From NCBI RefSeq assembly GCF_041886205.1, contig NZ_CP169029.1: a DNA stretch of 64,000 nt, one strand, 5' to 3'. The position numbers and the translations under genes are program-made. Within the stretch, counting starts at the first letter, position 1, and the number at the start of each line of letters is the position of its first letter. The notes beneath the pieces are model-generated. The model saw only the letters and a list, made by a program, of their open reading frames with translations, searched no databases and was not told the origin of the DNA. Of this stretch, positions 1-64,000 are shown one piece after another. This DNA is from Escherichia coli (GTDB lineage Bacteria > Pseudomonadota > Gammaproteobacteria > Enterobacterales > Enterobacteriaceae).

Positions 1-434
1 TCGAGGAACTCAGTCGCGGTTGGAACGCCTAGCTCATTTACCTGTAAAAGTAATTTGCGCGCCAGCTCCAGACCGTGATTTACCCGATAGCTACCGTTTA
101 AATCCGGATCGGAGATTAGTCCTTTCCAGCCGACAACAGTTCGTGGTTTTTCAAAATAGGTGCGCATTACGATTTCCAGCCGTGACTGGTACTGGTTGCG
201 CAGCGACTGCAGACGGGTGGCGTACTCCATTGCAGCGGTAAGATCGTGGATCGAGCAGGGGCCAATAATGACCAACAGTCGCTTATCTTCACCATTGAGT
301 ATTTTTTCAATTCTGCGGCGGGAGTCGGTGACATGGGTGGCGACGCCAGGCGTTACGGGATACCGTAGCGCGAGTTCGGCGGGCGTTACCAGGCTCTCAA
401 TACGCGCAGTACGGAGTTCGTCAGTTCTGTTCAT
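1..434 (-). CDS. aroH: DAHP synthase, Trp-sensitive (5' part; 3' end lies beyond the window start)
   Basis: Minus-strand reading frame from ATG at ~434 translates MNRTDELRTARIESLVTPAELALRYPVTPGV..., recognised as AroH N-terminus; no stop before window edge. Confidence 0.85.
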   Translation of the reverse strand, partial: MNRTDELRTARIESLVTPAELALRYPVTPGVATHVTDSRRRIEKILNGEDKRLLVIIGPCSIHDLTAAMEYATRLQSLRNQYQSRLEIVMRTYFEKPRTVVGWKGLISDPDLNGSYRVNHGLELARKLLLQVNELGVPTATEFL

Positions 435-590
435 TACAAGTCTCAGAAATTTGTTGCTTCTACGGCAGGACTGCCGGGAAGTGATGCGCATCACGATAAA
501 CCAATCGCTGCTGATTTCAAGTGCGAGGTGTGTCACACCTCGCAGGGTGGTTAGCATGATAACAAAAAAATAAGCTAATGCACTAGTTCT

Positions 591-1424
591 CTAGTACATT
601 CGGCGACTAAGGCCCATGATATCGAGGATCTTGGTGGCAATCTCTTCTACCGAATAATTGGTACTGTTAATCCACGGGATCTGATTTTTACGGTACAACG
701 CTTCCACTTCCGCGACTTCCATCCTGCACTGACGAAGCGAGGCATAGCGACTGTTCTCCCGACGCTCTTCACGAATCGCCGCCAGACGTTCCGGGTCGAT
801 AGTCAGGCCGAACAATTTATGCTGAAGCGGTTTGAGCGACGCGGGTAGCACCAGATTGTCCATATCGTCGGCAATAAAGGGGTAGTTTGCCGCGCGGATA
901 CCAAACTGCATTGCCAGATACAGACTGGTGGGGGTTTTACCACAGCGAGAAACACCGAGCAGGATCACCTGAGCCTGATCCAGATTGCGCAACGAAATGC
1001 CGTCATCGTGGGCGAGGGTGTAATCAATCGCCGCAATGCGCGCATCATATTTATTGAGATTATTAGGGTTAAGGCCATGGGTACGATGAGCAATCGGCGT
1101 TGGATCCAGTTTCATCTCTTGTTGTAGCGGGGCAACCAGCGCCTGAACGATATCCTGGCAAAAGCCTTCACTTTGCAAGATGATGGCGCGAATCTCCGGC
1201 AACACGATGGAGTAGAAGACCAGCGGGCGCACGCCTGTCTGGTGATAAATTGCGTCAATCTGATCCTTCACTGCCCGTGCACGGCTCTCATTTTCGACAA
1301 ACGGCAGCGTAATGCTGCTGATAGTGACGGGAAATTGTGACATTACTGCGTGTCCTAATACCTCCGCAGTTATTGCCGTACCATCAGAAATATAAAAAAC
1401 GTGGCGATCAACAGCATTATCCAT
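591..1424 (-). CDS. ppsR: PEP synthase regulatory protein (bifunctional kinase/pyrophosphorylase)
   Basis: 277-aa ORF in track; sequence recognised as PpsR (YdiA); divergent from ppsA as in K-12. Confidence 0.93.
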
Positions 1425-1755
1425 TTTGTTCTTCCCGTGATGCAGACATAATTCTATGAAAGCATAAATTAAAAACGCACAGAAGCGTAGAACGTTATGT
1501 CTGGTTTATAAAATGAACCTTCAATTTTATTTTTTATGAAAACAGCATTTCATTTTTACGGTTTCGTTTATACCGATGGTTTATGTGGAAATTGTCGAAG
1601 AGAGCAGATTTGCGCAACGCTGGGATCAGTCTTAAAAAGTAAAAAATATATTTGCTTGAACGATTCACCGTTTTTTTCATCCGGTTAAATATGCAAAGAT
1701 AAATGCGCAGAAATGTGTTTCTCAAACCGTTCATTTATCACAAAAGGATTGTTCG

Positions 1756-4134
1756 ATGTCCAACAATGGCTCGTCACCGCTGGTGCTTTGGTATAACCAA
1801 CTCGGCATGAATGATGTAGACAGGGTTGGGGGCAAAAATGCCTCCCTGGGTGAAATGATTACTAACCTTTCCGGAATGGGTGTTTCCGTTCCGAATGGTT
1901 TCGCCACAACCGCCGACGCGTTTAACCAGTTTCTGGACCAAAGCGGCGTAAACCAGCGCATTTATGAACTGCTGGATAAAACGGATATTGACGATGTTAC
2001 CCAGCTTGCGAAAGCGGGCGCGCAAATCCGCCAGTGGATTATCGACACTCCCTTCCAGCCTGAGCTGGAAAATGCCATCCGCGAAGCTTATGCACAGCTT
2101 TCCGCCGATGACGAAAACGCCTCTTTTGCGGTGCGCTCTTCCGCTACTGCAGAAGATATGCCGGACGCTTCCTTTGCCGGTCAGCAGGAAACCTTCCTCA
2201 ACGTTCAGGGTTTTGACGCCGTTCTCGTGGCAGTGAAACATGTATTTGCTTCTCTGTTTAACGATCGCGCCATCTCATATCGTGTGCACCAGGGTTACGA
2301 TCACCGTGGTGTGGCGCTCTCCGCCGGTGTTCAACGGATGGTGCGCTCTGACCTCGCATCATCTGGCGTGATGTTCTCCATTGATACCGAATCCGGCTTT
2401 GACCAGGTGGTGTTTATCACTTCCGCATGGGGCCTTGGTGAGATGGTCGTGCAGGGGGCGGTTAACCCGGATGAGTTTTACGTCCATAAACCGACACTTG
2501 CAGCGAATCGCCCGGCTATCGTGCGTCGCACCATGGGGTCGAAAAAAATCCGCATGGTTTACGCGCCGACCCAGGAGCACGGCAAGCAGGTTAAAATCGA
2601 AGACGTACCGCAGGAACAGCGTGACATCTTCTCGCTGACCAACGAAGAAGTGCAGGAACTGGCAAAACAGGCCGTACAAATTGAGAAACACTACGGTCGC
2701 CCGATGGATATTGAGTGGGCGAAAGATGGCCACACCGGCAAACTGTTCATTGTGCAGGCGCGTCCGGAAACCGTGCGCTCACGCGGTCAGGTCATGGAGC
2801 GTTATACACTGCATTCACAGGGTAAGATTATCGCCGAAGGCCGTGCTATCGGTCATCGCATCGGCGCGGGACCGGTGAAAGTCATCCATGACATCAGCGA
2901 AATGAACCGCATCGAACCTGGCGACGTGCTGGTTACTGACATGACCGACCCGGACTGGGAACCGATCATGAAGAAAGCATCTGCCATCGTCACCAACCGT
3001 GGCGGTCGTACCTGTCACGCGGCGATCATCGCTCGTGAACTGGGCATTCCGGCGGTAGTGGGCTGTGGTGATGCAACAGAACGGATGAAAGACGGTGAGA
3101 ACGTCACTGTTTCTTGTGCCGAAGGTGATACCGGTTACGTCTATGCGGAGTTGCTGGAATTTAGCGTGAAAAGCTCCAGCGTAGAAACGATGCCGGATCT
3201 GCCGTTGAAAGTGATGATGAACGTCGGTAACCCGGACCGAGCTTTCGACTTCGCCTGTCTGCCGAACGAAGGCGTGGGCCTTGCGCGTCTGGAATTTATC
3301 ATCAACCGTATGATTGGCGTCCACCCACGCGCACTGCTTGAGTTTGACGATCAGGAACCGCAGTTGCAAAACGAAATCCGCGAGATGATGAAAGGTTTTG
3401 ATTCTCCGCGTGAATTTTACGTTGGTCGTCTGACTGAAGGGATCGCGACGCTGGGTGCCGCGTTTTATCCGAAGCGCGTCATTGTCCGTCTCTCTGATTT
3501 TAAATCGAACGAATATGCCAACCTGGTCGGTGGTGAGCGTTATGAGCCAGATGAAGAGAACCCGATGCTCGGCTTCCGTGGCGCGGGCCGCTATGTTTCC
3601 GACAGCTTCCGCGACTGTTTCGCGCTGGAGTGTGAAGCAGTGAAACGTGTGCGCAACGACATGGGGCTGACCAACGTTGAGATCATGATCCCGTTCGTGC
3701 GTACCGTAGATCAGGCGAAAGCGGTGGTTGAGGAACTGGCGCGTCAGGGGCTGAAGCGTGGTGAGAACGGGCTGAAAATCATCATGATGTGTGAAATCCC
3801 GTCCAACGCCTTGCTGGCCGAGCAGTTCCTCGAATATTTCGACGGCTTCTCAATTGGCTCAAACGATATGACGCAGCTGGCGCTCGGTCTGGACCGTGAC
3901 TCCGGCGTGGTGTCTGAATTGTTCGATGAGCGCAACGATGCGGTGAAAGCACTGCTGTCGATGGCTATCCGTGCCGCTAAGAAACAGGGCAAATATGTCG
4001 GGATTTGCGGTCAGGGGCCGTCCGACCACGAAGACTTTGCCGCATGGTTGATGGAAGAGGGGATCGATAGCCTGTCTCTGAACCCGGATACTGTGGTGCA
4101 AACCTGGTTAAGCCTGGCTGAACTGAAGAAATAA
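1756..4134 (+). CDS. ppsA: phosphoenolpyruvate synthase
   Basis: 792-aa ORF; PEP-utilising enzyme motifs ([13 protein letters not shown]); full-length match to PpsA. Confidence 0.96.
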
Positions 4135-4143
4135 AATAAATAC

Positions 4144-4172
4144 CCGGCGGCGTTTTGTCGCCGGGTTTATGT
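4144..4172. terminator. GC-rich hairpin (CCCGGCGGCG...CGCCGGG) flanked by A/T runs between convergent ppsA and fadK
   Basis: Inverted repeat seen directly in sequence, A-rich before and T-rich after; likely bidirectional. Confidence 0.6.
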
Positions 4173-4190
4173 GATCCCCAAAGATGAAAC

Positions 4191-5837
4191 TTATTCAATC
4201 TCTTCACAGACATCCTGAGTTAACCGCCGCATAATATCTTTTCTTAACAAAAACCTTTGTATTTTACCTGAGGCAGTGCGCGGTAGTTTTTCGATTACCA
4301 CGATATGTTCAGGATATTTATATTTTGCGACCCGTTTACGGCTAAAAAAAGCCACCACCTCTTCCAGCGATAATGAATGATGCGGCGCTTTCAGCACGAC
4401 ATAAGCGCATGATCGTTCACCTAAACGTTCATCGGGCATTGCAACCACACAGGCATCGTGAATTTTAGGATGCTGCAATAAAATATCTTCCACTTCAAGG
4501 CTGCTAATATTTTCGCCGCCGCGGACAATAATATCTTTTTTGCGTCCGGTAATTTTTATATAGCCAGCCTCATCCATACGGCAGAGATCGCCGCTGTAAT
4601 ACCAGCCTTCTTCATCCAGCGCACGGGCGGTTAATTCAGGTTCATCAAAATATCCCATAAACACATTGGGGCCACGCGAGGCTTCTTCACCTTCGCAACC
4701 TGGCGGTAAGGTCTTGCGTGCGTCATCGACCACTTTAATCTCTACACCTGCGGCAGCGTAACCATCGGTGTGCATAAAGCGCGACAAAGGATCATCGAGA
4801 TTCACCACCGCATGCGGCGAACTTTCTGTGGAACCATAAACACTTAATAATTTAATGCTGCGCTGCTGGCATTCACGCGCCACTTTTTTGGGGATTGTGG
4901 TGCCACCGCAAAGAAAGAAGCGCAGCGCTGAAAGGTCTGCGGGCTGTTTCTCTAGCAAATTCAAAAGATCATAGACAAACGGCGTTGCGCCGAGCATACA
5001 GGTGCAACGCTGCTGCTCAAGCAGCGCGAGACACGCATCAGGAGTGAAAATATCTAACAACACGCTGCGAGCACCAATCAAAAATGGTGCTGTTACGCCA
5101 TGCAGAAAGCCCGTTGCGTGGCCGAGTGGCGCAGGCATCATAAAGACATCCTGCCAGGTCAGATTCAGCCGCGTGCAATAAGCCCGCTCACTGGCGAGAA
5201 TATTGTTATGCGTTAGCATCACGCCCTTTGGCAGACCCTCGGTTCCGGAGGTAAACAGCACCGCAGCTAATTCATCGCCGTGGGTCGTTATCGCCGTGGT
5301 CAGTGGGGTATTGTCGGCGATAATCTGACTTAATGAGAGGGAAGAGGTGGCGGGAGCCAGTTTGTCCACGCCGACAATTTGTTGTAGTTGTGGAAGCTGA
5401 TTTTGCAGCGGCAGGATTAAATCTACCGGGCGCGTTTGTTTAAACAACGTCGGTGCAAAGAACATTTTTGCCTGACACTTATTGAGCACCCACACCAGTT
5501 CTGCTTCCCGCCAGGAAGGCAACAGCGGCACGGAAACCGCACCGATTTTCAGGCAGGCAAGATAGATAACGGTAAATTCACACCAGCCAGGCAGTTGAAA
5601 TGCGATGCGATCGCCTGATTCAATACCCTTCGCTAACATCCAGTTTGCCAGACAGCTCGCGGCGTGATCGAGCGCGCTATAGGTGTACGATGCACCATGA
5701 TTATCGACCACGGCAATTTTGTCTGGCATCGCACGAGCGGTCTGCTGCCAGTAATCGGCCAGCGAAGCATCGCCCCATAGCCCTTGCTGACGATACGCCG
5801 CACGACGTTGTTCGTTGAACGTTAATGTCACTTTCAT
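4191..5837 (-). CDS. fadK: short-chain acyl-CoA synthetase (anaerobic)
   Basis: ORF 4191..5891; start chosen at internal Met (MKVTLTFNEQ...) giving 548 aa; AMP-binding motifs (FTSGTEGLPKGV). Confidence 0.88.
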   Translation of the reverse strand: MKVTLTFNEQRRAAYRQQGLWGDASLADYWQQTARAMPDKIAVVDNHGASYTYSALDHAASCLANWMLAKGIESGDRIAFQLPGWCEFTVIYLACLKIGAVSVPLLPSWREAELVWVLNKCQAKMFFAPTLFKQTRPVDLILPLQNQLPQLQQIVGVDKLAPATSSLSLSQIIADNTPLTTAITTHGDELAAVLFTSGTEGLPKGVMLTHNNILASERAYCTRLNLTWQDVFMMPAPLGHATGFLHGVTAPFLIGARSVLLDIFTPDACLALLEQQRCTCMLGATPFVYDLLNLLEKQPADLSALRFFLCGGTTIPKKVARECQQRSIKLLSVYGSTESSPHAVVNLDDPLSRFMHTDGYAAAGVEIKVVDDARKTLPPGCEGEEASRGPNVFMGYFDEPELTARALDEEGWYYSGDLCRMDEAGYIKITGRKKDIIVRGGENISSLEVEDILLQHPKIHDACVVAMPDERLGERSCAYVVLKAPHHSLSLEEVVAFFSRKRVAKYKYPEHIVVIEKLPRTASGKIQRFLLRKDIMRRLTQDVCEEIE

Positions 5838-5893
5838 GTTGGACTCTCGAAACAGAACATCAGGCCCGAGATGCGGGCCTGTGGGATGCATGA

Positions 5894-6187
5894 TTAGCCG
5901 TAGCGAAAATCAATACCGAAGGTGCCTGCGGGATATTGCCACTGTTCGAGAATAGTGTTACCGCACAGCACCCGACAGGTGCCGCACTCCAGACAACCGG
6001 CAGAATCAAAATGAATGTTGCCGGCGTCATCCTGCTTATAAAGTCCGGCAGGGCAGGCTTTCATTAATTTACGGAATTCATTGATATCGGGATTTGCCGC
6101 CAGAATGATATGCGGGTGGCCCTCATCAACATGGAATTTATTGACGCCTAATTTGATGTCGACGTTAACCGTAGCGTTCTGGCTCAT
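5894..6187 (-). CDS. ydiT: ferredoxin-like protein (FixX family)
   Basis: 97-aa ORF with Cys-rich 4Fe-4S motif; position downstream of ydiS. Confidence 0.88.
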   Translation of the reverse strand: MSQNATVNVDIKLGVNKFHVDEGHPHIILAANPDINEFRKLMKACPAGLYKQDDAGNIHFDSAGCLECGTCRVLCGNTILEQWQYPAGTFGIDFRYG

Positions 6188-7473
6188 AGCGCGGTTGCTC
6201 CCTTAATGCCATCTTTCAGCAAGTTGATCAGCCCAATTTTCTTCGCATGTCCCATGATCATTTTTCGTACCGGCTGGTTTGGTTTGCCGTCAATGGTGAA
6301 CATCTCGTTCATGATGTCGGCGACCATGCGCGGATACTGACTAAACAGGCGCGGGTTTTCCATCAGCGCCGGGATCTTGCGAAAATGCTGCATATCACGC
6401 ATGACGCAGCTTTGTTCCAGCTCACGTTTGTATTGCGCCAGACCGCTGGCGGAGAAATCCTCGCGTTTTTTGGCGGCGATCACCGTTGTGGCGGCAGCCT
6501 GAGCCGATGCAATGGCTAAATCCATGCCGCGGACCGTAAAACCCAAATTCAGGCAGAAGCCTGCGGCGTCACCAACGATCATCACGCCCTCGTTAACCAG
6601 TTGCGGCACCATTGCCAGACCGCCTTCCGGCACCATATGTGCGGAATATTCAAGCAGTTTGCCGCCGCTAATCAGCGGGCGAATGGCGGGGTGTTGTTTA
6701 AAATCTTCCAGCATTTGCGGCACGCTTTTTTGCGCATGGGCGATATCACCCAATCCACAAACCAGCCCCAAGGATATGGAATCCTTGTTGGTATAGAGAA
6801 ATCCCCCGCCCATCAGGCCGTCAGAAGGGGAACCGGCAAACAGCCAGGCGGCACCTTCCTCGCCCGTAATATTAAAGCGATCGTTGATCTGTTCTGGTGT
6901 GAGGCCAATAACCTCTTTAACACCAACAGCGTAATGATGCGGATCGGAAGCGGGAACCATTCCCAGCGAGCGGCCAAGCATCGAGTTAACGCCATCAGCC
7001 AGAATCACCACATTCGCTTCGAGAATATCATCCCCAGCCTGGACGCCAGTGACCTTGTTTCCTTCACGAACCAGCGCATCGACGCGAACGCCCGGGATAA
7101 ACTGTGCGCCCGCCTGCTCGGCTTGTTCCATCAACCACGGGTCCAGACGATTACGCAATACGGTATAAGACGCGTGTTGCGGAACATCTGGTTGCTCGCG
7201 GTGAAAGTCGAGGGTAACGGCGCTTTCTTCGGTTAAGAAGGAGATTTTCTCGCGTGTGACCTTGCGTTCTACCGGCGCTGATACTGCAAAGCCTGGAATG
7301 ATTGCTTCAAGTGTGTGGGCATAAAGACGCCCGCCGGTCATGTTTTTACATCCGGCACTGTCGCCGCGTTCTATCACCAGGACATCCAGCCCGGCTCGCG
7401 CCATGACCAGTGCGGCAACGCTACCAGCAACGCCCGCACCGACCACAATGGCATCAAATTTGTCATCCGACAT
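6184..7473 (-). CDS. ydiS: FAD-dependent oxidoreductase (FixC/ETF-QO-like)
   Basis: 429-aa ORF; N-terminal GxGxxG FAD motif (VVGAGVAGS); stop overlaps ydiT start. Confidence 0.9.
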   Translation of the reverse strand: MSDDKFDAIVVGAGVAGSVAALVMARAGLDVLVIERGDSAGCKNMTGGRLYAHTLEAIIPGFAVSAPVERKVTREKISFLTEESAVTLDFHREQPDVPQHASYTVLRNRLDPWLMEQAEQAGAQFIPGVRVDALVREGNKVTGVQAGDDILEANVVILADGVNSMLGRSLGMVPASDPHHYAVGVKEVIGLTPEQINDRFNITGEEGAAWLFAGSPSDGLMGGGFLYTNKDSISLGLVCGLGDIAHAQKSVPQMLEDFKQHPAIRPLISGGKLLEYSAHMVPEGGLAMVPQLVNEGVMIVGDAAGFCLNLGFTVRGMDLAIASAQAAATTVIAAKKREDFSASGLAQYKRELEQSCVMRDMQHFRKIPALMENPRLFSQYPRMVADIMNEMFTIDGKPNQPVRKMIMGHAKKIGLINLLKDGIKGATAL

Positions 7474-7528
7474 GCGTTATGCTCCCTTCCCGCTGCGTTT
7501 ACAGCGGGAGATGTGGTTGAAAGGGGAA

Positions 7529-8467
7529 TTAGCGGCTCAACTGGCTAATCAGGGCAGGGACGACTTTGTAGATATCGCCCACCAGACCGTAGTCGGCATA
7601 GTTGAAGATTGGCGCATTTTTATCTTTATTGATGGCGACAATCACTTTTGCGCCGTTGCCGCCAACCATATGCTGGATCTGCCCGGAGATCCCCAGCGTC
7701 AGGTAGAGATCGGATTTCAGTAACACGCCGGAGACACCGATATAACGTTCACGCTCCATCCAGTTCTCGCCTTCGGCAATTGGACGTGAACAGCCGACTT
7801 CAGCATTCAGAACCGCCGCCAGTTCGTGGACCATTTTCAGGTCATCCTGCGCTGCCAGACCACGACCGACGCCAACCACACGTTTTGCTTTGCTCAGGTC
7901 CACGCTGCTTGCCGCTTTCGCACGGCGCTCGCGACAGAGAATTTCATGACGCGGAGCAACATAAGGTACCGTTTCTGTCGGGCATTGATGAGAGTTATCA
8001 CTGGCGCACGGTTCCTGTACACCGGGTGCAAGGGTAATGATCGCCAGCGGGCTGTTGATCTTTTCCTGAGCGAACGCTAACCCGCCATACATCCGGTGTT
8101 CGGCGCAAATGTGATCATCGACAATATCCACCGCCGTGGCATCGTTCACCAGCGCCGCATTCAGTTGCACACTTAACCGTGCTGCCAGAGCTTTACTACG
8201 TTTCGTCGCGGCCAACAGCAACATAGCGGGGTGTTTATCTTTCAGCAGGGCAGCAATGCTTTCGGCGTAATTTTCAGTACGTTGCAGCGCGTCGTTTTGC
8301 GCAAGAACATAAATACATTTTGGACCATAAGGCATAACTGCCTGCGCCTGGTCGGTATTTTGTACAATGGCATACACCTGTTGGCCCCATTGCTGCGCGC
8401 CGCCAAACAGTTCAGCATAACGTTCAGGATTATCGCTAAAGACCCAGACGCTGTTTAATTGACTCAT
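7529..8467 (-). CDS. ydiR: electron transfer flavoprotein alpha subunit-like
   Basis: 312-aa ORF recognised as EtfA/FixB homolog. Confidence 0.9.
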   Translation of the reverse strand: MSQLNSVWVFSDNPERYAELFGGAQQWGQQVYAIVQNTDQAQAVMPYGPKCIYVLAQNDALQRTENYAESIAALLKDKHPAMLLLAATKRSKALAARLSVQLNAALVNDATAVDIVDDHICAEHRMYGGLAFAQEKINSPLAIITLAPGVQEPCASDNSHQCPTETVPYVAPRHEILCRERRAKAASSVDLSKAKRVVGVGRGLAAQDDLKMVHELAAVLNAEVGCSRPIAEGENWMERERYIGVSGVLLKSDLYLTLGISGQIQHMVGGNGAKVIVAINKDKNAPIFNYADYGLVGDIYKVVPALISQLSR

Positions 8468-8486
8468 CGTTTCTTCTCCGTAGGCT

Positions 8487-9251
8487 TCAGTTCAGGGCTT
8501 TCTTCAGATGTTCCGCCAGCTCGGCAATGGCCTCCGGCGAATCGTTATCGAGAATGATGTGCTTACGTTCTGTTTGCGGCGGTACGCGAATGCCGACCAG
8601 TTCAGCAAGTGGCGCGCTCTGGCTCCAGCCAATATCACTTGCCTGCCACTGATTTACCGGTTTTTTACCCGCGCCAAGAATGGCTTTCATCGAAGGAATG
8701 CGTGGCACGTTAATATCGGAGGTGACGCAGAGCACGGCTGGAACAGAGAGTTCAATAACTTCAACATCATCTTCAAGCGTGCGTTCAATCACCAGTGTAT
8801 TGCCCTGACGCTGAATAGCACTCACTGCATTAATCACCGGAAGTTGCAGAATTTCTCCGACCAGCAAGCCAACCTGCTGGGCATAAAGGTCGCCGGAACC
8901 TTCACCAAAGATCAGTAAATCGAAGCCGATCTTTTCAACTGCTGCCGCCAGTGCTTTTGCGGTATCGAGAGGCAGTGCATGTTCAAGTTGCGCATCCTGC
9001 ACCAAATACAGGCTGTGCGGCCCGCGGGATAGCACGTCTTTGCGCACTTTCGAGTTCTGCAACAATGAGCCGCCAACGGTCAGCGCGGCTATCTCATCGT
9101 CATCTGTTGCAAGCTGGCTTGCAGCTTCAATGGCATTGAGATCGAACTGGCTGATTTTGGCGTCGGCATTATCGAAATTCAGGGTGTATTCTGGAGTGAC
9201 AACAATGTCCTGTTCTTCAGGCACCAGCTTAAAGCAGGTTATTATTTTCAT
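8487..9251 (-). CDS. ydiQ: electron transfer flavoprotein beta subunit-like
   Basis: ORF 8487..9350; start chosen at MKIITCFKLV with AGGAGA RBS upstream, giving 254 aa. Confidence 0.88.
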   Translation of the reverse strand: MKIITCFKLVPEEQDIVVTPEYTLNFDNADAKISQFDLNAIEAASQLATDDDEIAALTVGGSLLQNSKVRKDVLSRGPHSLYLVQDAQLEHALPLDTAKALAAAVEKIGFDLLIFGEGSGDLYAQQVGLLVGEILQLPVINAVSAIQRQGNTLVIERTLEDDVEVIELSVPAVLCVTSDINVPRIPSMKAILGAGKKPVNQWQASDIGWSQSAPLAELVGIRVPPQTERKHIILDNDSPEAIAELAEHLKKALN

Positions 9252-9566
9252 GATTTCTCCTGTGAGTCGCATACGGAACCATCTCCGATGGAAGGTAAAA
9301 ATGGCCTGAAAATAGTGTGCGATAGCGGTGCGGGGTTTTCGACGGAGCAAGCTGTTTTCCTTGCCAACAATCTTGCAAAAAAAATGCGATCGCTAAAACA
9401 AAAGTGCAATTTGCGGCAATATAGTTATTCCATGACCGTACAATCTTGCATTCAGTGTAAATAATCTTGTTTAGCTCTCGCTAAACGCGGTTGTATAACC
9501 GCAATACACGCCGTATTTTATCCGGCATATATTGTTTTTGCTTGCTCATGGAATAGGGAGGTTGTC

Positions 9567-10478
9567 ATGTATCAACGCTGTTTTGATAATGCCAGTGAAA
9601 CGCTGTTTGTCGCCGGTAAAATGCCACGGCTTTCACGTTTTGCATTTAGCGATGATCCAAAATGGGAGTCTGGACATCACGTTCATGACAATGAAACCGA
9701 GCTGATTTACGTCAAGAAAGGGGTGGCAAGGTTTACCATCGATTCTTCATTATATGTCGCGCATGCAGATGATATAGTGGTGATAGAACGCGGCAGGTTG
9801 CATGCGGTGGCCTCTGACGTTAACGATCCGGCAACGACGTGTACTTGTGCGCTGTATGGCTTTCAGTTTCAGGGGGCTGAGGAAAATCAGCTACTGCAAC
9901 CGCATTCTTGTCCGGTAATTGCCGCGGGGCAGGGAAAAGAAGTCATAAAAACCTTATTTAATGAGCTAAGTGTGATTTTGCCGCAAAGTAAAAATAGCCA
10001 AACATCTTCGTTATGGGATGCATTTGCCTATACATTAGCAATTCTTTACTACGAAAACTTTAAAAATGCTTATCGTTCGGAGCAGGGGTATATTAAAAAA
10101 GATGTTCTGATAAAAGATATTCTTTTTTATCTGAATAATAATTATCGCGAAAAAATCACTTTAGAACAGTTATCGAAAAAATTTCGTGCCAGCGTCAGTT
10201 ATATTTGCCATGAATTTACCAAAGAGTATCGTATTTCCCCTATTAACTATGTTATTCAACGGCGTATGACGGAAGCAAAATGGTCACTCACTAATACTGA
10301 ATTATCACAGGCAGAGATCTCCTGGCGTGTGGGTTATGAAAATGTCGATCACTTTGCCAAACTGTTTTTGCGCCATGTCGGTTGTTCGCCCAGCGATTAC
10401 CGTAGGCAATTTAAAAATTGTTTTGCGGAACAAGAAATCTTATCTGAATTTCCTCAACCGGTAAGTCTTGTTGGATAA
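9567..10478 (+). CDS. ydiP: AraC-family transcriptional regulator
   Basis: 303-aa ORF with C-terminal AraC-type HTH; divergent from ydiQRST-fadK. Confidence 0.88.
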   Translation: MYQRCFDNASETLFVAGKMPRLSRFAFSDDPKWESGHHVHDNETELIYVKKGVARFTIDSSLYVAHADDIVVIERGRLHAVASDVNDPATTCTCALYGFQFQGAEENQLLQPHSCPVIAAGQGKEVIKTLFNELSVILPQSKNSQTSSLWDAFAYTLAILYYENFKNAYRSEQGYIKKDVLIKDILFYLNNNYREKITLEQLSKKFRASVSYICHEFTKEYRISPINYVIQRRMTEAKWSLTNTELSQAEISWRVGYENVDHFAKLFLRHVGCSPSDYRRQFKNCFAEQEILSEFPQPVSLVG

Positions 10479-10520
10479 ATCTGGCGGCGCACTTTGTTAG
10501 GAAGCTGCGCCGCCTGCAGA

Positions 10521-11672
10521 TTATTTGTTCTGATAATCTTTCAGGATCTGCCGACCTGCTACGTAAATCATAATTTCGTCTGTACCGCCGCCGATACGTT
10601 CACAACGGACATCACGCCAGAAGCGGGAGACGCGCGCCTCATCGGTATAGCCCAGACCGCCCATGATTTGAATCGCATCATCAATGACTTCCATTGCGGT
10701 ACGTGCACAGTACAGTTTTGCCAGCGCCGCGCTGGTGCGCAGTGATTGATGCTGATCGGCTTGCCATGCCACTTTCAGCACCATGTTGCGCATGTTGTCG
10801 ATCTTAATCGCCATCAGCGCCAGTTTTTCCTGGATCATCTGGTTATGCCCAATGGGTTTACCAAAAGCGATACGCTGGTTGGCATAGCGAGCGGCATCTT
10901 CAAAGGCACACTCGGCAAAGCCGGTGCTGCGCGCGGCGTTGATCAGGCGCTCCATCTCAAAGTTGTACATCACATTGAGGAAACCCATTCCTTCTTCGCC
11001 CACCATGTCGCTCTCTTCAACTTCCACGTTGTCGAGATAGACTTCGCAGGTGCTGAGCATATGCCAGCCGATTTTATGCAGCGGGTTAATCTTAATGCCG
11101 GGCTTACTGGAGTCGACCCACCACAGGGTGAAGGCCTTTTTCGGATCATTCGGTTCAGGATCGCGCGCCAGCACCAGCATATATGGGTACTCTTTCGCAC
11201 CGGTAATAAAGGTTTTCTGTCCGTTGATGTAAACCTTGCCGTTTTTACGCGTGTAAGTGGTGGTGGCACTGTTGTTGTCTGAGCCTGCGCCTGGCTCCGT
11301 CAACGCCAGGGCATAGGCGGGATCACCCGTTTCCAGGGTGCTTTCTGCCGTTTTACGTAGCTGCTCTGCAGAACCGAAACGGCGCATACTGTGAATACAT
11401 TGACCGTTGGTGATCAAAAATGCCGGAGCACCGCATTTTGACACTTCCATCAGCGCCAGCATCTGGGTGACGTAATCCGCAGGGATACCACCAAATTCTT
11501 CCGGCACGCCAAGCATGGAAATACCGTTATCCGCCAGTGCCCGCATAAATTCACGCGGGTATGTCCCGTTTTGATCGCAGGTGCGGAAATACTCTTCCGG
11601 AAAGTTAGTCGTAATCAGTTCGCGAATACTGGCCAGCAGCAGTTCTTGTTCTTCAGTTAAAGAAAAATCCAT
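10521..11672 (-). CDS. ydiO: acyl-CoA dehydrogenase (CaiA-like)
   Basis: ORF 10521..11726; start chosen at MDFSLTEEQELL giving 383 aa; acyl-CoA dehydrogenase family. Confidence 0.88.
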   Translation of the reverse strand: MDFSLTEEQELLLASIRELITTNFPEEYFRTCDQNGTYPREFMRALADNGISMLGVPEEFGGIPADYVTQMLALMEVSKCGAPAFLITNGQCIHSMRRFGSAEQLRKTAESTLETGDPAYALALTEPGAGSDNNSATTTYTRKNGKVYINGQKTFITGAKEYPYMLVLARDPEPNDPKKAFTLWWVDSSKPGIKINPLHKIGWHMLSTCEVYLDNVEVEESDMVGEEGMGFLNVMYNFEMERLINAARSTGFAECAFEDAARYANQRIAFGKPIGHNQMIQEKLALMAIKIDNMRNMVLKVAWQADQHQSLRTSAALAKLYCARTAMEVIDDAIQIMGGLGYTDEARVSRFWRDVRCERIGGGTDEIMIYVAGRQILKDYQNK

Positions 11673-13280
11673 CGTGATACTCCTGTTAATGAGCCGCTTC
11701 AGGCAGGACAAAACCCATCGCCGCATCGATAAATAATCTTTCGTCCATCAGTTTGAGTTCTGGCGAAATCACTGGGGTGAAATCCATTTTGTCGAGAATA
11801 TCTTTTTGTAAATCGACGCCAGGGGCGATTTCGATTAAATGCAGTCCGTCTTCTTTCAGCGTGAATACTGCGCGCTCAGTGATATAACGAACATCCAGCC
11901 CTCGCTCGAGAGCGATTTTTCCGCTAAAAGTAATTTCCGGTAGTTCCCGAATAAATTTATTTACCCGTCCTTCCTGGACGATATTCAATTTGCCGTCGGT
12001 AATTTCTGTTTTTAAACTGCCCGCAGTTAATGTGCCGCAGAAAACGATTTTCTTCGAAGTGGCACTGATATCAATAAATCCACCGGTGCCCATGATTTTA
12101 CCATTGAATTTATGCACGCCGACGTTACCGTGCTGGTCGACTTCAGCAAAACTCAAATAACAAACATCCAGACCGCCACCGTGATAAAAATCAAACTGGG
12201 ACGTCATATCCAGAATGGCGCGGGTATTCACGTTCGCGCCAAAGGCGATCCCCTGTGAAGTAATTCCGCCAATCGGACCTGTTTCTACCGTCAGAATAAA
12301 GTCATCAGCACAACCTTCTTCTCGGGCGACCAGGCCAATGCCGTCAGCAATACCGACGCCGACATTCCCCACCGCGCCTTTACGCATTTCGAATAATGCG
12401 CGCCGCGCAACTAATTTACGTTGGTTTAGGGGCAGGCTAAGTTTGGTACTGTCATCAAGGGTGAAGTCACCAGAAATAAAGCGGTTAACCGGTGCACCGC
12501 CATACAGTTGGGTTTGATCCGGATCGACCACCACAATATCCACCAGATAACCCGGAATACGGACAGATTTAGGATGCAGCGTGGCTTTCTTAACCATTTT
12601 CTGCACCTGCATCATCACAATACCGCCGTTATTGTGCACCGCCTGGGCAATAACCAATGCGTCGAGATACATCACCTCATCTTCAAAAGTGGCGTAGCCT
12701 TCGCTGTCGCAGGTGGTAGCGCGAATGAAGGCGATATCTGGCGCAATCGCTTTGTAATAGAGATATTCTTTGTTATCAAACTCGACCAGTTTAATCAGGT
12801 CTTCTTTAGTGACTTCATTCAGTTTGCCGCCTTGCTGGCGTGGATCGACAAATGTCCCGATGCCAATATCACTAATAATACCAGGCTGGTGGGCTGCGGC
12901 GGCGCGTAAGGTTTGTGTAAGTACACCTTGTGGATAGTTATAAGCAATAATTTTATTTTGTTCTGCGAGATCAGAAATACGCGGCGATTGTCCCCAGTGA
13001 CCGCATAATGCCCATTTCACCAGACCTTCTTGCGCCAGCGGACTAATACCGCGATCGGCGCGATCGCCAAGCCCTGTTGGACTAATAATCGATAAATTAC
13101 GTGGCGTTTGAGTCTGTTTATATTTATCAGCAAGAGCAGTAATTAACGTGGTGGCTTCCAGAATACCGCCGCCAGCGCCTAACACACAAAGTGTTGCTTC
13201 GTCGGGAATATAATTCACCGCTTCCGGTGATGCTGCCAACTTACTGATTTAGTGTATGATGGTGTTTTTGAGGTGCTCCA

Positions 13281-13556
13281 GTGGCTTCTGTTTCTATCAG
13301 CTGTCCCTCCTGTTCAGCTACTGACGGGGTGGTGCGTAACGGCAAAAGCACCGCCGGACATCAGCGCTATCTCTGCTCTCACTGCCGTAAAACATGGCAA
13401 CTGCAGTTCACTTACACCGCTTCTCAACCCGGTACGCACCAGAAAATCATTGATATGGCCATGAATGGCGTTGGATGCCGGGCAACCGCCCGCATTATGG
13501 GCGTTGGCCTCAACACGATTTTCCGCCATTTAAAAAACTCAGGCCGCAGTCGGTAA
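13281..13556 (+). CDS. insA: IS1 InsA (transposition inhibitor / N-terminal part of transposase)
   Basis: 91-aa [25 protein letters not shown]...; A6C frameshift motif (TTAAAAAACTC) near its 3' end. Confidence 0.9.
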
Positions 13557-13978
13557 CCTCGCGCATACAGCCGGGCAGTGACGTCATCGTCTGCGCGGAA
13601 ATGGACGAACAGTGGGGCTATGTCGGGGCTAAATCGCGCCAGCGCTGGCTGTTTTACGCGTATGACAGGCTCCGGAAGACGGTTGTTGCGCACGTATTCG
13701 GTGAACGCACTATGGCGACGCTGGGGCGTCTTATGAGCCTGCTGTCACCCTTTGACGTGGTGATATGGATGACGGATGGCTGGCCGCTGTATGAATCCCG
13801 CCTGAAGGGAAAGCTGCACGTAATCAGCAAGCGATATACGCAGCGAATTGAGCGGCATAACCTGAATCTGAGACAGCACCTGGCACGGCTGGGACGGAAG
13901 TCGCTGTCGTTCTCAAAATCGGTGGAGCTGCATGACAAAGTCATCGGGCATTATCTGAACATAAAACACTATCAATAA
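13475..13978 (+). CDS. insB: IS1 InsB reading frame (expressed as InsAB' transposase by -1 frameshift)
   Basis: 167-aa ORF recognised as IS1 InsB. Confidence 0.88.
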
Positions 13979-14202
13979 GTTGGAGTCATTACCCCGCTTC
14001 CTGTGCCGACAGGACCGGCACTCGTCCATTAATACGAGGTGGTTTTACAGGTTTCATTGTTAATTCCTGATTCAGGTGTGATTTTCCCTACGCCAGATGG
14101 AGAATTAGCGCACAGAGACTCACGAAATATTTTTATTAAATACGGTTAACTATATTTTTTTTAGTTCGGCGGGGGAGGGTATTCCCGCCGAAATATTATT
14201 GC

Positions 14203-14961
14203 TTATGCCTGATGTAAAATAGTTAATACAGTGCGCAAATCATTTACCGAGATTTGCCCTGGTGCAGAGGCTTTTTTTACCGCACCAAAAGTTGCCGCCG
14301 AGCCAAATACTTCACCAGCCAGACGAGAAATTACGCCAGTTTTTGCCATCGACATCGTGATGATTGGACGATCGGCATACTGCTCCTGCATCTCCAGGGT
14401 CGCGGCAAGCAACGTCAGCACATCGCTGGTACTTTGCGGCATCAGCGCAATCTTAGGAATATCGGCGTCGAAGGACTGCATTTTGCGCAGACGGGCAATG
14501 ATTTCTTCGGCTTCCGGCGTTTTATGGAAGTCATGGTTGGACATGACAACTTTCACATCATGCGCGTGGGCGTAGGCGACGGTTTCTTTAACCTGATCAT
14601 CGCCGGTAAATAACTCCAGATCGATCATATCAACCAGGCCGCTGTCGATGGCTGCACGATTGAGAGCAATATAAGCCTCGGTGGAAATCGCCTGCTCGCC
14701 GCCTTCTTTGGCACTGCGGAAGGTAAACAGCAGCGGTTTTTCTGGCATGGTTTCACGGAGAATTTTTGCCGCCGCCATGACAGACTCCACATTGGAGAGG
14801 TCGGCAAAGTGGTCCACACGCCATTCCAGAATATCAAAGTCCGCTTCACGATAGGCGAGAGCTTCGGATTTCACGCGGGCGATATCTTTCGCCATCAGCG
14901 AGACGATGATTTTAGGTGCGCCCGTACCAATGACGAGATCTTTTACAGTTACGGTTTTCAT
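14203..14961 (-). CDS. aroD: 3-dehydroquinate dehydratase (type I)
   Basis: 252-aa ORF recognised as AroD. Confidence 0.93.
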
Positions 14962-14991
14962 TTTTTACCCTTTCTGCACGCGGTCAGCCTG

Positions 14992-15858
14992 TCAGGCACC
15001 GAACCCCATGACCTGTTTAACATATTCCAGAGGGAAATCTTTGCCAGTCCATAACGTGAACTGTTCAGCCCCTTGCCACAACAACATGCCGTATCCATCA
15101 ATCGTTTTGCAACCAGCTTGTTGCGCCTGCTGCAATAACTTCGTCATATGCGGGTTATACACGCATTCAGTGACCAGAAGTCCCGGATGTAACAGACTGA
15201 TATCATTAACTAATGATTCATTCTCAAGGGGTTTCATACCCACTTTTGTGCCATTGGTTAAAATGTCGGCGGAAGCCAGGGCTTCAGCAAAGGCTTGCTG
15301 ATCGGCGAGATCGGTAACCGTGACGACACAATCGGTGTTTTCGTTAACCCGCTGCGCGAAGGCGAGGGCTTTATCGAAGAACTCATCCCGACGGTTAAAG
15401 AGTTTAATTTCTTTTAAACCTTCAATTGCCCCCTGCGCGCCAATCGCCGTTGAGGCACCTCCGGCCCCTAACAGCACCATTGTTTTGCCTTTGATATCAA
15501 AACCGCTCTCTTTAATGGCGCGAATATGGCCCGTGCCATCGGTGTTATAGCCGCGCAGGTAGCCATCATCATTAACGATGGTGTTGATGGCACCCACCAG
15601 TTTGGCTGCCGGCGTTAATTCATCAACATATTCACACGCCAGTTGTTTGTTCGGCATTGATACACCAGTTCCGCGCATTTTTAGAGCTTTTAATCCTTCA
15701 ATTGCTCCGGGAAAGCTATCGTTATCCACTTCGAAGGCCATATAGGTAAATGGCAATCCCGCTTTTTCTAAGGCTTTATTCTGCATTTCAGGCGATAAAC
15801 TGTGGCGGATAGGATAAGCCATCAACCCAATCAATTCGTATTTTGCGGTAACATCCAT
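14992..15858 (-). CDS. ydiB: quinate/shikimate dehydrogenase
   Basis: 288-aa ORF recognised as YdiB (AroE paralog). Confidence 0.92.
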
Positions 15859-15869
15859 AATTAACTCCT

Positions 15870-17141
15870 TTAACCTCTATGCTTAATTGTGTTTAACCGG
15901 GTGCTAAATTTGCGCTCGCCAAACCGCACATCATTCTCAGGAATAATAAAAACGCGGTAATAGCGGATAAAAACAATAATTGCGGTAATCAGGGCCAGCA
16001 GCGCGAAAGTAAAATCGAGAACAATGATATATTGCAGGCCGATGTTCGACAGATAACCGGTAATCAGCGGAATAACAAAGTTAGCCAGTCCACCCATCAT
16101 CATATAAATACTGGTGACTTTGGCTTTGCTTTTTGGGAAAAACTCTGACATGACCGAAACACCGAGCTGTAAAATGCCGCCAGCTGCTGAGAAACCGATA
16201 ACAAAGGCGCCGGCATTACACACCAGTGGAGAAGGGTACAGGTAGATAATGGCTGCTGTTATTGTTGCCAGTGCAGAGTTAAATACATTAGCCCAGATGG
16301 GCCGGACCATTTTTTTCAGTAGTGCGGCAAAAATAAAGACACAGACCAACGAGCCCATACTGTAATAAGAGATGGTTTTTAATGCCTCAGCTTCTGACAT
16401 ACCAGCAAAAGCCATCGCATATTTGGGCATCCACACCACAATCACATAAAAGGTCGAGAATGCGGCTACACCGAACAGTACCGATGAAACACCTTCCAGC
16501 CAGACTAACGGTTTGCTGTTCATTTGCGGTAATTCATTAGCTACGCTGGCGTCCACCAACTGGCTGGGGAATTTGCTTTTCAACAGCATCAGCGTGATCA
16601 GTACAAACAGAATACCCGGAATAATCAGCCCATAGCCGTACCAGATATTATTGAGCAACATATAGCTCACCAGCATTGGGTAGAACATTTGCCCGAATGA
16701 CACCATCGCTTTAACCAGTATGACCGCCGAACCAGAGGCTTTCGGAAAGCATTCCATGAGCGCGGGGTAGCCACCCGTATCCAGCGCTGAGTTAGCGATA
16801 CCTACGCACACTGCCAGACCGTAGGCGAGAGTTAAATTCGGGCAAGCGGGAATACCAAAGAAGAATAGCAGATACATTATTACTGCCATTAATATCACCG
16901 CCCGACGACCAAACTTATCGGAGATCACACCGAAGAATAAAATACTGATCAATCGCCCCAAACCGATACCGGAAATTAAGTAGGCAATGCCCGCGTTGTC
17001 AGTGGAAAACTTTTCCGCCAGAGATGACATATTTTGGGCAAGCGTAATAACACTAATGCCGTGCAGGAAGTAGCTGAAGTAAATACAAAGAACAGCCAGG
17101 ATAAATGGTGTGCTGAAAGCCTTATTTTGAGACATTTTCAC
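15870..17141 (-). CDS. ydiN: MFS transporter
   Basis: 423-aa hydrophobic ORF; true start may be 1–2 codons downstream. Confidence 0.85.
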
Positions 17142-17361
17142 AGCTCCTTGCTGAAAGATTATTTCGTTACCGTACGTATTGTTCTCCGACGGTTTACATA
17201 ATTACTATACTGAAGATGATTATCCCTGGGTATATGGCATAAAGTTTATGTTTCCAGGAATATTGCATGTCATAGTTTGTTTTTGATCGCGATTTTCCTT
17301 AGTTAGCGCAGAAAGAGTTATTTATCCGTAAGATCTTGCATGACATGAAAAGAATATTGCA

Positions 17362-18576
17362 TTACCCACCCGAAGCGACATTTTCCTTTAGCGAGTGATG
17401 CCGCGTTTTTTTGCGGCTGCGTAAGCCGATAAACAGTGCCAGTAAAAAACCGATGGCAGCGATGGCGGTATCGAACCACATAATATCGGCAATACTTCTT
17501 TGGGACAGATGAGCCGTAATCAACGGAATAGTAAAGGTCGCAATACTGCCCGCACTGTAATAGATCCCTGTAGCTTTACCTTTAGCGTAAGGGAAACGTT
17601 CAGCCATTAACGTCAAGCCAATTTGCACAACACCTCCAGCAGAGGTAAAACCAATGACAAAAGCAAATATTATCACCACATAAAATGTGGGATGCAGGCA
17701 GACGGTAAACAGACCAATAAATGAGATAAAGGTGTACAGCATCAGTAATGTTGTTGGGCGAACGGTATTACGAATGAGTGGAGCGGTAATAAATACACAA
17801 AGCAGCGAACCCACGGTGTAGATACTGAGTAGTTTGATCGACATAGTGTATGACATGCCTGTAACAAATTGTCCGTACTGTGCCAGCCACTGGCTAACCA
17901 GATAAAACGTTGCCATTGAGATATAGCCATATAAGGTATAACTGGCTAAATCGATAATTGAACAGCGATGTTCCGTAGAGCTGGTGGTTTTCTTTATGAC
18001 AGGTAAGCGACGACCCGGATGGGGTGGGAACGTACAACGGTATAAAAACAGAGCGTTAATAAACATAATGCCTGCAGCAATCATAAAAGACCAACCGAAC
18101 CACAGTTCAGCCCACACTAACAGGCTAATGATTAGCGGTAATAAAAATTGTCCGCTGGAAACAAATGCTTTAATTAAAATATTGGCTGTCCCAGGTGAGC
18201 GTGGAAAAGCTTCCATCAAACTGGGATAAGTGCCTGCATCGAGAAAACTGTTTGCCATTCCCGCCAGAAAGCCAAAAACATAAGCGATAATGATGTTATT
18301 GGTCTGCAGGATGCCAAAAAAGAAGGCCATATAGCAGCACATCCCGAGCATGATAAAAGGGCGGCGACCAAAGCGATCGGATAATAATCCTGCAAAAAGC
18401 AAGACACTTAATCGACCAATGCCCAGCGATGAGATAACTATCGAGACGCCCGCGGCATTAGTCTGCCAAAGTGTCTCCAGCGAGGCCATATTCAGGCTCA
18501 TCAAAATGACGCCCATACCATGCACCAGGTAATTAAAATACAACCCAAGTGCGGTAGGGTAATAGGGATTTTTCAT
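17362..18576 (-). CDS. ydiM: MFS transporter
   Basis: 404-aa hydrophobic ORF. Confidence 0.85.
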   Translation of the reverse strand: MKNPYYPTALGLYFNYLVHGMGVILMSLNMASLETLWQTNAAGVSIVISSLGIGRLSVLLFAGLLSDRFGRRPFIMLGMCCYMAFFFGILQTNNIIIAYVFGFLAGMANSFLDAGTYPSLMEAFPRSPGTANILIKAFVSSGQFLLPLIISLLVWAELWFGWSFMIAAGIMFINALFLYRCTFPPHPGRRLPVIKKTTSSTEHRCSIIDLASYTLYGYISMATFYLVSQWLAQYGQFVTGMSYTMSIKLLSIYTVGSLLCVFITAPLIRNTVRPTTLLMLYTFISFIGLFTVCLHPTFYVVIIFAFVIGFTSAGGVVQIGLTLMAERFPYAKGKATGIYYSAGSIATFTIPLITAHLSQRSIADIMWFDTAIAAIGFLLALFIGLRSRKKTRHHSLKENVASGG

Positions 18577-18675
18577 AGGTTCTACTTAGCAAAGGTGCTT
18601 TAAAAAGTGTAGCGATGTTGTGTCAGTATCCATTCATTATTGTTGTAACAACGACAATTCCTTTCTGTGGAAAAA

Positions 18676-19032
18676 TTAACAAAGCCGCTCCAGATCGTGT
18701 GCATATAATTCAGCGGCTACCGATTGATAGATCTTCCAGTCAATAAAATTGCCATCAGGGTAGACTCGTTGAAATGCGGTTAAGTCGGGGAAAAAACGCA
18801 TGGTGTTGTTGCCGATGCGGTTATTTATTTTCTCTATGATGGCATGAAGATGTTTTTTTCTTTGCTGACGCATAGCCAACAGTTGCTCGACTACACGATC
18901 AGGAATGGCACACTTGCCATTTTCCCATTGACGCCAGCTTTCACTGTCACCGGTCTGGGCAATCCAGGTCGCGCATTCATCAATAGTCATGGCAAAAATA
19001 TGGCGGAGTGCCTGGAGTTCATAAGCGTTCAT
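18676..19032 (-). CDS. ydiL: DUF1870-family small protein
   Basis: ORF 18676..19059; start chosen at MNAYELQALRH giving 118 aa. Confidence 0.8.
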   Translation of the reverse strand: MNAYELQALRHIFAMTIDECATWIAQTGDSESWRQWENGKCAIPDRVVEQLLAMRQQRKKHLHAIIEKINNRIGNNTMRFFPDLTAFQRVYPDGNFIDWKIYQSVAAELYAHDLERLC

Positions 19033-19170
19033 CGTGTAATGGCTGCATGAAATAAACAATAAAATATAAATAACATTATCAGCCTGCTGACGGCTTGAAG
19101 AGAGTCACAGTATCTTGTGCAACATTATTGGAAAGAGTGAGGGGCGAGGTAGCGAAGTGGAAAAATGTTA

Positions 19171-19275
19171 AAAAAAAGCCCATCGTGGGAGATGGGCAAA
19201 GACTACACACAGCAATTCGTTGTTTCACTCAGGGGATTTCCATGCTTATAAATCAATATGTTGATTTATAACCGT
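19171..19275 (-). ncRNA. rprA: RprA small regulatory RNA (RpoS translational activator)
   Basis: Reverse complement matches the RprA sequence I recall (ACGGTTATAAATCAACATATTGATTTATAAGCATGG...CCCACGATGGGCTTTTTTT), including intrinsic terminator; coordinates +/-2 nt. Confidence 0.85.
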
Positions 19276-19460
19276 GAGCTAATAGTAGGCATACGGACTT
19301 TTTGCGTCGATCAGATTCGTCTCATTAGTTTAAAAACTGTAAAGAATTTGCGACAGGTACTACCAGCTGAATGGCGGTAAGCAGGAAAATATGGGGAAGA
19401 GCAAGCAAATATCAATTAGCGGGGGTTAACAATCAGGCGGCAGAGCCGCCTGATGAGAAA

Positions 19461-20573
19461 TTACTTATTCGGTTTCTCGATTTCGCCAAGTTCTTCGAGA
19501 ATTTCTTCCGGTTGGTCCGTCGGCGGCGGGACTTCTTCCACCCACGCGGCAAACAGACGCCAGGAAACGGCTAACAGAACCGGACCAATAAACAGACCGA
19601 TCATCCCGAAAGCAATCAAACCACCAATAACACCAGAGAGGATCAGGATCAGCGGTAAATCGGCACCCATGCGAATTAACATTGGGCGGATGACGTTATC
19701 CAGCGTGCCAACCACACCGCTCCACACTAACAATACCGTTCCCCAGGTGGTATCGCCAGTCCAGTAGAGCCAGATAATCGCCGGAATCAGTACCGGCAAC
19801 GGGCCAAGCTGGACAAGGCAGGAGAGGATCATTAACACCGTTAGCAACGTTGCATAAGGTACGCCGGATACGGCGAGGCCGATACCGCCAAGCACTGCCT
19901 GTACTAACGCCGTCACCACCACACCCAGCGCCACCGCGCGGATAGCCTGTGCCGCCAGCAGCACGGCGGCATCTCCGCGAACGCCTGCCAGACGGGTTGC
20001 AAAATGGCGAATGCCTTGTGCCACCTGTTCACCGCGCCAGTACAGCAGGGCACTGAAGAGAAGCATCAGCGCACAATGCACCATAAAGCGCCCGATATGC
20101 GCCGCCTGCCCAACGAACCAGGTGGTGGTGGTGCCAATATAAGGGCGGACTTTCGCCATGATCGCCGTCCCCCCCATATCCAGCAAGTTGTGCCAGCCTG
20201 CATACAGCTTCGCGCCAATCACCGGAATGGTATTAAGCCACGCCAGATCGGGTAACGTCATGTCACCGCTGGAAATGGCTTTAATTAGCGGGCCGCTGCC
20301 GTCGACGATACTGTTAACCAGCAAAGCAATAGGGATGATAAACACCATCACTAATAACAGCGTCATCACCAGAACGGCGAGAGAGCGGCGACCAAACATG
20401 ATCTTTTGCAAACGTAACAATACCGGCCAGGTGGCGATAACCACCGTACCGGCCCATGCAAAGCCGAGAATAAAGGGTTGAACAATCCACAGACATGCCA
20501 CAATCATGATGGCTAAAAACAGCACCGAAAGCAGAATTTGTGCGACATCCCTGGGCTGACGAACATTTACCAT
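19461..20573 (-). CDS. ydiK: AI-2E family (UPF0118) inner-membrane transporter
   Basis: 370-aa polytopic ORF recognised as YdiK. Confidence 0.88.
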   Translation of the reverse strand: MVNVRQPRDVAQILLSVLFLAIMIVACLWIVQPFILGFAWAGTVVIATWPVLLRLQKIMFGRRSLAVLVMTLLLVMVFIIPIALLVNSIVDGSGPLIKAISSGDMTLPDLAWLNTIPVIGAKLYAGWHNLLDMGGTAIMAKVRPYIGTTTTWFVGQAAHIGRFMVHCALMLLFSALLYWRGEQVAQGIRHFATRLAGVRGDAAVLLAAQAIRAVALGVVVTALVQAVLGGIGLAVSGVPYATLLTVLMILSCLVQLGPLPVLIPAIIWLYWTGDTTWGTVLLVWSGVVGTLDNVIRPMLIRMGADLPLILILSGVIGGLIAFGMIGLFIGPVLLAVSWRLFAAWVEEVPPPTDQPEEILEELGEIEKPNK

Positions 20574-20961
20574 AACTACTTTTCACCTTTTTTGTGCGTC
20601 AAATCGTCGACGCGACGTGAACACGCGAAACTCACCTGCATAATGATGAGCAATTTCAGCGGTTTTTAACAGGCCGATTCTGCCCTTAATTCTGATGGGC
20701 GTGTTAGAAAAAAATGTGGTACAACAACTCAGGCAACACGCAAACGATTTACTCGTCGTATTTCAAGTTGCATGTGCTGCGGCTACGTTCGTTCACCCCA
20801 GTCACTTACTATTGTAAGCTCCTGGAGTTCACTCGCTTGCCGCCTTCCTGCAACACGAAATCCATAGAGTAAACAAACATCACCTTTCAGTGCGCTATTG
20901 CAGCAGCCTGAAAGAATAGTGTATCGACCTACATCACAGACCGCAGGAAAGGGTCAATATA

Positions 20962-23900
20962 ATGATTCCACAGATTTCCCAGGCACCCGGCGTCGTTCAA
21001 CTGGTGCTTAATTTTTTGCAAGAGCTGGAGCAACAAGGTTTTACCGGCGATACGGCGACAAGTTATGCCGATCGTCTGACAATGTCGACCGACAACAGTA
21101 TTTACCAACTTCTCCCCGATGCGGTGGTATTTCCGCGTTCAACCGCAGATGTGGCGCTGATCGCCCGTCTTGCCGCGCAGGAACGCTATTCATCGCTGAT
21201 CTTTACCCCCCGCGGCGGCGGCACCGGCACTAACGGTCAGGCGCTCAACCAGGGGATTATTGTTGATATGTCCCGCCATATGAACCGCATCATCGAAATT
21301 AACCCTGAAGAGGGCTGGGTGCGCGTTGAGGCCGGGGTGATAAAAGATCAACTCAATCAGTACCTGAAACCGTTCGGCTACTTTTTTGCGCCGGAACTTT
21401 CGACCAGCAACCGGGCAACGCTCGGTGGGATGATCAATACCGATGCATCCGGTCAGGGATCGCTGGTCTATGGCAAAACGTCAGATCACGTACTTGGCGT
21501 ACGCGCGGTGTTGTTGGGGGGCGATATTCTCGATACGCAACCTTTACCCGTCGAATTGGCGGAAACGCTGGGTAAATCCAATACCACAATCGGGCGAATT
21601 TATAACACGGTTTATCAACGTTGCCGTCAGCAACGCCAGTTAATTATCGACAACTTCCCCAAACTTAACCGCTTTCTTACCGGTTACGATCTGCGTCATG
21701 TCTTTAACGATGAGATGACCGAGTTCGACCTGACGCGCATTCTGACGGGTTCAGAAGGGACGCTGGCCTTTATTACCGAAGCGCGGCTGGATATTACACG
21801 CTTGCCTAAAGTGCGCCGTCTGGTGAACGTCAAATATGACTCTTTTGACTCTGCGCTGCGTAACGCGCCGTTTATGGTTGAGGCGCGGGCGCTTTCGGTA
21901 GAGACGGTGGACTCAAAAGTGCTGAATCTGGCGCGGGAAGATATTGTCTGGCATTCCGTCAGCGAGTTGATTACCGATGTGCCTGACCAAGAGATGCTCG
22001 GGCTGAACATTGTGGAATTTGCTGGTGATGATGAGGCGCTGATTGATGAGCGGGTAAATGCACTCTGTGCGCGGTTGGATGAGCTGATCGCCAGTCATCA
22101 AGCAGGTGTCATCGGCTGGCAGGTGTGCCGTGAGCTGGCGGGGGTTGAACGTATCTATGCAATGCGCAAAAAAGCCGTTGGTCTGCTTGGCAATGCCAAA
22201 GGTGCCGCTAAGCCAATTCCGTTTGCTGAGGATACCTGCGTACCGCCGGAACACCTGGCGGATTATATTGCTGAATTTCGCGCGCTGCTCGACAGCCACG
22301 GCTTAAGCTACGGTATGTTCGGTCACGTCGACGCAGGTGTCTTGCACGTCCGTCCAGCGCTGGATATGTGCGATCCTCAACAAGAGATTTTGATGAAGCA
22401 AATCTCTGATGACGTGGTGGCGCTGACTGCGAAATACGGTGGTTTGTTGTGGGGCGAGCACGGCAAAGGTTTTCGCGCTGAATACAGCCCGGCGTTTTTC
22501 GGTGAGGAACTTTTTGCAGAACTGCGCAAAGTGAAAGCGGCATTTGACCCGCATAACCGACTCAACCCAGGGAAGATTTGCCCGCCAGAAGGTCTCGATG
22601 CGCCGATGATGAAAGTGGACGCGGTGAAGCGCGGTACATTCGATCGGCAGATCCCCATTGCGGTACGCCAGCAGTGGCGCGGTGCGATGGAGTGTAACGG
22701 CAACGGTTTATGCTTCAACTTTGATGCCCGTAGTCCGATGTGTCCGTCGATGAAGATCACCCAGAACCGGATTCATTCACCGAAAGGGCGCGCAACGCTG
22801 GTGCGTGAATGGCTGCGTTTGTTGGCGGATCGCGGCGTTGATCCACTCAAACTGGAACAAGAACTGCCTGAATCCGGCGTCAGTTTGCGGACGTTAATTG
22901 CCCGCACGCGCAATAGCTGGCATGCGAATAAAGGCGAATATGACTTCTCACACGAAGTCAAAGAGGCGATGTCGGGCTGTCTGGCCTGTAAAGCGTGTTC
23001 GACCCAGTGCCCCATCAAAATTGATGTGCCGGAGTTTCGCTCTCGTTTTCTGCAGCTCTATCACACCCGTTATTTACGCCCGCTGCGCGACCACCTCGTC
23101 GCTACGGTCGAGAGCTACGCGCCGCTGATGGCACGCGCGCCGAAAACCTTTAACTTCTTCATTAACCAGCCGCTGGTGCGCAAACTCTCGGAAAAACATA
23201 TCGGCATGGTTGATTTGCCGCTGCTGTCGGTCCCCTCGCTACAACAACAAATGGTGGGGCATCGCTCGGCAAACATGACGCTGGAACAGCTTGAATCTCT
23301 CAATGCAGAGCAGAAAGCGCGCACAGTGTTGGTGGTGCAGGACCCCTTTACCAGCTATTACGATGCGCAAGTGGTGGCGGATTTTGTCCGTCTGGTCGAA
23401 AAATTAGGTTTCCAGCCTGTGTTACTGCCATTTTCGCCAAATGGCAAAGCCCAGCATATTAAAGGTTTTCTTAATCGTTTTGCGAAGACGGCGAAAAAGA
23501 CGGCGGATTTCCTCAACCGTATGGCGAAGCTGGGTATGCCAATGGTGGGCGTCGATCCGGCGCTGGTACTTTGTTATCGCGATGAATATAAACTGGCGCT
23601 GGGCGAGGAGCGTGGCGAGTTTAACGTCTTACTGGCGAATGAATGGCTGGCAAGCGCACTTGAGTCACAGCCAGTGGCTACAGTCAGCGGTGAATCATGG
23701 TATTTCTTTGGTCACTGTACCGAAGTTACCGCCTTGCCGGGTGCGCCAGCACAATGGGCCGCGATATTTGCCCGTTTTGGCGCGAAACTGGAAAATGTCA
23801 GCGTGGGTTGCTGCGGCATGGCAGGGACTTACGGACATGAAGCGAAAAACCATGAAAATTCGCTCGGGATCTATGAGTTATCCTGGCATCAGGCTATGCA

Positions 23901-24018
23901 GCGACTGCCGCGTAACCGCTGTCTGGCGACCGGATATTCCTGCCGTAGCCAGGTAAAACGGGTTGAAGGCACGGGGGTACGCCATCCTGTGCAGGCTTTA
24001 CTGGAGATTATTAAATGA
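20962..24018 (+). CDS. ydiJ: FAD-linked oxidoreductase with C-terminal Fe-S / CCG domains (reported D-2-hydroxyglutarate dehydrogenase)
   Basis: 1018-aa ORF; FAD-binding PCMH domain N-terminal, Cys clusters C-terminal. Confidence 0.9.
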   Translation: MIPQISQAPGVVQLVLNFLQELEQQGFTGDTATSYADRLTMSTDNSIYQLLPDAVVFPRSTADVALIARLAAQERYSSLIFTPRGGGTGTNGQALNQGIIVDMSRHMNRIIEINPEEGWVRVEAGVIKDQLNQYLKPFGYFFAPELSTSNRATLGGMINTDASGQGSLVYGKTSDHVLGVRAVLLGGDILDTQPLPVELAETLGKSNTTIGRIYNTVYQRCRQQRQLIIDNFPKLNRFLTGYDLRHVFNDEMTEFDLTRILTGSEGTLAFITEARLDITRLPKVRRLVNVKYDSFDSALRNAPFMVEARALSVETVDSKVLNLAREDIVWHSVSELITDVPDQEMLGLNIVEFAGDDEALIDERVNALCARLDELIASHQAGVIGWQVCRELAGVERIYAMRKKAVGLLGNAKGAAKPIPFAEDTCVPPEHLADYIAEFRALLDSHGLSYGMFGHVDAGVLHVRPALDMCDPQQEILMKQISDDVVALTAKYGGLLWGEHGKGFRAEYSPAFFGEELFAELRKVKAAFDPHNRLNPGKICPPEGLDAPMMKVDAVKRGTFDRQIPIAVRQQWRGAMECNGNGLCFNFDARSPMCPSMKITQNRIHSPKGRATLVREWLRLLADRGVDPLKLEQELPESGVSLRTLIARTRNSWHANKGEYDFSHEVKEAMSGCLACKACSTQCPIKIDVPEFRSRFLQLYHTRYLRPLRDHLVATVESYAPLMARAPKTFNFFINQPLVRKLSEKHIGMVDLPLLSVPSLQQQMVGHRSANMTLEQLESLNAEQKARTVLVVQDPFTSYYDAQVVADFVRLVEKLGFQPVLLPFSPNGKAQHIKGFLNRFAKTAKKTADFLNRMAKLGMPMVGVDPALVLCYRDEYKLALGEERGEFNVLLANEWLASALESQPVATVSGESWYFFGHCTEVTALPGAPAQWAAIFARFGAKLENVSVGCCGMAGTYGHEAKNHENSLGIYELSWHQAMQRLPRNRCLATGYSCRSQVKRVEGTGVRHPVQALLEIIK

Positions 24019-24425
24019 TATGGAAACGGAAAATCACCCTGGAAGCACTGAATGCTATGGGTGAAGGAAACATGGTGGGGTTCCTGGATATTCGCTTTGA
24101 ACATATTGGTGATGACACCCTTGAAGCGACAATGCCAGTAGACTCGCGGACAAAGCAGCCTTTCGGGTTGCTGCATGGAGGAGCATCCGTGGTACTGGCC
24201 GAAAGTATCGGTTCCGTTGCCGGTTATTTATGTACCGAAGGTGAGCAAAAAGTGGTTGGTCTGGAAATCAATGCTAACCACGTCCGCTCGGCACGAGAAG
24301 GGCGGGTGCGCGGCGTATGCAAACCGTTGCATCTCGGTTCGCGTCACCAGGTCTGGCAGATTGAAATCTTCGATGAGAAAGGGCGTTTGTGCTGTTCGTC
24401 ACGATTGACGACCGCCATTTTGTGA
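24015..24425 (+). CDS. menI: 1,4-dihydroxy-2-naphthoyl-CoA hydrolase (hotdog-fold thioesterase)
   Basis: 136-aa ORF recognised as YdiI/MenI; start overlaps ydiJ stop. Confidence 0.9.
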   Translation: MIWKRKITLEALNAMGEGNMVGFLDIRFEHIGDDTLEATMPVDSRTKQPFGLLHGGASVVLAESIGSVAGYLCTEGEQKVVGLEINANHVRSAREGRVRGVCKPLHLGSRHQVWQIEIFDEKGRLCCSSRLTTAIL

Positions 24426-24524
24426 CGTTGTCACCAGAAAAGTGTGACGCATATTGCTTTTGGTCATTATCTGCACAGTAAACGGTGGTATACTGTGCAG
24501 GTCTTGTCTAAAAGCGAGGATGCT

Positions 24525-24713
24525 ATGTCTACTCAACTTGATCCCACCCAGCTGGCCATTGAATTTTTACGCCGTGACCAGAGCAATCTTTCACCTGCCC
24601 AATATCTCAAACGTCTGAAACAACTAGAACTTGAATTTGCTGACCTGCTTACTCTCTCTTCTGCTGAATTAAAAGAAGAAATCTACTTTGCCTGGCGTCT
24701 GGGCGTGCATTGA
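24525..24713 (+). CDS. ydiH: small protein YdiH
   Basis: ORF 24444..24713; start chosen at MSTQLDPTQLAIEF giving 62 aa. Confidence 0.7.
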   Translation: MSTQLDPTQLAIEFLRRDQSNLSPAQYLKRLKQLELEFADLLTLSSAELKEEIYFAWRLGVH

Positions 24714-24937
24714 TCCTGACTTAATGCCGCAAGTTCGCCAAATCGACCTGGATTAACCTCCGTCCAGGTTCGATGACCTTCTTAATACTGCTTATCTACC
24801 GCCTGATATTGTTCAAAAATAATACTAATCGCAGTTTGTGTTAAAACGGCGGGTTAGCTTTATGAGATTATTCTTATCGCCCCTTCAAGAGCTAAGCCAC
24901 TGAGAGTGCCGGAGATAAGCGCCGGATGGGGTAGAAA

Positions 24938-24980
24938 CCCTTAAGCCTGTGTCGCACAGACTTAAGGGTTTTCTTATTTC
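24938..24980 (+). terminator. strong intrinsic terminator hairpin (CCCTTAAGCCTGTG…CACAGACTTAAGGG) followed by TTTTCTTATTT; possible 3' end of sRNA RydB
   Basis: Perfect inverted repeat plus U-tract seen in sequence, about 225 nt downstream of the ydiH stop. Confidence 0.6.
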
Positions 24981-25200
24981 TGAACGCTGCACTTTTTTAC
25001 CTATCTCTTAAATAGTCATTTTCAATACAACTTTTTCTTTTTCATCACAGCCTTAATGCTCCTTAGATAATAACCATTATCTAACAATGAGATACCTAAT
25101 TCTTAGCGTGCCTGTTAACCCACACATCAGGGTCTATGCTTATTAAAAGCAGGCAAAAAGCATGTTTTACGGTAAAGCCCCTGCGTTTGCTGGGTTGAAC

Positions 25201-25219
25201 TGATAATCATTATCACTAA
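25201..25219. promoter_or_regulatory. Fur box (TGATAATCATTATCA) in the sufA promoter
   Basis: Near-consensus Fur operator about 45 bp upstream of the sufA start; suf operon is known to be Fur-repressed. Confidence 0.7.
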
Positions 25220-25260
25220 CATGCTGTTATACGCTGAAAGCGATGAAGTGAGGTAAATCG

Positions 25261-25629
25261 ATGGACATGCATTCAGGAACCTTTAACCCACAAGATTTCG
25301 CCTGGCAAGGCTTAACGCTGACACCCGCAGCGGCGATACACATCCGTGAGCTGGTGGCAAAGCAGCCGGGTATGGTCGGCGTGCGCTTAGGCGTGAAGCA
25401 AACGGGCTGCGCGGGCTTTGGCTATGTGCTCGACAGTGTTAGCGAGCCGGACAAAGACGATCTGCTGTTTGAACACGACGGCGCGAAGCTGTTTGTCCCG
25501 CTGCAAGCGATGCCGTTTATTGATGGCACGGAAGTCGATTTCGTTCGTGAAGGACTTAATCAGATATTCAAATTTCACAACCCTAAAGCCCAGAATGAAT
25601 GTGGCTGTGGCGAAAGCTTTGGGGTATAG
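25261..25629 (+). CDS. sufA: Fe-S cluster A-type carrier
   Basis: 122-aa ORF with C-terminal CGCGESF motif. Confidence 0.95.
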
Positions 25630-25637
25630 GCGGTACT

Positions 25638-27125
25638 ATGTCTCGTAATACTGAAGCAACTGACGATGTCAAAACCTGGACCGGCGGCCCGCTGAATTAT
25701 AAAGAAGGATTCTTCACCCAGTTAGCCACCGATGAGCTGGCAAAGGGGATAAACGAAGAGGTGGTGCGCGCAATTTCGGCGAAGCGTAATGAGCCGGAGT
25801 GGATGCTGGAGTTTCGTCTAAACGCCTATCGCGCATGGCTGGAGATGGAAGAACCGCACTGGTTGAAAGCGCACTACGACAAGCTGAATTATCAGGATTA
25901 CAGCTACTACTCAGCACCATTGTGCGGTAATTGTGACGACACTTGCGCGTCTGAACCTGGCGCGGTGCAGCAAACTGGCGCGAACGCCTTTTTAAGTAAA
26001 GAGGTGGAGGCGGCGTTTGAGCAGTTGGGCGTTCCCGTGCGGGAAGGCAAAGAGGTGGCGGTGGATGCCATTTTCGACTCAGTTTCGGTTGCCACTACTT
26101 ATCGCGAAAAACTGGCGGAGCAGGGAATTATTTTCTGTTCCTTTGGTGAGGCGATCCACGATCACCCGGAACTGGTGCGTAAATATCTCGGCACCGTGGT
26201 GCCGGGGAATGACAACTTCTTTGCCGCGCTTAATGCGGCGGTAGCCTCTGACGGTACGTTTATTTATGTGCCTAAAGGCGTGCGCTGCCCGATGGAACTT
26301 TCCACCTATTTTCGCATTAACGCAGAAAAAACCGGGCAGTTTGAGCGCACCATTCTGGTGGCCGACGAAGACAGCTACGTCAGCTACATTGAAGGCTGTT
26401 CCGCTCCGGTGCGTGACAGCTATCAGTTACACGCGGCAGTGGTGGAAGTCATCATCCATAAAAACGCCGAGGTGAAATATTCCACGGTACAAAACTGGTT
26501 TCCTGGCGATAACAACACCGGCGGTATTCTCAACTTCGTCACCAAGCGTGCTTTGTGCGAAGGCGAAAACAGCAAAATGTCATGGACGCAATCAGAAACC
26601 GGGTCAGCGATTACGTGGAAATATCCCAGCTGCATTTTGCGCGGCGATAACTCCATTGGTGAGTTTTACTCAGTGGCGCTGACCAGCGGTCATCAGCAAG
26701 CGGATACCGGCACCAAGATGATCCACATCGGTAAAAACACCAAATCGACCATTATCTCGAAAGGGATCTCTGCCGGACATAGTCAGAACAGTTATCGCGG
26801 CTTAGTGAAAATCATGCCGACGGCAACCAATGCGCGCAATTTCACTCAGTGCGACTCAATGCTGATTGGCGCTAATTGTGGGGCGCATACCTTCCCGTAT
26901 GTCGAATGTCGCAATAACAGTGCACAACTGGAGCACGAGGCAACGACATCACGTATTGGTGAAGATCAACTGTTTTACTGCCTGCAACGCGGGATCAGCG
27001 AAGAAGACGCCATCTCGATGATTGTTAACGGTTTCTGCAAAGACGTGTTCTCAGAACTGCCGCTGGAATTTGCCGTTGAAGCACAAAAACTCCTCGCCAT
27101 CAGTCTTGAACACAGCGTCGGATAA
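25638..27125 (+). CDS. sufB: Fe-S cluster assembly scaffold SufB
   Basis: ORF 25599..27125; start chosen at [10 protein letters not shown] giving 495 aa. Confidence 0.93.
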
Positions 27126-27134
27126 GGAATAAAT

Positions 27135-27881
27135 ATGTTAAGTATTAAAGATTTACACGTTAGCGTGGAAGATAAAGCTATCCTGCGCGGATTAAGCCTC
27201 GACGTTCGTCCCGGCGAAGTTCACGCCATTATGGGGCCAAACGGTTCGGGCAAAAGTACCTTATCGGCAACGCTTGCCGGGCGCGAAGATTATGAAGTGA
27301 CGGGCGGCACGGTTGAGTTCAAAGGCAAAGATTTGCTTGCACTGTCGCCGGAAGATCGTGCAGGCGAAGGCATCTTTATGGCCTTCCAGTATCCGGTGGA
27401 GATTCCAGGTGTCAGTAACCAGTTTTTCCTGCAAACGGCACTTAATGCGGTGCGCAGCTATCGCGGCCAGGAAACGCTCGACCGCTTTGATTTTCAGGAT
27501 TTGATGGAAGAGAAAATCGCTCTCCTGAAGATGCCGGAAGATTTATTAACCCGTTCGGTAAACGTTGGTTTTTCCGGCGGCGAGAAAAAGCGCAACGATA
27601 TTTTGCAAATGGCGGTGCTGGAACCGGAGTTATGCATTCTTGATGAGTCGGACTCCGGGCTGGATATTGACGCATTAAAAGTGGTCGCCGATGGCGTGAA
27701 CTCGCTGCGTGATGGCAAGCGCTCATTCATCATTGTTACGCACTACCAACGCATTCTCGACTACATCAAGCCTGATTACGTTCATGTGCTATATCAGGGA
27801 CGAATTGTGAAATCCGGCGATTTCACGTTGGTCAAACAACTGGAGGAGCAGGGTTATGGCTGGCTTACCGAACAGCAGTAA
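27135..27881 (+). CDS. sufC: Fe-S cluster assembly ATPase SufC
   Basis: 248-aa ORF with Walker A GPNGSGKST. Confidence 0.95.
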   Translation: MLSIKDLHVSVEDKAILRGLSLDVRPGEVHAIMGPNGSGKSTLSATLAGREDYEVTGGTVEFKGKDLLALSPEDRAGEGIFMAFQYPVEIPGVSNQFFLQTALNAVRSYRGQETLDRFDFQDLMEEKIALLKMPEDLLTRSVNVGFSGGEKKRNDILQMAVLEPELCILDESDSGLDIDALKVVADGVNSLRDGKRSFIIVTHYQRILDYIKPDYVHVLYQGRIVKSGDFTLVKQLEEQGYGWLTEQQ

Positions 27882-29127
27882 CGCGCTGCAACAGTGGCAT
27901 CACTTGTTTGAAGCTGAAGGGACAAAACGCTCCCCGCAAGCACAGCAGCATTTACAACAATTGCTGCGTACCGGACTGCCGACACGTAAACATGAAAACT
28001 GGAAATATACGCCGCTGGAAGGGCTGATCAATAGCCAGTTTGTCAGCATTGCGGGAGAGATATCCCCACAGCAGCGTGATGCCTTAGCGTTAACGTTAGA
28101 CTCCGTGCGGCTGGTGTTTGTCGATGGGCGTTACGTGCCCGCACTGAGCGATGCAACTGAAGGCAGCGGATATGAAGTGAGCATTAACGACGACCGTCAG
28201 GGTTTACCCGACGCTATTCAGGCGGAAGTGTTTCTGCATTTGACGGAAAGCCTGGCACAAAGCGTGACGCATATCGCCGTGAAGCGCGGTCAACGGCCGG
28301 CAAAGCCATTGCTGTTAATGCATATCACCCAGGGCGTGGCAGGTGAAGAGGTGAACACTGCCCATTACCGACATCATCTGGATCTGGCGGAAGGTGCCGA
28401 AGCAACGGTGATCGAACATTTTGTCAGCCTGAATGATGCTCGTCATTTTACCGGGGCACGGTTCACTATCAACGTCGCAGCGAATGCCCACTTGCAGCAT
28501 ATCAAGCTGGCGTTTGAAAACCCGCTCAGTCACCACTTTGCTCATAACGATTTGTTGCTGGCTGAGGATGCCACCGCATTTAGCCACAGTTTCCTGCTGG
28601 GTGGCGCAGTGTTACGACACAACACCAGTACGCAACTCAATGGCGAAAACAGCACGCTGCGGATCAATAGCCTGGCGATGCCGGTGAAAAACGAGGTGTG
28701 TGATACCCGTACCTGGCTGGAACACAATAAAGGTTTTTGTAACAGCCGACAGTTGCACAAAACTATCGTCAGCGACAAAGGCCGCGCGGTATTTAACGGT
28801 TTGATCAACGTCGCGCAGCACGCCATCAAAACGGATGGTCAGATGACCAACAACAATCTGCTGATGGGCAAACTGGCGGAAGTGGATACGAAACCGCAGC
28901 TGGAAATCTATGCAGATGATGTGAAATGCAGCCACGGCGCGACGGTGGGGCGTATTGATGATGAACAGATATTCTATCTGCGCTCGCGCGGGATCAATCA
29001 GCAGGATGCCCAGCAGATGATCATTTACGCCTTCGCTGCCGAACTGACGGAAGCACTGCGTGATGAGGGGCTTAAACAGCAGGTGCTGGCCCGAATCGGT
29101 CAACGGCTGCCAGGAGGTGCAAGATGA
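27856..29127 (+). CDS. sufD: Fe-S cluster assembly protein SufD
   Basis: 423-aa ORF; start overlaps sufC 3' end. Confidence 0.93.
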
Positions 29128-30344
29128 TTTTTTCCGTCGACAAAGTGCGGGCCGACTTTCCGGTGCTTTCGCGTGAGGTAAACGGTTTGCCGCTGGCTTA
29201 TCTCGACAGCGCCGCCAGTGCGCAGAAACCGAGCCAGGTGATTGACGCCGAGGCCGAGTTTTATCGTCATGGCTACGCGGCGGTGCATCGTGGTATTCAT
29301 ACCTTAAGCGCCCAGGCGACCGAGAAAATGGAGAACGTGCGCAAGCGGGCATCGCTGTTTATTAATGCCCGTTCGGCGGAAGAGCTGGTGTTCGTCCGCG
29401 GCACGACGGAAGGGATCAATCTGGTCGCCAATAGCTGGGGCAACAGCAACGTGCGGGCGGGCGATAACATCATCATCAGTCAGATGGAGCACCACGCTAA
29501 CATTGTTCCCTGGCAGATGCTTTGCGCACGCGTTGGCGCAGAGCTGCGTGTGATCCCGCTCAATCCCGATGGTACGTTGCAACTGGAGACGCTGCCTACG
29601 CTGTTTGATGAGAAAACTCGCCTGCTGGCAATTACTCATGTCTCCAACGTGCTTGGCACAGAAAATCCACTGGCGGAAATGATCACGCTTGCGCACCAGC
29701 ATGGCGCAAAAGTGCTGGTGGATGGCGCTCAGGCGGTGATGCATCATCCGGTGGATGTTCAGGCGCTGGATTGCGACTTTTACGTGTTCTCCGGGCATAA
29801 ACTGTATGGCCCCACCGGAATTGGCATTCTTTATGTGAAAGAAGCCTTGTTGCAGGAGATGCCGCCGTGGGAAGGGGGCGGTTCTATGATCGCCACCGTC
29901 AGCCTGAGTGAAGGCACTACCTGGACCAAAGCACCATGGCGGTTTGAAGCCGGTACACCCAATACCGGGGGCATCATTGGTCTTGGCGCGGCGCTGGAGT
30001 ATGTTTCGGCGCTGGGGCTTAATAACATAGCCGAGTATGAACAGAATCTGATGCATTACGCGCTATCACAGCTGGAATCTGTACCGGATCTCACTCTCTA
30101 TGGCCCACAAAACAGGCTTGGCGTTATTGCTTTTAATCTCGGTAAACACCACGCCTATGATGTTGGCAGTTTTCTCGATAATTACGGCATTGCTGTGCGT
30201 ACCGGACATCACTGCGCTATGCCATTAATGGCCTATTACAACGTCCCTGCGATGTGTCGGGCGTCGCTGGCCATGTATAACACCCATGAAGAAGTGGATC
30301 GTCTGGTGACCGGATTGCAACGTATTCACCGTCTGCTGGGATAA
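29124..30344 (+). CDS. sufS: cysteine desulfurase SufS
   Basis: 406-aa ORF, class-V aminotransferase fold; start overlaps sufD stop. Confidence 0.95.
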
Positions 30345-30356
30345 CAGGGAGGCACT

Positions 30357-30773
30357 ATGGCTGTATTGCCGGATAAAGAAAAATTGCTGCGTAATTTTTT
30401 ACGCTGCGCCAACTGGGAAGAGAAATATCTCTACATTATTGAGCTGGGCCAGCGTCTGCCAGAATTACGCGACGAAGACCGAAGCCCACAAAATAGCATT
30501 CAGGGCTGCCAGAGTCAGGTGTGGATTGTCATGCGCCAGAATGCGCAGGGAATTATTGAATTGCAGGGCGACAGCGATGCGGCGATTGTGAAAGGGCTTA
30601 TTGCGGTCGTCTTTATTCTCTACGATCAGATGACGCCGCAGGATATTGTCAATTTCGATGTGCGTCCGTGGTTTGAAAAAATGGCGCTCACCCAACATCT
30701 CACCCCATCTCGTTCACAAGGTCTGGAAGCGATGATTCGCGCAATTCGCGCCAAAGCCGCTGCACTTAGCTAA
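30357..30773 (+). CDS. sufE: sulfur acceptor SufE
   Basis: 138-aa ORF recognised as SufE. Confidence 0.95.
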
Positions 30774-30921
30774 ACTAAAGGGACAGCTTTCATCCGGTTG
30801 GCTCACATTGCCGGATGGTCAATGTTTACACTGACCTGCACAGGAGTGTTTTGGTTTCAGGTGAACATAAGCGCCATCCGACGTTTCAGCGTGAGTCTCC
30901 GGCAAATACAGGAGGTTTACA

Positions 30922-31926
30922 ATGAAACGCGCGTCTTTGCTTACACTCACGCTTATCGGCGCTTTTAGCGCCATCCAGGCTGCCTGGGCGGTTGATTATC
31001 CGCTACCACCAACCGGAAGCCGACTGGTTGGGCAAAATCAAACGTATACGGTGCAAGAAGGGGATAAAAACCTTCAGGCTATTGCCCGACGTTTTGATAC
31101 TGCGGCAATGTTGATCCTTGAAGCCAATAACACTATCGCCCCGGTGCCAAAGCCCGGTACGACGATAACTATTCCTTCGCAACTGTTATTACCTGATGCG
31201 CCGCGTCAGGGGATTATCGTTAACCTTGCAGAGCTGCGCCTTTATTATTATCCGCCGGGAGAAAATATCGTGCAGGTTTATCCGATAGGTATTGGCTTGC
31301 AGGGGCTGGAAACGCCGGTGATGGAAACGCGTGTGGGGCAGAAAATCCCTAACCCAACCTGGACGCCTACGGCAGGCATTCGTCAACGTTCGCTGGAGCG
31401 TGGCATTAAATTACCGCCAGTCGTTCCTGCCGGACCAAATAACCCGCTAGGACGTTACGCACTGCGCCTCGCGCATGGTAATGGCGAATACCTCATTCAT
31501 GGCACCAGTGCGCCGGACAGCGTTGGTTTGCGCGTCAGTTCAGGGTGTATTCGCATGAATGCACCGGATATTAAAGCCTTGTTCTCCAGCGTGCGGACGG
31601 GAACGCCGGTGAAAGTGATCAACGAACCGGTGAAATATTCCGTGGAACCTAACGGGATGCGTTATGTTGAAGTACATCGACCACTATCAGCAGAAGAACA
31701 GCAAAACGTTCAGACAATGCCATACACACTGCCAGCAGGCTTTACGCAATTTAAAGACAATAAGGCTGTAGATCAGAAGTTAGTCGATAAAGCGTTGTAT
31801 CGTCGGGCAGGGTATCCGGTTTCGGTGAGCAGTGGAGCAACTCCCGCAGCCAGCAATGCGCCTTCAGTAGAGTCAGCGCAGAATGGTGAACCAGAGCAAG
31901 GGAATATGTTACGCGCGACGCAGTAG
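30922..31926 (+). CDS. ldtE: L,D-transpeptidase (LysM + YkuD domains)
   Basis: 334-aa ORF with signal peptide and catalytic SSGCIRM motif. Confidence 0.9.
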
Positions 31927-31941
31927 CGGTAAACGGCAAAC

Positions 31942-31974
31942 AAAAAAAATGGCGCACAATGTGCGCCATTTTTC
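31942..31974. terminator. hairpin AATGGCGCACAATGTGCGCCATT flanked by A-run and T-run (lpp terminator, probably bidirectional)
   Basis: Perfect inverted repeat between convergent ldtE and lpp. Confidence 0.75.
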
Positions 31975-31989
31975 ACTTCACAGGTACTA

Positions 31990-32238
<249 letters not shown>

Positions 32239-32480
32239 CTAGATTGAGTTAATCTCCATGTAGCGTTACAAGTATTACACAAAGTTTTTTATGTTGAGAA
32301 TATTTTTTTGATGGGAAGGCACTTATTTTTGATCGTTCGCTCAAAGAAGCATCGAACGCTGGGTTTTAGATAAAAAAATTGAGAGAAAACAGGATGCTTC
32401 CATCGGATTCATCTTAGATAAAGTGAGATTATATAGTGAAATCCGATTTGATTTTTTATTGCTTCTGGTTATCGATTAAA

Positions 32481-32506
32481 TAAAAAAAGCGCCCATCAGG
32501 GCGCTT
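32481..32506 (-). terminator. intrinsic terminator downstream of pykF (GCGCCCTGATGGGCGC + U-run on minus strand)
   Basis: Inverted repeat and A-run on plus strand immediately 3' of pykF. Confidence 0.7.
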
Positions 32507-32536
32507 CGATATACAAATTAATTCACAAAAGCAATA

Positions 32537-33949
32537 TTACAGGACGTGAACAGATGCGGTGTTAGTAGTGCCGCTCGGTACCAGTGCACCAGAAACCATA
32601 ACTACAACGTCACCTTTGTGTGCCAGACCGCTCTGCAGAGCCAGTTCTTTACCCAGACGGTAGAAATCATCAGTAGAAGTGATCTCTTTAACCAGCTGCG
32701 GCACAACGCCTTTGCTCAGTACCAACTGATGAGCCGTTTTTTCGTTGGTGGTCAGTGCCAGGATGGTGGCATCCGGGAAGTATTTACGTACTGCGCGAGC
32801 AGATTTACCGCCCTGAGTAGCAACCACGATCAGCGGAGCATCCAGTTTTTCAGCAGTTTCAACGGCACCACGGCATACCGCTTCGGTAATGCGCAGTTTA
32901 CGGTTGTCATTGTTGAACTCGAGACGGCTGTTCATCACGCGGTCGGTACGTTCGCAGATGGTCGCCATGATAGAAACCGCTTCCAGCGGGTATTTACCTT
33001 TTGCGGATTCACCAGACAGCATCACTGCGTCAGTACCGTCGAGGATGGCGTTTGCAACGTCACCGGCTTCTGCGCGAGTCGGGCGTGGGTTTTTGATCAT
33101 GGAATCCAGCATCTGGGTCGCAGTGATAACGACTTTACGTGCACGGATACATTTTTCGATCATCATCTTCTGGGCGAAGATAACTTCTTCTACCGGGATT
33201 TCTACACCCAGGTCGCCACGCGCAACCATGATGCCGTCAGAGGCTTCGAGGATTTCGTCGAAGTTGTTGAGGCCTTCCTGGTTTTCGATTTTGGAGATGA
33301 TGTGGATGTTTTCGCCGCCGTGCGCTTTCAGGTGCTCACGGATTTCGATAACGTCAGAACGCTTACGAATAAAGGAAGCAGCAACAAAGTCTACGCCTTG
33401 TTCGCAACCAAAGATCAGGTCCTGTTTGTCTTTTTCAGCCAGTGCTGGCAGAGCAATGGAAACGCCAGGCAGGTTCACACCTTTGTTTTCGCCCAGGTCA
33501 CCGTTGTTCAGCACTTTACAGATAACTTTGTTACCTTCAATGGCGGTAACTTCCATACCGATCAGACCATCGTCAACCAGTACGGTGTTGCCAACAGACA
33601 GGTCAGTAGTGAAACCTTCATACGTTACCGCAACCATTTCGCTGTTGCCGATAACAGATTTATCAGTGGTGAAAGTAAAGGTCTGACCAGCTTTCAGAGA
33701 AACGTCGTTACCGCCTTCCAGTTTCATGGTGCGGATTTCCGGACCTTTGGTATCAAGCAGGATAGCGGCGGTTTTACCAGTTTTGCTCATCACGTTGCGC
33801 AGATTCTGAATGCGCTGACCGTGTTCTGCATAGTCACCATGAGAGAAGTTCAGACGCATAACGTTCATGCCAGCGTCCAGCATTTTAGCTAACATCTCTT
33901 CAGATTCGGTTTTCGGTCCGATGGTGCAAACAATTTTGGTCTTTTTCAT
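32537..33949 (-). CDS. pykF: pyruvate kinase I
   Basis: ORF 32537..34165; start chosen at [19 protein letters not shown] giving 470 aa. Confidence 0.95.
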
Positions 33950-34505
33950 GACAGTCTTAGTCTTTAAGTTGAGAAGGATGGGAGAAACTTGCTTTCTGGG
34001 CGCACTGCCGGAAAGCGAATCCGGTATTACGAAAGTGGTGGTGCCTCGCTCTAAGGATAGGTGACATCGAAAAAGCGTGCAGAGGAATGTGTGCTTGTGT
34101 CTCAGCCCAACGTGAGTGCCTGTTTTTGAGTCGTTGAGTTCTACAGTCCAAAGTGCTGAAACCATTCAAGAGTCAATTGGCGCGCATTATACGCTGAAAT
34201 TAATCCAAAAGGAAAACAAAAACAGCGTTTCAAAAAATATACAACTTGTTAGACAATAAATTGTTATCAAAGATTTAACGTTCCAGGGAAAAGGTTACGC
34301 AAAAACTTCACTGTTTGCGCAACGTCTGGTGCCGAAGTTGTCAGTGTGAGGATAAGTGAAAGTTCATCCGGTGTATAAATATATCATCGCTCAATTGCTA
34401 CAGTTAAAATAATTTATCGCGTTATTTGTCTGATTTTGTTTGATTTTTGTTTAATTGGTTAGATTGATATATGCTGATAGTTGGCATGATAAATAGGTAT
34501 AAAGA

Positions 34506-34715
34506 ATGGGAAATCGGACAAAAGAGGATGAACTGTACCGAGAAATGTGCAGAGTTGTCGGTAAAGTTGTGCTGGAAATGCGCGATCTGGGGCAGGAACC
34601 AAAGCATATTGTTATCGCAGGCGTATTACGTACAGCATTAGCCAATAAACGCATTCAGCGCAGTGAGCTGGAAAAGCAGGCGATGGAAACCGTCATTAAC
34701 GCACTGGTAAAATGA
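34506..34715 (+). CDS. fumD: small fumarase D (YdhZ)
   Basis: 69-aa ORF MGNRTKEDELYREMCRVVGKV... Confidence 0.8.
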   Translation: MGNRTKEDELYREMCRVVGKVVLEMRDLGQEPKHIVIAGVLRTALANKRIQRSELEKQAMETVINALVK

Positions 34716-35170
34716 CCATTCAGGATGAGGCGGTAAGCTTCATCCTGATATTCTTGCTTCAGTTGCGGTCCAGTTAATCATTCTAAATAACAACTGCTGA
34801 AATTATACGAATTGCGGTATGTATTTTAATTTATAACGATAATATTATTTTTATTTTCTGCAATGAACGTCACAAATAATTGTCGCTTAAGTTAAATTTA
34901 TTTTAAATGATAATAAATATCAGTTCACTTATAATTTCTTGCTTTGTAATTTTAATTGATAACGATCAATGTTAAGGGTTCAGAATAATTACATTATTTT
35001 TTCTCCTAACCATAAAGGATTAGTTTATCGGCGTTAAATCTTTTCTCATACACTATCGGGTTAGGGAAAATATCTGGTGTTGGGGACAGAGTCAGCAGCG
35101 TATTAGTTGAATGCTTAATATCAGGCTGCTGAATTGTCAGCACTGTGTTTGCGAAGAGGATGCGAAATAA

Positions 35171-37920
<2,750 letters not shown>

Positions 37921-37923
37921 GGA

Positions 37924-38571
37924 ATGGGTAAGATGAACCATCAGGATGAATTGCCGTTAGCGAAAGTCAGCGAAGTTGACGAGGCGAAGCGGCAATGGTT
38001 GCAGGGGATGCGTCACCCCGTTGATACGGTAACCGAACCAGAACCTGCTGAAATCCTGGCTGAGTTCATTCGCCAGCATTCTGCGGCTGGGCAGCTGGTG
38101 GCGCGCGCCGTGTTTCTCTCGCCACCCTATTTGGTTGCAGAAGAGGAACTGTCAGTTTTGCTGGAAAGCATTAAGCAGAACGGAGACTACGCGGATATCG
38201 CTTGTTTGACGGGAAGCAAGGATGATTACTATTACTCAACGCAGGCCATGAGTGAAAACTACGCGGCGATGTCTTTGCAAGTTGTGGAGCAGGACATTTG
38301 TCGCGCCATTGCACACGCCGTTCGTTTTGAGTGCCAGACGTATCCTCGTCCTTACAAAGTCGCCATGCTGATGCAAGCGCCATATTACTTCCAGGAAGCG
38401 CAGATTGAAGCCGCGATCGCCGCGATGGATGTTGCACCTGAATATGCCGATATACGGCAGGTGGAGTCATCGACGGCGGTGTTGTACTTGTTTAGCGAGC
38501 GATTTATGACCTATGGCAAGGCTTATGGCTTATGCGAATGGTTCGAGGTAGAGCAGTTTCAGAACCCCTGA
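37924..38571 (+). CDS. ydhW: uncharacterised protein YdhW
   Basis: 215-aa ORF in operon position between ydhV and ydhX. Confidence 0.82.
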   Translation: MGKMNHQDELPLAKVSEVDEAKRQWLQGMRHPVDTVTEPEPAEILAEFIRQHSAAGQLVARAVFLSPPYLVAEEELSVLLESIKQNGDYADIACLTGSKDDYYYSTQAMSENYAAMSLQVVEQDICRAIAHAVRFECQTYPRPYKVAMLMQAPYYFQEAQIEAAIAAMDVAPEYADIRQVESSTAVLYLFSERFMTYGKAYGLCEWFEVEQFQNP

Positions 38572-38634
38572 AATTTCAGGGAGATGTCATGGATAGGGTG
38601 GACAGTTGCAGCCACTGCATTAGGGGATAATCAG

Positions 38635-39303
38635 ATGTCCTTCACTCGACGCAAATTTGTTCTGGGGATGGGAACAGTAATCTTTTTTACTGGTTCTGCG
38701 TCTTCTCTGTTAGCGAACACGAGGCAAGAAAAGGAAGTTCGGTATGCCATGATTCATGACGAGTCACGGTGCAATGGCTGTAATATTTGCGCCCGCGCAT
38801 GCCGTAAAACTAACCACGTCCCCGCTCAGGGAAGCCGTTTATCGATAGCACACATTCCAGTCACCGATAACGACAACGAAACGCAGTATCACTTTTTTCG
38901 CCAGTCATGTCAGCACTGCGAAGATGCTCCGTGCATCGACGTTTGCCCGACGGGGGCATCGTGGCGTGATGAGCAGGGGATCGTGCGGGTAGAAAAATCG
39001 CAGTGCATCGGCTGCAGTTATTGCATTGGCGCTTGTCCGTACCAGGTTCGCTACCTTAACCCTGTCACTAAAGTGGCAGATAAATGTGATTTCTGCGCTG
39101 AGTCCCGGCTGGCAAAAGGCTTTCCGCCCATTTGCGTCAGCGCTTGTCCGGAACACGCATTGATCTTTGGTCGCGAAGATAGCCCAGAAATTCAGGCGTG
39201 GTTGCAGGAAAATAAATACTATCAATATCAGCTACCTGGTGCCGGGAAACCGCATCTGTATCGCCGGTTCGGTCAACATTTGATTAAAAAGGAAAATGTA
39301 TGA
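38635..39303 (+). CDS. ydhX: 4Fe-4S ferredoxin-like protein (Tat signal)
   Basis: ORF 38584..39303; start chosen at MSFTRRKFVLGMGT giving 222 aa; four Cys clusters. Confidence 0.85.
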   Translation: MSFTRRKFVLGMGTVIFFTGSASSLLANTRQEKEVRYAMIHDESRCNGCNICARACRKTNHVPAQGSRLSIAHIPVTDNDNETQYHFFRQSCQHCEDAPCIDVCPTGASWRDEQGIVRVEKSQCIGCSYCIGACPYQVRYLNPVTKVADKCDFCAESRLAKGFPPICVSACPEHALIFGREDSPEIQAWLQENKYYQYQLPGAGKPHLYRRFGQHLIKKENV

Positions 39304-40085
39304 ACCCGTCGCAACATGCTGAACAGTTTCAGAGCCAGTTAGCGAACTATGTGCCACAGTTCACTCCCGAATTTTGGCCGGTGTGGTTGATCATTGCCGG
39401 AGTATTGCTGGTTGGGATGTGGTTGGTGCTGGGGCTGCACGCCTTGCTTCGTGCTCGTGGCGTGAAGAAATCAGCCACCGATCATGGTGAGAAGATTTAT
39501 CTTTACAGCAAAGCGGTCAGATTATGGCACTGGTCGAATGCGTTACTCTTTGTATTGTTGCTGGCAAGTGGGCTGATAAATCACTTTGCGCTGGTGGGCG
39601 CAACTGCGGTCAAAAGTCTGGTTGCGTTGCATGAAGTTTGCGGATTTTTGTTACTCGCATGCTGGCTCGGCTTTGTGCTGATCAATGCTGTTGGGGGTAA
39701 TGGTCACCACTATCGCATTCGTCGTCAGGGGTGGCTGGAACGAGCGGCAAAACAAACGCGATTTTATTTGTTTGGCATTATGCAGGGGGAAGAACATCCT
39801 TTCCCGGCAACAACCCAGTCTAAATTTAATCCCTTACAGCAGGTCGCCTATGTTGGTGTCATGTATGGATTGCTGCCGTTGTTACTATTGACGGGGCTGC
39901 TGTGTCTCTATCCGCAAGCCGTGGGAGATGTGTTTCCTGGCGTAAGATACTGGTTATTGCAGGCGCATTTTGCTCTGGCATTTATAAGCCTCTTTTTTAT
40001 CTTCGGTCATCTTTATCTTTGCACCACGGGGCGTACGCCACACGAAACCTTTAAAAGCATGGTCGATGGCTATCACCGGCACTAA
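39300..40085 (+). CDS. ydhU: cytochrome b-type membrane subunit (PhsC/NrfD-like)
   Basis: 261-aa polytopic ORF; start overlaps ydhX stop. Confidence 0.85.
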   Translation: MNPSQHAEQFQSQLANYVPQFTPEFWPVWLIIAGVLLVGMWLVLGLHALLRARGVKKSATDHGEKIYLYSKAVRLWHWSNALLFVLLLASGLINHFALVGATAVKSLVALHEVCGFLLLACWLGFVLINAVGGNGHHYRIRRQGWLERAAKQTRFYLFGIMQGEEHPFPATTQSKFNPLQQVAYVGVMYGLLPLLLLTGLLCLYPQAVGDVFPGVRYWLLQAHFALAFISLFFIFGHLYLCTTGRTPHETFKSMVDGYHRH

Positions 40086-40088
40086 CGA

Positions 40089-40901
40089 ATGATCATTACA
40101 CGAGCAGACCTGCGAGAATGGCGTATCGGAGCGGTGATGTATCGCTGGTTCCTGCGCCATTTCCCACGCGGCGGTAGTTATGCCGATATTCATCATGCAC
40201 TGATTGAGGAAGGATATACGGACTGGGCGGAGAGTCTGGTTGAGTATGCGTGGAAAAAATGGCTGGCGGATGAAAACTTCGCGCATCAGGAAGTTTCCTC
40301 TATGCAAAAACTGGCCACAGACCCCGGAGAGATACCATTTTGCAGTCAGTTTGCCCGCAGCGACGATCATGCTCGCATCGGCTGTTGTGAGGATAACGCC
40401 CGAATCGCAACCGCTGGGTATGCCGCGCAAATTGCCAGTATGGGTTATAGCGTGCGGATTGGAAGTGTCGGCTTTAACAGTCACATTGGCAGCTCCGGTG
40501 AACGCGCACGGGTTGCTGTAACCGGTAATTCTTCGCGGATAAGCAGCGCTGGAGATAGTAGTCGGATTGCGAACACCGGAATGCGAGTACGCGTTTGTAC
40601 ATTGGGTGAACGGTGTCATGTCGCCAGTAATGGTGACCTGGCGCAAATCGCCAGCTTTGGCGCAAACGCCAGAATTGCCAACAGCGGCGACAATGTACAC
40701 ATCATTGCCAGCGGTGAAAATTCAACGGTTGTGAGCACGGGCGTGGTCGACTCAATTATTCTCGGGCCAGGGGGAAGCGCCGCACTGGCATATCATGACG
40801 GCGAAAGAGTTCGCTTCGCCGTCGCCATTGAAGGTGAAAACAATATTCGAGCCGGAGTCCGCTATCGTCTTAATGAACAGCATCAGTTTGTTGAGTGCTG
40901 A
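40089..40901 (+). CDS. ydhT: uncharacterised protein with about 13 tandem 9-residue repeats
   Basis: 270-aa ORF; repeats with the pattern xRIxxxGxx visible in the translation. Confidence 0.85.
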   Translation: MIITRADLREWRIGAVMYRWFLRHFPRGGSYADIHHALIEEGYTDWAESLVEYAWKKWLADENFAHQEVSSMQKLATDPGEIPFCSQFARSDDHARIGCCEDNARIATAGYAAQIASMGYSVRIGSVGFNSHIGSSGERARVAVTGNSSRISSAGDSSRIANTGMRVRVCTLGERCHVASNGDLAQIASFGANARIANSGDNVHIIASGENSTVVSTGVVDSIILGPGGSAALAYHDGERVRFAVAIEGENNIRAGVRYRLNEQHQFVEC

Positions 40902-40912
40902 TAGCTTTACCT

Positions 40913-42517
40913 TTAATCAAACGAAAGACGCCGACGTGCACGGGATGCAGGTTTTACGACCGCCCGAGCCATCGCCTCACCAATTTCTGCACATGCCGTA
41001 AGTCCCTGAACGAAAGGCTGGTCGTGCATCAACCAGGGCAACGCGCCGAACGCTACGCGTCCACGAATATCTTCGGGTTGCTGTAACGTATAATCTTCGC
41101 CAACATCAGGGATTTCATCCCCTGTTTTCTGTAATTGCTCGCGTAGCCCAGGGAAAGGAATATCTTTCACTTTAAGCGGACGCTGTCCGCGGGCATCAAT
41201 AAAAACGTCAAACGAGTAGCTGTTGTCTTCCGTTTTCAGGACGGTGCGCGACTCATTAATTTCCATTTCGTAGTCTTCACCGAGGGCGAGAATATGAATG
41301 ATCCCCGCTTCACGTAAGGCCAGCAGCCGACGAATAGACTCTGAAGGGATTGCCGCATAATTATCGATAAAAACCCGGGTAAGGCCTTTACTGAACCGTT
41401 TATGGTCGTGTTCATTCAGATGTGGAACAATTTCCTGTACGGCTTCATGCAGGCGCAGAATGACATAACGCCAGGGAACAGTATGTTTTTCTCGTTTATT
41501 GCGTTCGACTTCCTGGAGATTTTTTTCTGCCCAGTCAAATGGGTCGCGTTGTTTGCGCTCGGCAAACCAGGCTTGAGCAAAGGAATCGACATTCAGGCTC
41601 TCTAAGGCTATGCGTTGGCTCCAGTCTGGATCAGCAAACTTGATTTCCTCTACTATCAATCTAAATACCCGATCCAAAAGGCCCTCTTCGCCTTTTTGAA
41701 TCTCAGCATTTAATGCCTGATCGGTGACAATGTGTAAGGACTCGTAGGGAATAGGGCAATAGAAATCGGCTTCGGGTAAAATACCCGTGCGCGACATCAA
41801 CGTGATATTTAGCTTTTCACTTGCGTTATCGCGGTGAAAAACGACGTGTTGTTTATCATCTTCAATGAACGAACCATGCTGAATAGCCACTGCCATTGCC
41901 GCATCCAGTCCGCTCAAGGATGTTCCCATAATACCCACGTTACACGCATCGACCTTTGCTTCCATCAGGCCTGACCACGGGCTGGGAAAATACGTTCGGG
42001 TTGCTTCTTCTTCATCAGGCCAGACGTGACCCGTGGCAATCACCGCTAAATCAAACGTCTCGCTGGGTAAACCCTGATTTGTAGCGAGCATGACGCCAGC
42101 ATTTGTAATTTGCAGATCGGTAACCTGGCATGATTCATAAACAGCCACTGCAAATTTTTGCTTTCGTGCCTGGTCTACTAATCGTAAAAATTGATCGCGG
42201 AAATATTCGCCCAGCAGAATTCGCGGTAAAAACTGACGATCGTGCAAGGTTTCTTTTTTAACGCCATAACGCTGGAGATGGCTGGCTTCTTGCTTTTGTA
42301 GCCATTCGAGATACGTACAATTAATCGGCGGTATTTCAATACTGGCAATATTTGCCAGCATCATTTTTGAGTTTTCCTCATCACTGTATGGCATCCCGAC
42401 ACCGGCCTCGTCAGCCTGCTCGAAGATAGAAATAGAAAGTGGAGTTTGTTGCTGTAGAAGCGAGAATAAGGTGTAGATCCCCGTAGGCCCGGCACCCACA
42501 ATAGCAATTTTTTTCAT
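40913..42517 (-). CDS. ydhS: FAD/NAD(P)-binding protein
   Basis: 534-aa ORF with N-terminal GAGPTG dinucleotide-binding motif. Confidence 0.88.
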   Translation of the reverse strand: MKKIAIVGAGPTGIYTLFSLLQQQTPLSISIFEQADEAGVGMPYSDEENSKMMLANIASIEIPPINCTYLEWLQKQEASHLQRYGVKKETLHDRQFLPRILLGEYFRDQFLRLVDQARKQKFAVAVYESCQVTDLQITNAGVMLATNQGLPSETFDLAVIATGHVWPDEEEATRTYFPSPWSGLMEAKVDACNVGIMGTSLSGLDAAMAVAIQHGSFIEDDKQHVVFHRDNASEKLNITLMSRTGILPEADFYCPIPYESLHIVTDQALNAEIQKGEEGLLDRVFRLIVEEIKFADPDWSQRIALESLNVDSFAQAWFAERKQRDPFDWAEKNLQEVERNKREKHTVPWRYVILRLHEAVQEIVPHLNEHDHKRFSKGLTRVFIDNYAAIPSESIRRLLALREAGIIHILALGEDYEMEINESRTVLKTEDNSYSFDVFIDARGQRPLKVKDIPFPGLREQLQKTGDEIPDVGEDYTLQQPEDIRGRVAFGALPWLMHDQPFVQGLTACAEIGEAMARAVVKPASRARRRLSFD

Positions 42518-42903
42518 TGTTACTTACCTGTACGCATTCTTTCGAATTTAGTGTTATCAGATAAGTTTGGTTGAGATTTTTAGAATTTGAGAAATTTCAG
42601 ACAGGGATGAAAAGGGCGCTAACCGCCCTTGATTAAATTCTGTCAGGCGAGTTTTGCCTGATTGATTTGACTCAGTGGCTCATTGACATCGAAAACTTTG
42701 GCGACAACTTCCTCAACGCCGAGATTTTTAAGTCGGGCAGTATGTTTTTCCAGATAGGCAAGGGCGCTTTTTTCATCAGTAAAAAGATAGATCCCACCGG
42801 CTTCGTGGTTCTTTTCACTTTCTGTCCATACCTTCCACAGAAAACCAGGTTCCTGATTAATTGAACCGCCCCGGGTTTCCTGGAGAGTGTTTTATCTGTG
42901 AAC

Positions 42904-43794
42904 TCAGGCTGCCAGATCATCGTTTCCGATGGAAGCATAATAAGCTTTTTCTGCTTCTGCCGGAGGAGTATGGCCCAGCCTTTCCAGCAATCGTCGATTG
43001 TTATACCAGTCCACCCACGTGAGTGTGGCCAGTTCCACTTCTGCACGGTTTTTCCAGCTCTTACGGTGTATTACCTCCGCTTTGTAAAGACCATTGATGC
43101 TCTCCGCCATCGCGTTGTCATACGAGTCGCCTGTACTTCCTGTTGATGCCAGTAATCCGGCTTCCTTAAGCCGCTGTGTGTAGGCCAGCGATACATACTG
43201 AGAACCTTTATCACTGTGATGGACCGTGCCGGACGGTCGACGGGCCCATAACGCCTGCTCCAGTGCATCCAGCACGAATGTCGTTTCCATGGACGATGAG
43301 ACCCGCCACCCCACGATGTATCCGGCAAACACATCAATGATGAACGCCACATAGACGAAGCCCCGCCATGTGCTGACGTAAGTAAAATCAGCCACCCACA
43401 GCTGGTCAGGTCGTTCTGCCACGAACTGACGGTTTACGCGGTCGCCTGCGGCAACGGCTTTCCGGCTGATGGTCGTACGGACCTTTTTACCCCGGAGAAC
43501 ACCGGCAAGTCCCATAACCGCCATGAGACGTGCCACAGTGCATCTGGCCACTCTGATACCTTCCCGTAACAACTGACGCCAGACTTTACGCACACCGTAT
43601 ACCTTGTGATTTTCATCGTATACGCGCTGTATCTCTTTCTTCAGCCAGTCATCGCGCTGCGCACGGGCACTGCGTTTATCCGGATGATGTCGCTGTTGCT
43701 GACAGTGGTAATACGTTGACGGGGCAATATGCAGTTCGCTGCATAGCGGTCCGACCCCGTACTGCTCACGCAGCTTATCCAGCAGTGGCATCAT
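42904..43794 (-). CDS. IS3-family transposase OrfB (DDE integrase core)
   Basis: 296-aa ORF; overlaps orfA 3' end at an A-run consistent with -1 frameshifting. Confidence 0.88.
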
Positions 43795-44117
43795 TTTTTC
43801 CAGAGGCGGTCGAACTCCGCCTTCGCAAAATAAGCGGAAGCCTGGCGAAGGATATCGTTACTGCGGCGCAGTTCACGATTTTCACGTTCCAGCTCTTTCA
43901 GACGCTGACGTTCAGCGGTGGTGAGCCCTCCATCACCGCCCCCGGTATCCCGCTCATGCTGGCGAACCCAGACACGCAGAGTCTCCGGCGTACAGCCAAT
44001 CTTTGGAGCAATGGAACAAATTGTCGCCCATTGTGAGTCATATTCGCTCTGACTTTCCAGAACCATACGGACTGCCCGTTGACGGACTTCGGGGGAAAAA
44101 CGAGTATTTTTAGTCAT
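43791..44117 (-). CDS. IS3-family transposase OrfA (HTH)
   Basis: 108-aa [26 protein letters not shown]... Confidence 0.88.
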
Positions 44118-44368
44118 CCTGTTTACCTCTTTCTCAGGAAGTTTAGTCTCCAGGATTCCCGGGGCGGTTCAAATCGACTCAGCAAGCGGTTTAAGCTGCT
44201 CAGCCATTGCGTCGCCAAATGGGCCATTAAAAGCAAAATGAAGTTGTAACAAAGTTGCCATAGCGATTCTCCTTCTGATAACGCATACGAAGACAGTGTA
44301 AATCTTTTAACGTATTGGATACAGAGAAGAAACAGAGGGAAAAAGGAGAAGACCAGATTAAGAAAATC

Positions 44369-44445
44369 TGGTGCGTCCGAGTGGACTCGAACCACCGACC
44401 CCCACCATGTCAAGGTGGTGCTCTAACCAACTGAGCTACGGACGC
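44369..44445 (-). tRNA. valW: tRNA-Val (GAC anticodon)
   Basis: Reverse complement reads GCGTCCGTAGCTCAGTTGGTTAGAGCACCACCTTGACATGGTGGGGGTCGGTGGTTCGAGTCCACTCGGACGCACCA; valV/valW assignment by position; +/-1 nt. Confidence 0.9.
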
Positions 44446-44449
44446 AGGA

Positions 44450-44526
44450 TGGTGCGTTCAATTGGACTCGAACCAACGACCCCCACCATGTCAAGGTGGT
44501 GCTCTAACCAACTGAGCTATGAACGC
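44450..44526 (-). tRNA. valV: tRNA-Val (GAC anticodon)
   Basis: Reverse complement reads GCGTTCATAGCTCAGTTGGTTAGAGCACCACCTTGACATGGTGGGGGTCGTTGGTTCGAGTCCAATTGAACGCACCA; +/-1 nt. Confidence 0.9.
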
Positions 44527-44833
44527 AACGTTGTAGGTGACAACGGGGACGAATATTAGCGGCAGAGTGGGAAGGTGGCAAGAGGCAAAACGTAATTTTC
44601 TGCGCTATTTCGACCGTTTGCAGAGCTTTTAAGCAAATTGGCTATATTTTGTTGATTTGCAAGGGCGATTTTTATTCAGGATCGCATTTACATCTGATAC
44701 AACCCAATAATTCGTGTATCAGAGTTTAAACAGAGTTGTTTGCCACCATCTCAAATCTGTCGTGGATAAATCCTCCGTAGCCTTTACACTTAGGTAGCAA
44801 TAAAGGCACACAGATGCAGCAAAGGAATAAATC

Positions 44834-46090
44834 ATGGGATCTGATGCGAAAAACTTGATGAGCGACGGGAATGTGCAAATTGTTAAGACCGGCGAGGTCA
44901 TTGGCGCGACGCAACTTACTGAAGGCGAGTTGATTGTTGAAGCTGGCGGAAGAGCCGAAAATACCGTGGTCACGGGGGCTGGCTGGTTGAAAGTGGCAAC
45001 CGGTGGGATCGCCAAATGTACACAGTACGGTAACAATGGCACGCTATCGGTCAGCGACGGTGCCATTGCCACAGATATTGTTCAGTCCGAGGGAGGCGCA
45101 ATTAGTCTCTCTACGCTCGCTACGGTTAATGGCCGCCATCCCGAAGGTGAATTCAGCGTTGATCAGGGTTATGCCTGCGGTTTGTTGCTGGAAAATGGCG
45201 GTAACCTGCGTGTACTGGAAGGACATCGCGCGGAAAAAATCATTCTCGATCAAGAGGGCGGCCTGTTGGTTAATGGGACAACCTCAGCGGTCGTGGTAGA
45301 TGAAGGTGGTGAATTGTTGGTGTATCCAAGTGGGGAAGCCAGCAATTGTGAGATTAATCAGGGCGGCGTTTTTATGCTGGCCGGGAAAGCCAGTGATACG
45401 TTGCTTGCTGGTGGCACCATGAATAATCTCGGTGGTGAAGACTCTGACACTATTGTTGAGAATGGATCCATTTATCGTCTGGGGACGGATGGCCTTCAGC
45501 TCTACAGTTCCGGTAAGACGCAAAACCTGTCCGTGAATGTGGGTGGTCGGGCTGAAGTGCATGCCGGTACGCTGGAAAATGCGGTAATACAAGGTGGGAC
45601 AGTGATCCTGTTGTCACCCACCAGCGCGGACGAAAATTTTGTCGTAGAGGAAGATCGCGCACCGGTTGAACTGACCGGGAGTGTTGCATTACTGGACGGC
45701 GCTTCAATGATTATTGGCTATGGCGCAGATCTGCAACAATCAACGATTACTGTACAGCAGGGCGGTGTATTGATTCTCGACGGCAGTACGGTAAAAGGTG
45801 ACAGTGTCACTTTAAATGTTGGTAACATCAATCTAAATGGCGGAAAACTGTGGCTAATCACTGGTGCGGCAACGCATGTGCAACTGAAAGTGAAACGCCT
45901 GCGCGGAGAGGGAGCGATTTGCCTGCAAACCAGTGCGAAAGAAATTTCACCTGACTTCATCAATGTGAAAGGGGAAGTTACCGGTGATATACACGTTGAG
46001 ATAACAGATGCCAGTCGGCAAACTCTGTGTAACGCACTGAAACTACAGCCAGACGAAGACGGGATTGGCGCAACGCTCCAGCCTGCGTAA
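44834..46090 (+). CDS. ydhQ: autotransporter-passenger-like (AIDA-type repeat) protein without evident beta-barrel
   Basis: 418-aa ORF, Gly/Thr/Val-rich degenerate repeats. Confidence 0.85.
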   Translation: MGSDAKNLMSDGNVQIVKTGEVIGATQLTEGELIVEAGGRAENTVVTGAGWLKVATGGIAKCTQYGNNGTLSVSDGAIATDIVQSEGGAISLSTLATVNGRHPEGEFSVDQGYACGLLLENGGNLRVLEGHRAEKIILDQEGGLLVNGTTSAVVVDEGGELLVYPSGEASNCEINQGGVFMLAGKASDTLLAGGTMNNLGGEDSDTIVENGSIYRLGTDGLQLYSSGKTQNLSVNVGGRAEVHAGTLENAVIQGGTVILLSPTSADENFVVEEDRAPVELTGSVALLDGASMIIGYGADLQQSTITVQQGGVLILDGSTVKGDSVTLNVGNINLNGGKLWLITGAATHVQLKVKRLRGEGAICLQTSAKEISPDFINVKGEVTGDIHVEITDASRQTLCNALKLQPDEDGIGATLQPA

Positions 46091-46130
46091 AAACACAGGC
46101 GCAACCCGTGAAGGTTGCGCCTTGTCTTTA

Positions 46131-47525
<1,395 letters not shown>

Positions 47526-47718
47526 TTATATGAGAGACTAAAAAGCCGCCTGAATGGGCAGCAAAAAGAAGAAGCAGGGGAAATTCAGTCTATTGTAGCG
47601 AGGATTTATTAATTCTCCAGTGAAAAAATAGTCATTCTTACCCCTTCACTGGTAAGGGCGTTTGCCACCTGCTATTGTGCTGAACAGAATGTCTTAACTG
47701 ATTTCAGGAGTTGTAAGT

Positions 47719-48360
47719 ATGTTTACGGGGATTGTACAGGGCACCGCAAAACTGGTGTCGATTGACGAGAAACCAAATTTTCGCACACATGTGGTGGAGT
47801 TACCCGACCACATGCTGGACGGTCTGGAAACCGGTGCTTCCGTGGCGCATAACGGTTGCTGCCTGACCGTGACGGAAATTAACGGCAACCATGTCAGTTT
47901 TGACCTGATGAAAGAAACGTTGCGCATTACCAATCTTGGCGATTTAAAAGTGGGGGATTGGGTAAACGTTGAGCGTGCGGCGAAATTCAGTGATGAAATT
48001 GGCGGACACTTAATGTCAGGTCATATTATGACTACCGCTGAAGTAGCGAAAATATTAACCTCGGAAAATAATCGCCAGATCTGGTTTAAAGTCCAGGATA
48101 GTCAGTTGATGAAATATATTCTGTACAAAGGATTTATTGGCATCGACGGTATTAGCCTGACCGTCGGCGAAGTCACGCCAACGCGTTTTTGCGTCCATTT
48201 AATTCCGGAAACACTGGAACGCACGACTCTTGGGAAGAAAAAACTTGGCGCACGCGTCAACATTGAAATCGATCCACAAACTCAGGCAGTGGTAGATACG
48301 GTAGAACGTGTGCTGGCGGCACGAGAAAATGCCATGAATCAACCAGGTACAGAAGCCTGA
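47719..48360 (+). CDS. ribC: riboflavin synthase
   Basis: 213-aa [24 protein letters not shown]... Confidence 0.93.
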
Positions 48361-48399
48361 TCTGAAATCGCCCCCGGAGAGGGGGCGATAGAATAGCCT

Positions 48400-49548
48400 T
48401 TAGCGAGCCACTCGAAGGCCGTTTTCAACACCGCGTGAGAACACGACCTGCCAGAGCTGAATATCACGGGCGCGGAAAGCACCTGCACAGGCATTCAGAT
48501 AATAGGTAAACATTCGTTTAAAGCGTTCACTGTAGTTATCCGCAATTTCTGGCCATGCGGCGAGGAATCGTTCATACCACGCCATCAACGTAGTATCGTA
48601 ATCAGCACCGAAGTTATGCCAGTCTTCCATCACAAAGTGGGGTTCGCTGGATTGAGCAATCTGGCGTACAGAGGGCAGGCAACCGTTCGGAAAAATATAT
48701 TTATTAATCCAGGGATCAACATTCAGATCGGTTTTTTTCGAACCGATAGTATGGAGCAGGAATATACCTTCCGGTTTCAAATTACGATCCACCACCGCAA
48801 AATAGGTATCGTAATTTTTCGGTCCGACGTGCTCGAACATCCCCACAGAAACAATACGATCAAACTGGTCGTTCAGGTCACGATAATCTTGCAGCAAAAT
48901 GGTGACATCCAGGCCTTCACAGCGTTCCTGAGCCATTTTTTGCTGTTCGGCAGAAATGGTGACGCCGACCACGCTTACGTCATAGTTAGATGCCATGTAG
49001 TGCGCCAGTCCGCCCCAGCCGCAGCCAATATCCAGTACGCGCATCCCTGGTTTTAACTGCAATTTTTCACAAATCATTTTGAGCTTCGCCTGCTGGGCAG
49101 ATTCCAGATTATCGGCATCTTTCCAGTAAGCGCAGGAATATTGCATGAAGGGATCAAGCATGCGGCTGAACAAGTCATTACCCAAATCGTAATGCTCCTT
49201 GCCGACTATCCAGGCACGTTTTTTACTCTGCAGATTGAAGAGACGAGCGCCGGCAATACGCAGCGTGTCTTTGAAATGATGGGGGAGTTGGTTCTCGAGA
49301 CCTGCGCGTAAGACTTTGCTAAAAAACATATCCAGTCGGTCACATTCCCACCAGCCATCCATATAACTTTCGCCTAACCCCAAAGAGCCTTCTTGCAGAA
49401 CGCGTTTAAAAAAATCGGGGTTTTTCACACGAATATCCGCCGGGGCAGAACCGTTAATGGCTATACCGGCACGGCTAAGTAATTCGTTGGCGATACGGTA
49501 CCAGTTGTCATCCGGTACACTGACTTCTTCTATACACGATGAACTCAT
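48400..49548 (-). CDS. cfa: cyclopropane-fatty-acyl-phospholipid synthase
   Basis: 382-aa ORF with SAM-binding motif (VLDIGCGWGG). Confidence 0.95.
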   Translation of the reverse strand: MSSSCIEEVSVPDDNWYRIANELLSRAGIAINGSAPADIRVKNPDFFKRVLQEGSLGLGESYMDGWWECDRLDMFFSKVLRAGLENQLPHHFKDTLRIAGARLFNLQSKKRAWIVGKEHYDLGNDLFSRMLDPFMQYSCAYWKDADNLESAQQAKLKMICEKLQLKPGMRVLDIGCGWGGLAHYMASNYDVSVVGVTISAEQQKMAQERCEGLDVTILLQDYRDLNDQFDRIVSVGMFEHVGPKNYDTYFAVVDRNLKPEGIFLLHTIGSKKTDLNVDPWINKYIFPNGCLPSVRQIAQSSEPHFVMEDWHNFGADYDTTLMAWYERFLAAWPEIADNYSERFKRMFTYYLNACAGAFRARDIQLWQVVFSRGVENGLRVAR

Positions 49549-49838
49549 AGTTTCTCCATCACTGGTCGGTGATCAGAACCTTAAAACAGCGTAGACGCTT
49601 TTTGGGCTTTGTGAGAAATCTCGCAGAAAAAACCGCGAGTCTATAATCCGACGTAGAACAGAGGGAAAGGAGGAACCCTTGCCGAAATGACCATCCATAG
49701 TGAGTCGGGAACGATCCTGTCCCCGTAAAAACATAATATTTATCGTAGCTTTAACAACTCGAAATTAGTATAGGCCGCTAATTTCAATCATACAACAAAA
49801 TTTTGTTAGCAGCCTAAGTATAAGTATATCGATATAGA

Positions 49839-51050
49839 TCAGTGTGATTCGCTATGAGCGACTTCGGCATTGCCATGATTCTGGCAGCCAACTTCTTCAC
49901 AACGTTGCATCATGTAACCCAGCGCGACCAGCACTACTGTTGATAACATCACGCTGGTGGTGGTGAGCAATGGCGTGCTGATACTGATCAGCCAGGAAAC
50001 TACCAGACTTGCGAGGAAGCACAGACCCAGTTGTAGAGTGTTCTGCAACGCTGCGGCGCGACCAGTTGCGTGTGGGAAGGGACGCAGCGCCTGGGCGACA
50101 ACAATAGGGTAGATCGCGCCATTGGCAATCGCCATCACACAGAATGGGATCAGAATTTCGACCAGCGACACATGGCTAATGAAGCCCGCAGCCCAGGTCG
50201 CAATGACGCTGACAGCAAACAGCACCAGCAACCACGGTAATAACTGCTTGCCTTGCCATTTCTGCAGCGCGGCGCGACAGCCATAACCACCAATCAGAAA
50301 CGCGATAGTTTGCGGGACATAACTTAAACCAATAACTGCCGGGCTGTAGCCCATTTCACTAAGGATGAACGGTGAACCGGTCAGCCATGCAAAAAAACTG
50401 GCTGAACAGGCCGCGTATATCAGCACGTTGCCGCGATAGGTTTTAGAACGTAGCAGGTCGGTAAAGGTCAGACCATCCTGACTATTGTTACGGGCCTTCG
50501 TCGTGGGTTTGAGCCAGAAAATAGGCAGAATCAGCACCACGGTAATGGCAAACAGGGTGGCGAAAATCGCTTGCCAGGAAAAATGGACCAGCAGCCAGCT
50601 TCCTAACAGAGGAGCCAGGGCCGGAGATAGACCCACCAGCGGCATGATGGTCGCAAAAATTCGGTTAACTTTCTGTGAAGGATAATAATCCGTCACTAAC
50701 GCTTGCCAGATAACCGCCGCGGCGCAGACACCCACAGCCTGTACAAAACGCAATACCAGCAGCGTAGCGGCGTTTTCTACCCACAGCATCCCCAGACTAC
50801 CTAACGCAAAAATTGTCAGGCCGATTAATAATACCGGTTTACGACCATAACGGTCGGAGAGCGGCCCCCACAGAAGCTGGGCTGCGGCAAAACCGGCAAG
50901 GAACAGACTAAGGCTGGCACTGACAGCAGACGCAGGCGTTTGCAGGTCGGCCTGTATGGCGGCGAAAGCAGGCAGATACATATCGGTTGCCAGAAAACCG
51001 AGTACGCTCAAACCCGCCAGCCAGACTAAAAATCTTTTCCCAGGTTGCAT
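49839..51050 (-). CDS. punC: MFS transporter (purine nucleoside / drug exporter family)
   Basis: 403-aa ORF recognised as YdhC/PunC. Confidence 0.88.
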
Positions 51051-51162
51051 GTATATTCTCTAAATCTCTCAATTAAACACCGCCGCAAAGTGTAGGGAGT
51101 GAAATTAGTGTTGTGAAACGGTAATATTTGATGACTGGTTTCAAAAATTTTGCAGGCAGACT

Positions 51163-52095
51163 ATGTGGTCAGAATATTCACTCGAAGTTGTTGATGCGGT
51201 AGCGCGTAATGGTAGTTTTAGCGCTGCGGCACAGGAGCTGCATCGCGTTCCTTCTGCGGTCAGCTATACCGTGCGTCAGCTGGAAGAGTGGCTGGCGGTG
51301 CCGCTCTTTGAAAGACGGCACCGTGATGTGGAACTGACCGCTGCCGGGGCGTGGTTTCTCAAAGAAGGGCGCTCTGTTGTCAAAAAAATGCAGATCACCC
51401 GCCAGCAATGTCAGCAGATAGCGAACGGCTGGCGCGGTCAGTTAGCTATCGCAGTGGATAATATTGTCAGGCCAGAACGTACACGGCAGATGATCGTTGA
51501 TTTTTATCGCCATTTTGACGACGTCGAACTTCTGGTCTTTCAGGAAGTGTTTAACGGTGTCTGGGATGCGCTTTCCGATGGGCGCGTGGAACTGGCGATT
51601 GGCGCAACACGCGCGATTCCGGTAGGCGGTCGTTATGCCTTCCGGGATATGGGGATGCTAAGCTGGAGTTGCGTTGTTGCCAGCCACCACCCGCTGGCGT
51701 TGATGGATGGCCCGTTCAGCGATGATACGTTGCGCAACTGGCCGTCGTTGGTGCGCGAAGACACCTCGCGAACGCTACCTAAACGTATTACCTGGTTGCT
51801 GGATAACCAAAAAAGAGTTGTCGTGCCTGACTGGGAATCATCGGCAACCTGTATCTCGGCAGGATTATGCATAGGGATGGTGCCAACACATTTCGCCAAA
51901 CCGTGGCTTAATGAGGGGAAGTGGGTAGCACTTGAATTGGAGAACCCCTTCCCGGATTCGGCATGTTGTCTGACATGGCAGCAAAATGATATGTCGCCTG
52001 CGTTAACCTGGCTGCTTGAGTATCTCGGCGATAGTGAGACGCTGAATAAGGAGTGGCTGCGGGAGCCGGAAGAGACTCCCGCAACGGGTGATTAA
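51163..52095 (+). CDS. punR: LysR-family transcriptional regulator
   Basis: 310-aa ORF with N-terminal HTH; divergent from punC. Confidence 0.88.
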
Positions 52096-53117
52096 CGACG
52101 ATAGTCGCGGAACGGGCCGTCAGCCACGGAGCGGCGTTCAATCAAACGCGGATGCACTTCAATGGACTGCGGTTCTTCACGTTTGTTGACGATACGATCC
52201 AACAGCATGTTGAACGCTGTTTCACCCAGCGAATCTTTTGGCTGATGGATCGTGGTCAGCGCCGGCGTAAAATAGCGCGCGTTGCGCACGTTATCATAAC
52301 CGATCAGCGAAACATCCTGCGGGACGCGCAGGCCCATTTCATCAGCAGCACAAAGTGCGCCCATTGCCATGATATCGCCACCACAGAAGACGGCAGTAGG
52401 GCGATGCGGCTGCGACAGGATTTGCTGCATGGCGCGATAACCAGATTCGGGTTCAAAGTCACCCTGCACAATCCAGCTTTCCGGCACCTTTATCATCGCT
52501 TCTTCCATCGCCTTCATAAAACCGGCAAGGCGGCCTGCGCCGGTGTTACGTTCCAGCGGGCCGGGGATGACGCCGATTTCGCGGTGGCCGCGTTCAATCA
52601 GATAACGCCCGGCCATGTAGCCGCCTTCGAACGCGTTATCAATGACCGCATCGGTGAAGTCAGCTTTTGCTTCACCCCAGTCCATGACCACCATTGGGAT
52701 ATGGCGATACTCTTCCAGCATCGCCAGCAACGGCTCTGGGTACTCAGAACACATCACCAGCAGACCATCGACGCGTTTTTGCGCCATCATCGACAGATAA
52801 GCCCGCTGTTTCTCAAGATTGTTCCACGCATTACCCAGAATCAGGGTGTAACCTTTCTGGAAGCAATTTTTTTCAACCGCTTCAATGATCTCGGCAAAAT
52901 AGGCCGCTTCGCTGCTGGTCGCCAGCAAACCGATAGACTTGGTGTGGTTAACCTTCAGGCTACGCGCCACCGCGCTAGGGGAGTAGTGTAATTCTTTAAT
53001 CGCTGCCCACACGGCGTTGCGCGTTTCTTCAGCGACGAAACGTGTTTTGTTGATCACGTGTGACACAGTTGTAGTGGAAACGTTTGCTCGTTTCGCTACA
53101 TCTTTTATTGTTGCCAT
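52092..53117 (-). CDS. purR: purine repressor (LacI family)
   Basis: 341-aa [36 protein letters not shown]... Confidence 0.96.
53075..53090. promoter_or_regulatory. PurR operator-like palindrome (CGAGCAAACGTTTCCA) inside the 5' end of purR
   Basis: Match to PurR box core GCAAACGTTT; purR is known to be autoregulated through downstream operators. Confidence 0.6.
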
Positions 53118-53161
53118 TCCATTTCACTCCAGACCCTAACTTCAGCTCCTGCAAAATCGCA

Positions 53162-53177
53162 AGGTAAACGTTTGCCT
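53162..53177. promoter_or_regulatory. PurR operator-like palindrome (AGGCAAACGTTTACCT) in the purR leader
   Basis: Match to PurR box core about 45 bp upstream of the purR start codon. Confidence 0.6.
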
Positions 53178-53415
53178 TTACACACCTTACGCACAACAAA
53201 AGTGTTGCGGTACGCCGGAAAAACGACACGGAGCGTCAGGAAGGGGTCAATGGCCAGTACGCAAATAGTGTAAGCGTGGAATTTTGGCCGATCTTGACGA
53301 AAAGGGGAAGTGGTAAAAACACTTATCATTATAAATGACGGGAGATTTTTTCATCACAGTGTGTAAAAATGCGTAATATCACTTTTTGTGTGGTAATAAA
53401 AAAGGAGAAAACTTG

Positions 53416-53505
53416 ATGAGCACCGACCTTAAATTTTCACTGGTAACAACGATTATCGTCCTCGGTTTGATCGTGGCCGTGGGTTTGACTGCCGCGCTGC
53501 ACTGA
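53416..53505 (+). CDS. ynhF: 29-aa single-TM small protein
   Basis: ATG preceded by AAAGGAGAAA RBS; translation MSTDLKFSLVTTIIVLGLIVAVGLTAALH; below the ORF-track length cutoff; +/-1 nt. Confidence 0.7.
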   Translation: MSTDLKFSLVTTIIVLGLIVAVGLTAALH

Positions 53506-53670
53506 TTTCCTCTCGAGGGAGCGCGTTCTCCCTCGCATCTCCTTCCTGTTTGTTAGCAAAATGGCAAAAGTGTTTTCTCTTTTTGTTATTTTCATTTTTT
53601 TGTGATTGCTGTCATGCTTTCGCCACTTTAATGAATATCGCGTAATGACGCGAAGAGGTGGAGATAAGGC

Positions 53671-54840
53671 ATGAAAATTAACTATCCGTTGCTGGCGCTG
53701 GCGATTGGCGCGTTTGGTATCGGGACAACGGAGTTCTCGCCAATGGGCTTATTGCCCGTCATTGCGCGCGGTGTGGATGTCTCGATTCCCGCTGCCGGAA
53801 TGTTAATCAGTGCCTATGCAGTTGGCGTAATGGTGGGCGCGCCGCTGATGACGCTTCTACTTTCTCATCGTGCCCGCCGCAGTGCGTTGATTTTCCTGAT
53901 GGCGATTTTCACGCTCGGCAACGTACTTTCCGCCATCGCGCCGGATTATATGACTCTCATGCTTTCACGCATTTTGACCAGCCTGAATCACGGAGCATTT
54001 TTTGGTTTGGGTTCAGTTGTGGCCGCAAGCGTGGTGCCAAAACATAAACAGGCCAGCGCAGTTGCCACTATGTTTATGGGGTTAACCCTGGCAAATATCG
54101 GTGGCGTGCCGGCGGCGACCTGGTTGGGTGAAACCATCGGCTGGCGGATGTCATTTCTGGCAACGGCGGGGCTGGGCGTGATTTCAATGGTAAGTCTGTT
54201 CTTCTCATTACCTAAAGGTGGTGCAGGGGCACGACCTGAAGTGAAAAAAGAGCTGGCGGTATTAATGCGTCCGCAGGTGCTGTCTGCATTGCTGACGACG
54301 GTACTGGGAGCTGGTGCAATGTTTACCCTCTACACCTATATCTCTCCGGTACTGCAAAGTATTGCCCACGCAACACCGGTGTTCGTCACGGCAATGCTGG
54401 TGCTGATTGGTGTCGGATTCTCTATCGGTAACTATCTCGGCGGCAAACTGGCAGATCGTTCAGTTAACGGCACGTTGAAAGGCTTTTTGTTGTTGTTGAT
54501 GGTGATTATGCTGGCAATCCCGTTCCTGGCCCGCAATGAGTTCGGCGCAGCTATTAGCATGGTGGTGTGGGGCGCAGCAACCTTTGCGGTCGTACCGCCG
54601 TTACAGATGCGCGTGATGCGTGTCGCCAGTGAAGCGCCAGGTCTGTCTTCATCAGTCAATATTGGTGCCTTTAATCTTGGAAATGCGCTGGGAGCAGCGG
54701 CTGGTGGTGCGGTAATTTCCGCTGGGCTGGGATACAGCTTTGTGCCGGTGATGGGGGCGATTGTCGCGGGACTGGCATTATTGCTGGTGTTTATGTCAGC
54801 CAGAAAACAACCTGAAACAGTTTGCGTTGCTAACAGCTAA
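53671..54840 (+). CDS. ydhP: MFS transporter
   Basis: 389-aa 12-TM ORF. Confidence 0.88.
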   Translation: MKINYPLLALAIGAFGIGTTEFSPMGLLPVIARGVDVSIPAAGMLISAYAVGVMVGAPLMTLLLSHRARRSALIFLMAIFTLGNVLSAIAPDYMTLMLSRILTSLNHGAFFGLGSVVAASVVPKHKQASAVATMFMGLTLANIGGVPAATWLGETIGWRMSFLATAGLGVISMVSLFFSLPKGGAGARPEVKKELAVLMRPQVLSALLTTVLGAGAMFTLYTYISPVLQSIAHATPVFVTAMLVLIGVGFSIGNYLGGKLADRSVNGTLKGFLLLLMVIMLAIPFLARNEFGAAISMVVWGAATFAVVPPLQMRVMRVASEAPGLSSSVNIGAFNLGNALGAAAGGAVISAGLGYSFVPVMGAIVAGLALLLVFMSARKQPETVCVANS

Positions 54841-54842
54841 TT

Positions 54843-54875
54843 AAACAAAAACGCAGAAGGATAACCTTCTGCGTT
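54843..54875 (-). terminator. intrinsic terminator of sodB (AACGCAGAAGG…CCTTCTGCGTT + U-run on minus strand)
   Basis: Inverted repeat between convergent ydhP and sodB. Confidence 0.7.
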
Positions 54876-54985
54876 ACAGTTGCTGACAACGTGCGATTTA
54901 TCTTGCCGAATGCGCTGTTAACGCCTCATCCGCGTTGGCATGGTAAGCGAAGCGCATTAGGCAATACTGCATTTGCCATCAGTTA

Positions 54986-55567
54986 TTATGCAGCGAGATT
55001 TTTCGCTACGAATTCCCAGTTCACCAGCGCCCAGAAGTGCTCCAGATAGCCAGGACGTGCATTGCGATAGTCGATGTAATAAGCGTGTTCCCAGACATCA
55101 ACGGTCAGCAGCGGAGTCGCATCGGTGGTCAGCGGAGTACCCGCGTTAGAGGTTGAAACGATAGCCAGTTTGCCATCGCTGTTTTTCACCAGCCAGGTCC
55201 AGCCAGAACCAAAGTTTTTGATCGCTGCATCAGTAAACTGCGCTTTGAAATCGGCAAAGCTGCCAAAAGATACGGCGATAGCTTCAGCGACTTTTCCAGT
55301 CGGTTCGCCACCGGCGTTCGGTGCCAGGCAGTTCCAGTAGAAAGTATGGTTCCAGACCTGAGCTGCGTTGTTGAATACGCCACCTTCAGAGCTGCGAATA
55401 ATCTCTTCCAGTGATTTACCTTCAAACGCGGTACCTTTAATCAGGTTGTTCAGGTTAGTGACATAAGTCTGATGGTGCTTGCCGTAGTGATACTCGATGG
55501 TTTCCGCAGAAATGTGCGGTGCCAGAGCATCTTTAGCATATGGTAGTGCAGGTAATTCGAATGACAT
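54986..55567 (-). CDS. sodB: superoxide dismutase [Fe]
   Basis: 193-aa [35 protein letters not shown]... Confidence 0.97.
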
Positions 55568-55694
55568 TGCTACTCTCCTTTATTATTAATTTGCATACGT
55601 ACAATAGCCTTATTGTGCGTATGGATAGGGTAGCAAATTAAAAGGTGAGACAAAAGATGAACTTACCCTGTTGCCGTAACAACAGGGTAAAGTT

Positions 55695-56510
55695 TTAGCG
55701 AAGTGTTTTTGGGGTCATTACCCGACGAGCGCCAACATAGTGGCGCTGCCAGTAGTCTTCACTGAGAGAAGTGATTTGAATTTCCTGACCTGTGCGCGGT
55801 GACTGAATAAATTTGCCGTTGCCGACATACACGCCGACATGATCGGCTGTGCCGCGTCCCTGAGTACGGAAAAAGACCAGGTCGCCGTTTTTCAGTTCAC
55901 TACGTTCGATTGGCGCTGCATCACGCAGGTGATACATTTCATTCGCCGTACGCGGAATACGAATTTTCACCAAATCTTTATAAGCGTAATAAACCAGGCC
56001 GCTGCAATCAAAACCGGTACGCGGTGAGCTGCCACCCCAACGATATGGCTTACCAATTTGCTGCATCAGTTTATTCATTGCCACTTTCGTAGCTTTTTGC
56101 ACCTTCGCTTTGTGCGCGTCGGCAAGAGTTCCTGACGCGGCATTTTTGACTTTCACACAATGCGATTTATAGCCCTTACGTTTGGTACACTTTTCGGTAA
56201 AGCTGGCTGAGGCCGTTTTATTGACGGCGTGTTTGCTGCGAGTTTTGGCGTTTTTAGAAGCGGTAATGGAAGATTTTTTAACGGAAGAAGCGGTTTTGCT
56301 TTTGGTCGTACTTTTACTGGCGGCTTTTTTCGCTGTTTTCTGGGTCTTTTTGGTGGTTGCCGTGCTTTTCTTTTTATCTGCTTTTTTGGTGATATGAGTG
56401 GTAGCAGAACTCTCCCTGGCTTGCTTTGAAGCATGGGCCATAGGCGTTAAAGGCAGGGTGGTAAAAAGTAAAGCACAGAGCGTGATCGAAATACGGTTTA
56501 TCCGCGCCAC
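55695..56510 (-). CDS. mepH: NlpC/P60 peptidoglycan DD-endopeptidase with Lys/Thr/Ser-rich low-complexity linker
   Basis: 271-aa ORF with signal peptide; C-terminal NlpC/P60 domain (DCSGLVYYAY). Confidence 0.88.
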   Translation of the reverse strand: MARINRISITLCALLFTTLPLTPMAHASKQARESSATTHITKKADKKKSTATTKKTQKTAKKAASKSTTKSKTASSVKKSSITASKNAKTRSKHAVNKTASASFTEKCTKRKGYKSHCVKVKNAASGTLADAHKAKVQKATKVAMNKLMQQIGKPYRWGGSSPRTGFDCSGLVYYAYKDLVKIRIPRTANEMYHLRDAAPIERSELKNGDLVFFRTQGRGTADHVGVYVGNGKFIQSPRTGQEIQITSLSEDYWQRHYVGARRVMTPKTLR

Positions 56511-56843
56511 TGAGCGTCCCTCTGTTAAGGCAGGTCTATCATGCCTGCGTCTGATTTACAAAACTTGATGATTCTAATGCATAGAAGAAGAGAAAGTTAA
56601 TAGCTTTTATTGTTAAAAAATACGTTTCGTTGGCGAGCGCAAAAAAATGCAGCAGTGAAAGCTAAAAATGGTTATAAATACGCCAGTTTGCCGGCATCAG
56701 AGAAGAAACGAATATTTGAAATGCAACAAATAGAGCAAAGGGATAAAATAGCAAAAGCGTGATGAAAATGTTATTTTCCGATGCCGCACTGACCCGCTAC
56801 AATGTCAGATTACTGCCGTAAAGAAGTTTGAGGAAGCAAGACA

Positions 56844-57191
56844 ATGAGCACCACTATCGAAAAAATCCAACGCCAGATTGCTGAAAACCCGATCCTGCTG
56901 TACATGAAAGGTTCACCGAAACTGCCGAGCTGCGGTTTCTCTGCCCAGGCAGTCCAGGCGCTTGCCGCATGTGGCGAACGTTTTGCCTATGTTGATATTC
57001 TGCAGAATCCGGACATTCGTGCGGAACTGCCGAAATATGCTAACTGGCCGACCTTCCCGCAACTGTGGGTTGACGGCGAGCTGGTAGGCGGTTGTGATAT
57101 CGTGATCGAAATGTATCAGCGTGGCGAATTGCAGCAGCTGATCAAAGAAACTGCCGCTAAATACAAGTCTGAAGAGCCGGACGCGGAATAA
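56844..57191 (+). CDS. grxD: monothiol glutaredoxin Grx4
   Basis: 115-aa ORF with CGFS active site. Confidence 0.96.
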   Translation: MSTTIEKIQRQIAENPILLYMKGSPKLPSCGFSAQAVQALAACGERFAYVDILQNPDIRAELPKYANWPTFPQLWVDGELVGGCDIVIEMYQRGELQQLIKETAAKYKSEEPDAE

Positions 57192-57205
57192 TCCGTCTCG
57201 CAATA

Positions 57206-57240
57206 CTGACGGATGCGAACGGGCATCCGTCAGTCCTTTC
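57206..57240 (+). terminator. intrinsic terminator after grxD (CTGACGGATGC…GCATCCGTCAG + T-rich tail)
   Basis: Perfect 11-bp inverted repeat seen in sequence. Confidence 0.7.
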
Positions 57241-57241
57241 T

Positions 57242-60200
57242 CTATCCCCAATCTAGCCCTTGTGGCGAACTTGAAAATCCCGCCTCACGCAGCAACGTAA
57301 ACATCGGCGTTTGCCGGACCGGTAGATCATTCACTTCTGTTAGCGTAAAGCGCAGCCGTGGTTCGCGACGCAGTGCGGTAGTCAGCGCGTGGAAAATCTC
57401 TGGGGCGAGTAATTCCTCTTTTTCCTGCCAGACCAGCATTTTTTTGCCGCCTTGCGCCAGATAGAGTAACAATTTGCCGCCAGAAACGACCACCAGCGCA
57501 CCCGCCCGACGCGTTGGAACCAGCGTTGCCGGATGTGCAGGCCAGGGCAGAAGATTTCCCCACACATTAGCCGGATCGTTGGCGGAGAGCGCCACTGGTG
57601 TATAGTGGCGCGTTTGCGCGGTTTGTGTCGCCAGGTCACGCAATCGATCAATAGTCAGACGTTCAGCGAATTGCGCGCCACCCAGACCTTCTACAAAACG
57701 ACCTCGCATAATTCGCCCGGAGTCTTCCATACTTCGACAAAGCGTTTGCATCGATGGAAACCCGCCAGGGATATTTTCGGCTATCACCGCCTGACGACTG
57801 ATGATGCCGTAGCGGTCGAGCATATTTTCCGCCAGCGCCAGCATCCTTTCGGTATCGTTTAGTGGCTCCACCTGCAATAACGACCAGCGTCCAGCCAGAT
57901 TTGGTGTGTTGTAAGATACCCGCGGCGAGACGGGTTGCGCATAGACAGGACGTCCACGACGAGCCCGGTGACTGCGGCGAGTTGAGGTGCGTGCGTTGGA
58001 ACTGCTGCGGGTGAGGGCGCGTAACGGTGCCCAAATGTCGCTGGTGATGACGCCTTGCCAGACCAGCGCCCATAACGCCTCTTGCAGGGCAGAGAGATCA
58101 ACCGATTCGCCGATTTTGTCGCGTATCCGTTGGCTGATTTGTTGTGCAAACCAGGCTCCTCCGTCAGCCAGAACAGCGACTATCGCTTGTTGCAGCGCCG
58201 AACGATTCGCCTGATCCGCTTCGGCGGGAGTGAACGATTCTGCAGCATATTCCTGTAGATGCAGTGCCACCAGGCCGTCATCTTCACCCAGTTTTTTTTG
58301 CCCCGACCAGATAACCGCACCGGTTGCCAGTAATTCATCGAGCATTTCTGACGAATAGTCGCGTACGCGGGCAGGCAGGATCTGGCTTTCCCAGAGTGAG
58401 GCGGGTAAACCGACTCCGGCAAGCTGTTCGATCACCCGCATCACGCCATCTACGCCCTCATAAACGCCTGGCGATGTTGAGGCAAAGAGCGCCGGGCTAC
58501 CATCGGTGGCGGGTAATACGCCCTGACGTTCCAGCAGCAATCGCGCATAGGTCGTGGCTGCAACGGGACGCGTCGCTTCTCTGGCAGCTTGCAGCGAGCG
58601 CAAACGCAGACGACGAAATACTTCATCGCTCACCCAGATGTCTTGTTGCAGATTCATCACCAGACCCTGTTCACGCAGTTGCTGAAGCTGCTCTTCGACA
58701 ATGGCAATACCGAGACTAAACTCATGAGCCAGTTGTTCAGCCGTGACCAGAGCATGAGCCCGGAGATAGCGCAGAAAGAGGTCGCGAAGCGGGTAACTGA
58801 CTCTATGTAAATAAATCTCTGGCAATGACTCTGGTAGTCGTACGCCGAGGGCATCACGCAGCCTGGCGGCATCATCCATACAGGCAAGACGCTCCTGTCC
58901 GCTAATCATCGCCGGGAAGATTCGTTTTACTGCAAGAAGATTTTCCAGATACGACGCAACCTCTTCACTGCTGCCTGTATGCCGTTGCGCCAGGTCTTCA
59001 ACGGTCATTGGCCCCAGTTCGCGCAGCAGGTCGAACAATCCTTCTTCACCTTTCGCTCTTCTGCCAGGAGCCAGTCGTTGCAACTCTTCTTCCACCTGGC
59101 GAATGACCTGCGGGTCGAGTAATTCCCCCGGATCGACCTGTCCGAGTAGATTGCGCAGTAACTCGCTGTCCAGCGACAGTACGGATGCCCGGCGCTCTGC
59201 CAGCGGGGCGTCGCTCTGGTACATAAATTCCGCGACATAGCCGAACAATAAACTGGTGGCGAAAGGCGAGGGCGTAGTAGTCGTTACATCGGATATTTGA
59301 ATTTCGCCACCGTTCAGGCGAAGCATCAAACGTTCCAGTGCGGGAAGATCATAAACATCTTGCAGACATTCGCGTAGGGTTTCGAGAATGACCGGAAAAT
59401 CCGGATATCCCTGAGCGATTTCCAGCAACTGACTGGCGCGCAGCCGTTGTTGCCAAAGCGGGGTGCGATGGCCCGGCGTGCGGCCCGGCATTAATAATGC
59501 CCGCGCGGCGCATTCGCGAAAACGGGCGGCGAAAAGTGCCGAACTGCCTACCGCCTCGCGGACAATTTGCAGCAACTTTTCTGGTTCAAACAAAAAAATC
59601 GCGGCATCGGGCAATTTACCATCGGTGTCAGGAATACGTGCAACAATGCCGTCATCACTGGCGACCACCGACGCGTCAGCGCCCCATAGGGCATGTATTC
59701 GCCCGGCAATCGCCAGCGCCCAGGGTTCATGCACCCGTCTTCCATAGGGAGAGTGCAAAATAATACGCCAGTCACCAATTTCATCACGGCACCGTTCGAG
59801 GACCAGATGGCGACTCCCCGGAACGATGCCCGTCGCGTTGCGCTGCTCCTCAATCAACCCCTGAATATTGGCGATCGTATTTTCTTCTGCCAGCCACGGG
59901 GGAATAGTCCCGGAAAAGAACGCGCCATCCGCCAGCAAATGAAGAAAATCGCCGATCATCTCGCCTAATTCAGCCGGACGTCCGTTACCTTCACCACGCC
60001 AGAAGGGGAGCCGGGCAGAACGACCCGGAGCAGGAGTCACAATCACCTGATCGCGGGTGATTTGCTGGATCCGCCATGAGGTAGCGCCGAGAGTGATAAT
60101 GTCGTTCACCCGCGACTCATATACCATCTCCTCATCCAGTTCACCCACCCGCCGCGAACCGGCCTTTTCTTCACCTTCGGGTAATAACACGCTATACATG

Positions 60201-61567
60201 CCACGATCCGGAATGGTGCCGCCGCTGGTAACCGCCAACAATTGAGCGCCAGGTCGGGCGGTCAATATCCCGGTCTCCCTGTTCCAGACCAGTTTGGGGC
60301 GAAAAGCAGAAAAATCGCCAGAGGGATAGCGCCCGGAAAGCATATCCAGCGTGGCGTCAAAAACACGTCTTGGCAGATCTTTCCACGGTGCGGCACGGCG
60401 TACGCGGGAGTACCATTCGTCTACCTGTAATGCATCCATCGCCGCGGCGGCAACGGTTTGCTGCGCAAGGACGTCGAGAGGATTATGCGGTGGTGTCAGG
60501 TTTTCCAGCCTGCCTGCGAACATACACTCTACAATGACTGTGGAATCGACTAAATCACGCCGGGTACGGGGGAAAAACAGCCCTTTAGATACACCGCCAA
60601 CCTGATGTCCGGCGCGACCAATGCGTTGTAACCCACTGGCAACAGAAAGCGGCGTTGCCACCTGAATCACCAGATCCACCGCGCCCATATCAATCCCCAG
60701 TTCAAGACTGGAGGTTGCGACCACGCAGCGTAATTCACCCGATTTCAGCGCCTGTTCGGTGATTGCTCGTTGTTCTTTAGAGACGGAGCCGTGGTGTGAG
60801 CGGGCAATAAAAACGTCGCTACTTTGTACACGGTTAGAGGTTGCGCCGGAGGTCGACTCGAAATGGGCCGCATCAACGGCGATAGACGGGGAACGCTGTA
60901 AGCGTGCGGCGTAAAGCTCATTTAATCGTGCCGTCAGTTTTTCCGCCAGCCCCCGCGAATTAGTAAAGACAATGGTCGAGCGATGGCGCAACACTTCATC
61001 AAGGATGCCCGTTTCAATATATGGCCAGATGGAGCCTTCCCGGCCGGCATGGCTGTCTTCGCCAGTGCCGCTGGCGACCGATGAGACATCATCCATATTG
61101 GCGACCGGTACGACAATCCGTATCTGCGGATGACGCATTGCGGGCGGGTTGACTACCGTAACCGGGCGATCGCCACCAAGAAATGCTGCCACATCGCTGG
61201 CTGAGCGCACAGTGGCAGAAAGGCCAATTCGCTGTGCTGAGGTGTGGAGCAGCGCATCGAGCCGCTCCAGACTTAACGCCAGATGCGCACCACGTTTACT
61301 GCCCGCTACCGCGTGGACTTCATCAATAATTACCGTTTCGACGCCGCGTAGCGTTTCGCGCGCGCGGGAGGTCAGCATCAGATAGAGTGATTCGGGTGTG
61401 GTGATCAGAATATCCGGCGGATTACGGGTGAGTTTGCTGCGTTCCTGTGCAGGCGTATCGCCAGTACGGATCCCTACGCGAAGATTGACTTCCGTTTCGC
61501 CGCGCCGCTGAAAAGCGGCGCACGAAAAACGCGAAAGCGTTTCACGATAAATGCGAAAACAACTGTT
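57242..61567 (-). pseudogene. lhr: ATP-dependent helicase Lhr, 5'-truncated (lacks N-terminal region with helicase motif I)
   Basis: Track ORF 57242..61378 (1378 aa) begins just before motif II (IIDEVHAV); frame stays open upstream to a stop at ~61568 with no ATG/GTG/TTG; Lhr in K-12 is about 1538 aa; yniB starts at 61690. Confidence 0.8.
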
Positions 61568-61689
61568 TCACGGAAAGGCATAATGGTTAAACACCCGGTT
61601 CTGGCGCATATAACTGAACGAAGTACACGACAAAAAAATATGTCACAGGTAAACTAAGTGAAACGACGCGTCTTAATCAAGGAGAACTC

Positions 61690-62226
61690 ATGACGTATCA
61701 ACAAGCTGGACGCATTGCTGTTTTGAAAAGGATTTTGGGTTGGGTGATTTTTATACCTGCATTGATCTCTACATTGATTTCTTTGCTGAAATTTATGAAT
61801 ACCCGACAGGAAAACCAGGAAGGCATTAATGCGGTCATGCTCGACTTTACTCATGTCATGATCGATATGATGCAGGCGAATACGCCTTTTTTGAATCTGT
61901 TCTGGTATAACTCCCCGACGCCCAATTTTAATGGTGGCGTGAACGTTATGTTCTGGGTGATTTTCATCCTGATTTTTGTCGGACTGGCGTTCCAGGATTC
62001 CGGTGCCCGGATGAGTCGCCAGGCGCGCTTCTTGCGGGAAGGTGTTGAAGATCAACTCATTCTGGAAAAAGCCAAAGGGGAAGAGGGGCTAACGCGTGAA
62101 CAAATTGAGTCCCGTATTGTTGTTCCGCACCATACTATTTTCCTGCAGTTTTTCTCACTGTATATCCTGCCGGTTATTTGTATTGCTGCAGGTTATGTGT
62201 TCTTTTCTCTGCTTGGGTTTATTTAA
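61690..62226 (+). CDS. yniB: inner-membrane protein YniB
   Basis: 178-aa ORF with RBS AAGGAG; MTYQQAGRIAVLKRILGWVIF... Confidence 0.85.
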   Translation: MTYQQAGRIAVLKRILGWVIFIPALISTLISLLKFMNTRQENQEGINAVMLDFTHVMIDMMQANTPFLNLFWYNSPTPNFNGGVNVMFWVIFILIFVGLAFQDSGARMSRQARFLREGVEDQLILEKAKGEEGLTREQIESRIVVPHHTIFLQFFSLYILPVICIAAGYVFFSLLGFI

Positions 62227-62266
62227 TCAAAAGGCCGCACAGAGCGGCCATTATCTTCAACCCATA

Positions 62267-63127
62267 TCATGCTGCTAATAATCTATCCAGTGACTGCTGA
62301 GCAATAACCAAATGCTGACCGCCAAATAACCTTGCACGATTTAACAGCGTGTAGAGTTGGTAAACCGGTTGACGTTCAAGGAAATCGGCAGGTAGCGGGG
62401 ATACTGACTGATAGCCGTCATAGATTTGTGGCGGCTGTTCAGTATGCAGCGGTAACATCGCCAGGTCGCACTCTCGGTCACCCCAGTAGCAGGCCGGGTC
62501 GAAAATGTACGGGCCATCCGGACCCAGCGCACAGTTGCCGGACCATAAATCGCCGTGCAACAGAGAAGGCTGCGGTTGATGCGAGGCCAGACGCTGCTGA
62601 ATATGCTCGACGATGGCGTCGATATTGCCGAAAGCGATCCCTTTCTCTGCTGCCAGTTCCAACTGCCAGCCAATCCGTTGTTCAGCAAAAAACGTTGACC
62701 AGCGACGTTGCCAGGTGTTGGGCTGTGGAGTTGTGGAGAGCGAGTTATCAAAATCGAGGCCAAATTGTGGTTGGTCACTCCATTGATGTAAACGCGCAAT
62801 TTGCTGACCAAGAATAAATGCGCTATGCGCTTCCAGCGGACGAGGTGGGAGATAATCCATCACCAGAAAACTGTAGTCACGGTCAGCGCCTACTGCCCAA
62901 ACCTTAGGCACGGTGACGGTTTTACTACGCGACAGTAACTCCAGTTGGTCGGCTTCGGCGGTAAAACCGGGAAGCAGTTCCCTTTCATCACATTTGACGA
63001 AAAAGTCATGTCCTGCATAGCGCAAATGCCATGCGGCATGGACTTCTCCGCCAGGCAGTTCATTACGCAGTTCGATTTCGCCTTCGCCTAACTGCTCGCT
63101 CAAAAGACGACTGATTGCCTGCCACAT
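62267..63127 (-). CDS. yniA: fructosamine/ketosamine kinase-family protein
   Basis: 286-aa ORF recognised as YniA. Confidence 0.88.
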   Translation of the reverse strand: MWQAISRLLSEQLGEGEIELRNELPGGEVHAAWHLRYAGHDFFVKCDERELLPGFTAEADQLELLSRSKTVTVPKVWAVGADRDYSFLVMDYLPPRPLEAHSAFILGQQIARLHQWSDQPQFGLDFDNSLSTTPQPNTWQRRWSTFFAEQRIGWQLELAAEKGIAFGNIDAIVEHIQQRLASHQPQPSLLHGDLWSGNCALGPDGPYIFDPACYWGDRECDLAMLPLHTEQPPQIYDGYQSVSPLPADFLERQPVYQLYTLLNRARLFGGQHLVIAQQSLDRLLAA

Positions 63128-63232
63128 GATGTCTCTCCCATGTTGTCTGCCAGATCATAAGGTTAGCGCAAGAATGCGGTGTAAAAACACGAGCTAACGC
63201 ACACCACAGACTGATTATTGCCCAAAAACCAT

Positions 63233-63523
63233 TTATTTTCTGTTGCTATTCCATTCCTCCCAGGTCGTGATGGTGATTTCAGGATCTTTGCCGGTTGCAC
63301 TTTGGGTAAGCCCCGAAACCAGTTCTCTAATTTCTTCTTCACTTTGGGTACTGATAAGTCCAAAAGTGTTAGTCCCCAGCTCTTGGATATTTCCCTCATC
63401 ATCCGTCATGGTGAGCAAAAAACCGTCGCGAGTCAGGTAATTATTCAACTCGTTAATTTCAGTCAATGTATCCTCATGCAACATGACGGTTATGACATAA
63501 CGGACAAGATCGCCACTGGCCAT
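63233..63523 (-). CDS. ydiZ: uncharacterised protein YdiZ
   Basis: 96-aa ORF MASGDLVRYVITVMLHEDTL... Confidence 0.8.
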   Translation of the reverse strand: MASGDLVRYVITVMLHEDTLTEINELNNYLTRDGFLLTMTDDEGNIQELGTNTFGLISTQSEEEIRELVSGLTQSATGKDPEITITTWEEWNSNRK

Positions 63524-63623
63524 AGTTCACCCCTTTGTTATCACATGACTTTTGAGCATAGTCGGAGAAACGCGTTGCCGACAGGTTGGTGGTGATTCCC
63601 CCAATGCTGGGGGAATGTTTTTG

Positions 63624-64000
63624 TTAGCGGGAAAGGTAAGCGTAAATTTTTTGCGTATCGTCATGGGAGCACAGACGTGTTCCCTGATTGAGTGTGGCTG
63701 CACTCCCTGCAGCTACGCCAAAACGGACCATCTCTTCAAGAGAGGCATTTTCTGCCAGTTTCAGTGTCATCGCGCCGACCATGCTGTCACCAGCGCCAAC
63801 GGTACTCTGGCTTTTCACCGGTGGTGGCACCACCTGAATGCAGTTTTCACTATCAACACCCAGCGCTCCTTGTGGACCAAGGGAAACGACAACCCGTTTG
63901 GCCTTGCCGCTATTAACGATTTCCTGCGCGGCTTTGCGGACATCGTCTGGCTGGGTGAGTTCGCGATTCACCAGCGCACTGAGTTCTTTTTGGTTAGGCT
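63624..64000 (-). CDS. pfkB: 6-phosphofructokinase II (3' part; 5' end beyond window)
   Basis: Frame open to the window edge; C-terminal sequence ...GAGDSMVGAMTLKLAENASLEEMVRFGVAAGSAATLNQGTRLCSHDDTQKIYAYLSR. Confidence 0.85.
   Translation of the reverse strand, partial: PNQKELSALVNRELTQPDDVRKAAQEIVNSGKAKRVVVSLGPQGALGVDSENCIQVVPPPVKSQSTVGAGDSMVGAMTLKLAENASLEEMVRFGVAAGSAATLNQGTRLCSHDDTQKIYAYLSR

Follow-up and report, generated by a model that had tools for sequence, protein, structure and literature searches.

The ydiF-ydiO/ydiP/ydiQRST-fadK cluster of Escherichia coli, a well known and poorly understood locus, is on balance best read as a chain leading from an acyl-CoA dehydrogenase (ACAD) through an ETF to an ETF:quinone oxidoreductase, working without flavin-based bifurcation and favouring acyl-CoA oxidation, in a strain in which ydiF has been lost to IS1. 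The initial annotation had seen here an Etf/Fix module accompanied by acyl-CoA enzymes and matching an electron-bifurcating system; the linkage of an ACAD to a Fix-like ETF (EtfB/EtfA/FixC/FixX) stands, whereas the match to bifurcation is not supported. As the flavoprotein of the cluster lacks bifurcating signatures, the finding is largely ordinary; the locus itself was already known, and it is the IS1 insertion in ydiF that is private to the strain.

Gene content of the cluster

The window, i.e. the whole stretch of 64,000 nucleotides analysed, is a piece of the E. coli chromosome in reverse-complement orientation relative to K-12, and its synteny with K-12 b1693-b1702 was confirmed at the locus. 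All previously named genes are present where they had been placed, with identities confirmed by NCBIfam and Pfam:

4191-5891, minus strand: fadK (ydiD), short/medium-chain acyl-CoA ligase
5894-6187, minus strand: ydiT, FixX-like ferredoxin, 97 aa, 5 Cys
6184-7473, minus strand: ydiS, FixC-like ETF:quinone oxidoreductase flavoprotein
7529-8467, minus strand: ydiR, ETF alpha (FixB-like) subunit
8487-9251, minus strand: ydiQ, ETF beta (FixA-like) subunit
9567-10478, plus strand: ydiP, AraC-family regulator, cupin + HTH_18
10521-11672, minus strand: ydiO, acyl-CoA dehydrogenase/enoyl-CoA reductase
11686-13225 plus 13994-14057, minus strand: ydiF, split, family I CoA-transferase with IS1 between the parts

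The reported overlap of the ydiT start with the ydiS stop (4 bp, ATGA, 6184-6187) and the divergence of ydiP from ydiQ, across a 315-bp gap, were both borne out; ydiP and ydiO are convergent. The range originally given to the module, 5894-13239, omits fadK (named in the same annotation), IS1 and the 5' remnant of ydiF, and at position 13239 there is just the TTG with which a mechanical ORF, extending 14 nt into IS1, begins.

Gene content, order, orientation and gene lengths agree with those of K-12 b1694-b1701, as do the flanks (aroD, ppsA); the difference is that ydiF is uninterrupted in K-12 and carries IS1 at nt 64 in the window. With about 98.5% DNA identity to K-12, the window belongs to another lineage, VE-T9, XJ5.2 and wlxctx60 being its nearest relatives among complete genomes. 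A phage Mu end at 61.5 kb of the window marks a rearrangement junction.

The seven genes other than ydiF are intact and 98-99.7% identical to those of K-12. They differ by 5-31 nt changes each, yet by 1-8 aa changes, substitutions in the cluster being mostly synonymous (29 nt and 2 aa changes in ydiO), and so few amino acid changes per nucleotide change indicate purifying selection. For fadK we took the 566-aa K-12-style ORF (the RefSeq start, at 5837, gives 548 aa); its product equals K-12 FadK in length, differs from it by 8 aa and scores 1085.7 bits against NF004758 (cutoff 736), the alignment beginning at residue 19.

Electron-transfer subunits and the direction of electron flow

In the proposed pathway, a carboxylic acid would become a CoA thioester through FadK, an ATP-dependent ligase, or through YdiF with acetyl-CoA as the CoA donor, and YdiO, a CaiA-like flavoprotein, would interconvert acyl-CoA and 2-enoyl-CoA. 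The YdiQ/YdiR ETF would then carry electrons singly on its one FAD, and YdiT (one [4Fe-4S] cluster) together with YdiS (FAD) would exchange them with the quinone pool of the membrane in either direction. We infer this path through YdiO, YdiQR and YdiST from sequence; the acyl-CoA/enoyl-CoA couple of YdiO is most likely tied to the quinone pool without bifurcation, and the direction is most likely that of short/medium-chain acyl-CoA oxidation in anaerobic respiration.

Each subunit has CaiA or one of FixA/B/C/X as its second-best NCBIfam match, which speaks for such a chain. The coupling of ETF to ACAD is conserved, distant relatives also adjoining an ACAD gene (3/3). YdiO (NF008997, 785.9 bits) has CaiA (NF002885, 452.7 bits) as its runner-up family; YdiQ matches NF008998 (499.5 bits), YdiR NF008884 (686 bits, with Pfam ETF and ETF_alpha domains) and YdiS NF007450 (974 bits), while the best family of YdiT is FixX (NF011993, 144 bits, under the cutoff of 166). 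The link to quinone is supported by the quinone-binding domain of YdiS (Pfam ETFQO_UQ-bd, 37.7 versus a cutoff of 27.7) and by its resemblance to both Thermotoga maritima EtfC (7koe_C, 6.7e-69) and pig ETF-QO (2gmh, 7.8e-25). The E. coli caiTABCDE/fixABCX genes of anaerobic carnitine reduction encode one-to-one paralogues of the subunits (identities: YdiO/CaiA 48%, YdiQ/FixA 57%, YdiR/FixB 45%, YdiS/FixC 62%, YdiT/FixX 63%, FadK/CaiC 32.5%), and both sets have DLYAQQ and a FixC/FixX-type overlap of 4 bp; YdiO and CaiA both have Gly at the MCAD-type Glu position and Glu in F-E/D-x-E-R. In contrast, YdiF (family I) is unrelated to CaiB (a family III CoA-transferase), and the ydi cluster lacks the CaiD hydratase, the CaiT antiporter, CaiE and CaiF, its regulator being of the AraC type. 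A 2022 review nevertheless calls the function of YdiQR unknown, with experimental evidence lacking, and reports a failure to reproduce the induction of fadK under anaerobic conditions.

The electron-bifurcating system of the initial annotation, in which a second FAD in YdiQ would split NADH and send one electron to enoyl-CoA or quinone and the other to ferredoxin or flavodoxin, we consider highly doubtful. All four subunits are homologous to genuinely bifurcating EtfABCX: in the PDB, YdiQ and YdiR match the bifurcating ETFs CarDE, LctBC and Clostridium difficile EtfAB best, with human and Paracoccus ETF ranking below them, YdiS and YdiT match EtfC and EtfX (7koe_D) of bifurcating T. maritima EtfABCX best, and Thr97 is kept in YdiQ. 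However, DGDTAQ, found in EtfB of both bifurcating ETF types (T invariant, G 95%, in 216 sequences; PMC8958531), is replaced in YdiQ (residues 121-126) by DLYAQQ, a non-bifurcating, non-canonical motif that FixA has too; among the 97 closest family representatives of full length, 96 likewise lack DGDTAQ and show D-x-Y/F-A/S-Q/R-Q. Bifurcating ETFs carry Thr94/Thr97, residues without which AMP takes the place of the bifurcating FAD (PMC9713284), and YdiQ has Pro94. At the universally conserved Arg165 position, YdiR has His or Arg depending on a 1-residue gap (His in three of five alignments) and its paralogue FixB has no Arg; R165H abolished nucleotide binding in RpaETF (PMC8958531). Of the two [4Fe-4S] clusters in T. 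maritima EtfX, the first has no Cys ligands in YdiT, whose cysteines suffice for one cluster, not two. The missing motif would not prove that YdiQR lacks a second flavin. Bifurcating FixABCX/EtfABCX (Azotobacter vinelandii; T. maritima 7KOE) shares the four homologous subunits and a membrane-associated, quinone-reducing C subunit, and differs in having DGDTAQ and Thr94, both missing from YdiQ, in having two [4Fe-4S] clusters where YdiT has one, and in its linkage to nitrogenase or NADH metabolism rather than to an acyl-CoA dehydrogenase. Clostridial Bcd/EtfAB and CarCDE (PDB 5OL2, 6FAH), to which YdiQ and YdiR come closest in sequence among PDB entries, have ACAD and EtfB/EtfA encoded together, as in ydi; unlike ydi, they are soluble, have no FixC/FixX (a complex of the Bcd/EtfAB type does not need them), work with NADH and ferredoxin, and possess both DGDTAQ and a bifurcating FAD.

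The same subunits could also run in reverse, with FadK or YdiF activating an unsaturated or hydroxy acid and YdiO acting as a terminal enoyl-CoA reductase that receives quinol electrons by way of YdiST and YdiQR, in the manner of CaiA/FixABCX with crotonobetainyl-CoA; this we regard as conceivable, if rather unlikely. The nearest characterised paralogues, CaiA (annotated in K-12 as 'crotonobetainyl-CoA reductase') and FixABCX, work reductively, as does a relative (P0028) adjoining 2-hydroxyacyl-CoA dehydratase genes, and YdiO served as the enoyl-CoA reductase in an engineered reverse beta-oxidation (PMC10318755), a review that itself calls the role of YdiQRST in the reaction unclear. Energetically, electron transfer from quinol (menaquinone, -70 mV) to enoyl-CoA (butyryl-CoA couple, -10 mV) is downhill and oxidation correspondingly uphill (PMC5861303). 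On the other side, genes for a CaiD-like hydratase and a CaiT-like antiporter are both absent from the cluster, fadD fadK double mutants are unable to use fatty acids anaerobically (PMC9329746) and, in Salmonella, the anaerobic oxidation of butyrate, which requires external electron acceptors, reportedly depends on ydiQRSTD (PMC9530198, PMC13170390). That S. Typhimurium operon is orthologous to ours and reportedly deleted in S. Typhi and lost in some lineages; the loss in the window differs in affecting ydiF, outside that operon, and in being a single-strain event.

The IS1 insertion in ydiF and losses in other genomes

The inactivation of ydiF by IS1, already noted in the initial annotation, is real. 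The features involved are:

13226-13993, plus strand: IS1, 768 bp, terminal repeats read directly, insA/insB' antisense to ydiF
13218-13225, no strand: target-site duplication copy 1, CCGCTTCC, direct repeat flanking IS1
13994-14001, no strand: target-site duplication copy 2, CCGCTTCC, direct repeat flanking IS1
11686-13225, minus strand: ydiF 3' fragment, codons 22-531, Pfam CoA_trans 4.4e-48
13994-14057, minus strand: ydiF 5' remnant, nt 1-64 (codons 1-21 plus 1 base), translation MKPVKPPRINGRVPVLSAQEA, same as K-12
13210-13239, minus strand: speculative hybrid promoter candidate reading outward from the IS1 end, consensus scan, 9/12 matches

The element, flanked by an 8-bp duplication, breaks ydiF at codon 22 (nt 64), and its in silico excision restores the full 531-codon ORF; the 3' fragment has no start codon and keeps the catalytic E333 (VETG). 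It is the single IS1 copy in the 64-kb window, 94-99.5% identical to copies from other strains, and its junction with ydiF recurs in no other genome among 5,426 complete ones of E. coli: the insertion is a recent, strain-private event. It abolishes YdiF in this strain and leaves the FadK route and ydiQRST intact, and polarity of IS1 would probably lower ydiO expression. Speculatively, a hybrid promoter (-35 TTGGCA in IS1, 18-nt spacer, -10 AATTAT in ydiF) directed toward ydiF'-ydiO might count against such polarity; the scan as a whole gave 13 matches versus 11.9 expected, not above chance.

That the module may be partly decayed, as had been suggested, is only weakly true: ydiF alone is broken, recently and privately, whereas the seven other genes show signs of purifying selection. 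The broader notion of a cryptic or dispensable cluster on its way to being lost, with the insertion as neutral decay of an unused module, seems quite improbable. Independent IS1 insertions did strike ydiF, ydiP and the sequences upstream of them in many E. coli (11 strains gave 12 distinct mapped sites, with none found in ydiO, in ydiQRST or in fadK; 7 of 60 sampled genomes carry IS1 within the cluster), and a survey of about 5,400 genomes with 501-bp tiles found ydiP disrupted in 44 and the ydiF 5' end in 29. IS5 lies inside ydiO in GDSC2239PM, ydiF has an internal stop in CP53, 53-80 genomes are without all or part of the cluster, and a clinical isolate has lost the whole operon (bioRxiv 10.64898/2026.03.06.710075). 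Nevertheless, 5,346 of the 5,426 genomes keep the cluster at at least 80% coverage, the tile survey found no disruption of ydiS, and changes relative to K-12 are mostly synonymous. Moreover, ydiF-ydiO-ydiP-ydiQRST-fadK is collinear in all 35 loci with enough flank, from at least nine genera, and the ydiN-ydiB-aroD-ydiF...fadK block is kept across Enterobacterales.

The ydiQ-ydiP control region

A scan of 9351-9566 for regulatory sites had been proposed; as ydiQ starts at 9251, not 9350, the intergenic interval to scan is in fact the following one, which contains a conserved element:

9252-9566, no strand: ydiQ-ydiP divergent control region, 315 bp, 0 differences from K-12
9340-9384, minus strand: 45-bp element TTTTTTTTGCAAGATTGTTGGCAAGGAAAACAGCTTGCTCCGTCG, 89-133 nt upstream of the ydiQ ATG

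Nothing above chance was found in this region for FNR or CRP sites. Three repeats of the CAAGATTRT type lie in the region: ACAATCTTGCA occurs twice (9367-9377, 9440-9450) and ATAATCTTGTT once (9461-9471). The 45-bp element of Escherichia is conserved as far as Yersinia, Serratia and Brenneria (MAFFT alignment of ydiQ upstream regions, 13 taxa) and is a candidate promoter/operator of ydiQ, through which YdiP probably controls ydiQRST-fadK. YdiP has Pfam HTH_18, Cupin_2 and AraC_binding domains and differs from its K-12 counterpart by 1 aa; its gene has the highest AT content in the cluster (42% GC in K-12). The small gaps within ydiQRST (-4 to 55 bp) and the co-differential expression of ydiQ, R, S and T (PMC4015609) support the view that these four genes act as one unit.

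The ydi cluster and its interrupted ydiF gene

A megablast search of 5,426 complete E. coli genomes returned full-length matches to window positions 3000-16000 at 98.4-99.7%, and the best match together with the K-12 MG1655 annotation identifies the segment as ppsR-ppsA / fadK-ydiT-ydiS-ydiR-ydiQ / ydiP / ydiO-ydiF-aroD-ydiB-ydiN, inverted with respect to K-12. Gene order and orientation from aroD to ppsA, with coordinates matched for each gene, are the same in K-12 and in annotated relatives. Compared gene by gene, fadK, ydiT, ydiS, ydiR, ydiQ, ydiP and ydiO have their K-12 lengths and no internal stops, these seven uninterrupted genes differing from K-12 by 5-31 nucleotides as against 1-8 amino acids; the 315-bp ydiQ-ydiP spacer is identical to that of K-12. 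Seven of the eight ORFs are thus intact; in the eighth, ydiF, the reading frame is interrupted at nt 64 by IS1. The gene products named in the initial annotation were borne out by searches against NCBIfam and Pfam, as listed below.

Protein products of the cluster and the models supporting them (NCBIfam score/cutoff)
FadK: acyl-CoA ligase; 1085.7/736
YdiS: FixC/ETF-QO-like flavoprotein with a quinone-binding domain (PF21162); 974/466
YdiR: ETF alpha; 686.3/528, and PF00766 at 4.1e-28
YdiQ: ETF beta; 499.5/338
YdiO: acyl-CoA dehydrogenase; 785.9/537
YdiP: AraC-type regulator with a cupin domain; NCBIfam and Pfam
YdiT: FixX-like ferredoxin; no dedicated NCBI model, best match under cutoff
YdiF: family I CoA-transferase, PF01144; no dedicated NCBI model, best match under cutoff

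The overlap of ydiS and ydiT proposed there is also real (ATGA). The proposed range of 5894-13239 leaves out fadK, IS1 and the remnant of the ydiF 5' end; position 13239, where it stops, corresponds to the TTG start of a mechanically called ORF extending into IS1. The original observation is essentially correct. The cluster was known before, and its IS1 allele is private. A GC-rich hairpin, CAGGCCCGCATCTCGGGCCTG, occurs at 5861-5881 (- strand) between the ydiT stop and the start of the 548-aa fadK, and its position within the 566-aa K-12-style fadK annotation speaks for the shorter fadK start, or else for an RNA structure between the two cistrons.

Features of the insertion in ydiF
13226-13993, with the transposase frames read from the + strand and ydiF from the other: IS1, 768 bp, ends GGTGATGCTGCC... 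and ...GGAGTCATTACC, read directly
13281-13556 and 13475-13978: IS1 ORFs (insA-insB' frames)
both flanks of IS1: 8-bp direct repeat CCGCTTCC

The element combines the 768-bp length, the terminal inverted repeats, the insA-insB' frames and a target duplication in the 8-9-bp range, the features by which IS1 is defined. It is inserted after ydiF nt 64, in codon 22, and deleting it in silico together with one repeat regains a ydiF ORF of 1,596 nt with three amino-acid differences from K-12; the knockout of ydiF by IS1 is confirmed. It is the only IS1 copy in the window, and the corresponding elements of related genomes, annotated as IS1 family transposase, are 94-99.5% identical to it. Shigella was considered as the source and rejected, in view of this single IS1 and of a 24-kb stretch over which the window matches genomes of commensal E. 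coli at 100% identity. A 240-bp junction probe did not find the same IS1 junction in any other of the 5,426 E. coli genomes, which indicates that the insertion is recent and private; an exact-pattern scan of 100,044 species-representative genomes also yielded none and is uninformative, since the set holds few representatives of E. coli or Shigella.

IS1 is classically polar in whichever orientation it is inserted, and ydiO starts 13 bp past the ydiF stop, so it is reasonable to infer a lowered expression of ydiO. Prentki et al. are said to have described in 1986 that IS1 ends can provide the -35 box of hybrid promoters. A consensus scan detected a candidate of this kind pointing at ydiO (TTGGCA-18-AATTAT, 13239-13210), which we treat as a lead because the sigma-70 scan as a whole is at chance level (13 matches versus 11.9 expected), as is the terminator scan (13 versus 11.8).

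Fix-like redox subunits and the question of electron bifurcation

The initial annotation had interpreted the cluster as an electron-bifurcating acyl-CoA dehydrogenase/Etf system, an interpretation that failed the sequence tests on the zipper, Thr94 and the iron-sulfur clusters given below. As group 2 bifurcating ETFs we took Bcd/EtfAB, CarCDE and FixABCX/EtfABCX, whose hallmarks include two FAD per EtfAB and the NADH-driven reduction of ferredoxin or flavodoxin. The EtfB "zipper" of bifurcating proteins is DGDTAQ (100% D, 95% G, 85% D, 100% T, 86% A and 93% Q; n=216) and the canonical one is D-D-D-x-N-Q (PMC8958531). In HMMER alignments to solved structures, YdiQ residues 121-126 read DLYAQQ (DLYAQQVG in the alignments), not DGDTAQ; CarD, LctB and C. 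difficile EtfB have DGDTAQVG in the same alignments, and the position is DNDMNA in Paracoccus ETF and DDDCNQ in human ETF. The canonical group 1 zipper is, like the bifurcating one, absent from YdiQ, and the E. coli FixA zipper is DLYAQQ, identical to that of YdiQ. EtfB Thr94 and Thr97 form hydrogen bonds to that phosphate of the bifurcating FAD which lies nearer the flavin, and their replacement with Ala leads to the binding of AMP instead (PMC9713284). YdiQ possesses Thr97 but has at position 94 a Pro, the residue also present there in Paracoccus and human ETF. On the EtfA side, Arg165 (RpaETF numbering) is a near-universal residue of the bifurcating/AMP site, an R165H variant being devoid of nucleotide binding (PMC8958531). 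At this column YdiR reads AEHRMYGG, with the His aligned in three HMMER alignments and the neighbouring Arg in two, these with a one-residue gap, and FixB reads VKHMVYGG, without any Arg.

Bifurcating FixABCX contains two [4Fe-4S] clusters (PMC5861303). YdiT has five cysteines (45, 65, 68, 71 and 75), and the first-cluster segment of Thermotoga maritima EtfX, CxxCxxxxCxxCC, aligns to a Cys-free stretch of it, which points to a one-cluster protein. All four YdiQRST subunits are nevertheless homologous to subunits of EtfABCX, YdiS matching 7koe_C at 6.7e-69 and YdiT matching 7koe_D at 2.3e-14. The canonical ETF/ETF-QO system is likewise represented by an ETF alpha FAD-binding domain (YdiR) and a quinone-site ETF-QO homologue (YdiS): pig ETF-QO (2gmh) matches YdiS at 7.8e-25, the match between YdiS (429 aa) and the 584-aa chain covering residues 35-421. 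ETF-QO is, however, a single polypeptide with its own [4Fe-4S] domain, whereas here the two parts are split between YdiS and the separate ferredoxin YdiT. A full HMMER scan of 1.84 billion representatives with YdiQ gave 106 clusters with E<=1e-30; the best 150 matches include 97 full-length sequences, which follow the motif D-x-Y/F-A/S-Q/R-Q, apart from a single one with DGDTAQ. We presume that E. coli YdiQR and FixAB fall outside ETF group 2. From these comparisons we conclude that YdiQRST has a Fix-like architecture. Its ETF nevertheless falls in a clade of its own, comprising YdiQR and E. coli FixAB and marked by the motif D-x-Y-A-Q-Q, which seems to lack the features by which the bifurcating flavin is known to be bound. 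The widespread description as a "bifurcating Etf" misfits the sequence and, as applied to YdiQRST, is unsupported, though short of being disproved.

The closer parallel is found within E. coli itself. The second-best NCBIfam family of each redox subunit is its Cai/Fix counterpart, these second-best models scoring under cutoff except for FixA and FixC, and the pairwise identities are 48% for YdiO/CaiA, 57% for YdiQ/FixA, 45% for YdiR/FixB, 62% for YdiS/FixC, 63% for YdiT/FixX and 32.5% for FadK/CaiC. The CaiA-type reductase, the FixABCX-type electron supply and the CaiC-type ligase are thus all matched in the cluster, by paralogues rather than orthologues. The CoA-transferases differ, CaiB belonging to family III and YdiF to family I, and no CaiB-type family III CoA-transferase, CaiD hydratase, CaiT antiporter or CaiF activator was found between aroD and ppsA. 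Both YdiO (IGGGTDE) and CaiA (VSGGSDE) have Gly at the position of the catalytic Glu of MCAD-type enzymes, and both conserve the Glu in F-E/D-x-E-R, which we take to be the position used by isovaleryl-CoA dehydrogenase; the shared residue suggests that YdiO plausibly retains a catalytic base. An acyl-CoA dehydrogenase gene also adjoins the ydiQ homologue in all three distant relatives examined, one of them within a 2-hydroxyacyl-CoA dehydratase cluster.

The simplest chain would run ACAD <-> ETF <-> [4Fe-4S] <-> FixC-FAD <-> quinone, and its direction would be set by the quinone and the substrate, with potentials of -10 mV for butyryl-/crotonyl-CoA, -70 mV for menaquinone and +90 mV for ubiquinone (PMC5861303). 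The literature favours the oxidative direction, represented by the work of Campbell, Morgan-Kiss and Cronan as related in PMC9329746, and by butyrate oxidation with electron acceptors attributed to Salmonella ydiQRSTD in PMC9530198 and PMC13170390. Paralogy with the carnitine reduction system and the engineered use of YdiO as an enoyl-CoA reductase (PMC10318755) favour reduction instead. A 2022 review regards the function of YdiQR as unknown and the anaerobic regulation of fadK as contested (PMC9329746). The locus is part of the E. coli "y-ome"; it is cited for anaerobic fatty-acid and butyrate use and for engineered reverse beta-oxidation, and is biochemically uncharacterised.

Conserved neighbourhood and regulatory elements

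The order ydiB-aroD-ydiF-ydiO-ydiP-ydiQRST-fadK is collinear in 35 of the 35 loci whose contig allows the comparison (38 loci from nine or more genera), and among 12 distant loci tested, 11 have ydiN directly upstream. Conservation does not extend to the downstream ppsA flank, adjacency to ppsA being limited to Escherichia and Citrobacter. The ydiN-to-fadK block (window 4191-17135) is collinear in Escherichia, Citrobacter, Kosakonia, Yersinia, Serratia, Dickeya, Brenneria, Prodigiosinella and Symbiopectobacterium, and it physically joins quinate/shikimate genes, including those for an MFS transporter (ydiN) and a quinate/shikimate dehydrogenase (ydiB), to the CoA/ETF genes. Shikimate accumulation is accompanied by induction of ydiN-ydiB-aroD (Johansson and Liden 2006, as related in PMC4585142), and ydiQ, R, S and T are jointly among the most differentially expressed genes of a shikimate-producing strain (PMC4015609), the latter supporting co-regulation of a ydiQRST operon. 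The conserved block and the induction of ydiN-ydiB-aroD lend support to a speculative link with hydroaromatic acids, the substrate class suggested by the neighbourhood. As ydiN-ydiB-aroD and ydiQRST both respond in E. coli that accumulates shikimate, it is conceivable, though rather improbable, that the functional unit extends from ydiN to fadK, with a quinate- or shikimate-derived hydroaromatic acid as the substrate of the CoA/ACAD/ETF genes and YdiP as the sensor. YdiO would then reduce or oxidise, for example, a cyclohexene-carboxyl-CoA and not straight-chain fatty acids, and the recurrent IS1 insertions in ydiF and ydiP would be selected rewiring, not neutral decay.

A search of the ydiQ-ydiP intergenic region for FNR and CRP sites had been suggested. 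Nothing above chance was found in 9252-9566, counts near expectation (44 matches versus 36 expected for FNR, TTGATN4ATCAA; 21 versus 26.6 for CRP, TGTGAN6TCACA) being the reason for rejecting the matches as evidence; the sole one touching this interval is a two-mismatch FNR-like site at 9562-9575, overlapping the ydiP ATG. The same interval contains three CAAGATTRT-type repeats (two of them at 9440-9450 and 9461-9471), and up to three occur in Escherichia, Citrobacter and Kosakonia. An alignment of ydiQ upstream regions from 13 taxa revealed a 45-bp element (9340-9384) that Escherichia shares with genera as far away as Yersinia, Serratia and Brenneria, a candidate ydiQ promoter/operator with YdiP as its possible regulator. 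A sigma-54 promoter was ruled out for this element by the spacing, the sequence having been read by eye. Strain XJ5.2 carries an IS1 between the element and the ydiQ ATG. Dickeya, Prodigiosinella and Brenneria (loci L041, L052 and L056) have an extra ~150-200 bp between the element and ydiQ, containing a small ORF that starts AACCGGAGAAAAAnATG... A genomic-SELEX peak of FlhDC has been placed at the ydiP 5' end, beside "ydiQRST-fadK" (PMC9962212), where a direct repeat, AACGCTGTTT, present at 9574-9583 and 9599-9608, coincides with the peak sequences listed in that study.

Recurrent IS1 insertion and a junction at the far end of the window

Of the 5,426 E. coli genomes, 5,346 contain the cluster at >=80% coverage. 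Mapping in 11 strains revealed 12 distinct IS1 sites, representing independent insertions, all of them in ydiF, ydiP or upstream regions and none in ydiO, ydiQRST or fadK.

Mapped IS1 sites
upstream of ydiF: two
ydiF: nt 57, 146, 350 and 526
ydiP: nt 414, 505, 654, 768 and 774
ydiQ-ydiP spacer: one

The affected stretch corresponds to 5545-9586 of the K-12 locus (L002) and to about 9280-14100 of the window. Searches of the 5,426 genomes with short tiles (501-bp segments) found no intact tile in 44 genomes for ydiP, 29 for the ydiF 5' part and 0 for ydiS. It is on these counts and the skew of the 12 sites that the notion of an IS1 hotspot rests, because the frequency of IS1-sized insertions in 60 evenly spaced genomes, 7/60 in the 9.3-kb cluster versus 3/60 in the neighbouring 7.3-kb ppsA-selO control, is not significant alone. 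In natural E. coli, IS1 has thus repeatedly entered ydiF, ydiP and the sequences upstream of them. This pattern may reflect a target preference of IS1, relaxed selection or positive selection; the lowest GC contents of the cluster are those of ydiP (42%) and ydiF (47.5%). Heavier decay occurs in E. coli GDSC2239PM, with ydiO truncated by IS5 in addition to an IS1 upstream of ydiF, and in Enterobacter sp. EA-1, with no detectable ydiP or ydiS and with fadK and ydiO fragmented or of low identity.

At the other end of the window, lhr is cut at 61510, about 350 nt from its 5' end, and is followed by 48 bp (61513-61560) that match the right end of phage Mu at 100% identity, then by 67 bp with no match anywhere, and then by yniB-yniA-ghoS-pfkB, genes that other E. 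coli carry in the same orientation ~17 kb past the point where the window begins. This geometry, with the junction at about 61510-61628 (within 61378-61700), is what one would expect where the ends of an ~81-kb tandem duplication or circle meet, the ydi cluster being included in it; an engineered or Mu-mediated rearrangement taking in the cluster is an alternative. Should the tandem duplication or circle be real, a second copy of ydiF may exist in the genome. Between 40000 and 61500 the best E. coli matches come in 3-4 pieces and an IS3-family transposase is listed near ydhQ/ydhS, which implies at least one further insertion sequence or strain-variable segment in the window.

Follow-up and report, generated by a model that had tools for sequence, protein, structure and literature searches.

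Insertions of IS1 are classically polar in either orientation. Polar IS1 insertion mutations were reportedly found in the gal and lac operons in 1972, by Fiandt, Szybalski and Malamy and by Hirsch and Starlinger. The allele described here, an IS1 within ydiF of Escherichia coli, resembles those mutations in that the element lies in the first gene of a two-gene unit and lower expression of the downstream gene is to be expected, but it differs from them in that the polarity of ydiF-ydiO is one that we infer, and in that this unit is poorly expressed and poorly characterised. The closest relative of the element itself is the IS1B-type iso-form, common in E. coli on both chromosomes and plasmids and carried by EC958 among others, with which it shares a length of 768 bp, 23-bp inverted repeats, an A6C frameshift, a target duplication of 8 or 9 bp and identical InsA and InsB proteins. 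The ends of IS1 can also act outwards: in two articles that cite Prentki et al. 1986, they are described as forming promoters when a flanking -10 element lies at the right distance (PMC8764528, PMC9330008). The reported cases, afaA in ST131 (PMC8764528) and acrEF and bla-TEM (PMC9330008), combine an outward -35 with a flanking -10 at 17-18 nt, as does our locus, but there the element lies upstream of an intact gene and promoter activity was measured, whereas here it lies inside the gene and the promoter is only a candidate.

The interrupted gene has received attention on its own account. YdiF forms acetyl-CoA and lactyl-CoA in vitro, and deletion of ydiF results in lower lysine D-lactylation (PMC9636275, PMC13090971). 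The genes ydiF and ydiO have been described as a single operon, and the Keio ydiF mutants are viable (bioRxiv 10.1101/2020.04.27.065417).

In the 64-kb stretch of E. coli DNA that was analysed, referred to below as the window, the genes around the insertion show synteny with the ydi region of E. coli: ydiM, ydiN, ydiB, aroD, ydiF and ydiO succeed one another on the minus strand, and after them come ydiP on the plus strand and then ydiQRST-fadK. Positions 13226..13993 on the plus strand are taken up by a complete IS1, 768 bp long and of the IS1B type, as judged from its ends, its open reading frames and the restored target. The initial annotation had proposed an element with exactly these limits, terminal repeats, insA, insB and A6C motif, and the boundaries, reading frames and family matches bear it out in full. 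The left and right terminal inverted repeats (IRL, 13226..13248, and IRR, 13971..13993, both given on the plus strand) were recovered by a repeat finder as 23-nt arms with 78% complementarity. They carry the canonical IS1 ends, GGTGATGCTGCCAACTTACTGAT starting at 13226 and ATCAATAAGTTGGAGTCATTACC running up to 13993, and each occurs once in the 64-kb window compared with no matches in 100 shuffles. The IRL contains the -35 element of the insA promoter, and a promoter scan found the corresponding promoter-like site, CTGCCA and TATGAT separated by 16 nt, at 13233..13260 (plus strand); the opposite strand of the IRL carries the outward -35 hexamer TTGGCA.

Both transposase genes lie on the plus strand as open frames with family matches: insA, with a GTG start, at 13281..13556 (91 aa) and the insB frame at 13475..13978 (167 aa). 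The A6C programmed -1 frameshift motif, TTAAAAAACTC, is found at 13532..13538 on the same strand (IS1 position 305) within TTAAAAAAC. The two frames and the motif are all intact. The insA product matches positions 1-81 of NF033558, the NCBIfam model for the IS1 transposase, together with NF050000, the IS1 zinc-binding domain, while the insB product matches positions 76-199 of NF033558 with 143.8 bits against a cutoff of 100, so that InsA and InsB correspond to the N-terminal and C-terminal parts of a single model. At the nucleotide level this copy is 99.9% identical (767/768 nt) to widespread IS1B-type copies. Its sole difference from the EC958 copy is a private G>A change at 13873, synonymous in insB (AGG>AGA), apart from its new insertion site; the K-12 IS1A differs from it at six positions (99.2% identity). 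Every IS1-defining feature that can be read from a sequence is thus present, namely length, ends, insA and insB with the A6C motif, target duplication and a named iso-form, and with its ends and proteins intact the copy is active-looking.

The element is flanked by an 8-bp direct repeat, CCGCTTCC, the left copy at 13218..13225 corresponding to ydiF nt 57-64 and the right copy at 13994..14001, in agreement with the repeat reported initially. A length of 8 bp is normal for target duplications of IS1 (PMC12428005). We also considered a 9-bp duplication, with the element boundaries moved accordingly, and rejected it, since the bases adjoining the two CCGCTTCC copies differ. The point of insertion is after ydiF nt 64, within codon 22, which slightly corrects an earlier placement after about codon 23. 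Excision of IS1 together with one of the duplicates gives a ydiF of 1596 nt that aligns with the gene of E. coli LHM10-1 without a single mismatch (0/1596), and the restored protein is likewise identical to the LHM10-1 protein. The restored gene differs from K-12 ydiF by 16 nucleotides and 3 amino acids, and the K-12 target, CAGGAAGCGGTGAATTAT, is identical; the alignment to K-12 proposed in the initial annotation therefore shows the same target sequence, with the uninterrupted allele recovered upon excision.

YdiF is classed as a family I acyl-CoA:acetate/lactate CoA-transferase of the fused alpha/beta type. The restored protein aligns over residues 1-531, its full length, with PDB 2AHU (structures 2AHU/2AHV/2AHW), and the Pfam domain CoA_trans (PF01144) spans residues 16-252, so that the break falls just inside the domain. 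In the window allele the uninterrupted full-length reading frame is absent, broken after nt 64, and the gene consists of two pieces on the minus strand. The 5′ stub (13989..14057) begins at the ATG at 14057 and comprises 21 native codons and a glycine before it meets TAA TGA contributed by the IRR, the native frame reading MKPVKPPRINGRVPVLSAQEAG over these 22 residues. The body (11686..13225) contains nt 57-1596 including the stop codon, is severed from the start codon and keeps the catalytic motifs EXGXXG (E333) and GXGGF (398). Thirteen nucleotides past the ydiF stop begins ydiO (10521..11672, minus strand), an intact acyl-CoA dehydrogenase gene of 383 aa that matches PRK12341 with 786 bits against a curated cutoff of 537 and has a strong Shine-Dalgarno sequence of its own (-6.9 kcal/mol). 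Neither ydiO nor the rest of the cluster contains any indel relative to LHM10-1.

The most economical scenario for this allele is that a common IS1B-type element transposed recently into ydiF of a commensal or livestock-type E. coli lineage. The InsAB′ transposase would have been produced through -1 frameshifting at the A6C motif and would have joined both 23-bp ends to target cuts staggered by 8 bp, and repair of the gaps would then have duplicated CCGCTTCC, resulting in a simple insertion allele, ydiF::IS1. Since the native frame stops after 22 residues in the IRR, full-length YdiF cannot be produced from this allele, and the insertion almost certainly inactivates ydiF. This agrees with the earlier suggestion that the strain probably lacks native YdiF, with a caveat that concerns a second feature of the window, the joint at 61508/61509 discussed below. 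It had also been proposed that the ydiF body and ydiO are cut off from their native promoter, and indeed IS1 lies between any upstream promoter and both of them. Transcripts arriving from upstream would be expected to shed their ribosomes at the stop codons of the IRR and then to extend through IS1 in antisense, some 770 nt of RNA that is not translated, where they would probably be terminated. By classical IS1 polarity, and since ydiO is described as forming one operon with ydiF, the ydiF body should be expressed at a lower level and the co-transcribed ydiO along with it, any residual expression coming from read-through or from a weak promoter-like site at the IRL junction. Inactivation accompanied by polarity is very probably the main effect of the insertion. 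As for the phenotype, less short-chain acyl- and lactyl-CoA transfer is expected and the anaerobic acyl-CoA pathway may be impaired, but the phenotype should be mild and dependent on growth conditions because the Keio ydiF mutants are viable. For the loss of enzyme activity, the polarity on ydiO and the phenotype alike, we infer the outcome from the structure of the allele.

The alternative that deserves most consideration is that the insertion activates what lies beyond it, a junction promoter driving the ydiF body and ydiO outside native control and giving rise to an active truncated YdiF, to raised YdiO, or to both. Its starting point is a promoter-like site on the minus strand at 13210..13239, in which the outward hexamer TTGGCA of the IRL is followed after 18 nt by AATTAT in ydiF. 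The site scores 9/12 matches (4/6 for the AATTAT -10), and its 18-nt spacer falls in the 16-18 nt range that promoters of the Prentki type require, IS1 ends being documented to build such promoters (PMC8764528, PMC9330008). Moreover, ydiO has its own strong Shine-Dalgarno, the ydiF body retains E333 and GXGGF, and gene callers predict a 510-aa product starting at V22. However, promoter-like sites are no more frequent in this region than expected (2 compared with 2.3 in shuffles), and RNA from the junction would begin near 13203, downstream of both the TTG at 13239 and the V22 GTG at 13218. The next in-frame starts, V33, which has no Shine-Dalgarno pairing (-0.2), and V88, would both lose part of CoA_trans, and about 1.5 kb of poorly translated RNA ahead of ydiO would favour Rho-dependent termination. 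If active, the junction site would therefore serve mainly ydiO, or Val33 and Val88 products that are missing part of the domain. We regard activation as distinctly unlikely, and favour inactivation with polarity.

A related proposal had been that the longest remaining frame, 11686..13239, is translated from a TTG start inside the IS1 left end. Both the frame and the TTG (13239-13237) exist as described, but the TTG is not a likely start, as it comes without a ribosome-binding site: the Shine-Dalgarno pairing energy is -0.2 kcal/mol at the TTG, against -4.3 kcal/mol at the native ATG and -3.5 kcal/mol at the Val22 GTG. The 517-aa product that would begin at this codon has no record in public gene calls, and with essentially no Shine-Dalgarno pairing and no public gene call the TTG was rejected as the likely start. 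The same three letters are the first half of the outward IS1 -35 hexamer TTGGCA, 8 nt from the tip of the element, and since a transcript from the junction site starts downstream of the TTG, it cannot contain it. We also note that the in-frame GTG starts (V22, -3.5 kcal/mol), the junction promoter-like site and the retained catalytic motifs leave room for a truncated protein.

With regard to the age of the insertion, 17 substitutions over 28.7 kb separate the flanks from LHM10-1, and no indel other than IS1 is present. A comparison with related isolates had been suggested, and the five closest complete genomes all have the empty site. None of 5,426 complete E. coli genomes matches the exact ydiF::IS1 junction in a single piece, and a 29-nt junction sequence has no exact match in the GTDB representative genomes or the JGI metagenomes. 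An exact protein look-up, alone among these searches, found the 510-aa product (GTG start, Val22) on three contigs of Logan short-read assemblies. One of these contigs, from SRR28800585, opens with 29 nt of IRL, passes into ydiF at exactly the base where the window does, and is identical to the window over 4569/4569 nt, including two SNPs that separate the window from LHM10-1. Given the few differences in the flanks, the one private synonymous change in the element, the absence from the genome sets and the match in SRR28800585, the insertion is real and recent, and its occurrence is limited to a small lineage or to one strain sequenced more than once. Among the complete genomes this particular allele is new, but events of its kind are already known.

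The independent contig also bears on a second alternative, which concerns the strain more than the allele. At 61508/61509 lhr is cut approximately 350 nt from its start, and its 3′ part adjoins about 138 nt of foreign DNA, in which 61513-61560 shows 100% identity with the extreme right end of phages Mu and SfMu. Beyond this Mu end, the next ~85 nt (61561-61646) have no match in E. coli genomes, phage records, IMG/VR, GTDB representatives or JGI metagenomes. Past the foreign DNA come a normal yniB upstream region, yniB and yniA; in reference genomes yniB is located about 20 kb before the position of the window start, in the same orientation. The window thus leads out of the far end of an approximately 80-kb segment, which extends from yniB to lhr and includes ydiF, and back into its beginning, as would be seen at the joint of a tandem duplication or of a circle. 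If this segment were tandemly duplicated, or also present on a circle, with an intact ydiF in the other copy, the strain would not be YdiF-null. The succession of lhr, foreign DNA and yniB upstream region has the topology of a duplication or circle joint, and none of the 5,426 complete E. coli genomes has it. On the other hand, the SRR28800585 contig runs unbranched from ydiF into IS1 where, judging from how de Bruijn contigs end, an intact allele in the same genome would cause a branch, which argues against an intact allele in that read set, and a duplication that took place after the insertion would place IS1 in both copies. Exact look-up of the truncated Lhr product in independent data found it not on record, so that the joint is without confirmation there. 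The full-length Lhr allele is common on record, an observation that is uninformative for the window strain. A second, intact copy of ydiF seems very unlikely, and we retain the reading in which the interrupted allele is inactive. That an IS1 copy from elsewhere was misplaced in ydiF by the assembly is conceivable since the element is multi-copy (a median of 11 places per genome) and misassemblies typically arise at repeats, but this is extremely improbable given the perfect 8-bp duplication, a gene restored exactly upon excision, the same junction in an independent public read-set assembly and the truncated product on three contigs. Terminal repeats and duplication being present, and the junction recurring in independent short reads, the insertion first described in the initial annotation stands.

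To see how the window insertion relates to others, genomes were queried with 120-nt sequences that combined one IS1 end with a 60-nt anchor, and a genome was counted when that end lay within approximately 560 nt of the anchor on the same strand. With the anchor at the ydiF 5′ end, IS1 was found in the orientation of the window in 24 genomes and in the opposite orientation in 16. In the orientation of the window, mid-gene anchors gave one genome for ydiO, 8 genuine genomes for ydiN and 3 genomes for fadK. Exact junction positions come from 15 fetched loci and the remaining positions from match spans; on this basis the same-orientation junctions lie at ydiF nt 82, 135, 154, 172, 177, 272, 358, 507, 534 and 563, with one at -42 upstream, and the opposite-orientation junctions at nt 63, 135, 154, 179, 310, 352, 358, 373 and 538. 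The first ~560 nt of ydiF have therefore received at least 20 separate IS1 insertions in other genomes. Four sites were reused, in that four of the nine opposite-orientation events are within 1 nt of a same-orientation site (chance P ~0.001), and in strain 2EC1 an opposite-orientation junction lies 1 nt from the site of the window. The targets are G+C-rich 8-9-mers adjoining A+T-rich stretches. This fits the IS1 target preference that Zerbib et al. reportedly described in 1985.

The other ydiF::IS1 alleles (for example 2EC1, SC516, AVS0456/WEM25, EC06/ET76, HS30-1, PI12, AR_0114) share the gene, the element and duplications of 8 or 9 bp with the window allele, but differ from it in position or orientation, and while several of them have lost ydiF-ydiO-ydiP or the region up to fadK, the window allele is still a simple insertion. 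In total six alleles have IS1-adjacent deletions, which remove ydiF through ydiP/ydiQ or through fadK. An estimate that spoke against a hot spot (27 genomes with a nearby IS1, compared with about 25 expected from the genome-wide density) was dropped, since copies passed on clonally inflate its baseline. We likewise no longer regard ydiF as unremarkable, because the ydiO, ydiN and fadK anchors found 1, 8 and 3 genomes against 24 for ydiF, and because of the site reuse (P ~0.001). The window insertion is thus one of many at a regional IS1 hot spot, where loss of the cluster is tolerated, although three control loci are too small a set to fix the rate. It is also conceivable, if unlikely, that the window allele is one instance of a convergent, IS1-mediated loss of YdiF, perhaps selected in IS1-rich gut and livestock lineages. 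Were selection against YdiF, a promiscuous acyl-/lactyl-CoA transferase, to act beyond the target preference of IS1, ydiF would represent a locus of recurrent adaptive loss of function.

Disruption of a gene with polar effects, promoters that arise at IS1 junctions and hot spots for IS1 are all textbook phenomena, and ydiF::IS1 is in itself an ordinary mutation and not a discovery. For the strain it means that one non-essential enzyme is lost and that the operon partner ydiO is probably expressed less. In the annotation, ydiF is to be marked as a pseudogene, which is also useful for metabolic models of the strain, given that YdiF has lately been implicated in supplying lactyl-CoA for lysine lactylation. 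The wider pattern of repeated IS1 hits, reused sites and frequent follow-on deletion of the whole cluster is of modest interest for the target choice of insertion sequences and for gene loss.

Two hairpins, both predicted by consensus scan only, lie at or near the 768-bp IS1 (13226-13993) that interrupts ydiF in the window. The smaller one, TCACCGGAAGCGGTGA (13215-13230, minus strand), arises from the IS1-ydiF junction itself, and on the ydiF strand a U-rich tract comes after it. A strong terminator-like hairpin is found between ydiF and aroD (14165-14192, plus strand), where transcripts reading out of IS1 toward aroD would be stopped.

Elsewhere in the window, ydhR is interrupted by an IS3-family element (42862-44171; ends TGAACCGCCCCGGG...) whose length, 1310 bp, is close to that of IS629. 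It is flanked by a 3-bp duplication, AAT, and encodes a 296-aa OrfB matching NF033516. The corresponding ydhR position is empty in the near-identical strain LHM10-1. The intact 208-aa ydhY ORF of the window (35171-35797) is annotated as frameshifted in LHM10-1, and this difference is the sole gap between the two genomes in its alignment block.

Near the window end, lhr (57242-61508, minus strand) is truncated, being cut about 350 nt from its own start at a junction (61508/61509) with roughly 138 nt of foreign DNA (61509-61646), beyond which come yniB (61690-62226, plus strand) and yniA (62267-63127, minus strand). Part of the foreign segment, 61513-61560, matches the right end of phage Mu/SfMu with 100% identity; its remaining ~85 nt gave no match in anything searched. 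Because yniB lies about 20 kb ahead of the window start in reference genomes, the arrangement at 61508/61509 has the topology of a joint, left by either a tandem duplication or a circle, of an ~80-kb segment in which the ydiF::IS1 allele lies. The lhr-foreign DNA-yniB joint was found in none of the 5,426 complete E. coli genomes.

In these same genomes, IS1 has entered the 5′ region of ydiF repeatedly. Comparison of this region in other genomes (loci L001 and L014-L027), which corresponds to window positions ~12660-14100, revealed at least 20 independent insertions, located within the first ~560 nt of the gene or 42 nt upstream of it, and at least 40 of the 5,426 genomes carry IS1 there. The same test applied to the neighbouring genes ydiO, fadK and ydiN returned 1, 3 and 8 genomes with IS1, respectively. 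Four ydiF sites have been used by IS1 in both orientations (P ~0.001), and six ydiF::IS1 alleles show IS1-adjacent deletions extending to ydiQ/ydiP or fadK. In E. coli GDSC2239PM (L001, locus positions 757-2973 and 4626-5393), ydiF is intact with IS1 42 nt upstream, and a separate IS5 lies within ydiO; this strain is a further case of IS damage to the small ydiF-ydiO operon.

What the first reader, a model, noticed from the sequence alone, without database searches (positions are those of the whole stretch)
24714..25260. Long ydiH–sufA intergenic region with an orphan terminator: candidate sRNA (RydB-like) upstream of the sufA control region
A strong intrinsic terminator at ~24938–24980 (plus strand) lies about 225 nt downstream of the ydiH stop, further than usual for that gene's own terminator. 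It sits in a 547-bp intergenic region that also holds a consensus Fur box at ~25201 and a second Fur-like repeat (GATAATAACCATTATC) at ~25065. I recall an sRNA (rydB) annotated between ydiH and sufA in K-12, but I cannot verify its sequence here.
Basis: partly seen in the sequence, partly recalled or inferred. Interest (0 to 1): 0.3.

Follow-up and report, generated by a model that had tools for sequence, protein, structure and literature searches.

The report
Known rydB sRNA gene and terminator
The "orphan" terminator belongs to rydB, a small RNA gene already annotated in E. coli K-12 between ydiH and sufA, so the finding is correct but not new; published 3'-end mapping shows that the abundant 61-nt RNA ends at the foot of the hairpin rather than after it.

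Summary
The window is identical to E. coli K-12 here. K-12 annotates rydB (b4430) at window 24867-24934. The Rfam rydB model matches 24879-24939 over its full length (81.6 bits, threshold 50).

The hairpin is real: 24934-24972, -22 kcal/mol, z = -5, followed by UUUUCUUAUUU. It is conserved with compensatory changes in 25 related species, so it is best read as rydB's intrinsic terminator.

Published Term-seq (Adams 2021) reports one 3' end in the whole intergenic region. It lies at 24939, inside the 5' arm of the hairpin, with tRNA-like read counts. Nothing is reported at ~24980. Mature RydB is therefore about 61 nt and lacks its terminator, which I infer is removed by processing.

Upstream lies a conserved extended -10 (TGAGATTAT). 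Eighteen bp further up is a marbox-like site at 24828-24846. This site sits at the same position in most E. coli-type rydB copies across 38 flanking contexts. It fits the published SoxR-dependent induction of rydB.

The Fur box at 25196-25220 is the best Fur match in the 64 kb. The second "Fur-like" repeat scores at chance level, has the wrong half-site spacing and is only half conserved.

Verdict: already known, low interest, with modest new detail on RydB's promoter, maturation and paralogues.

The parts
24525..24713 (+). ydiH coding sequence (62 aa), the upstream neighbour
   Evidence: NC_000913.3 annotation mapped onto the window; ORF listing and sequence.
24828..24846 (+). Marbox-like element ATCGCAGTTTGTGTTAAAA, a candidate MarA/SoxS/Rob site read in the direction of rydB transcription. 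Its 20-bp form ends 18 bp before the -10 hexamer.
   Evidence: It matches AYNGCACNNWNNRYYAAAY at 12 of 14 specified positions. An equivalent element scoring 11-13 of 14 sits at a fixed offset in 49 of 56 E. coli-type rydB copies drawn from 38 flanking contexts, against a null of 7.7 +/- 1.1. rydB falls in the SoxR-dependent paraquat cluster 3 together with marR and marB. Binding was not tested.
24863..24871 (+). Extended -10 of rydB: TG-A-GATTAT. The predicted start site is G24879.
   Evidence: 'TGAGAnnAT' is conserved immediately upstream of helix P1 in orthologues and in paralogues from other contexts. The start site is inferred from the spacing and from position 1 of the Rfam model; no start-site data were seen.
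24867..24934 (+). rydB as annotated in K-12 (b4430, 68 nt)
   Evidence: NC_000913.3 1764713..1764780 (-), converted with k = 1789647 - w.
24879..24939 (+). Mature RydB RNA (61 nt): helix P1 (CCCC/GGGG), junction AAGAGCUAAGCC, hairpin GCCGG-AGAUAAGC-GCCGG and an 8-nt 3' tail
   Evidence: Full-length Rfam RF00118 match, 81.6 bits against a threshold of 50, E = 1e-19. The Term-seq 3' end at 1764708(-) equals window 24939, with 2.2e6 and 4.1e6 reads. P1 covaries across 57 family members.
24934..24972 (+). Terminator hairpin: an 18-bp stem with one C/A mismatch and a 3-nt loop
   Evidence: -22 kcal/mol, z = -4.97. Inverted repeat confirmed. In 25 orthologues 93.6% of cells are paired, 6 pairs changed on both sides, and 0-1 of 500 shuffles do as well.
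24969..24983 (+). U-rich tract TTTTCTTATTTCT; its first four T also pair at the base of the stem
   Evidence: Read from the sequence. TTTT directly after GGG is invariant in 25 of 25 orthologues.
24999..25035 (+). Conserved block CCTATCTCTTAAATAGTCATTTTCAATACAAC containing CTAT-N7-ATAG, taken to be the far-upstream OxyR site of sufA. This is context, not part of rydB.
   Evidence: Nearly invariant across Escherichia, Citrobacter and Leclercia. A review states that the OxyR site lies far upstream of the sufA promoter and needs IHF. The exact published coordinates are recalled from memory only.
25044..25081 (+).
   Evidence: Promoter scan. The same hexamer pair is listed for sufA in a genomic SELEX table. 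Fur score 13 of 19, at chance level. Only the CATTAT half is conserved in Citrobacter.
25196..25220 (+). Fur box over the sufA core promoter, between -35 TTGAAC (25195-25200) and -10 TAACAT (25218-25223)
   Evidence: 15-16 of 19 matches to the Fur consensus, the top score in the window. Invariant across the aligned species.
25261..25629 (+). sufA coding sequence, the downstream neighbour

Best explanation
The region holds the known small-RNA gene rydB as a compact transcription unit of its own, placed between ydiH and the control region of the suf operon. I propose four steps.

1. Transcription starts at about G24879. It is driven by an extended -10 (TGAGATTAT, 24863-24871). The position where a -35 would lie is occupied by a marbox-like site (24828-24846), so MarA/SoxS/Rob-type activators switch the gene on. 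This step is inferred.
2. The RNA folds into a conserved core closed by helix P1. This is shown by covariation.
3. RNA polymerase stops at the intrinsic terminator, hairpin 24934-24972 plus U-tract. That gives a primary transcript of about 100 nt. It also keeps ydiH and rydB transcription out of the OxyR/IHF/IscR/Fur-controlled sufA promoter. This step is inferred from the anatomy and conservation of the hairpin.
4. The terminator is then removed. This could happen by an endonuclease cut in or near the 5' arm, or by 3'-exonuclease trimming back to about 8 nt beyond P1. The result is the very abundant 61-nt RNA ending at C24939. The 3' end is shown by published Term-seq; the enzyme is unknown.

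Mature RydB therefore lacks a terminator hairpin and U-tail. That fits its listing among Hfq-independent sRNAs and its weak Hfq co-purification. Its cellular target remains unknown. The papers read here describe it only as a regulator of rpoS expression.
For: - Identity: the region is 100% identical to K-12. b4430 maps to 24867-24934. The Rfam rydB match covers the full model at 81.6 bits.
- Hairpin: (z = -4.97), and conservation with compensatory changes plus an invariant TTTT in 25 orthologues.
- Family pattern: about two thirds of rydB-family copies in other genomic contexts also have a hairpin plus T-run within about 35-80 nt of the core. Salmonella annotates rydB at 105 nt, which is the length of core plus terminator. 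A 2025 survey tags rydB with a Rho-independent terminator.
- 3' end: the only one in the intergenic region is at 24939. Counts are 2.2e6 and 4.1e6 reads, comparable with tRNA aspV at 3.5e6.
- Promoter: the extended -10 and the marbox-like element are conserved at a fixed distance in 49 of 56 copies from 38 contexts. rydB belongs to a SoxR-dependent, paraquat-induced cluster with marR and marB.
- Independence from ydiH: in Citrobacter the same promoter-core-terminator module follows a LysR-type gene instead of ydiH, and in Pantoea, Raoultella and Hafnia it sits in unrelated loci.
- Hfq: listed as Hfq-independent; only 2.5-fold enriched with Hfq in Salmonella.
Against: - No 3' end at the U-tract appears in the Term-seq tables, so termination at this hairpin has not been observed directly.
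- I could not see any 5'-end data. Two start-site supplements held nothing for this locus, and the key papers are not in the library.
- The marbox consensus is so degenerate that the match alone is at chance level in the window: 14 hits against 18 expected.
- The 18-bp class II geometry is recalled from memory.
- The mature RNA's predicted folding energy is no better than shuffles (z = -0.01).
- The U-tract in E. coli is interrupted (UUUUCUUAUUU).
Confidence: 0.75

Rival explanations
1. The hairpin is ydiH's own distal terminator, and RydB is a fragment cut out of the ydiH 3' untranslated region rather than an independent transcript.
For: No canonical terminator lies between the ydiH stop and rydB. 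The only structure there is a bulged hairpin at 24742-24774 without a U-tract. Term-seq lists no 3' end between ydiH and 24939, so ydiH transcripts may well run into rydB. ydiH has a promoter-like site of its own.
Against: The rydB core, together with its conserved upstream TGAGAnnAT and marbox-like element, occurs without ydiH. It follows a LysR gene in Citrobacter and lies in unrelated loci in Pantoea, Raoultella and Hafnia. RydB 3'-end counts are at tRNA level, far above what a poorly expressed 62-aa gene would be expected to supply.
Confidence: 0.1
2. The hairpin is mainly a processing signal, for example for RNase III, that defines the RydB 3' end. It terminates little, so some transcription reads through towards suf.
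For: The mapped 3' end at C24939 lies inside the paired 5' arm, two bases into the G+C part of the stem. No 3' end is reported at the U-tract. The outer stem sequence CCCTTAAG/CTTAAGGG is conserved at the sequence level more strongly than pairing alone requires.
Against: A U-run directly after the stem is invariant in 25 of 25 orthologues. Paralogues carry unrelated hairpins that still end in T-runs, which is the signature of intrinsic terminators. sufA is reviewed as having its own promoter under OxyR/IHF, IscR and Fur control. An 18-bp stem with a mismatch is short for RNase III (from memory).
Confidence: 0.1
3. The RydB core is a cis-acting sensor (riboswitch-like aptamer) and the hairpin is its expression platform, gating read-through into the suf operon.
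For: The core has the look of an aptamer: a covarying closing helix, a junction and a loop that are invariant, and a variable-length middle hairpin. The 3' strand of P1 lies only 2-6 nt from the terminator's 5' arm.
Against: Flanking genes of the family share no common theme: LysR regulators, a phosphatase, PTS EIICB, a solute-binding protein, an MscS-like channel, OsmC, a heptosyltransferase and a short-chain dehydrogenase. The downstream gene is often on the opposite strand. The RNA accumulates as an abundant free 61-mer. The only alternative pairing I could find by eye is a 3-4 bp GGG/CCC helix, which cannot compete with an 18-bp terminator. sufA is about 280 nt further on with its own promoter.
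Confidence: 0.04

Closest known systems
RydB sRNA (E. coli K-12 b4430; Rfam RF00118; also called tpe7 or IS082)
   Same: It is this gene. The sequence is identical to K-12, the synteny is ydiH-rydB-sufA, the strand is the same, and the Rfam match is full length.
   Different: The database coordinates (24867-24934, 68 nt) differ from the ends suggested here. The 5' end would be about 24879, from the Rfam model and promoter spacing, and the 3' end 24939, from Term-seq. The annotation does not mention the adjoining terminator, which Salmonella annotation (105 nt) seems to include.
Intrinsic (Rho-independent) terminators of enterobacterial sRNA genes
   Same: A G+C-containing stem-loop followed by a U-run, placed directly after the RNA body and conserved by compensatory change.
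   Different: In typical Hfq-dependent sRNAs the terminator hairpin and U-tail are kept in the mature RNA and form the Hfq-binding module (general knowledge). Here the abundant species ends inside the 5' arm, so the terminator is lost.
Class II MarA/SoxS/Rob-activated promoters (for example micF, fumC, inaA)
   Same: A forward-oriented marbox-like 20-mer occupies the -35 position 18 bp upstream of the -10 hexamer. Published induction by paraquat is SoxR-dependent.
   Different: Binding and activation have not been shown for rydB. The geometry rule and the comparison promoters are recalled from memory. A 2024 preprint states that RydB has no known transcription factor.
GlmZ, an sRNA inactivated by cleavage that removes its 3' part (from memory)
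   Same: It is a precedent for an enterobacterial sRNA whose abundant form is a 5' fragment lacking the original 3' end.
   Different: For GlmZ the cut inactivates the RNA and needs an adaptor protein. For RydB the truncated form is the only form reported, and the enzyme is unknown.

Membership tests
RydB RNA (Rfam RF00118 / E. coli b4430) | Sequence-and-structure match to the family covariance model above the curated threshold | tested here: met
   81.6 bits against a gathering score of 50, model positions 1-61 of 61, E = 1e-19.
RydB RNA (Rfam RF00118 / E. coli b4430) | Location between ydiH and sufA on the same strand as both, as in K-12 | tested here: met
   NC_000913.3 annotation mapped onto the window. 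The intergenic region is 100% identical to K-12 MG1655.
RydB RNA (Rfam RF00118 / E. coli b4430) | A stable transcript of about 60 nt | tested here: met
   The published Term-seq 3' end at 24939 coincides with the end of the 61-nt Rfam match. The original ~60-nt northern result is recalled from memory because the paper is not held.
RydB RNA (Rfam RF00118 / E. coli b4430) | Consensus secondary structure supported by covariation | tested here: met
   All 5 pairs of P1 show double changes across 57 family members. The second hairpin was invariant by the way the sequences were collected, so it is uninformative. Thermodynamic folding alone gives no support (z = -0.01).
Intrinsic (Rho-independent) terminator | Stable G+C-containing stem-loop immediately followed by a U-rich tract | tested here: met
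   -22 kcal/mol, z = -4.97. The tail is UUUUCUUAUUU. The tool's strict scan missed it, which I attribute to the stem mismatch.
Intrinsic (Rho-independent) terminator | Conservation of the pairing and of the U-tract in relatives | tested here: met
   25 orthologues: 93.6% of cells paired, 6 pairs with double changes, TTTT invariant.
Intrinsic (Rho-independent) terminator | RNA 3' ends mapping to the U-tract in vivo | tested here: not met
   The Adams 2021 Term-seq tables list no 3' end at 1764667-1764680 in any of three conditions. The only one is at 1764708, which is window 24939. Fast processing could hide the primary end, so this lowers the claim without excluding it.
Intrinsic (Rho-independent) terminator | Termination by purified RNA polymerase in vitro | not testable with these tools
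   Needs a single-round in vitro transcription assay.
Fur box (site at 25196-25220) | Match to the 19-bp consensus GATAATGATAATCATTATC, with GATAAT-N1-ATTATC half-site spacing, overlapping a promoter | tested here: met
   15-16 of 19 matches, the top score in 64 kb. Spacing is N1. The site lies between the -35 and the -10 and is invariant in the aligned species.
Fur box (second repeat at 25066-25081) | The same consensus and half-site spacing | tested here: not met
   13 of 19 matches, reached by 17.5% of shuffled intergenic regions. Spacing is N4, not N1. The 5' half is not conserved in Citrobacter or Leclercia.
Class II mar/sox/rob promoter | Marbox consensus AYnGCACnnWnnRYYAAAY in forward orientation about 18-19 bp upstream of the -10 hexamer | tested here: inconclusive
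   12 of 14 specified positions and an 18-bp distance. On its own the match is at chance level (14 hits against 18 expected). However, the element is conserved at this offset in 49 of 56 copies from 38 contexts. The distance rule is from memory.
Class II mar/sox/rob promoter | Activator-dependent expression and direct binding | not testable with these tools
   Published arrays place rydB in a SoxR-dependent paraquat cluster. No binding data were seen.

The most novel reading that the evidence does not exclude
RydB may not be a lone seed-pairing sRNA. It may be the E. coli member of a family of paralogous RNAs found across Enterobacterales, present in two or more copies per genome in Pantoea, Erwinia, Rouxiella and Serratia. 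The family shares a rigid core: a covarying closing helix, an invariant junction AGAGCUAA and an invariant GCCGG-AGAUAAGC-GCCGG hairpin. Each copy is wired to a different regulator: a marbox in the E. coli type, a CRP-like TGTGA-N6-TCAC site in the Sodalis type, and another palindrome in the Atlantibacter/Kosakonia type. Each is matured by loss of its own terminator. On this reading the core acts by binding a protein or small molecule rather than by base-pairing. It would form a common output for several stress inputs, placed in E. coli next to the oxidative-stress-controlled suf operon.
Probability: 0.2. Interest if true: 0.5.

Novelty: already known. Interest (0 to 1): 0.2.

Why it matters
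The finding itself matters little. rydB has been annotated in E. coli K-12 since 2001, and the sufA Fur box is textbook material.

The check has three practical uses.

- It shows that a reader working from sequence alone can recover a real sRNA gene from an "orphan" terminator.
- It flags that database coordinates for rydB (68 nt, no terminator) do not describe either the likely primary transcript (about 100 nt) or the mapped mature RNA (61 nt). RefSeq's pipeline leaves the gene unannotated in the complete E. coli genome records listed by the searches.
- It gives testable leads for an sRNA that a 2024 study still describes as having no known target or transcription factor. These leads are a conserved marbox-type promoter and maturation by terminator removal, which would explain weak Hfq dependence.

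Tried and rejected
**Tools and papers that gave nothing**
- The built-in terminator scan returned 0 sites. I treat this as a false negative, most likely because the stem has one mismatch. Folding, the repeat finder and covariation all support the hairpin.
- Start-site evidence could not be obtained. The Cappable-seq and SMRT-Cappable-seq supplements held no rows for this locus. Wassarman 2001 and Thomason 2015 are not in the library.
- Two literature searches were wasted on "Rydberg" and on the botanical author abbreviation "Rydb.".

**Ideas considered and rejected**
- Riboswitch or cis-regulator: rejected because family members have unrelated and often convergent neighbours.
- Twister-ribozyme resemblance (GCCGG..AAGC.CCGGAU): a lead from memory only. 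Rfam gave no twister hit at E <= 1. The strong Term-seq signal also suggests a 3'-OH end, which ligates, rather than the cyclic phosphate a ribozyme would leave.
- tRNA-like element: ARAGORN found none.
- Sigma-54 promoter for the conserved TGGCA...TGCT upstream element: rejected because the GG-to-GC spacing is 8 nt rather than 10 (read from the sequences).
- Marbox match taken as evidence on its own: rejected, with 14 hits against 18 expected in the window. Only the positional conservation counts.
- Second Fur box: rejected.
- Inverted repeat 25156-25166 / 25218-25228 flanking the sufA promoter: not conserved in Citrobacter, so probably chance.

Full report
**What is in the sequence.** The window is the reverse complement of E. 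coli K-12 around 1.76 Mb. The 547-bp stretch 24714-25260 is 100% identical to MG1655 and to many other strains, and it is present in 5421 of 5426 complete E. coli genomes. ydiH ends at 24713 and sufA starts at 25261. It has 17-nt arms at 24935-24951 and 24955-24971 that are 94% complementary. Extended by A-U and G-U pairs, it spans 24934-24972. Its energy is -22 kcal/mol against -10.1 +/- 2.4 for shuffles, giving z = -4.97. It is followed by TTTTCTTATTT. The simple terminator scan missed it, which I attribute to one C/A mismatch interrupting the stem.

**Identity.** A scan of the whole window against Rfam gives a full-length match to rydB (RF00118) at 24879-24939 on the + strand, at 81.6 bits against a threshold of 50. 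The K-12 record annotates rydB (b4430, "small regulatory RNA RydB") at 1764713..1764780 on the complement strand. With k = 1789647 - w, that is window 24867-24934. RefSeq's pipeline annotation shows nothing here in the other E. coli records listed by the searches.

**Where the RNA ends.** The Term-seq tables of Adams et al. 2021 (PMC7815308) cover three growth conditions. They list exactly one 3' end anywhere between coordinates 1764400 and 1764999. It is at 1764708 (-), which is window C24939, and it is classified as the primary 3' end of rydB. The printed flanking sequence confirms the position...GGGTAGAAAC-C-CTTAAGCCTG. Read counts are 2.17 million in the LB OD 0.4 sheet and 4.14 million in a second sheet. 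For comparison, tRNA aspV has 3.5 million and sgrS has 6,222 in the LB OD 0.4 sheet. The 3' end coincides with the last position of the Rfam model. It lies two bases into the G+C part of the hairpin's 5' arm and 8 nt after helix P1. The abundant RNA is therefore a 61-mer without the terminator. I recall that the original northern blots gave about 60 nt, but that paper is not held. No end is reported at the U-tract.

**Is the hairpin still a terminator?** I collected rydB-like loci from 100,044 species genomes using the invariant 18-mer GCCGGAGATAAGCGCCGG. In 25 orthologous loci from Escherichia, Citrobacter, Salmonella, Silvania and Leclercia the hairpin occupies the same place, 2-6 nt after P1. 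Across these loci 93.6% of cells are paired and six pairs changed on both sides. Only 0-1 of 500 shuffles do as well, and controls with the partner columns slid sideways fall to 19-65% paired. TTTT directly after the stem is invariant. Citrobacter koseri carries a different long hairpin at the same place. About two thirds of family members in quite different loci also have a hairpin plus T-run shortly after the core. Salmonella annotation gives rydB 105 nt, the length of core plus terminator, and a 2025 survey tags rydB with a Rho-independent terminator. I conclude that this is rydB's intrinsic terminator and that the primary transcript of about 100 nt is trimmed to 61 nt. The trimming step is inferred and the enzyme is unknown. 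A 3' tail of 8 nt beyond a stable helix is what 3' exonucleases typically leave (from memory). A cut inside the stem by a double-strand-specific nuclease is the alternative.

**Promoter.** No standard -35/-10 pair precedes rydB. I aligned 56 "E. coli-type" copies on the core. This shows a conserved TGAGAnnAT just upstream of P1 (window TG-A-GATTAT, 24863-24871), which reads as an extended -10 that would start transcription at about G24879. It also shows a second conserved block, GCA-N6-RYYAAA, about 30 nt further up. In the window this block is ATCGCAGTTTGTGTTAAAA (24828-24846). It fits the MarA/SoxS/Rob "marbox" consensus AYnGCACnnWnnRYYAAAY at 12 of 14 specified positions and is read in the direction of transcription. 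The pattern alone means nothing in this window: 14 matches against 18 expected. What counts is that an element scoring 11-13 of 14 sits at the same offset in 49 of 56 copies. These copies were drawn from 38 different flanking-gene contexts, and shuffles give 7.7 +/- 1.1. Independently, Blanchard et al. 2007 list RydB among SoxR-dependent regulators of the paraquat response. They place rydB in their cluster 3 together with marR and marB. A 2024 preprint still says that RydB has no known transcription factor. Binding has not been tested.

**Independence from ydiH.** In Citrobacter the same promoter-core-terminator module follows a LysR-type regulator gene instead of ydiH. In Pantoea, Raoultella, Hafnia, Klebsiella and others it lies in unrelated loci. 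This argues against RydB being merely a piece of the ydiH 3' UTR. Read-through from ydiH is still possible, because the only structure in between is a bulged hairpin at 24742-24774 with no U-tract.

**The RydB family.** Of 121 hits to the 18-mer, 105 carry the full motif. The closing helix P1 covaries: GCCCC/GGGGC, GCUCC/GGAGC, GUCCCU/AGGGAC, AUCCUU/AAGGAU and others. The junction AGAGCUA and the second hairpin are invariant, and the middle hairpin varies in length. Several genomes carry two copies that pass Rfam's rydB threshold, whereas E. coli has one. Neighbouring genes share no theme, so a cis-regulatory role is unlikely. A second subfamily has different promoters. Thermodynamic folding of the 61-mer is unremarkable, and ARAGORN finds no tRNA-like gene.

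**The rest of the intergenic region.** The alignment of 17 loci shows a nearly invariant block at 24999-25035 containing CTAT-N7-ATAG. I take this to be the far-upstream OxyR site that a review describes for sufA; the exact published coordinates are from memory. The Fur box over the sufA core promoter (25196-25220) matches 15-16 of 19 positions, the best score in the 64 kb, and is invariant. The second "Fur-like" repeat (25066-25081) scores 13 of 19, which is chance level. Its half-sites are 4 nt apart instead of 1, and only its CATTAT half is conserved beyond Escherichia, next to an IHF-like AATCAA-N4-TTG in Citrobacter. Its GATAAT half is the -10 of a promoter-like pair, ATCACA-16-GATAAT. 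A genomic SELEX study lists the same pair for sufA.

**Verdict.** It is wrong on the position of the mature 3' end and on the second Fur site. The feature is already known and interest is low. The conserved marbox-type promoter, the loss of the terminator from the mature RNA and the multi-copy family are modest, testable additions.

Noticed in passing
window 25044-25081: A promoter-like pair ATCACA-16-GATAAT points towards sufA about 190 bp upstream of the ATG. A genomic SELEX table lists the same hexamers as a constitutive sigma-70 promoter for sufABCDSE. Citrobacter has TTGACC at the aligned -35 position. This could be a second, upstream suf promoter.
   Followed up: partly
window 24742-24774: A bulged 12-bp hairpin (AUCGACCUGGA...UCCAGGUUCGAU) lies about 30 nt after the ydiH stop, with no U-tract and no Term-seq 3' end. 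It may stabilise the ydiH mRNA, or it may be chance.
   Followed up: no
L007 about 760-870 (- strand); also L041, L042, L084, L089, L116: In Sodalis, Acerihabitans and related genomes the rydB-like copy and its terminator are followed by a conserved ~70-nt element: CAGAAAAGCGCATCGGCTACTTACCTCCTCG-AAAG-AGGGAGTACAGCAAAGGTTGTCGGTGCGC. It has a possible 10-bp outer helix (GCGCAUCGGC/GUCGGUGCGC). It has no Rfam match, even at E <= 1.
   Followed up: partly
L007, L041, L042, L084, L089, L116 and L043, L108, L109, L013, L082, L114 (upstream of the rydB-like cores): The second (AAC-type) subfamily has other promoter modules. The Sodalis type has a CRP-like TGTGATAATTATCAC site. The Atlantibacter/Kosakonia type has TTGATC-17-TATTGT with a palindrome such as GGAATAATCC in the spacer. 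Paralogues therefore seem to answer to different regulators.
   Followed up: partly
L043 3936-4000 and 4271-4416; L056: In Atlantibacter a rydB-like copy lies about 270 bp from the SraC/RyeA-SdsR/RyeB sRNA pair and upstream of a PphA-like phosphatase gene. The Erwinia locus L056 also holds both a rydB-like copy and this sRNA pair, though about 12 kb apart.
   Followed up: no
window 19168-19275 (-), 53118-53508 (+), 43720-43836 (-), 44245-44526: Other Rfam hits in the window: RprA sRNA, STnc550, an ALIL frameshift pseudoknot (which suggests an IS3-family insertion sequence), and two tRNA genes overlapped by an HPnc0260 antisense-RNA match.
   Followed up: no
window 24816-24844 (- strand): A promoter-like site, TTAACA-17-TATTTT, lies on the minus strand and points back towards ydiH. 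It overlaps the marbox-like element. It is probably a chance match in A+T-rich DNA.
   Followed up: no
window 24879-24939, in all complete E. coli genomes: rydB is present as a single copy at 95% identity or better in 5421 of 5426 complete E. coli genomes. The RefSeq pipeline records listed by the searches show no annotated feature under it; the feature was seen only in the curated K-12 record.
   Followed up: yes

Follow-up and report, generated by a model that had tools for sequence, protein, structure and literature searches.

Translation across short gene overlaps has been studied in native E. coli pairs spaced at −4 nt, four of the five tested pairs (hyfHI, astDB and ydbH/ynbE, as well as menDH) being translationally coupled, usually in a manner dependent on the Shine–Dalgarno (SD) sequence, and the remaining pair, bioBF, initiating de novo and showing no coupling (Huber et al. 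2019; PMC6728339). With growing distance, coupling falls off over some 20 nt (PMC10666635). Precedents for coupling across much longer overlaps come from the coat/lysis junctions of the phages fr and MS2, which overlap by 38 and 50 nt (PMC12548453). Convergent overlaps of 4 nt, in the form of a CTAA, TTAA, CTAG or TTAG tetramer, originate from mutated stop codons (Lillo and Krakauer 2007; PMC2174442). At the level of transcripts, purR–punR belongs to the 165 convergent excludons found by ExcludonFinder in at least 50% of 58 MG1655 transcriptomes (PMC12288877).

Here we compare with these systems the gene overlaps of a 64,000-nt stretch of E. coli-type chromosome (the window), which runs from aroH through the suf operon and purR to lhr. 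All 48 annotated coding sequences in the window are intact. Overlap coordinates were cross-checked between the list of open reading frames (ORFs), the RefSeq annotation of a 99.9%-identical genome and the raw sequence, and all three agree. The initial annotation had listed six overlaps, namely sufC/sufD (26 nt), sufD/sufS, ydiS/ydiT, ydiJ/menI and ydhX/ydhU (4 nt each) and the convergent pair punR/purR (4 nt), and every one of them is present at exactly the length given there. They amount to five of the 30 same-strand pairs and one of the nine convergent pairs in the whole window, and no other annotated pair overlaps. Four pairs lie at exactly −4 and none at adjoining negative spacings, a pattern that is the well-known non-random ATGA peak. 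The share of window pairs spaced within −8 to +6 nt (5/30) is not above the E. coli genome average of 24% (707/2987; PMC10666635). The best explanation of the data as a whole is that the six overlaps are genuine, correctly annotated and of an ordinary bacterial kind, a reading to which we assign a probability of about 0.8.

The coordinates under which the overlaps had been filed, 27856–29127, are those of sufD only, the other junctions lying elsewhere in the window. One further 4-nt overlap between ORFs, absent from the initial list, occurs between orfA and orfB of an IS3-family element (43791–43794, minus strand). It resembles the other overlaps of the window in length but differs from them in serving a programmed −1 frameshift that yields a fusion transposase, with no coupling; this status is flagged by a match to the ALIL pseudoknot (Rfam RF01497) and by the annotation ‘programmed frameshift’. 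ALIL is one of seven Rfam 15 covariance-model matches in the window, the others being STnc550, RprA, HPnc0260, rydB and two tRNAs; none of the matches coincides with an overlap junction or with the purR 3′ hairpin described below.

Co-directional junctions and their start codons

The features of the five co-directional junctions are as follows.

6184–6187, minus strand: ATGA overlap of ydiS (6184–7473) and ydiT (5894–6187), from ORFs, annotation and sequence
24015–24018, plus strand: ATGA overlap of ydiJ (20962–24018) and menI (24015–24425), from ORFs, annotation and sequence
27135–27881, plus strand: sufC, Fe–S assembly ATPase and upstream partner, from ORF, RefSeq annotation and intact coding sequence
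27842–27848, plus strand: SD GGAGGAG of sufD, within the sufC codons L-E-E (anti-SD duplex −9.3 kcal/mol)
27856–27881, plus strand: dual-coding overlap of sufC and sufD, from the sufD ATG to the sufC TAA, 26 nt
27856–29127, plus strand: sufD, 423 aa, from the first start of its ORF
29112–29117, plus strand: SD AGGAGG of sufS, in the 3′ end of sufD (−11.6 kcal/mol)
29124–29127, plus strand: stop/start overlap ATGA of sufD and sufS, from sequence
29124–30344, plus strand: sufS, 406 aa, from the NCBIfam SufS model, PDB chain length and periodicity
39300–39303, plus strand: ATGA overlap of ydhX (38635–39303) and ydhU (phsC; 39300–40085), from ORFs, annotation and sequence

RBS spacing and N-terminal conservation had been proposed as checks on the start codons, and the annotated starts are borne out. 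None of their ORFs offers an earlier start, and every one of the five downstream genes carries its SD inside the upstream coding sequence. Anti-SD duplex energies of the five annotated starts range from −5.6 to −11.6 kcal/mol (AAGGGAG of ydiT, −7.6; CTGGAG of menI, −6.4; ydhU, −5.6), and downstream alternatives are weak. The homologous ATG is kept in 81/81 genomes for sufD, 79/81 for sufS and 52/52 for menI, and neither sufD nor sufS has a universally conserved alternative start. Coding periodicity begins immediately after the annotated start in sufD (from codon 10), sufS (codons 2–13, 0.41/0.31/1.32) and menI (codons 2–14, 0.40/0.36/1.24). The NCBIfam models cover residues 1–422 of 423 in SufD and 1–406 of 406 in SufS, in line with PDB chains of 423 aa for SufD and 406 aa for CsdB/SufS. 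Residues 5–97 of YdiT align to positions 3–95 of the 95 in the FixX model, and both YdiT and YdhU have full-length homologues.

These observations bear on the suggestion, raised as grounds for refutation, that at least one true start lies further downstream and that the corresponding overlap is unreal. The case for it comes from menI, where in-frame Met codons occupy positions 20 and 40 (52/52 genomes each) and 15 (49/52) and where a generic hotdog-thioesterase domain model begins only at residue 19, and from ydhU, whose PhsC model begins at residue 11. Against this, the MenI model and that of the paralogue EntH both align from MenI residue 1, as the SufD and SufS models do from theirs, the periodicity directly after the ATG of sufD, sufS and menI is of the coding type, and the next in-frame starts of ydiT (codon 42) and ydhU (codon 18) would lose conserved sequence and have a weak or absent SD. 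Together with the conserved ATGs, these results make a mis-annotated start most improbable, and we regard that reading as already largely refuted.

The geometry of the junctions is widely conserved. Spacing is −26 in 81/81 Enterobacteriaceae sequences for sufC/sufD, −4 in 79/81 Enterobacteriaceae loci for sufD/sufS and −4 in 50/52 loci for ydiJ/menI; the ydiS/ydiT ATGA is kept in Salmonella, Brenneria and Desulfitobacterium and that of ydhX/ydhU in Leminorella and Proteus, these last two assessments covering five contigs only, as the SufD- and purR-centred loci do not reach them. By comparison, the non-overlapping suf junctions drift, mostly between 9 and 19 nt for sufB/C and between 8 and 15 nt for sufS/E.

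Overlap had also been taken as consistent with stoichiometric co-expression of complex subunits, an interpretation that fits the pairs in part. SufC and SufD are the only documented complex pair, with solved SufC–SufD and SufBCD structures in the PDB; the complex is SufBC2D, in which C and D stand at 2:1 rather than 1:1. The other four pairs (sufD–sufS, ydiJ–menI, ydiS–ydiT and ydhX–ydhU) are entered as ‘no complex’ in a curated catalogue. By homology, ydiS–ydiT (FixC/FixX-like) and ydhX–ydhU (PhsB/PhsC-like) are plausible complex pairs.

Translational coupling or fixed geometry

Comparison with the pairs of Huber et al. 2019, in which coupling was measured, suggests that translational coupling is likely to be the mechanism at these co-directional junctions. 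The four ATGA junctions resemble those pairs in sequence, sharing the identical tetramer, an SD in the upstream gene and the organism itself, and they likewise sit in apparent operons; unlike those pairs, most of them are not known complex partners. They also fall within the range of about −8 to +6 nt (NTGA motif) demanded of the termination–reinitiation class. From spacing only, we infer that each pair is carried on one transcript; for the suf operon, polycistronic transcription is known. Under this mechanism, a ribosome ending the upstream gene would re-initiate at the nearby start, or the terminating ribosome would keep the initiation region unfolded, and synthesis of the downstream protein would thus be tied to that of the upstream one.

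The sufC/sufD junction, at −26, lies outside the termination–reinitiation range, and coupling there would call either for re-initiation at a start 26 nt back from the stop or for initiation de novo at GGAGGAG. This SD is near-invariant across 79–81 Enterobacteriaceae loci, third codon positions of sufC included. Third-position entropy of sufC in the overlap is 0.154 bit, a value not undercut by any other of 241 windows, where the gene as a whole averages 1.00; no part of sufC is under stronger synonymous constraint than the SD together with the overlap. It is the sole junction of the five with predicted local mRNA structure (z = −2.7), predicted in a region too uniform in sequence for a covariation test; at the four ATGA junctions, structure does not exceed that of shuffles (z −1.5 to +2.1). 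The closest precedent for such an arrangement is the long-overlap coupling of phages fr and MS2, in which, as here, the downstream start lies well before the upstream stop and a strong SD and a local hairpin, predicted in our case, cover the start region. The difference is that sufC and sufD lie on a chromosome and encode two components of a single complex, with no phage lysis gene involved. A full-text literature search returned no report of translational coupling for sufC/sufD and nothing useful on ribosome profiling of sufABCDSE. Spacing of −26 is rare among E. coli pairs, yet this instance has already been catalogued.

The same junctions may instead be frozen accidents, having originated as stop or start codons mutated and the genome became compact, with the downstream genes initiating independently on their own SDs and the overlaps kept since changes hit two proteins. 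An overlap, once formed, is locked in because any change damages both proteins, and conserved geometry is therefore not proof of coupling, selection on the two proteins being enough to fix it. The strong SDs of sufS and sufD could support independent initiation, bioBF is a native E. coli −4 pair without coupling, and about 70% of E. coli pairs at close spacing do not encode complex subunits, nor are four of the five co-directional pairs of the window known to do so. Two features of the junctions themselves point the same way: the four ATGA junctions lack significant predicted mRNA structure, and the 3′ end of sufD carries no synonymous constraint beyond that of the protein itself (rank 137/419). 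The SD in sufC, by contrast, is kept at synonymous sites beyond the needs of the upstream protein, as to a lesser degree is that in ydiJ, where the menI SD is invariant at ydiJ synonymous sites and the last five codons rank 63/1014 for synonymous constraint. Moreover, most native −4 pairs tested are coupled, coupling drops steeply with distance, and a ribosome terminating at ATGA covers the downstream start, so that some interplay is unavoidable. Taken together, we consider independent initiation throughout rather unlikely, and coupling the likely mechanism.

The convergent punR/purR junction

The initial annotation had singled out the convergent overlap as less usual and as implying overlapping 3′ UTRs. 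Its features are listed below.

52043–52044, minus strand: 3′ end of the purR mRNA, from Term-seq (MG1655 1738907/8; PMC7815308 supplementary file 1), mapped onto the window
52056–52085, minus strand: hairpin of the purR 3′ UTR, doubling as the punR coding tail (codons for ..LREPEETPA..); 12-bp stem, −23.2 kcal/mol, z = −6.3
52092–52095, both strands: shared-stop tetramer TTAA of punR (51163–52095, plus strand) and purR (52092–53117, minus strand)

In the tetramer, a TAA stop on one strand meets a TAA stop on the other: punR encounters no stop codon of its own ahead of purR, and it terminates at the TAA provided by the complement of the purR stop. Among 86 distinct Enterobacterales junctions, in which punR stops were located by anchoring on the EW codons, spacing is −4 in 32 (with TTAA, TTAG or CTAG) and +16 to +19 in another 32, and spacings of +6 and of further lengths also occur. 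In the inspected cases of the +16 to +19 group, the punR stop lies in or at the loop of the hairpin, and the chief difference among relatives is the presence or absence of a stop codon in the loop of this conserved hairpin. Beyond EWL, both the length and the sequence of the PunR tail are variable. Both states, with and without a loop stop, are widespread, and the change could have been a loss or a gain. The earlier stop in relatives, the poorly conserved extension and the permitted tetramers TTAA, TTAG and CTAG are the features of overlaps formed by stop-codon mutation as described by Lillo and Krakauer 2007, and the convergent overlap has another origin than the co-directional ones. It departs from their overlaps in that the alternative punR stop is located in the loop of a conserved hairpin, and a switch between overlapping and non-overlapping states thus leaves the stem undisturbed.

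The hairpin is kept in 51 relatives with differing stem sequences and compensatory pairs. Covariation was assessed by folding each sequence and by a chimera test, since the MAFFT alignment is not structure-aware; native arms were more stable than chimeric ones (−20.9 against −17.2 kcal/mol), in a test whose sequences are related and whose p-value is therefore no true probability. Across taxa, neither strand is preferred in stability (25 vs 25), and in E. coli the purR-sense form is clearly the stronger. The purR mRNA ends 48 nt past the stop codon, 12 nt after the hairpin stem and antisense to punR/ydhB, so that its entire 3′ UTR runs antisense to punR, across the final 17 codons of that gene. 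The hairpin has the stable G+C-rich stem-loop of an intrinsic terminator. The U-rich tract 3′ of it is absent, the tail reading CACUCCUUAUUC, and the RNA 3′ end falls 12 nt after the stem where about 7–9 would be expected; a consensus terminator and promoter scan around punR/purR returned no site at the junction and weak sites only inside purR. On these three grounds the hairpin is not classed as a canonical intrinsic terminator, and it is possibly a 3′-stabilising element.

As to the overlapping 3′ UTRs, for which 3′-end mapping had been proposed, the expectation is borne out for purR by Term-seq (PMC7815308), and transcription of the two genes overlaps according to the RNA-seq excludon list (PMC12288877). 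The Term-seq data report no 3′ end for punR (PMC7815308), and the TERMITe supplements hold no entry for purR. The excludon list includes the neighbouring pair ydhS–ydhT as well as purR–punR; in comparison with its excludons, only the purR 3′ end is mapped for punR/purR.

A stronger reading would make punR/purR a functional excludon, in which antisense transcription across the shared 3′ region, acting through RNA polymerase collision or RNase III duplex cleavage, would set the purine repressor and the activator of purine-nucleoside uptake in putative mutual antagonism. Its presence on the convergent list and the antisense purR 3′ UTR are consistent with this, as are the punC–punR–purR arrangement conserved in Enterobacteria (PMC8376909) and the short spacing, which is at most 19 nt in all eight genomes examined individually and at most 32 nt in most of the 86 junctions. 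Overlap length nevertheless varies (−4, +6, +16 to +19 and more) without obvious consequence, and E. coli has 58 convergent CDS overlaps besides the 165 such transcript overlaps, numbers that make overlap in itself weak evidence of function. We therefore consider a functional excludon unlikely, and an ordinary convergent overlap remains our preferred reading.

More speculative still, and quite improbable in our estimation, is that the purR/punR hairpin is a regulatory device beyond a passive 3′ end or, as a weaker second candidate, that the sufC/sufD overlap is tuned. If the former held, ribosomes finishing punR would melt the punR-sense hairpin, depending on whether punR stops in the loop or its ORF continues through the stem, the latter being the E. 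coli state, punR transcription would run antisense into purR, and purine-nucleoside uptake, through activation of punC by PunR, would be linked inversely to synthesis of the PurR repressor. If the latter held, the invariant sufC/sufD overlap and SD would give partial reinitiation that sets the 2:1 ratio of SufC to SufD.

Meaning for E. coli and the Enterobacteriaceae

The overlaps are real, ordinary and already known, and constitute no discovery. A published catalogue for K-12 already lists the five co-directional distances, and published data sets likewise contain the purR–punR transcript overlap and the 3′ end of purR. Among co-directional E. coli genes, no spacing is more frequent than the short stop/start overlap, and its occurrence here matters little. 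The useful outcome is a negative one: the annotation is sound and a new explanation is unneeded. For specialists, two details are added, namely that the sufC/sufD overlap and its SD are invariant in Enterobacteriaceae and form the most synonymously constrained part of sufC, and that translation of the 3′ half of the conserved hairpin in the purR 3′ UTR supplies E. coli PunR with its C-terminal tail.

Gene overlaps and sequence context

The window matched the RefSeq-annotated E. coli strain LHM10-1 at 99.9% identity from aroH to lhr, the exceptions being two insertion sequences and, towards the right end, a breakpoint. Several complete E. coli genomes carry the 5 kb surrounding the finding at 100% identity, and 5,424 of 5,426 contain it. 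When the RefSeq annotation of LHM10-1 was carried over to the window, each of the 48 coding sequences transferred proved intact, with proper start and stop codons; ydhY (35171-35797), annotated as frameshifted in LHM10-1, is intact here, a 1-nt indel separating the two. ORFs, annotation and sequence bore out all six overlaps listed in the initial annotation, at the lengths it gave:

Overlapping gene pairs in the window
sufC 27135-27881 (+) / sufD 27856-29127 (+), 26-nt overlap
sufD 27856-29127 (+) / sufS 29124-30344 (+), ATGA overlap
ydiS 6184-7473 (-) / ydiT 5894-6187 (-), ATGA overlap
ydiJ 20962-24018 (+) / menI 24015-24425 (+), ATGA overlap
ydhX 38635-39303 (+) / ydhU (phsC) 39300-40085 (+), ATGA overlap
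punR 51163-52095 (+) / purR 52092-53117 (-), convergent, TTAA overlap giving TAA on both strands

The interval originally assigned to them, 27856-29127, covers sufD and nothing else, the remaining junctions lying elsewhere in the window. In a table of all adjacent pairs, overlaps occurred in 5/30 same-strand and 1/9 convergent pairs and in none of the others; as no further overlap appeared, the list is complete. The four pairs at exactly -4 (negative spacing denotes overlap length) fall in the familiar, non-random ATGA peak, and the density in the window, with 5/30 pairs within -8 to +6, is not above the E. coli average of 24% (707/2,987; PMC10666635). Two extra near-abutting junctions may exist, depending on the true starts: ydiT-fadK spacing is 2 nt in the K-12 catalogue, a curated gene-pair table (fadK start 5891, 566-aa ORF; PMC10666635), versus 56 nt in RefSeq PGAP, and ydhV-ydhW spacing is 3 versus 12 nt, with source-dependent starts at 5837-5894 and 37920-37933. 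The longest sufB ORF (ATG 25599) would overlap sufA by 31 nt and was rejected in favour of the conserved annotated start at 25638, 8 nt after sufA, where a homologous ATG is found in 76/76 loci with both genes.

An IS1 at 13230-13993 (insA 13281-13556, insB 13475-13978), absent from LHM10-1, interrupts ydiF at its 5' end and leaves the gene truncated relative to that strain. A 1,310-bp IS3-family element resembling IS629/IS1203 (42862-44171) interrupts ydhR with a 3-bp target duplication, an arrangement covered by only 10 of 5,426 complete E. coli genomes. Its orfA (43791-44117, -) and orfB (42904-43794, -) overlap by 4 nt; this was rejected as a coupling junction, since an ALIL pseudoknot (Rfam RF01497, 43720-43836) marks it as a site of programmed -1 frameshifting. 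Colinearity with E. coli stops inside lhr, which is cut short at 61508. The terminal 48 nt of the phage Mu right end recur at 61513-61560 with 100% identity, 61561-61627 had no match in E. coli or phage collections, and from 61628 follow yniB, yniA, a RefSeq-annotated ghoS gene (probably ydiZ) and pfkB. In another strain the yniB-pfkB genes lie about 20 kb beyond the window's opposite end, on the same strand. The 61508-61628 junction is present in none of the complete E. coli genomes of the collection; it may have arisen by duplication or translocation with a lone Mu end, from an engineered mini-Mu, or as a chimera of the assembly. No Rfam family matched at any overlap junction; matches above gathering score elsewhere were:

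Rfam matches in the window
19168-19275, RprA
24879-24939, rydB sRNA, between ydiH and sufA
44245-44407, HPnc0260 antisense RNA, adjoining the tRNA-Val pair
53118-53508, STnc550, purR-cydH intergenic region and cydH

Start codons and conserved geometry

The five downstream genes of the co-directional pairs start where annotated and not at a later codon, the alternative that the initial annotation had raised. In all five the annotated start is the first possible one of the ORF, with Shine-Dalgarno (SD) match energies of -9.3 (sufD), -11.6 (sufS), -7.6 (ydiT), -6.4 (menI) and -5.6 kcal/mol (ydhU), and SD matches at in-frame alternatives further downstream are mostly weak or absent. NCBIfam models align from residue 1 in SufD, SufS and MenI, the FixX model aligns to YdiT from model position 3, and the PhsC model begins at residue 11 of YdhU, ahead of codon 18, where the next possible start lies. 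MenI also aligns with its paralogue EntH from residue 1, and solved structures used identical full-length proteins. A SufD scan taking one genome per species yielded 80 Enterobacteriaceae loci (73-97% identity), among which the homologous ATG was found in 81/81 sufD, 79/81 sufS and 52/52 menI sequences, with no universal alternative start for sufD or sufS. Just after the starts, variation is concentrated at third codon positions as in coding sequence, the entropies for positions 1/2/3 being 0.40/0.36/1.24 (menI codons 2-14), 0.41/0.31/1.32 (sufS codons 2-13) and 0.46/0.41/1.18 (sufD codons 10-30).

Overlap geometry was similarly stable: sufC/sufD spacing was -26 in 81/81 sequences, sufD/sufS -4 in 79/81 and ydiJ/menI -4 in 50/52, and the non-overlapping suf junctions varied, mostly within 9-19 nt for sufB/sufC and 8-15 nt for sufS/sufE. 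The ydiS/ydiT ATGA is retained in Salmonella, Brenneria and the firmicute Desulfitobacterium, and that of ydhX/ydhU in Leminorella and Proteus. In Brenneria izadpanahii (L213, 1-1604) the ATGA upstream of ydiT is present with no ydiS called, the frame there being open for 170 codons only, which may represent a decaying ydiS. Across sufC, third-position entropy has a mean of 1.00 bit; of 241 windows the final eight codons score lowest, at 0.154, and the 13-codon stretch that takes in the SD GGAGGAG also ranks lowest. Synonymous sites at the menI SD inside ydiJ are invariant and the last five ydiJ codons rank 63/1,014 for constraint, while the sufD 3' end showed no constraint beyond the protein's own (rank 137/419). 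Such exact conservation is expected of any overlap, because a change there harms two genes; it therefore argues more for two real reading frames than for coupling.

Subunit co-expression and translational coupling

The complex containing SufC and SufD is SufBC2D, a composition for which equal synthesis of the two is not what is needed. The reading of these overlaps as consistent with stoichiometric co-expression of complex subunits is fair as a generality, complex partners making up 30% of closely spaced E. coli pairs versus 7% of distant ones, and is firm for one of the five pairs: the K-12 catalogue, which already holds all five at identical distances, lists only sufC-sufD (-26) as a complex, and sufD-sufS, ydiJ-menI, ydiS-ydiT and ydhX-ydhU (all -4) as not (PMC10666635).

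Direct tests of native E. coli -4 pairs found termination-reinitiation coupling in four of five, usually SD-dependent, which required no more than the 3'-terminal 15-99 nt of the upstream gene and collapsed when the stop was shifted 14-38 nt away (PMC6728339, PMC10666635). On this precedent, coupling is probable at the four ATGA junctions of the window. They showed no predicted mRNA structure beyond shuffled controls, which fits reinitiation better than structure unmasking. The sufC/sufD overlap lies outside the -8 to +6 class and recalls the long coat/lysis overlaps of phages fr and MS2, coupled across -38 and -50 nt (PMC12548453). Its junction combines a strong SD with a modestly significant predicted local fold (z = -2.7) that would bring the AUG and stop regions into pairing; sufD could be translated by backward reinitiation, through unfolding, or simply by de novo initiation. 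A literature search for coupling measurements on the suf, ydi and ydh pairs found none. Judged by their sequence, the five co-directional overlaps belong to the ordinary class of overlapping operon genes, with the geometry and SD of that class.

The convergent punR/purR junction

For punR/purR the initial annotation proposed overlapping 3' UTRs, to be checked by strand-specific 3'-end mapping, and published Term-seq of MG1655 answers that check: two data-set entries give a primary purR 3' end at 1738907/8, flagged as antisense to punR under its former name ydhB (PMC7815308 supplementary file 1). In window coordinates this end is 52044/52043; on the purR strand the stop lies 48 nt and a hairpin 12 nt upstream of it, which places the entire purR 3' UTR inside the last 17 punR codons.

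Hairpin at the purR 3' end
52056-52085, purR-sense (-), 12-bp stem, -23.2 kcal/mol, z = -6.3

Because its tail (CACUCCUUAUUC) is not a U-tract and a consensus scan reported no terminator there, the label of canonical intrinsic terminator was rejected; a 3'-protective hairpin is equally possible. purR-punR is on the ExcludonFinder list of convergent transcripts that overlap in half or more of 58 MG1655 transcriptomes, as is the neighbouring ydhS-ydhT (PMC12288877); here ydhT (+) and ydhS (-) converge 11 nt apart (40901-40913). Published data yielded no punR 3' end or functional test of the junction.

Seven other Enterobacterales genomes retain the order punC-punR-purR, the spacing being +19 in Kosakonia, +6 in a record that carries the label Salmonella, and -4 in the other five (Citrobacter, Cedecea, Serratia, Erwinia and a further lineage). 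Metagenome sequences were also scanned, from an anchor in the C-terminal codons of purR instead of the junction, which brought the total to 86 distinct junctions, 32 at -4 (TTAA, TTAG or CTAG), 32 at +16 to +19 and the rest scattered. PunR is conserved to the motif ..EWL, beyond which its tail varies in length and sequence. The 30-40 nt that separate EWL from the purR stop fold, in most of the Enterobacteriaceae-like sequences, into a G+C-rich hairpin. Its arms are lineage-specific in sequence and keep their complementarity, with compensatory pairs at several stem positions (G-C/A-T, A-T/C-G/G-C, G-C/A-T/T-A); native halves gave -20.9 versus -17.2 kcal/mol for chimeric ones, a contrast whose significance is overstated as the sequences are related. 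Neither strand is consistently more stable across taxa. In the +16 to +19 cases inspected the punR stop lies in or at the loop, whereas in -4 junctions, including that of E. coli, the loop lacks a stop and punR continues across the 3' arm, ending at a stop that the complement of purR's own stop provides. This matches the origin by stop-codon mutation that has been proposed for convergent 4-nt overlaps (58 E. coli convergent overlaps; PMC2174442). The punR/purR pair belongs to a known class of 4-nt stop/stop overlaps, and its transcripts are among the convergent overlaps already published.

That the shared purR/punR hairpin is regulatory, or that the invariant sufC/sufD overlap sets a ratio, seems very improbable. 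Collectively, the six overlaps are correct and ordinary, all of known kinds, and their specific facts are already tabulated.

Follow-up and report, generated by a model that had tools for sequence, protein, structure and literature searches.

The ydhT and ydhS genes of Escherichia coli end tail to tail, and we consider it probable that the place where they meet is an ordinary tight junction of two independently transcribed units. Transcription that passes either stop codon would be ended mainly by Rho, leaving the ydhT-operon and ydhS mRNAs with a short 3' overlap of low abundance.

Gene arrangement at the ydhT-ydhS junction

The window, a stretch of 64,000 nucleotides of contig NZ_CP169029.1 (assembly GCF_041886205.1), contains pykF, fumD and ydhYVWXUT in this order, followed on the opposite strand by ydhS, ydhR and valVW. 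The ydhYVWXUT operon occupies 35171..40901 of the plus strand, as judged from its ORFs and from the RefSeq annotation of identical strains, and was placed in the FNR-activated regulon by Myers et al. (2013; PMC3688515). Its last gene, ydhT (40089..40901, plus strand), is listed among the ORFs with 270 amino acids and ends in TGA at 40899-40901, with an in-frame TAG directly after it. The ORF list also gives ydhS, which encodes an FAD/NAD(P)-binding protein of 534 amino acids, at 40913..42517 of the minus strand, with a TAA stop codon at 40915-40913. The plus strand therefore reads gag tgc TGA, then the 11-bp spacer TAGCTTTACCT (40902..40912), then TTA atc aaa, where TTA (40913-40915) is the reverse complement of the ydhS TAA. 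An earlier note on this DNA had placed the end of ydhT at 40901 and that of ydhS at 40913, about 11 bp apart, and the ORF list, the sequence and RefSeq show this to be exact.

The same 11-bp gap is annotated in RefSeq for strains VE-T9, 6EVA and K-12 MG1655 (in MG1655, ydhS is at 1747131-1748735 and ydhT at 1748747-1749559). A 120-nt stretch over the junction was found in 5417 of 5426 complete E. coli genomes, with at least 95% identity in all but three.

Both gene calls are well supported. YdhT scored 490 bits against the NCBIfam equivalog model NF007410 (cut-off 300), over profile positions 1-269 of 269, and YdhS scored 1113 bits against the equivalog model NF007381 (cut-off 783), over positions 1-534 of 535. 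Both proteins match to the last residue; thus, the stop codons of ydhT and ydhS were not mis-called. The YdhT C-terminus, FVEC*, is conserved across Escherichia and Citrobacter (it is FVAC* in three Citrobacter loci), and this conservation, together with the end-to-end equivalog matches, rules out a wrongly annotated stop as the origin of the narrow gap.

The two genes are adjacent, lie on opposite strands and face each other tail to tail, which is the geometry of a convergent excludon. With only 11 bp between the stop codons, any 3' UTR of either mRNA is antisense to the other gene. The proposal that transcription must enter the opposing gene is thus borne out by the geometry, and the pair is included in a list of convergent excludons drawn from 58 RNA-seq samples of MG1655 (PMC12288877).

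Tight convergent pairs in E. coli

We compared the junction with the 39 other convergent CDS pairs in about 243 kb of E. coli sequence, made up of the surrounding 42.6 kb and four arbitrarily chosen 50-kb blocks of MG1655. The median gap among these pairs is 42 bp, and 8 of the 39 (20.5%) overlap or have gaps of at most 3 bp. Five of the tight pairs have a gap of -4 (punR-purR, zapC-ycbX, yccX-tusE, yqfG-yqfH and tatD-rfaH); the others are yadE-panD (+3), sxy-yccS (-38) and bioP-metR (-113).

Convergent gaps in this sample were either at most 3 bp, overlaps included, or at least 31 bp, and none of the 39 pairs had a gap of 4-30 bp. Such a pattern with two modes fits an arrangement in which either no terminator space is shared or enough is kept for one hairpin, and it may be mildly of general interest.

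The ydhT-ydhS pair differs from the tight pairs in its gap of 11 bp, which sits between the two modes of the sample. Functionally, however, it belongs with the tight class, which leaves no space between the genes for a terminator. The tight pairs other than yqfG-yqfH share this lack of room, and for pairs of this kind it means that each transcript ends inside the other gene. The same seven pairs (of the eight) are, like ydhS-ydhT, listed in the excludon catalogue (PMC12288877). Thus, for genes so close together an excludon call is nearly a matter of geometry, and it carries little information on the depth of the overlap. The tight ydhT-ydhS junction is ordinary, not beyond chance or custom.

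Published evidence for transcript overlap

Overlap of the ydhS and ydhT transcripts is already known and already catalogued. ExcludonFinder (Sanmartin et al., NAR 2025; PMC12288877) places ydhS-ydhT among 165 convergent excludons of MG1655 (its Table 1), for which transcript boundaries defined by RNA-seq overlap in at least 50% of the 58 samples. The pair shares with the other convergent excludons of MG1655 the convergent orientation and the overlapping transcript boundaries. It differs from the excludon definition in being documented for overlap only, and the expression lists that we read do not suggest reciprocal expression.

The rows of Table S1c in Huang et al. (2020; PMC7373196) that cover this region give the abundance of sense and antisense reads in wild-type total RNA. 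Sense and antisense values (RPM) are 489 and 2.9 for ydhR, 49.2 and 8.0 for ydhS, 3.9 and 2.6 for ydhT, and 9.4 and 1.0 for ydhU. These per-gene reads include a small antisense signal on ydhT. It weakens in the direction of ydhU, a pattern that limited read-through from ydhS would produce. On ydhS, the density of antisense reads (about 5 per kb) is close to the sense density on ydhT (about 4.9 per kb). The per-gene antisense reads are consistent with overlap. Those portions of the supplements to the SMRT-Cappable-seq (PMC6131387), transcriptional-interference (PMC10349824) and Term-seq (Adams 2021; PMC7815308) studies that we consulted contain no match to ydhS, ydhT or their coordinates, and they are uninformative for genes as weakly expressed as these.

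Terminators and the probable role of Rho

Positions 39000-43000 were scanned on both strands with a terminator discriminant d of the d'Aubenton-Carafa type, with d > 0 taken as a pass. The formula, which combines hairpin and tail, reportedly goes back to d'Aubenton Carafa et al. in 1990. There is no site with d > 0 downstream of the ydhT stop codon across all of ydhS, nor downstream of the ydhS stop codon across ydhT and ydhU; canonical intrinsic terminators are absent downstream of both genes, on either strand. The sole site in the scanned region with d > 0 is the intrinsic terminator of ydhR on the minus strand (42614..42628; d +1.9), which consists of the hairpin GGGCGGUUAGCGCCC and the tail UUUUCAUCC and serves as the positive control of the scan. 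The presence of this terminator, and the difference between ydhR and ydhS in sense reads (489 and 49 RPM in Table S1c of PMC7373196), suggest that ydhS is transcribed separately from ydhR.

The two units that meet at the junction would thus be the FNR-activated ydhYVWXUT operon and ydhS, the latter probably with a promoter of its own downstream of the ydhR terminator. Because only 11 bp separate the stop codons and neither is followed by an efficient intrinsic terminator, each RNA polymerase would pass the stop codon of its own gene and continue along the antisense strand of the other. The RNA made beyond that point would be untranslated, and its synthesis would be ended mainly by Rho, possibly with assistance from a hairpin across the ydhT stop codon or from head-on collisions of polymerases.

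In E. coli, termination by Rho is established for RNA that is untranslated or antisense, and Peters et al. are said to have described it in 2012. The junction resembles these cases in that untranslated read-through RNA with stretches in which C exceeds G lies past each stop codon. We calculated C/G in windows of 78 nt. In the read-through RNA of the ydhT operon, which is antisense to the 3' end of ydhS (40902..41039, plus strand), the ratio is 1.3-1.4 over the first 140 nt, at about the 75th to 85th percentile of the window, and this RNA is a possible Rho loading zone. The ratio is higher in the read-through RNA of ydhS, reaching 1.8-2.0 at 280-380 nt beyond the ydhS stop codon and 3.44 (above the 99th percentile of the window) in a C-rich, G-poor stretch antisense to ydhT (40195..40272, minus strand), which is a candidate rut site. 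Thus, untranslated C-rich, G-poor RNA of about 80 nt or more, as needed by Rho, is available in both directions, strongly so on the minus strand (up to 3.44) and at a modest ratio of 1.3-1.4 on the plus strand.

At ydhT-ydhS, in contrast to known Rho terminators, it is base composition that points to Rho. Since neither transcript is translated past its stop codon and both have such C-rich stretches there, the most economical reading is that Rho acts within the opposing gene, and termination there is the likely fate of both transcripts. We infer from the sequence that Rho would be the terminating agent and where termination would occur.

Conservation and origin of the junction

Sequence conservation gives no indication of a special function at the junction. 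Third-codon-position variability among five Escherichia lineages is 0.33-0.48 there, with means of 0.44 and 0.48 for the two genes and a gene-wide range of 0.27-0.70; by this measure there is no extra constraint on the sequence. The length of the spacer is constant at 11 in four other Escherichia lineages, and 7 of its 11 positions vary. In E. coli strain 25DN the ydhS stop codon is mutated from TAA to CAA, which adds two codons and leaves a gap of 5 bp.

YdhT was found at 12 loci in a scan of 100,044 species genomes. Among these loci, ydhS is the direct neighbour of ydhT only in E. coli and in cryptic Escherichia clades, including E. whittamii, and always with 11 bp between the stop codons. 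The E. albertii locus is without ydhS, and it is ydhR that converges on ydhT, 63 bp after it. In Citrobacter amalonaticus an unrelated gene converges just 4 bp after ydhT. Given these different partners, tight tail-to-tail junctions at the end of the operon have formed more than once, which fits a neutral outcome of gene packing rather than a dedicated device.

We compared the E. albertii and E. coli arrangements for signs of a clean insertion or deletion of ydhS. The ydhT-ydhR spacer of E. albertii is non-homologous to both flanks of E. coli ydhS beyond the ydhR coding sequence, and either gain or loss of ydhS may account for the difference.

A hairpin across the ydhT stop codon

We identified an inverted repeat on the plus strand at 40861..40905 that can form an 18-bp hairpin over the ydhT stop codon. 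It is composed of the last 41 nt of ydhT and 4 bases of the spacer, and an interrupted T tract, TTTACCTTTAAT (40906..40917, plus strand), follows it over the rest of the spacer and the ydhS stop codon. The repeat is a candidate for a weak or collision-assisted terminator, or for a 3' stabilizer. The earlier note had held that the junction leaves no room for a hairpin terminator. Taken literally this is wrong, given the hairpin, but in practice it is right, as no site here passes the terminator discriminant.

An alternative to termination mainly by Rho is that this repeat itself ends transcription, either as a weak intrinsic terminator of the ydhT operon, with release at about 40912-40914, or as an overlapping bidirectional terminator that depends on collision. 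The two transcripts would then overlap by no more than a few tens of nucleotides. We regard this as unlikely, although several properties of the repeat point that way. The plus-strand hairpin has a dG of -16.8 kcal/mol (z -2.66), and all 200 shuffled sequences fold less stably; a stable stem-loop, with a stem rich in A-U and G-U pairs, is therefore present just upstream of the possible release site, with UUUACCUUUAAU directly 3' of the stem. The minus-strand version is weaker (-13.1 kcal/mol, z -1.2), and a stem-loop can thus form in both of the convergent nascent RNAs. Five E. coli variants retain the whole stem, and one substitution among them changes a G-U pair to G-C.

The hairpin is, however, a poor candidate for a terminator. 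The nT of its tail is about 2.9, and d, calculated by hand from the folding energy, is about -29, a value that results from a long stem rich in A-U and G-U pairs and from the broken T tract; the hairpin has neither the uninterrupted U tract nor the positive discriminant of an intrinsic terminator. Of the GC-matched 66-nt segments of the window, 5.1% reach or exceed its folding stability. In the nearest sister lineages (L003-L006), synonymous and spacer substitutions break up the basal stem. Covariation does not support the stem in an alignment of 15 sequences, where 72.2% of cells are paired compared with 71.0% in shuffles and where 26 of 500 shuffles attain the covariation score; a search of Rfam gave no match to an RNA family in or around the junction. 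These relatives and covariation counts, together with the third-position variability, rule out a conserved RNA element. The hairpin is nevertheless moderately unusual, none of the five E. coli variants examined has lost it, and it may have some role.

Collision is the other way in which the repeat could act. According to a model of termination between convergent genes by head-on collision (bioRxiv 10.1101/2022.10.23.513370), a nascent stem-loop is required and a canonical terminator is not. Such a process needs heavy traffic from both sides, whereas the ydhT and ydhS units are weakly expressed. Head-on collision termination at ydhT-ydhS is therefore possible, but less likely at such low expression. 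The junction resembles the overlapping bidirectional terminators found by SEnd-seq (Ju et al., 2019) in being a convergent pair with a repeat that folds in both nascent RNAs. It differs from them in the weak expression of both genes and in a stem whose conservation is confined to E. coli sensu stricto.

Possible oxygen-dependent interference

The earlier note had also suggested that the anaerobic operon and ydhS might interfere with each other through antisense transcription. In such a scheme, anaerobic, FNR-driven transcription of ydhYVWXUT would enter ydhS and lower its expression, either because polymerases collide or because RNase III cuts the 3' duplex, the converse would apply aerobically, and expression of the two units would be mutually exclusive. 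We think this improbable, more so than a terminator at the hairpin. The listing as a convergent excludon and the activation of the operon by FNR speak for the scheme, as do the p19-captured dsRNA reads within ydhS. The tables of PMC7373196 that we consulted report these as fairly high, at 25-376 RPM, as values for the gene with no position within it; among the rows examined, none is a p19 dsRNA cluster at the junction (coordinates 17465xx-17468xx).

Several observations speak against it, however. In the expression lists of the PMC3688515 supplement, which we take to be O2-dependent because of one readable table title and of the genes that they contain, ydhY, ydhV, ydhW and ydhR are present and ydhS (b1668) is absent. 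Both units are weakly expressed, so that collisions would be rare. The adjacency of ydhS and ydhT is limited to E. coli and close Escherichia clades, with other neighbours in E. albertii and Citrobacter; the junction is without extra conservation; and its spacing varies naturally (11 or 5 bp). The suggested interference thus finds no support in the O2-dependent lists, in the low antisense reads or in sequence constraint at the junction, and regulatory interference between ydhYVWXUT and ydhS is somewhat disfavoured. Least probable of all, if only slightly less so than mutual exclusion as such, is an oxygen-responsive excludon in which FNR-driven read-through silences YdhS in anaerobiosis and the E. 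coli-specific hairpin sets the reach of the overlap.

Significance

Given an ordinary tight junction with read-through ended mainly by Rho, we infer that the ydhT-ydhS overlap is of little regulatory consequence. The junction itself matters little, as its tight tail-to-tail layout is of a textbook type and the overlap of this exact pair has already been catalogued. Coupling of ydhS to the FNR-controlled operon through the overlap, if it occurred, would be one more example of an excludon, a known mechanism, and would provide the first regulatory clue for two uncharacterised genes.

Convergent Genes Around ydhS

The last gene of the FNR-activated ydhYVWXUT operon, ydhT (40089-40901, plus strand), converges with ydhS (40913-42517, minus strand) across an 11-bp spacer. 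We sampled 39 other convergent pairs of coding sequences from E. coli, using four 50-kb blocks of MG1655 (L016, L017, L023 and L024) and the 42.6 kb surrounding the locus (L015). Their gaps were either 3 bp or less, including exactly -4 bp in five pairs, or at least 31 bp, and none of the 39 fell between 4 and 30 bp. Gaps in this sample bunch at 39-44 bp, about the length of one terminator hairpin.

The junction varies naturally. In E. coli strain 25DN (positions 171-183 of its locus, corresponding to 40901-40918 in the window), the ydhS stop codon TAA is changed to CAA, so that two codons are added before a second in-frame TAA and the gap to ydhT shrinks to 5 bp. The E. albertii locus (positions 3813-3877) lacks ydhS, and 63 bp separate ydhT from a convergent ydhR. 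An unrelated, convergent ORF of 225 aa lies just 4 bp past the ydhT stop in Citrobacter amalonaticus (locus positions 3810-3815).

In p19 pull-down counts from Huang et al. (2020; PMC7373196), dsRNA reads amount to 25-376 RPM within ydhS, compared with only 3-6 RPM in ydhT. Antisense reads of ydhS (8.0 RPM) also exceed sense reads of ydhT (3.9 RPM) in counts from that study. A sigma-70-like, promoter-like site (ATGACA-16-TATGTT) at 41460-41487 on the plus strand, within ydhS and antisense to it, is a candidate that, judged by its sequence, could drive antisense transcription from inside the gene.

Downstream of ydhR, at 42614-42628 on the minus strand, lies a clean intrinsic terminator (GGGCGGUUAGCGCCC plus UUUUCAUCC), and reads reported for ydhR are ten-fold higher than for ydhS (Huang et al., 2020; PMC7373196). 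Taken together, these observations suggest a separate promoter for ydhS, located within the AT-rich ~90 bp 5' of its start codon.

In the source strain, ydhR is interrupted by a 1310-bp IS3-family insertion (42862-44171) flanked by a 3-bp target duplication. Its ORFs (43791-44117 and 42904-43794) and an ALIL pseudoknot (43720-43836) are all on the minus strand. The insertion is missing from K-12, 6EVA and VE-T9, and among the collection's complete E. coli genomes none aligned across this junction as one high-identity piece (top single-piece match, 93.7%). Because 13226-13448 matches the initial 223 bp of IS1D at 99.1%, this stretch marks where an IS1 copy begins in the source strain.

Rfam matches above the gathering score elsewhere in the window are RprA sRNA (19168-19275, minus), rydB sRNA (24879-24939, plus), STnc550 (53118-53508, plus) and the antisense family HPnc0260 (44245-44407, plus), which overlaps the valV-valW tRNA region.

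The supplement of Myers et al. (2013; PMC3688515) labels as ydhR an FNR ChIP peak at U00096.2 coordinate 1744589, 5' of ydhR/valVW, and an expression list from that study includes ydhR with ydhY, ydhV and ydhW, all changing in the same direction. Thus, the regions on both sides of ydhS may be FNR-responsive.
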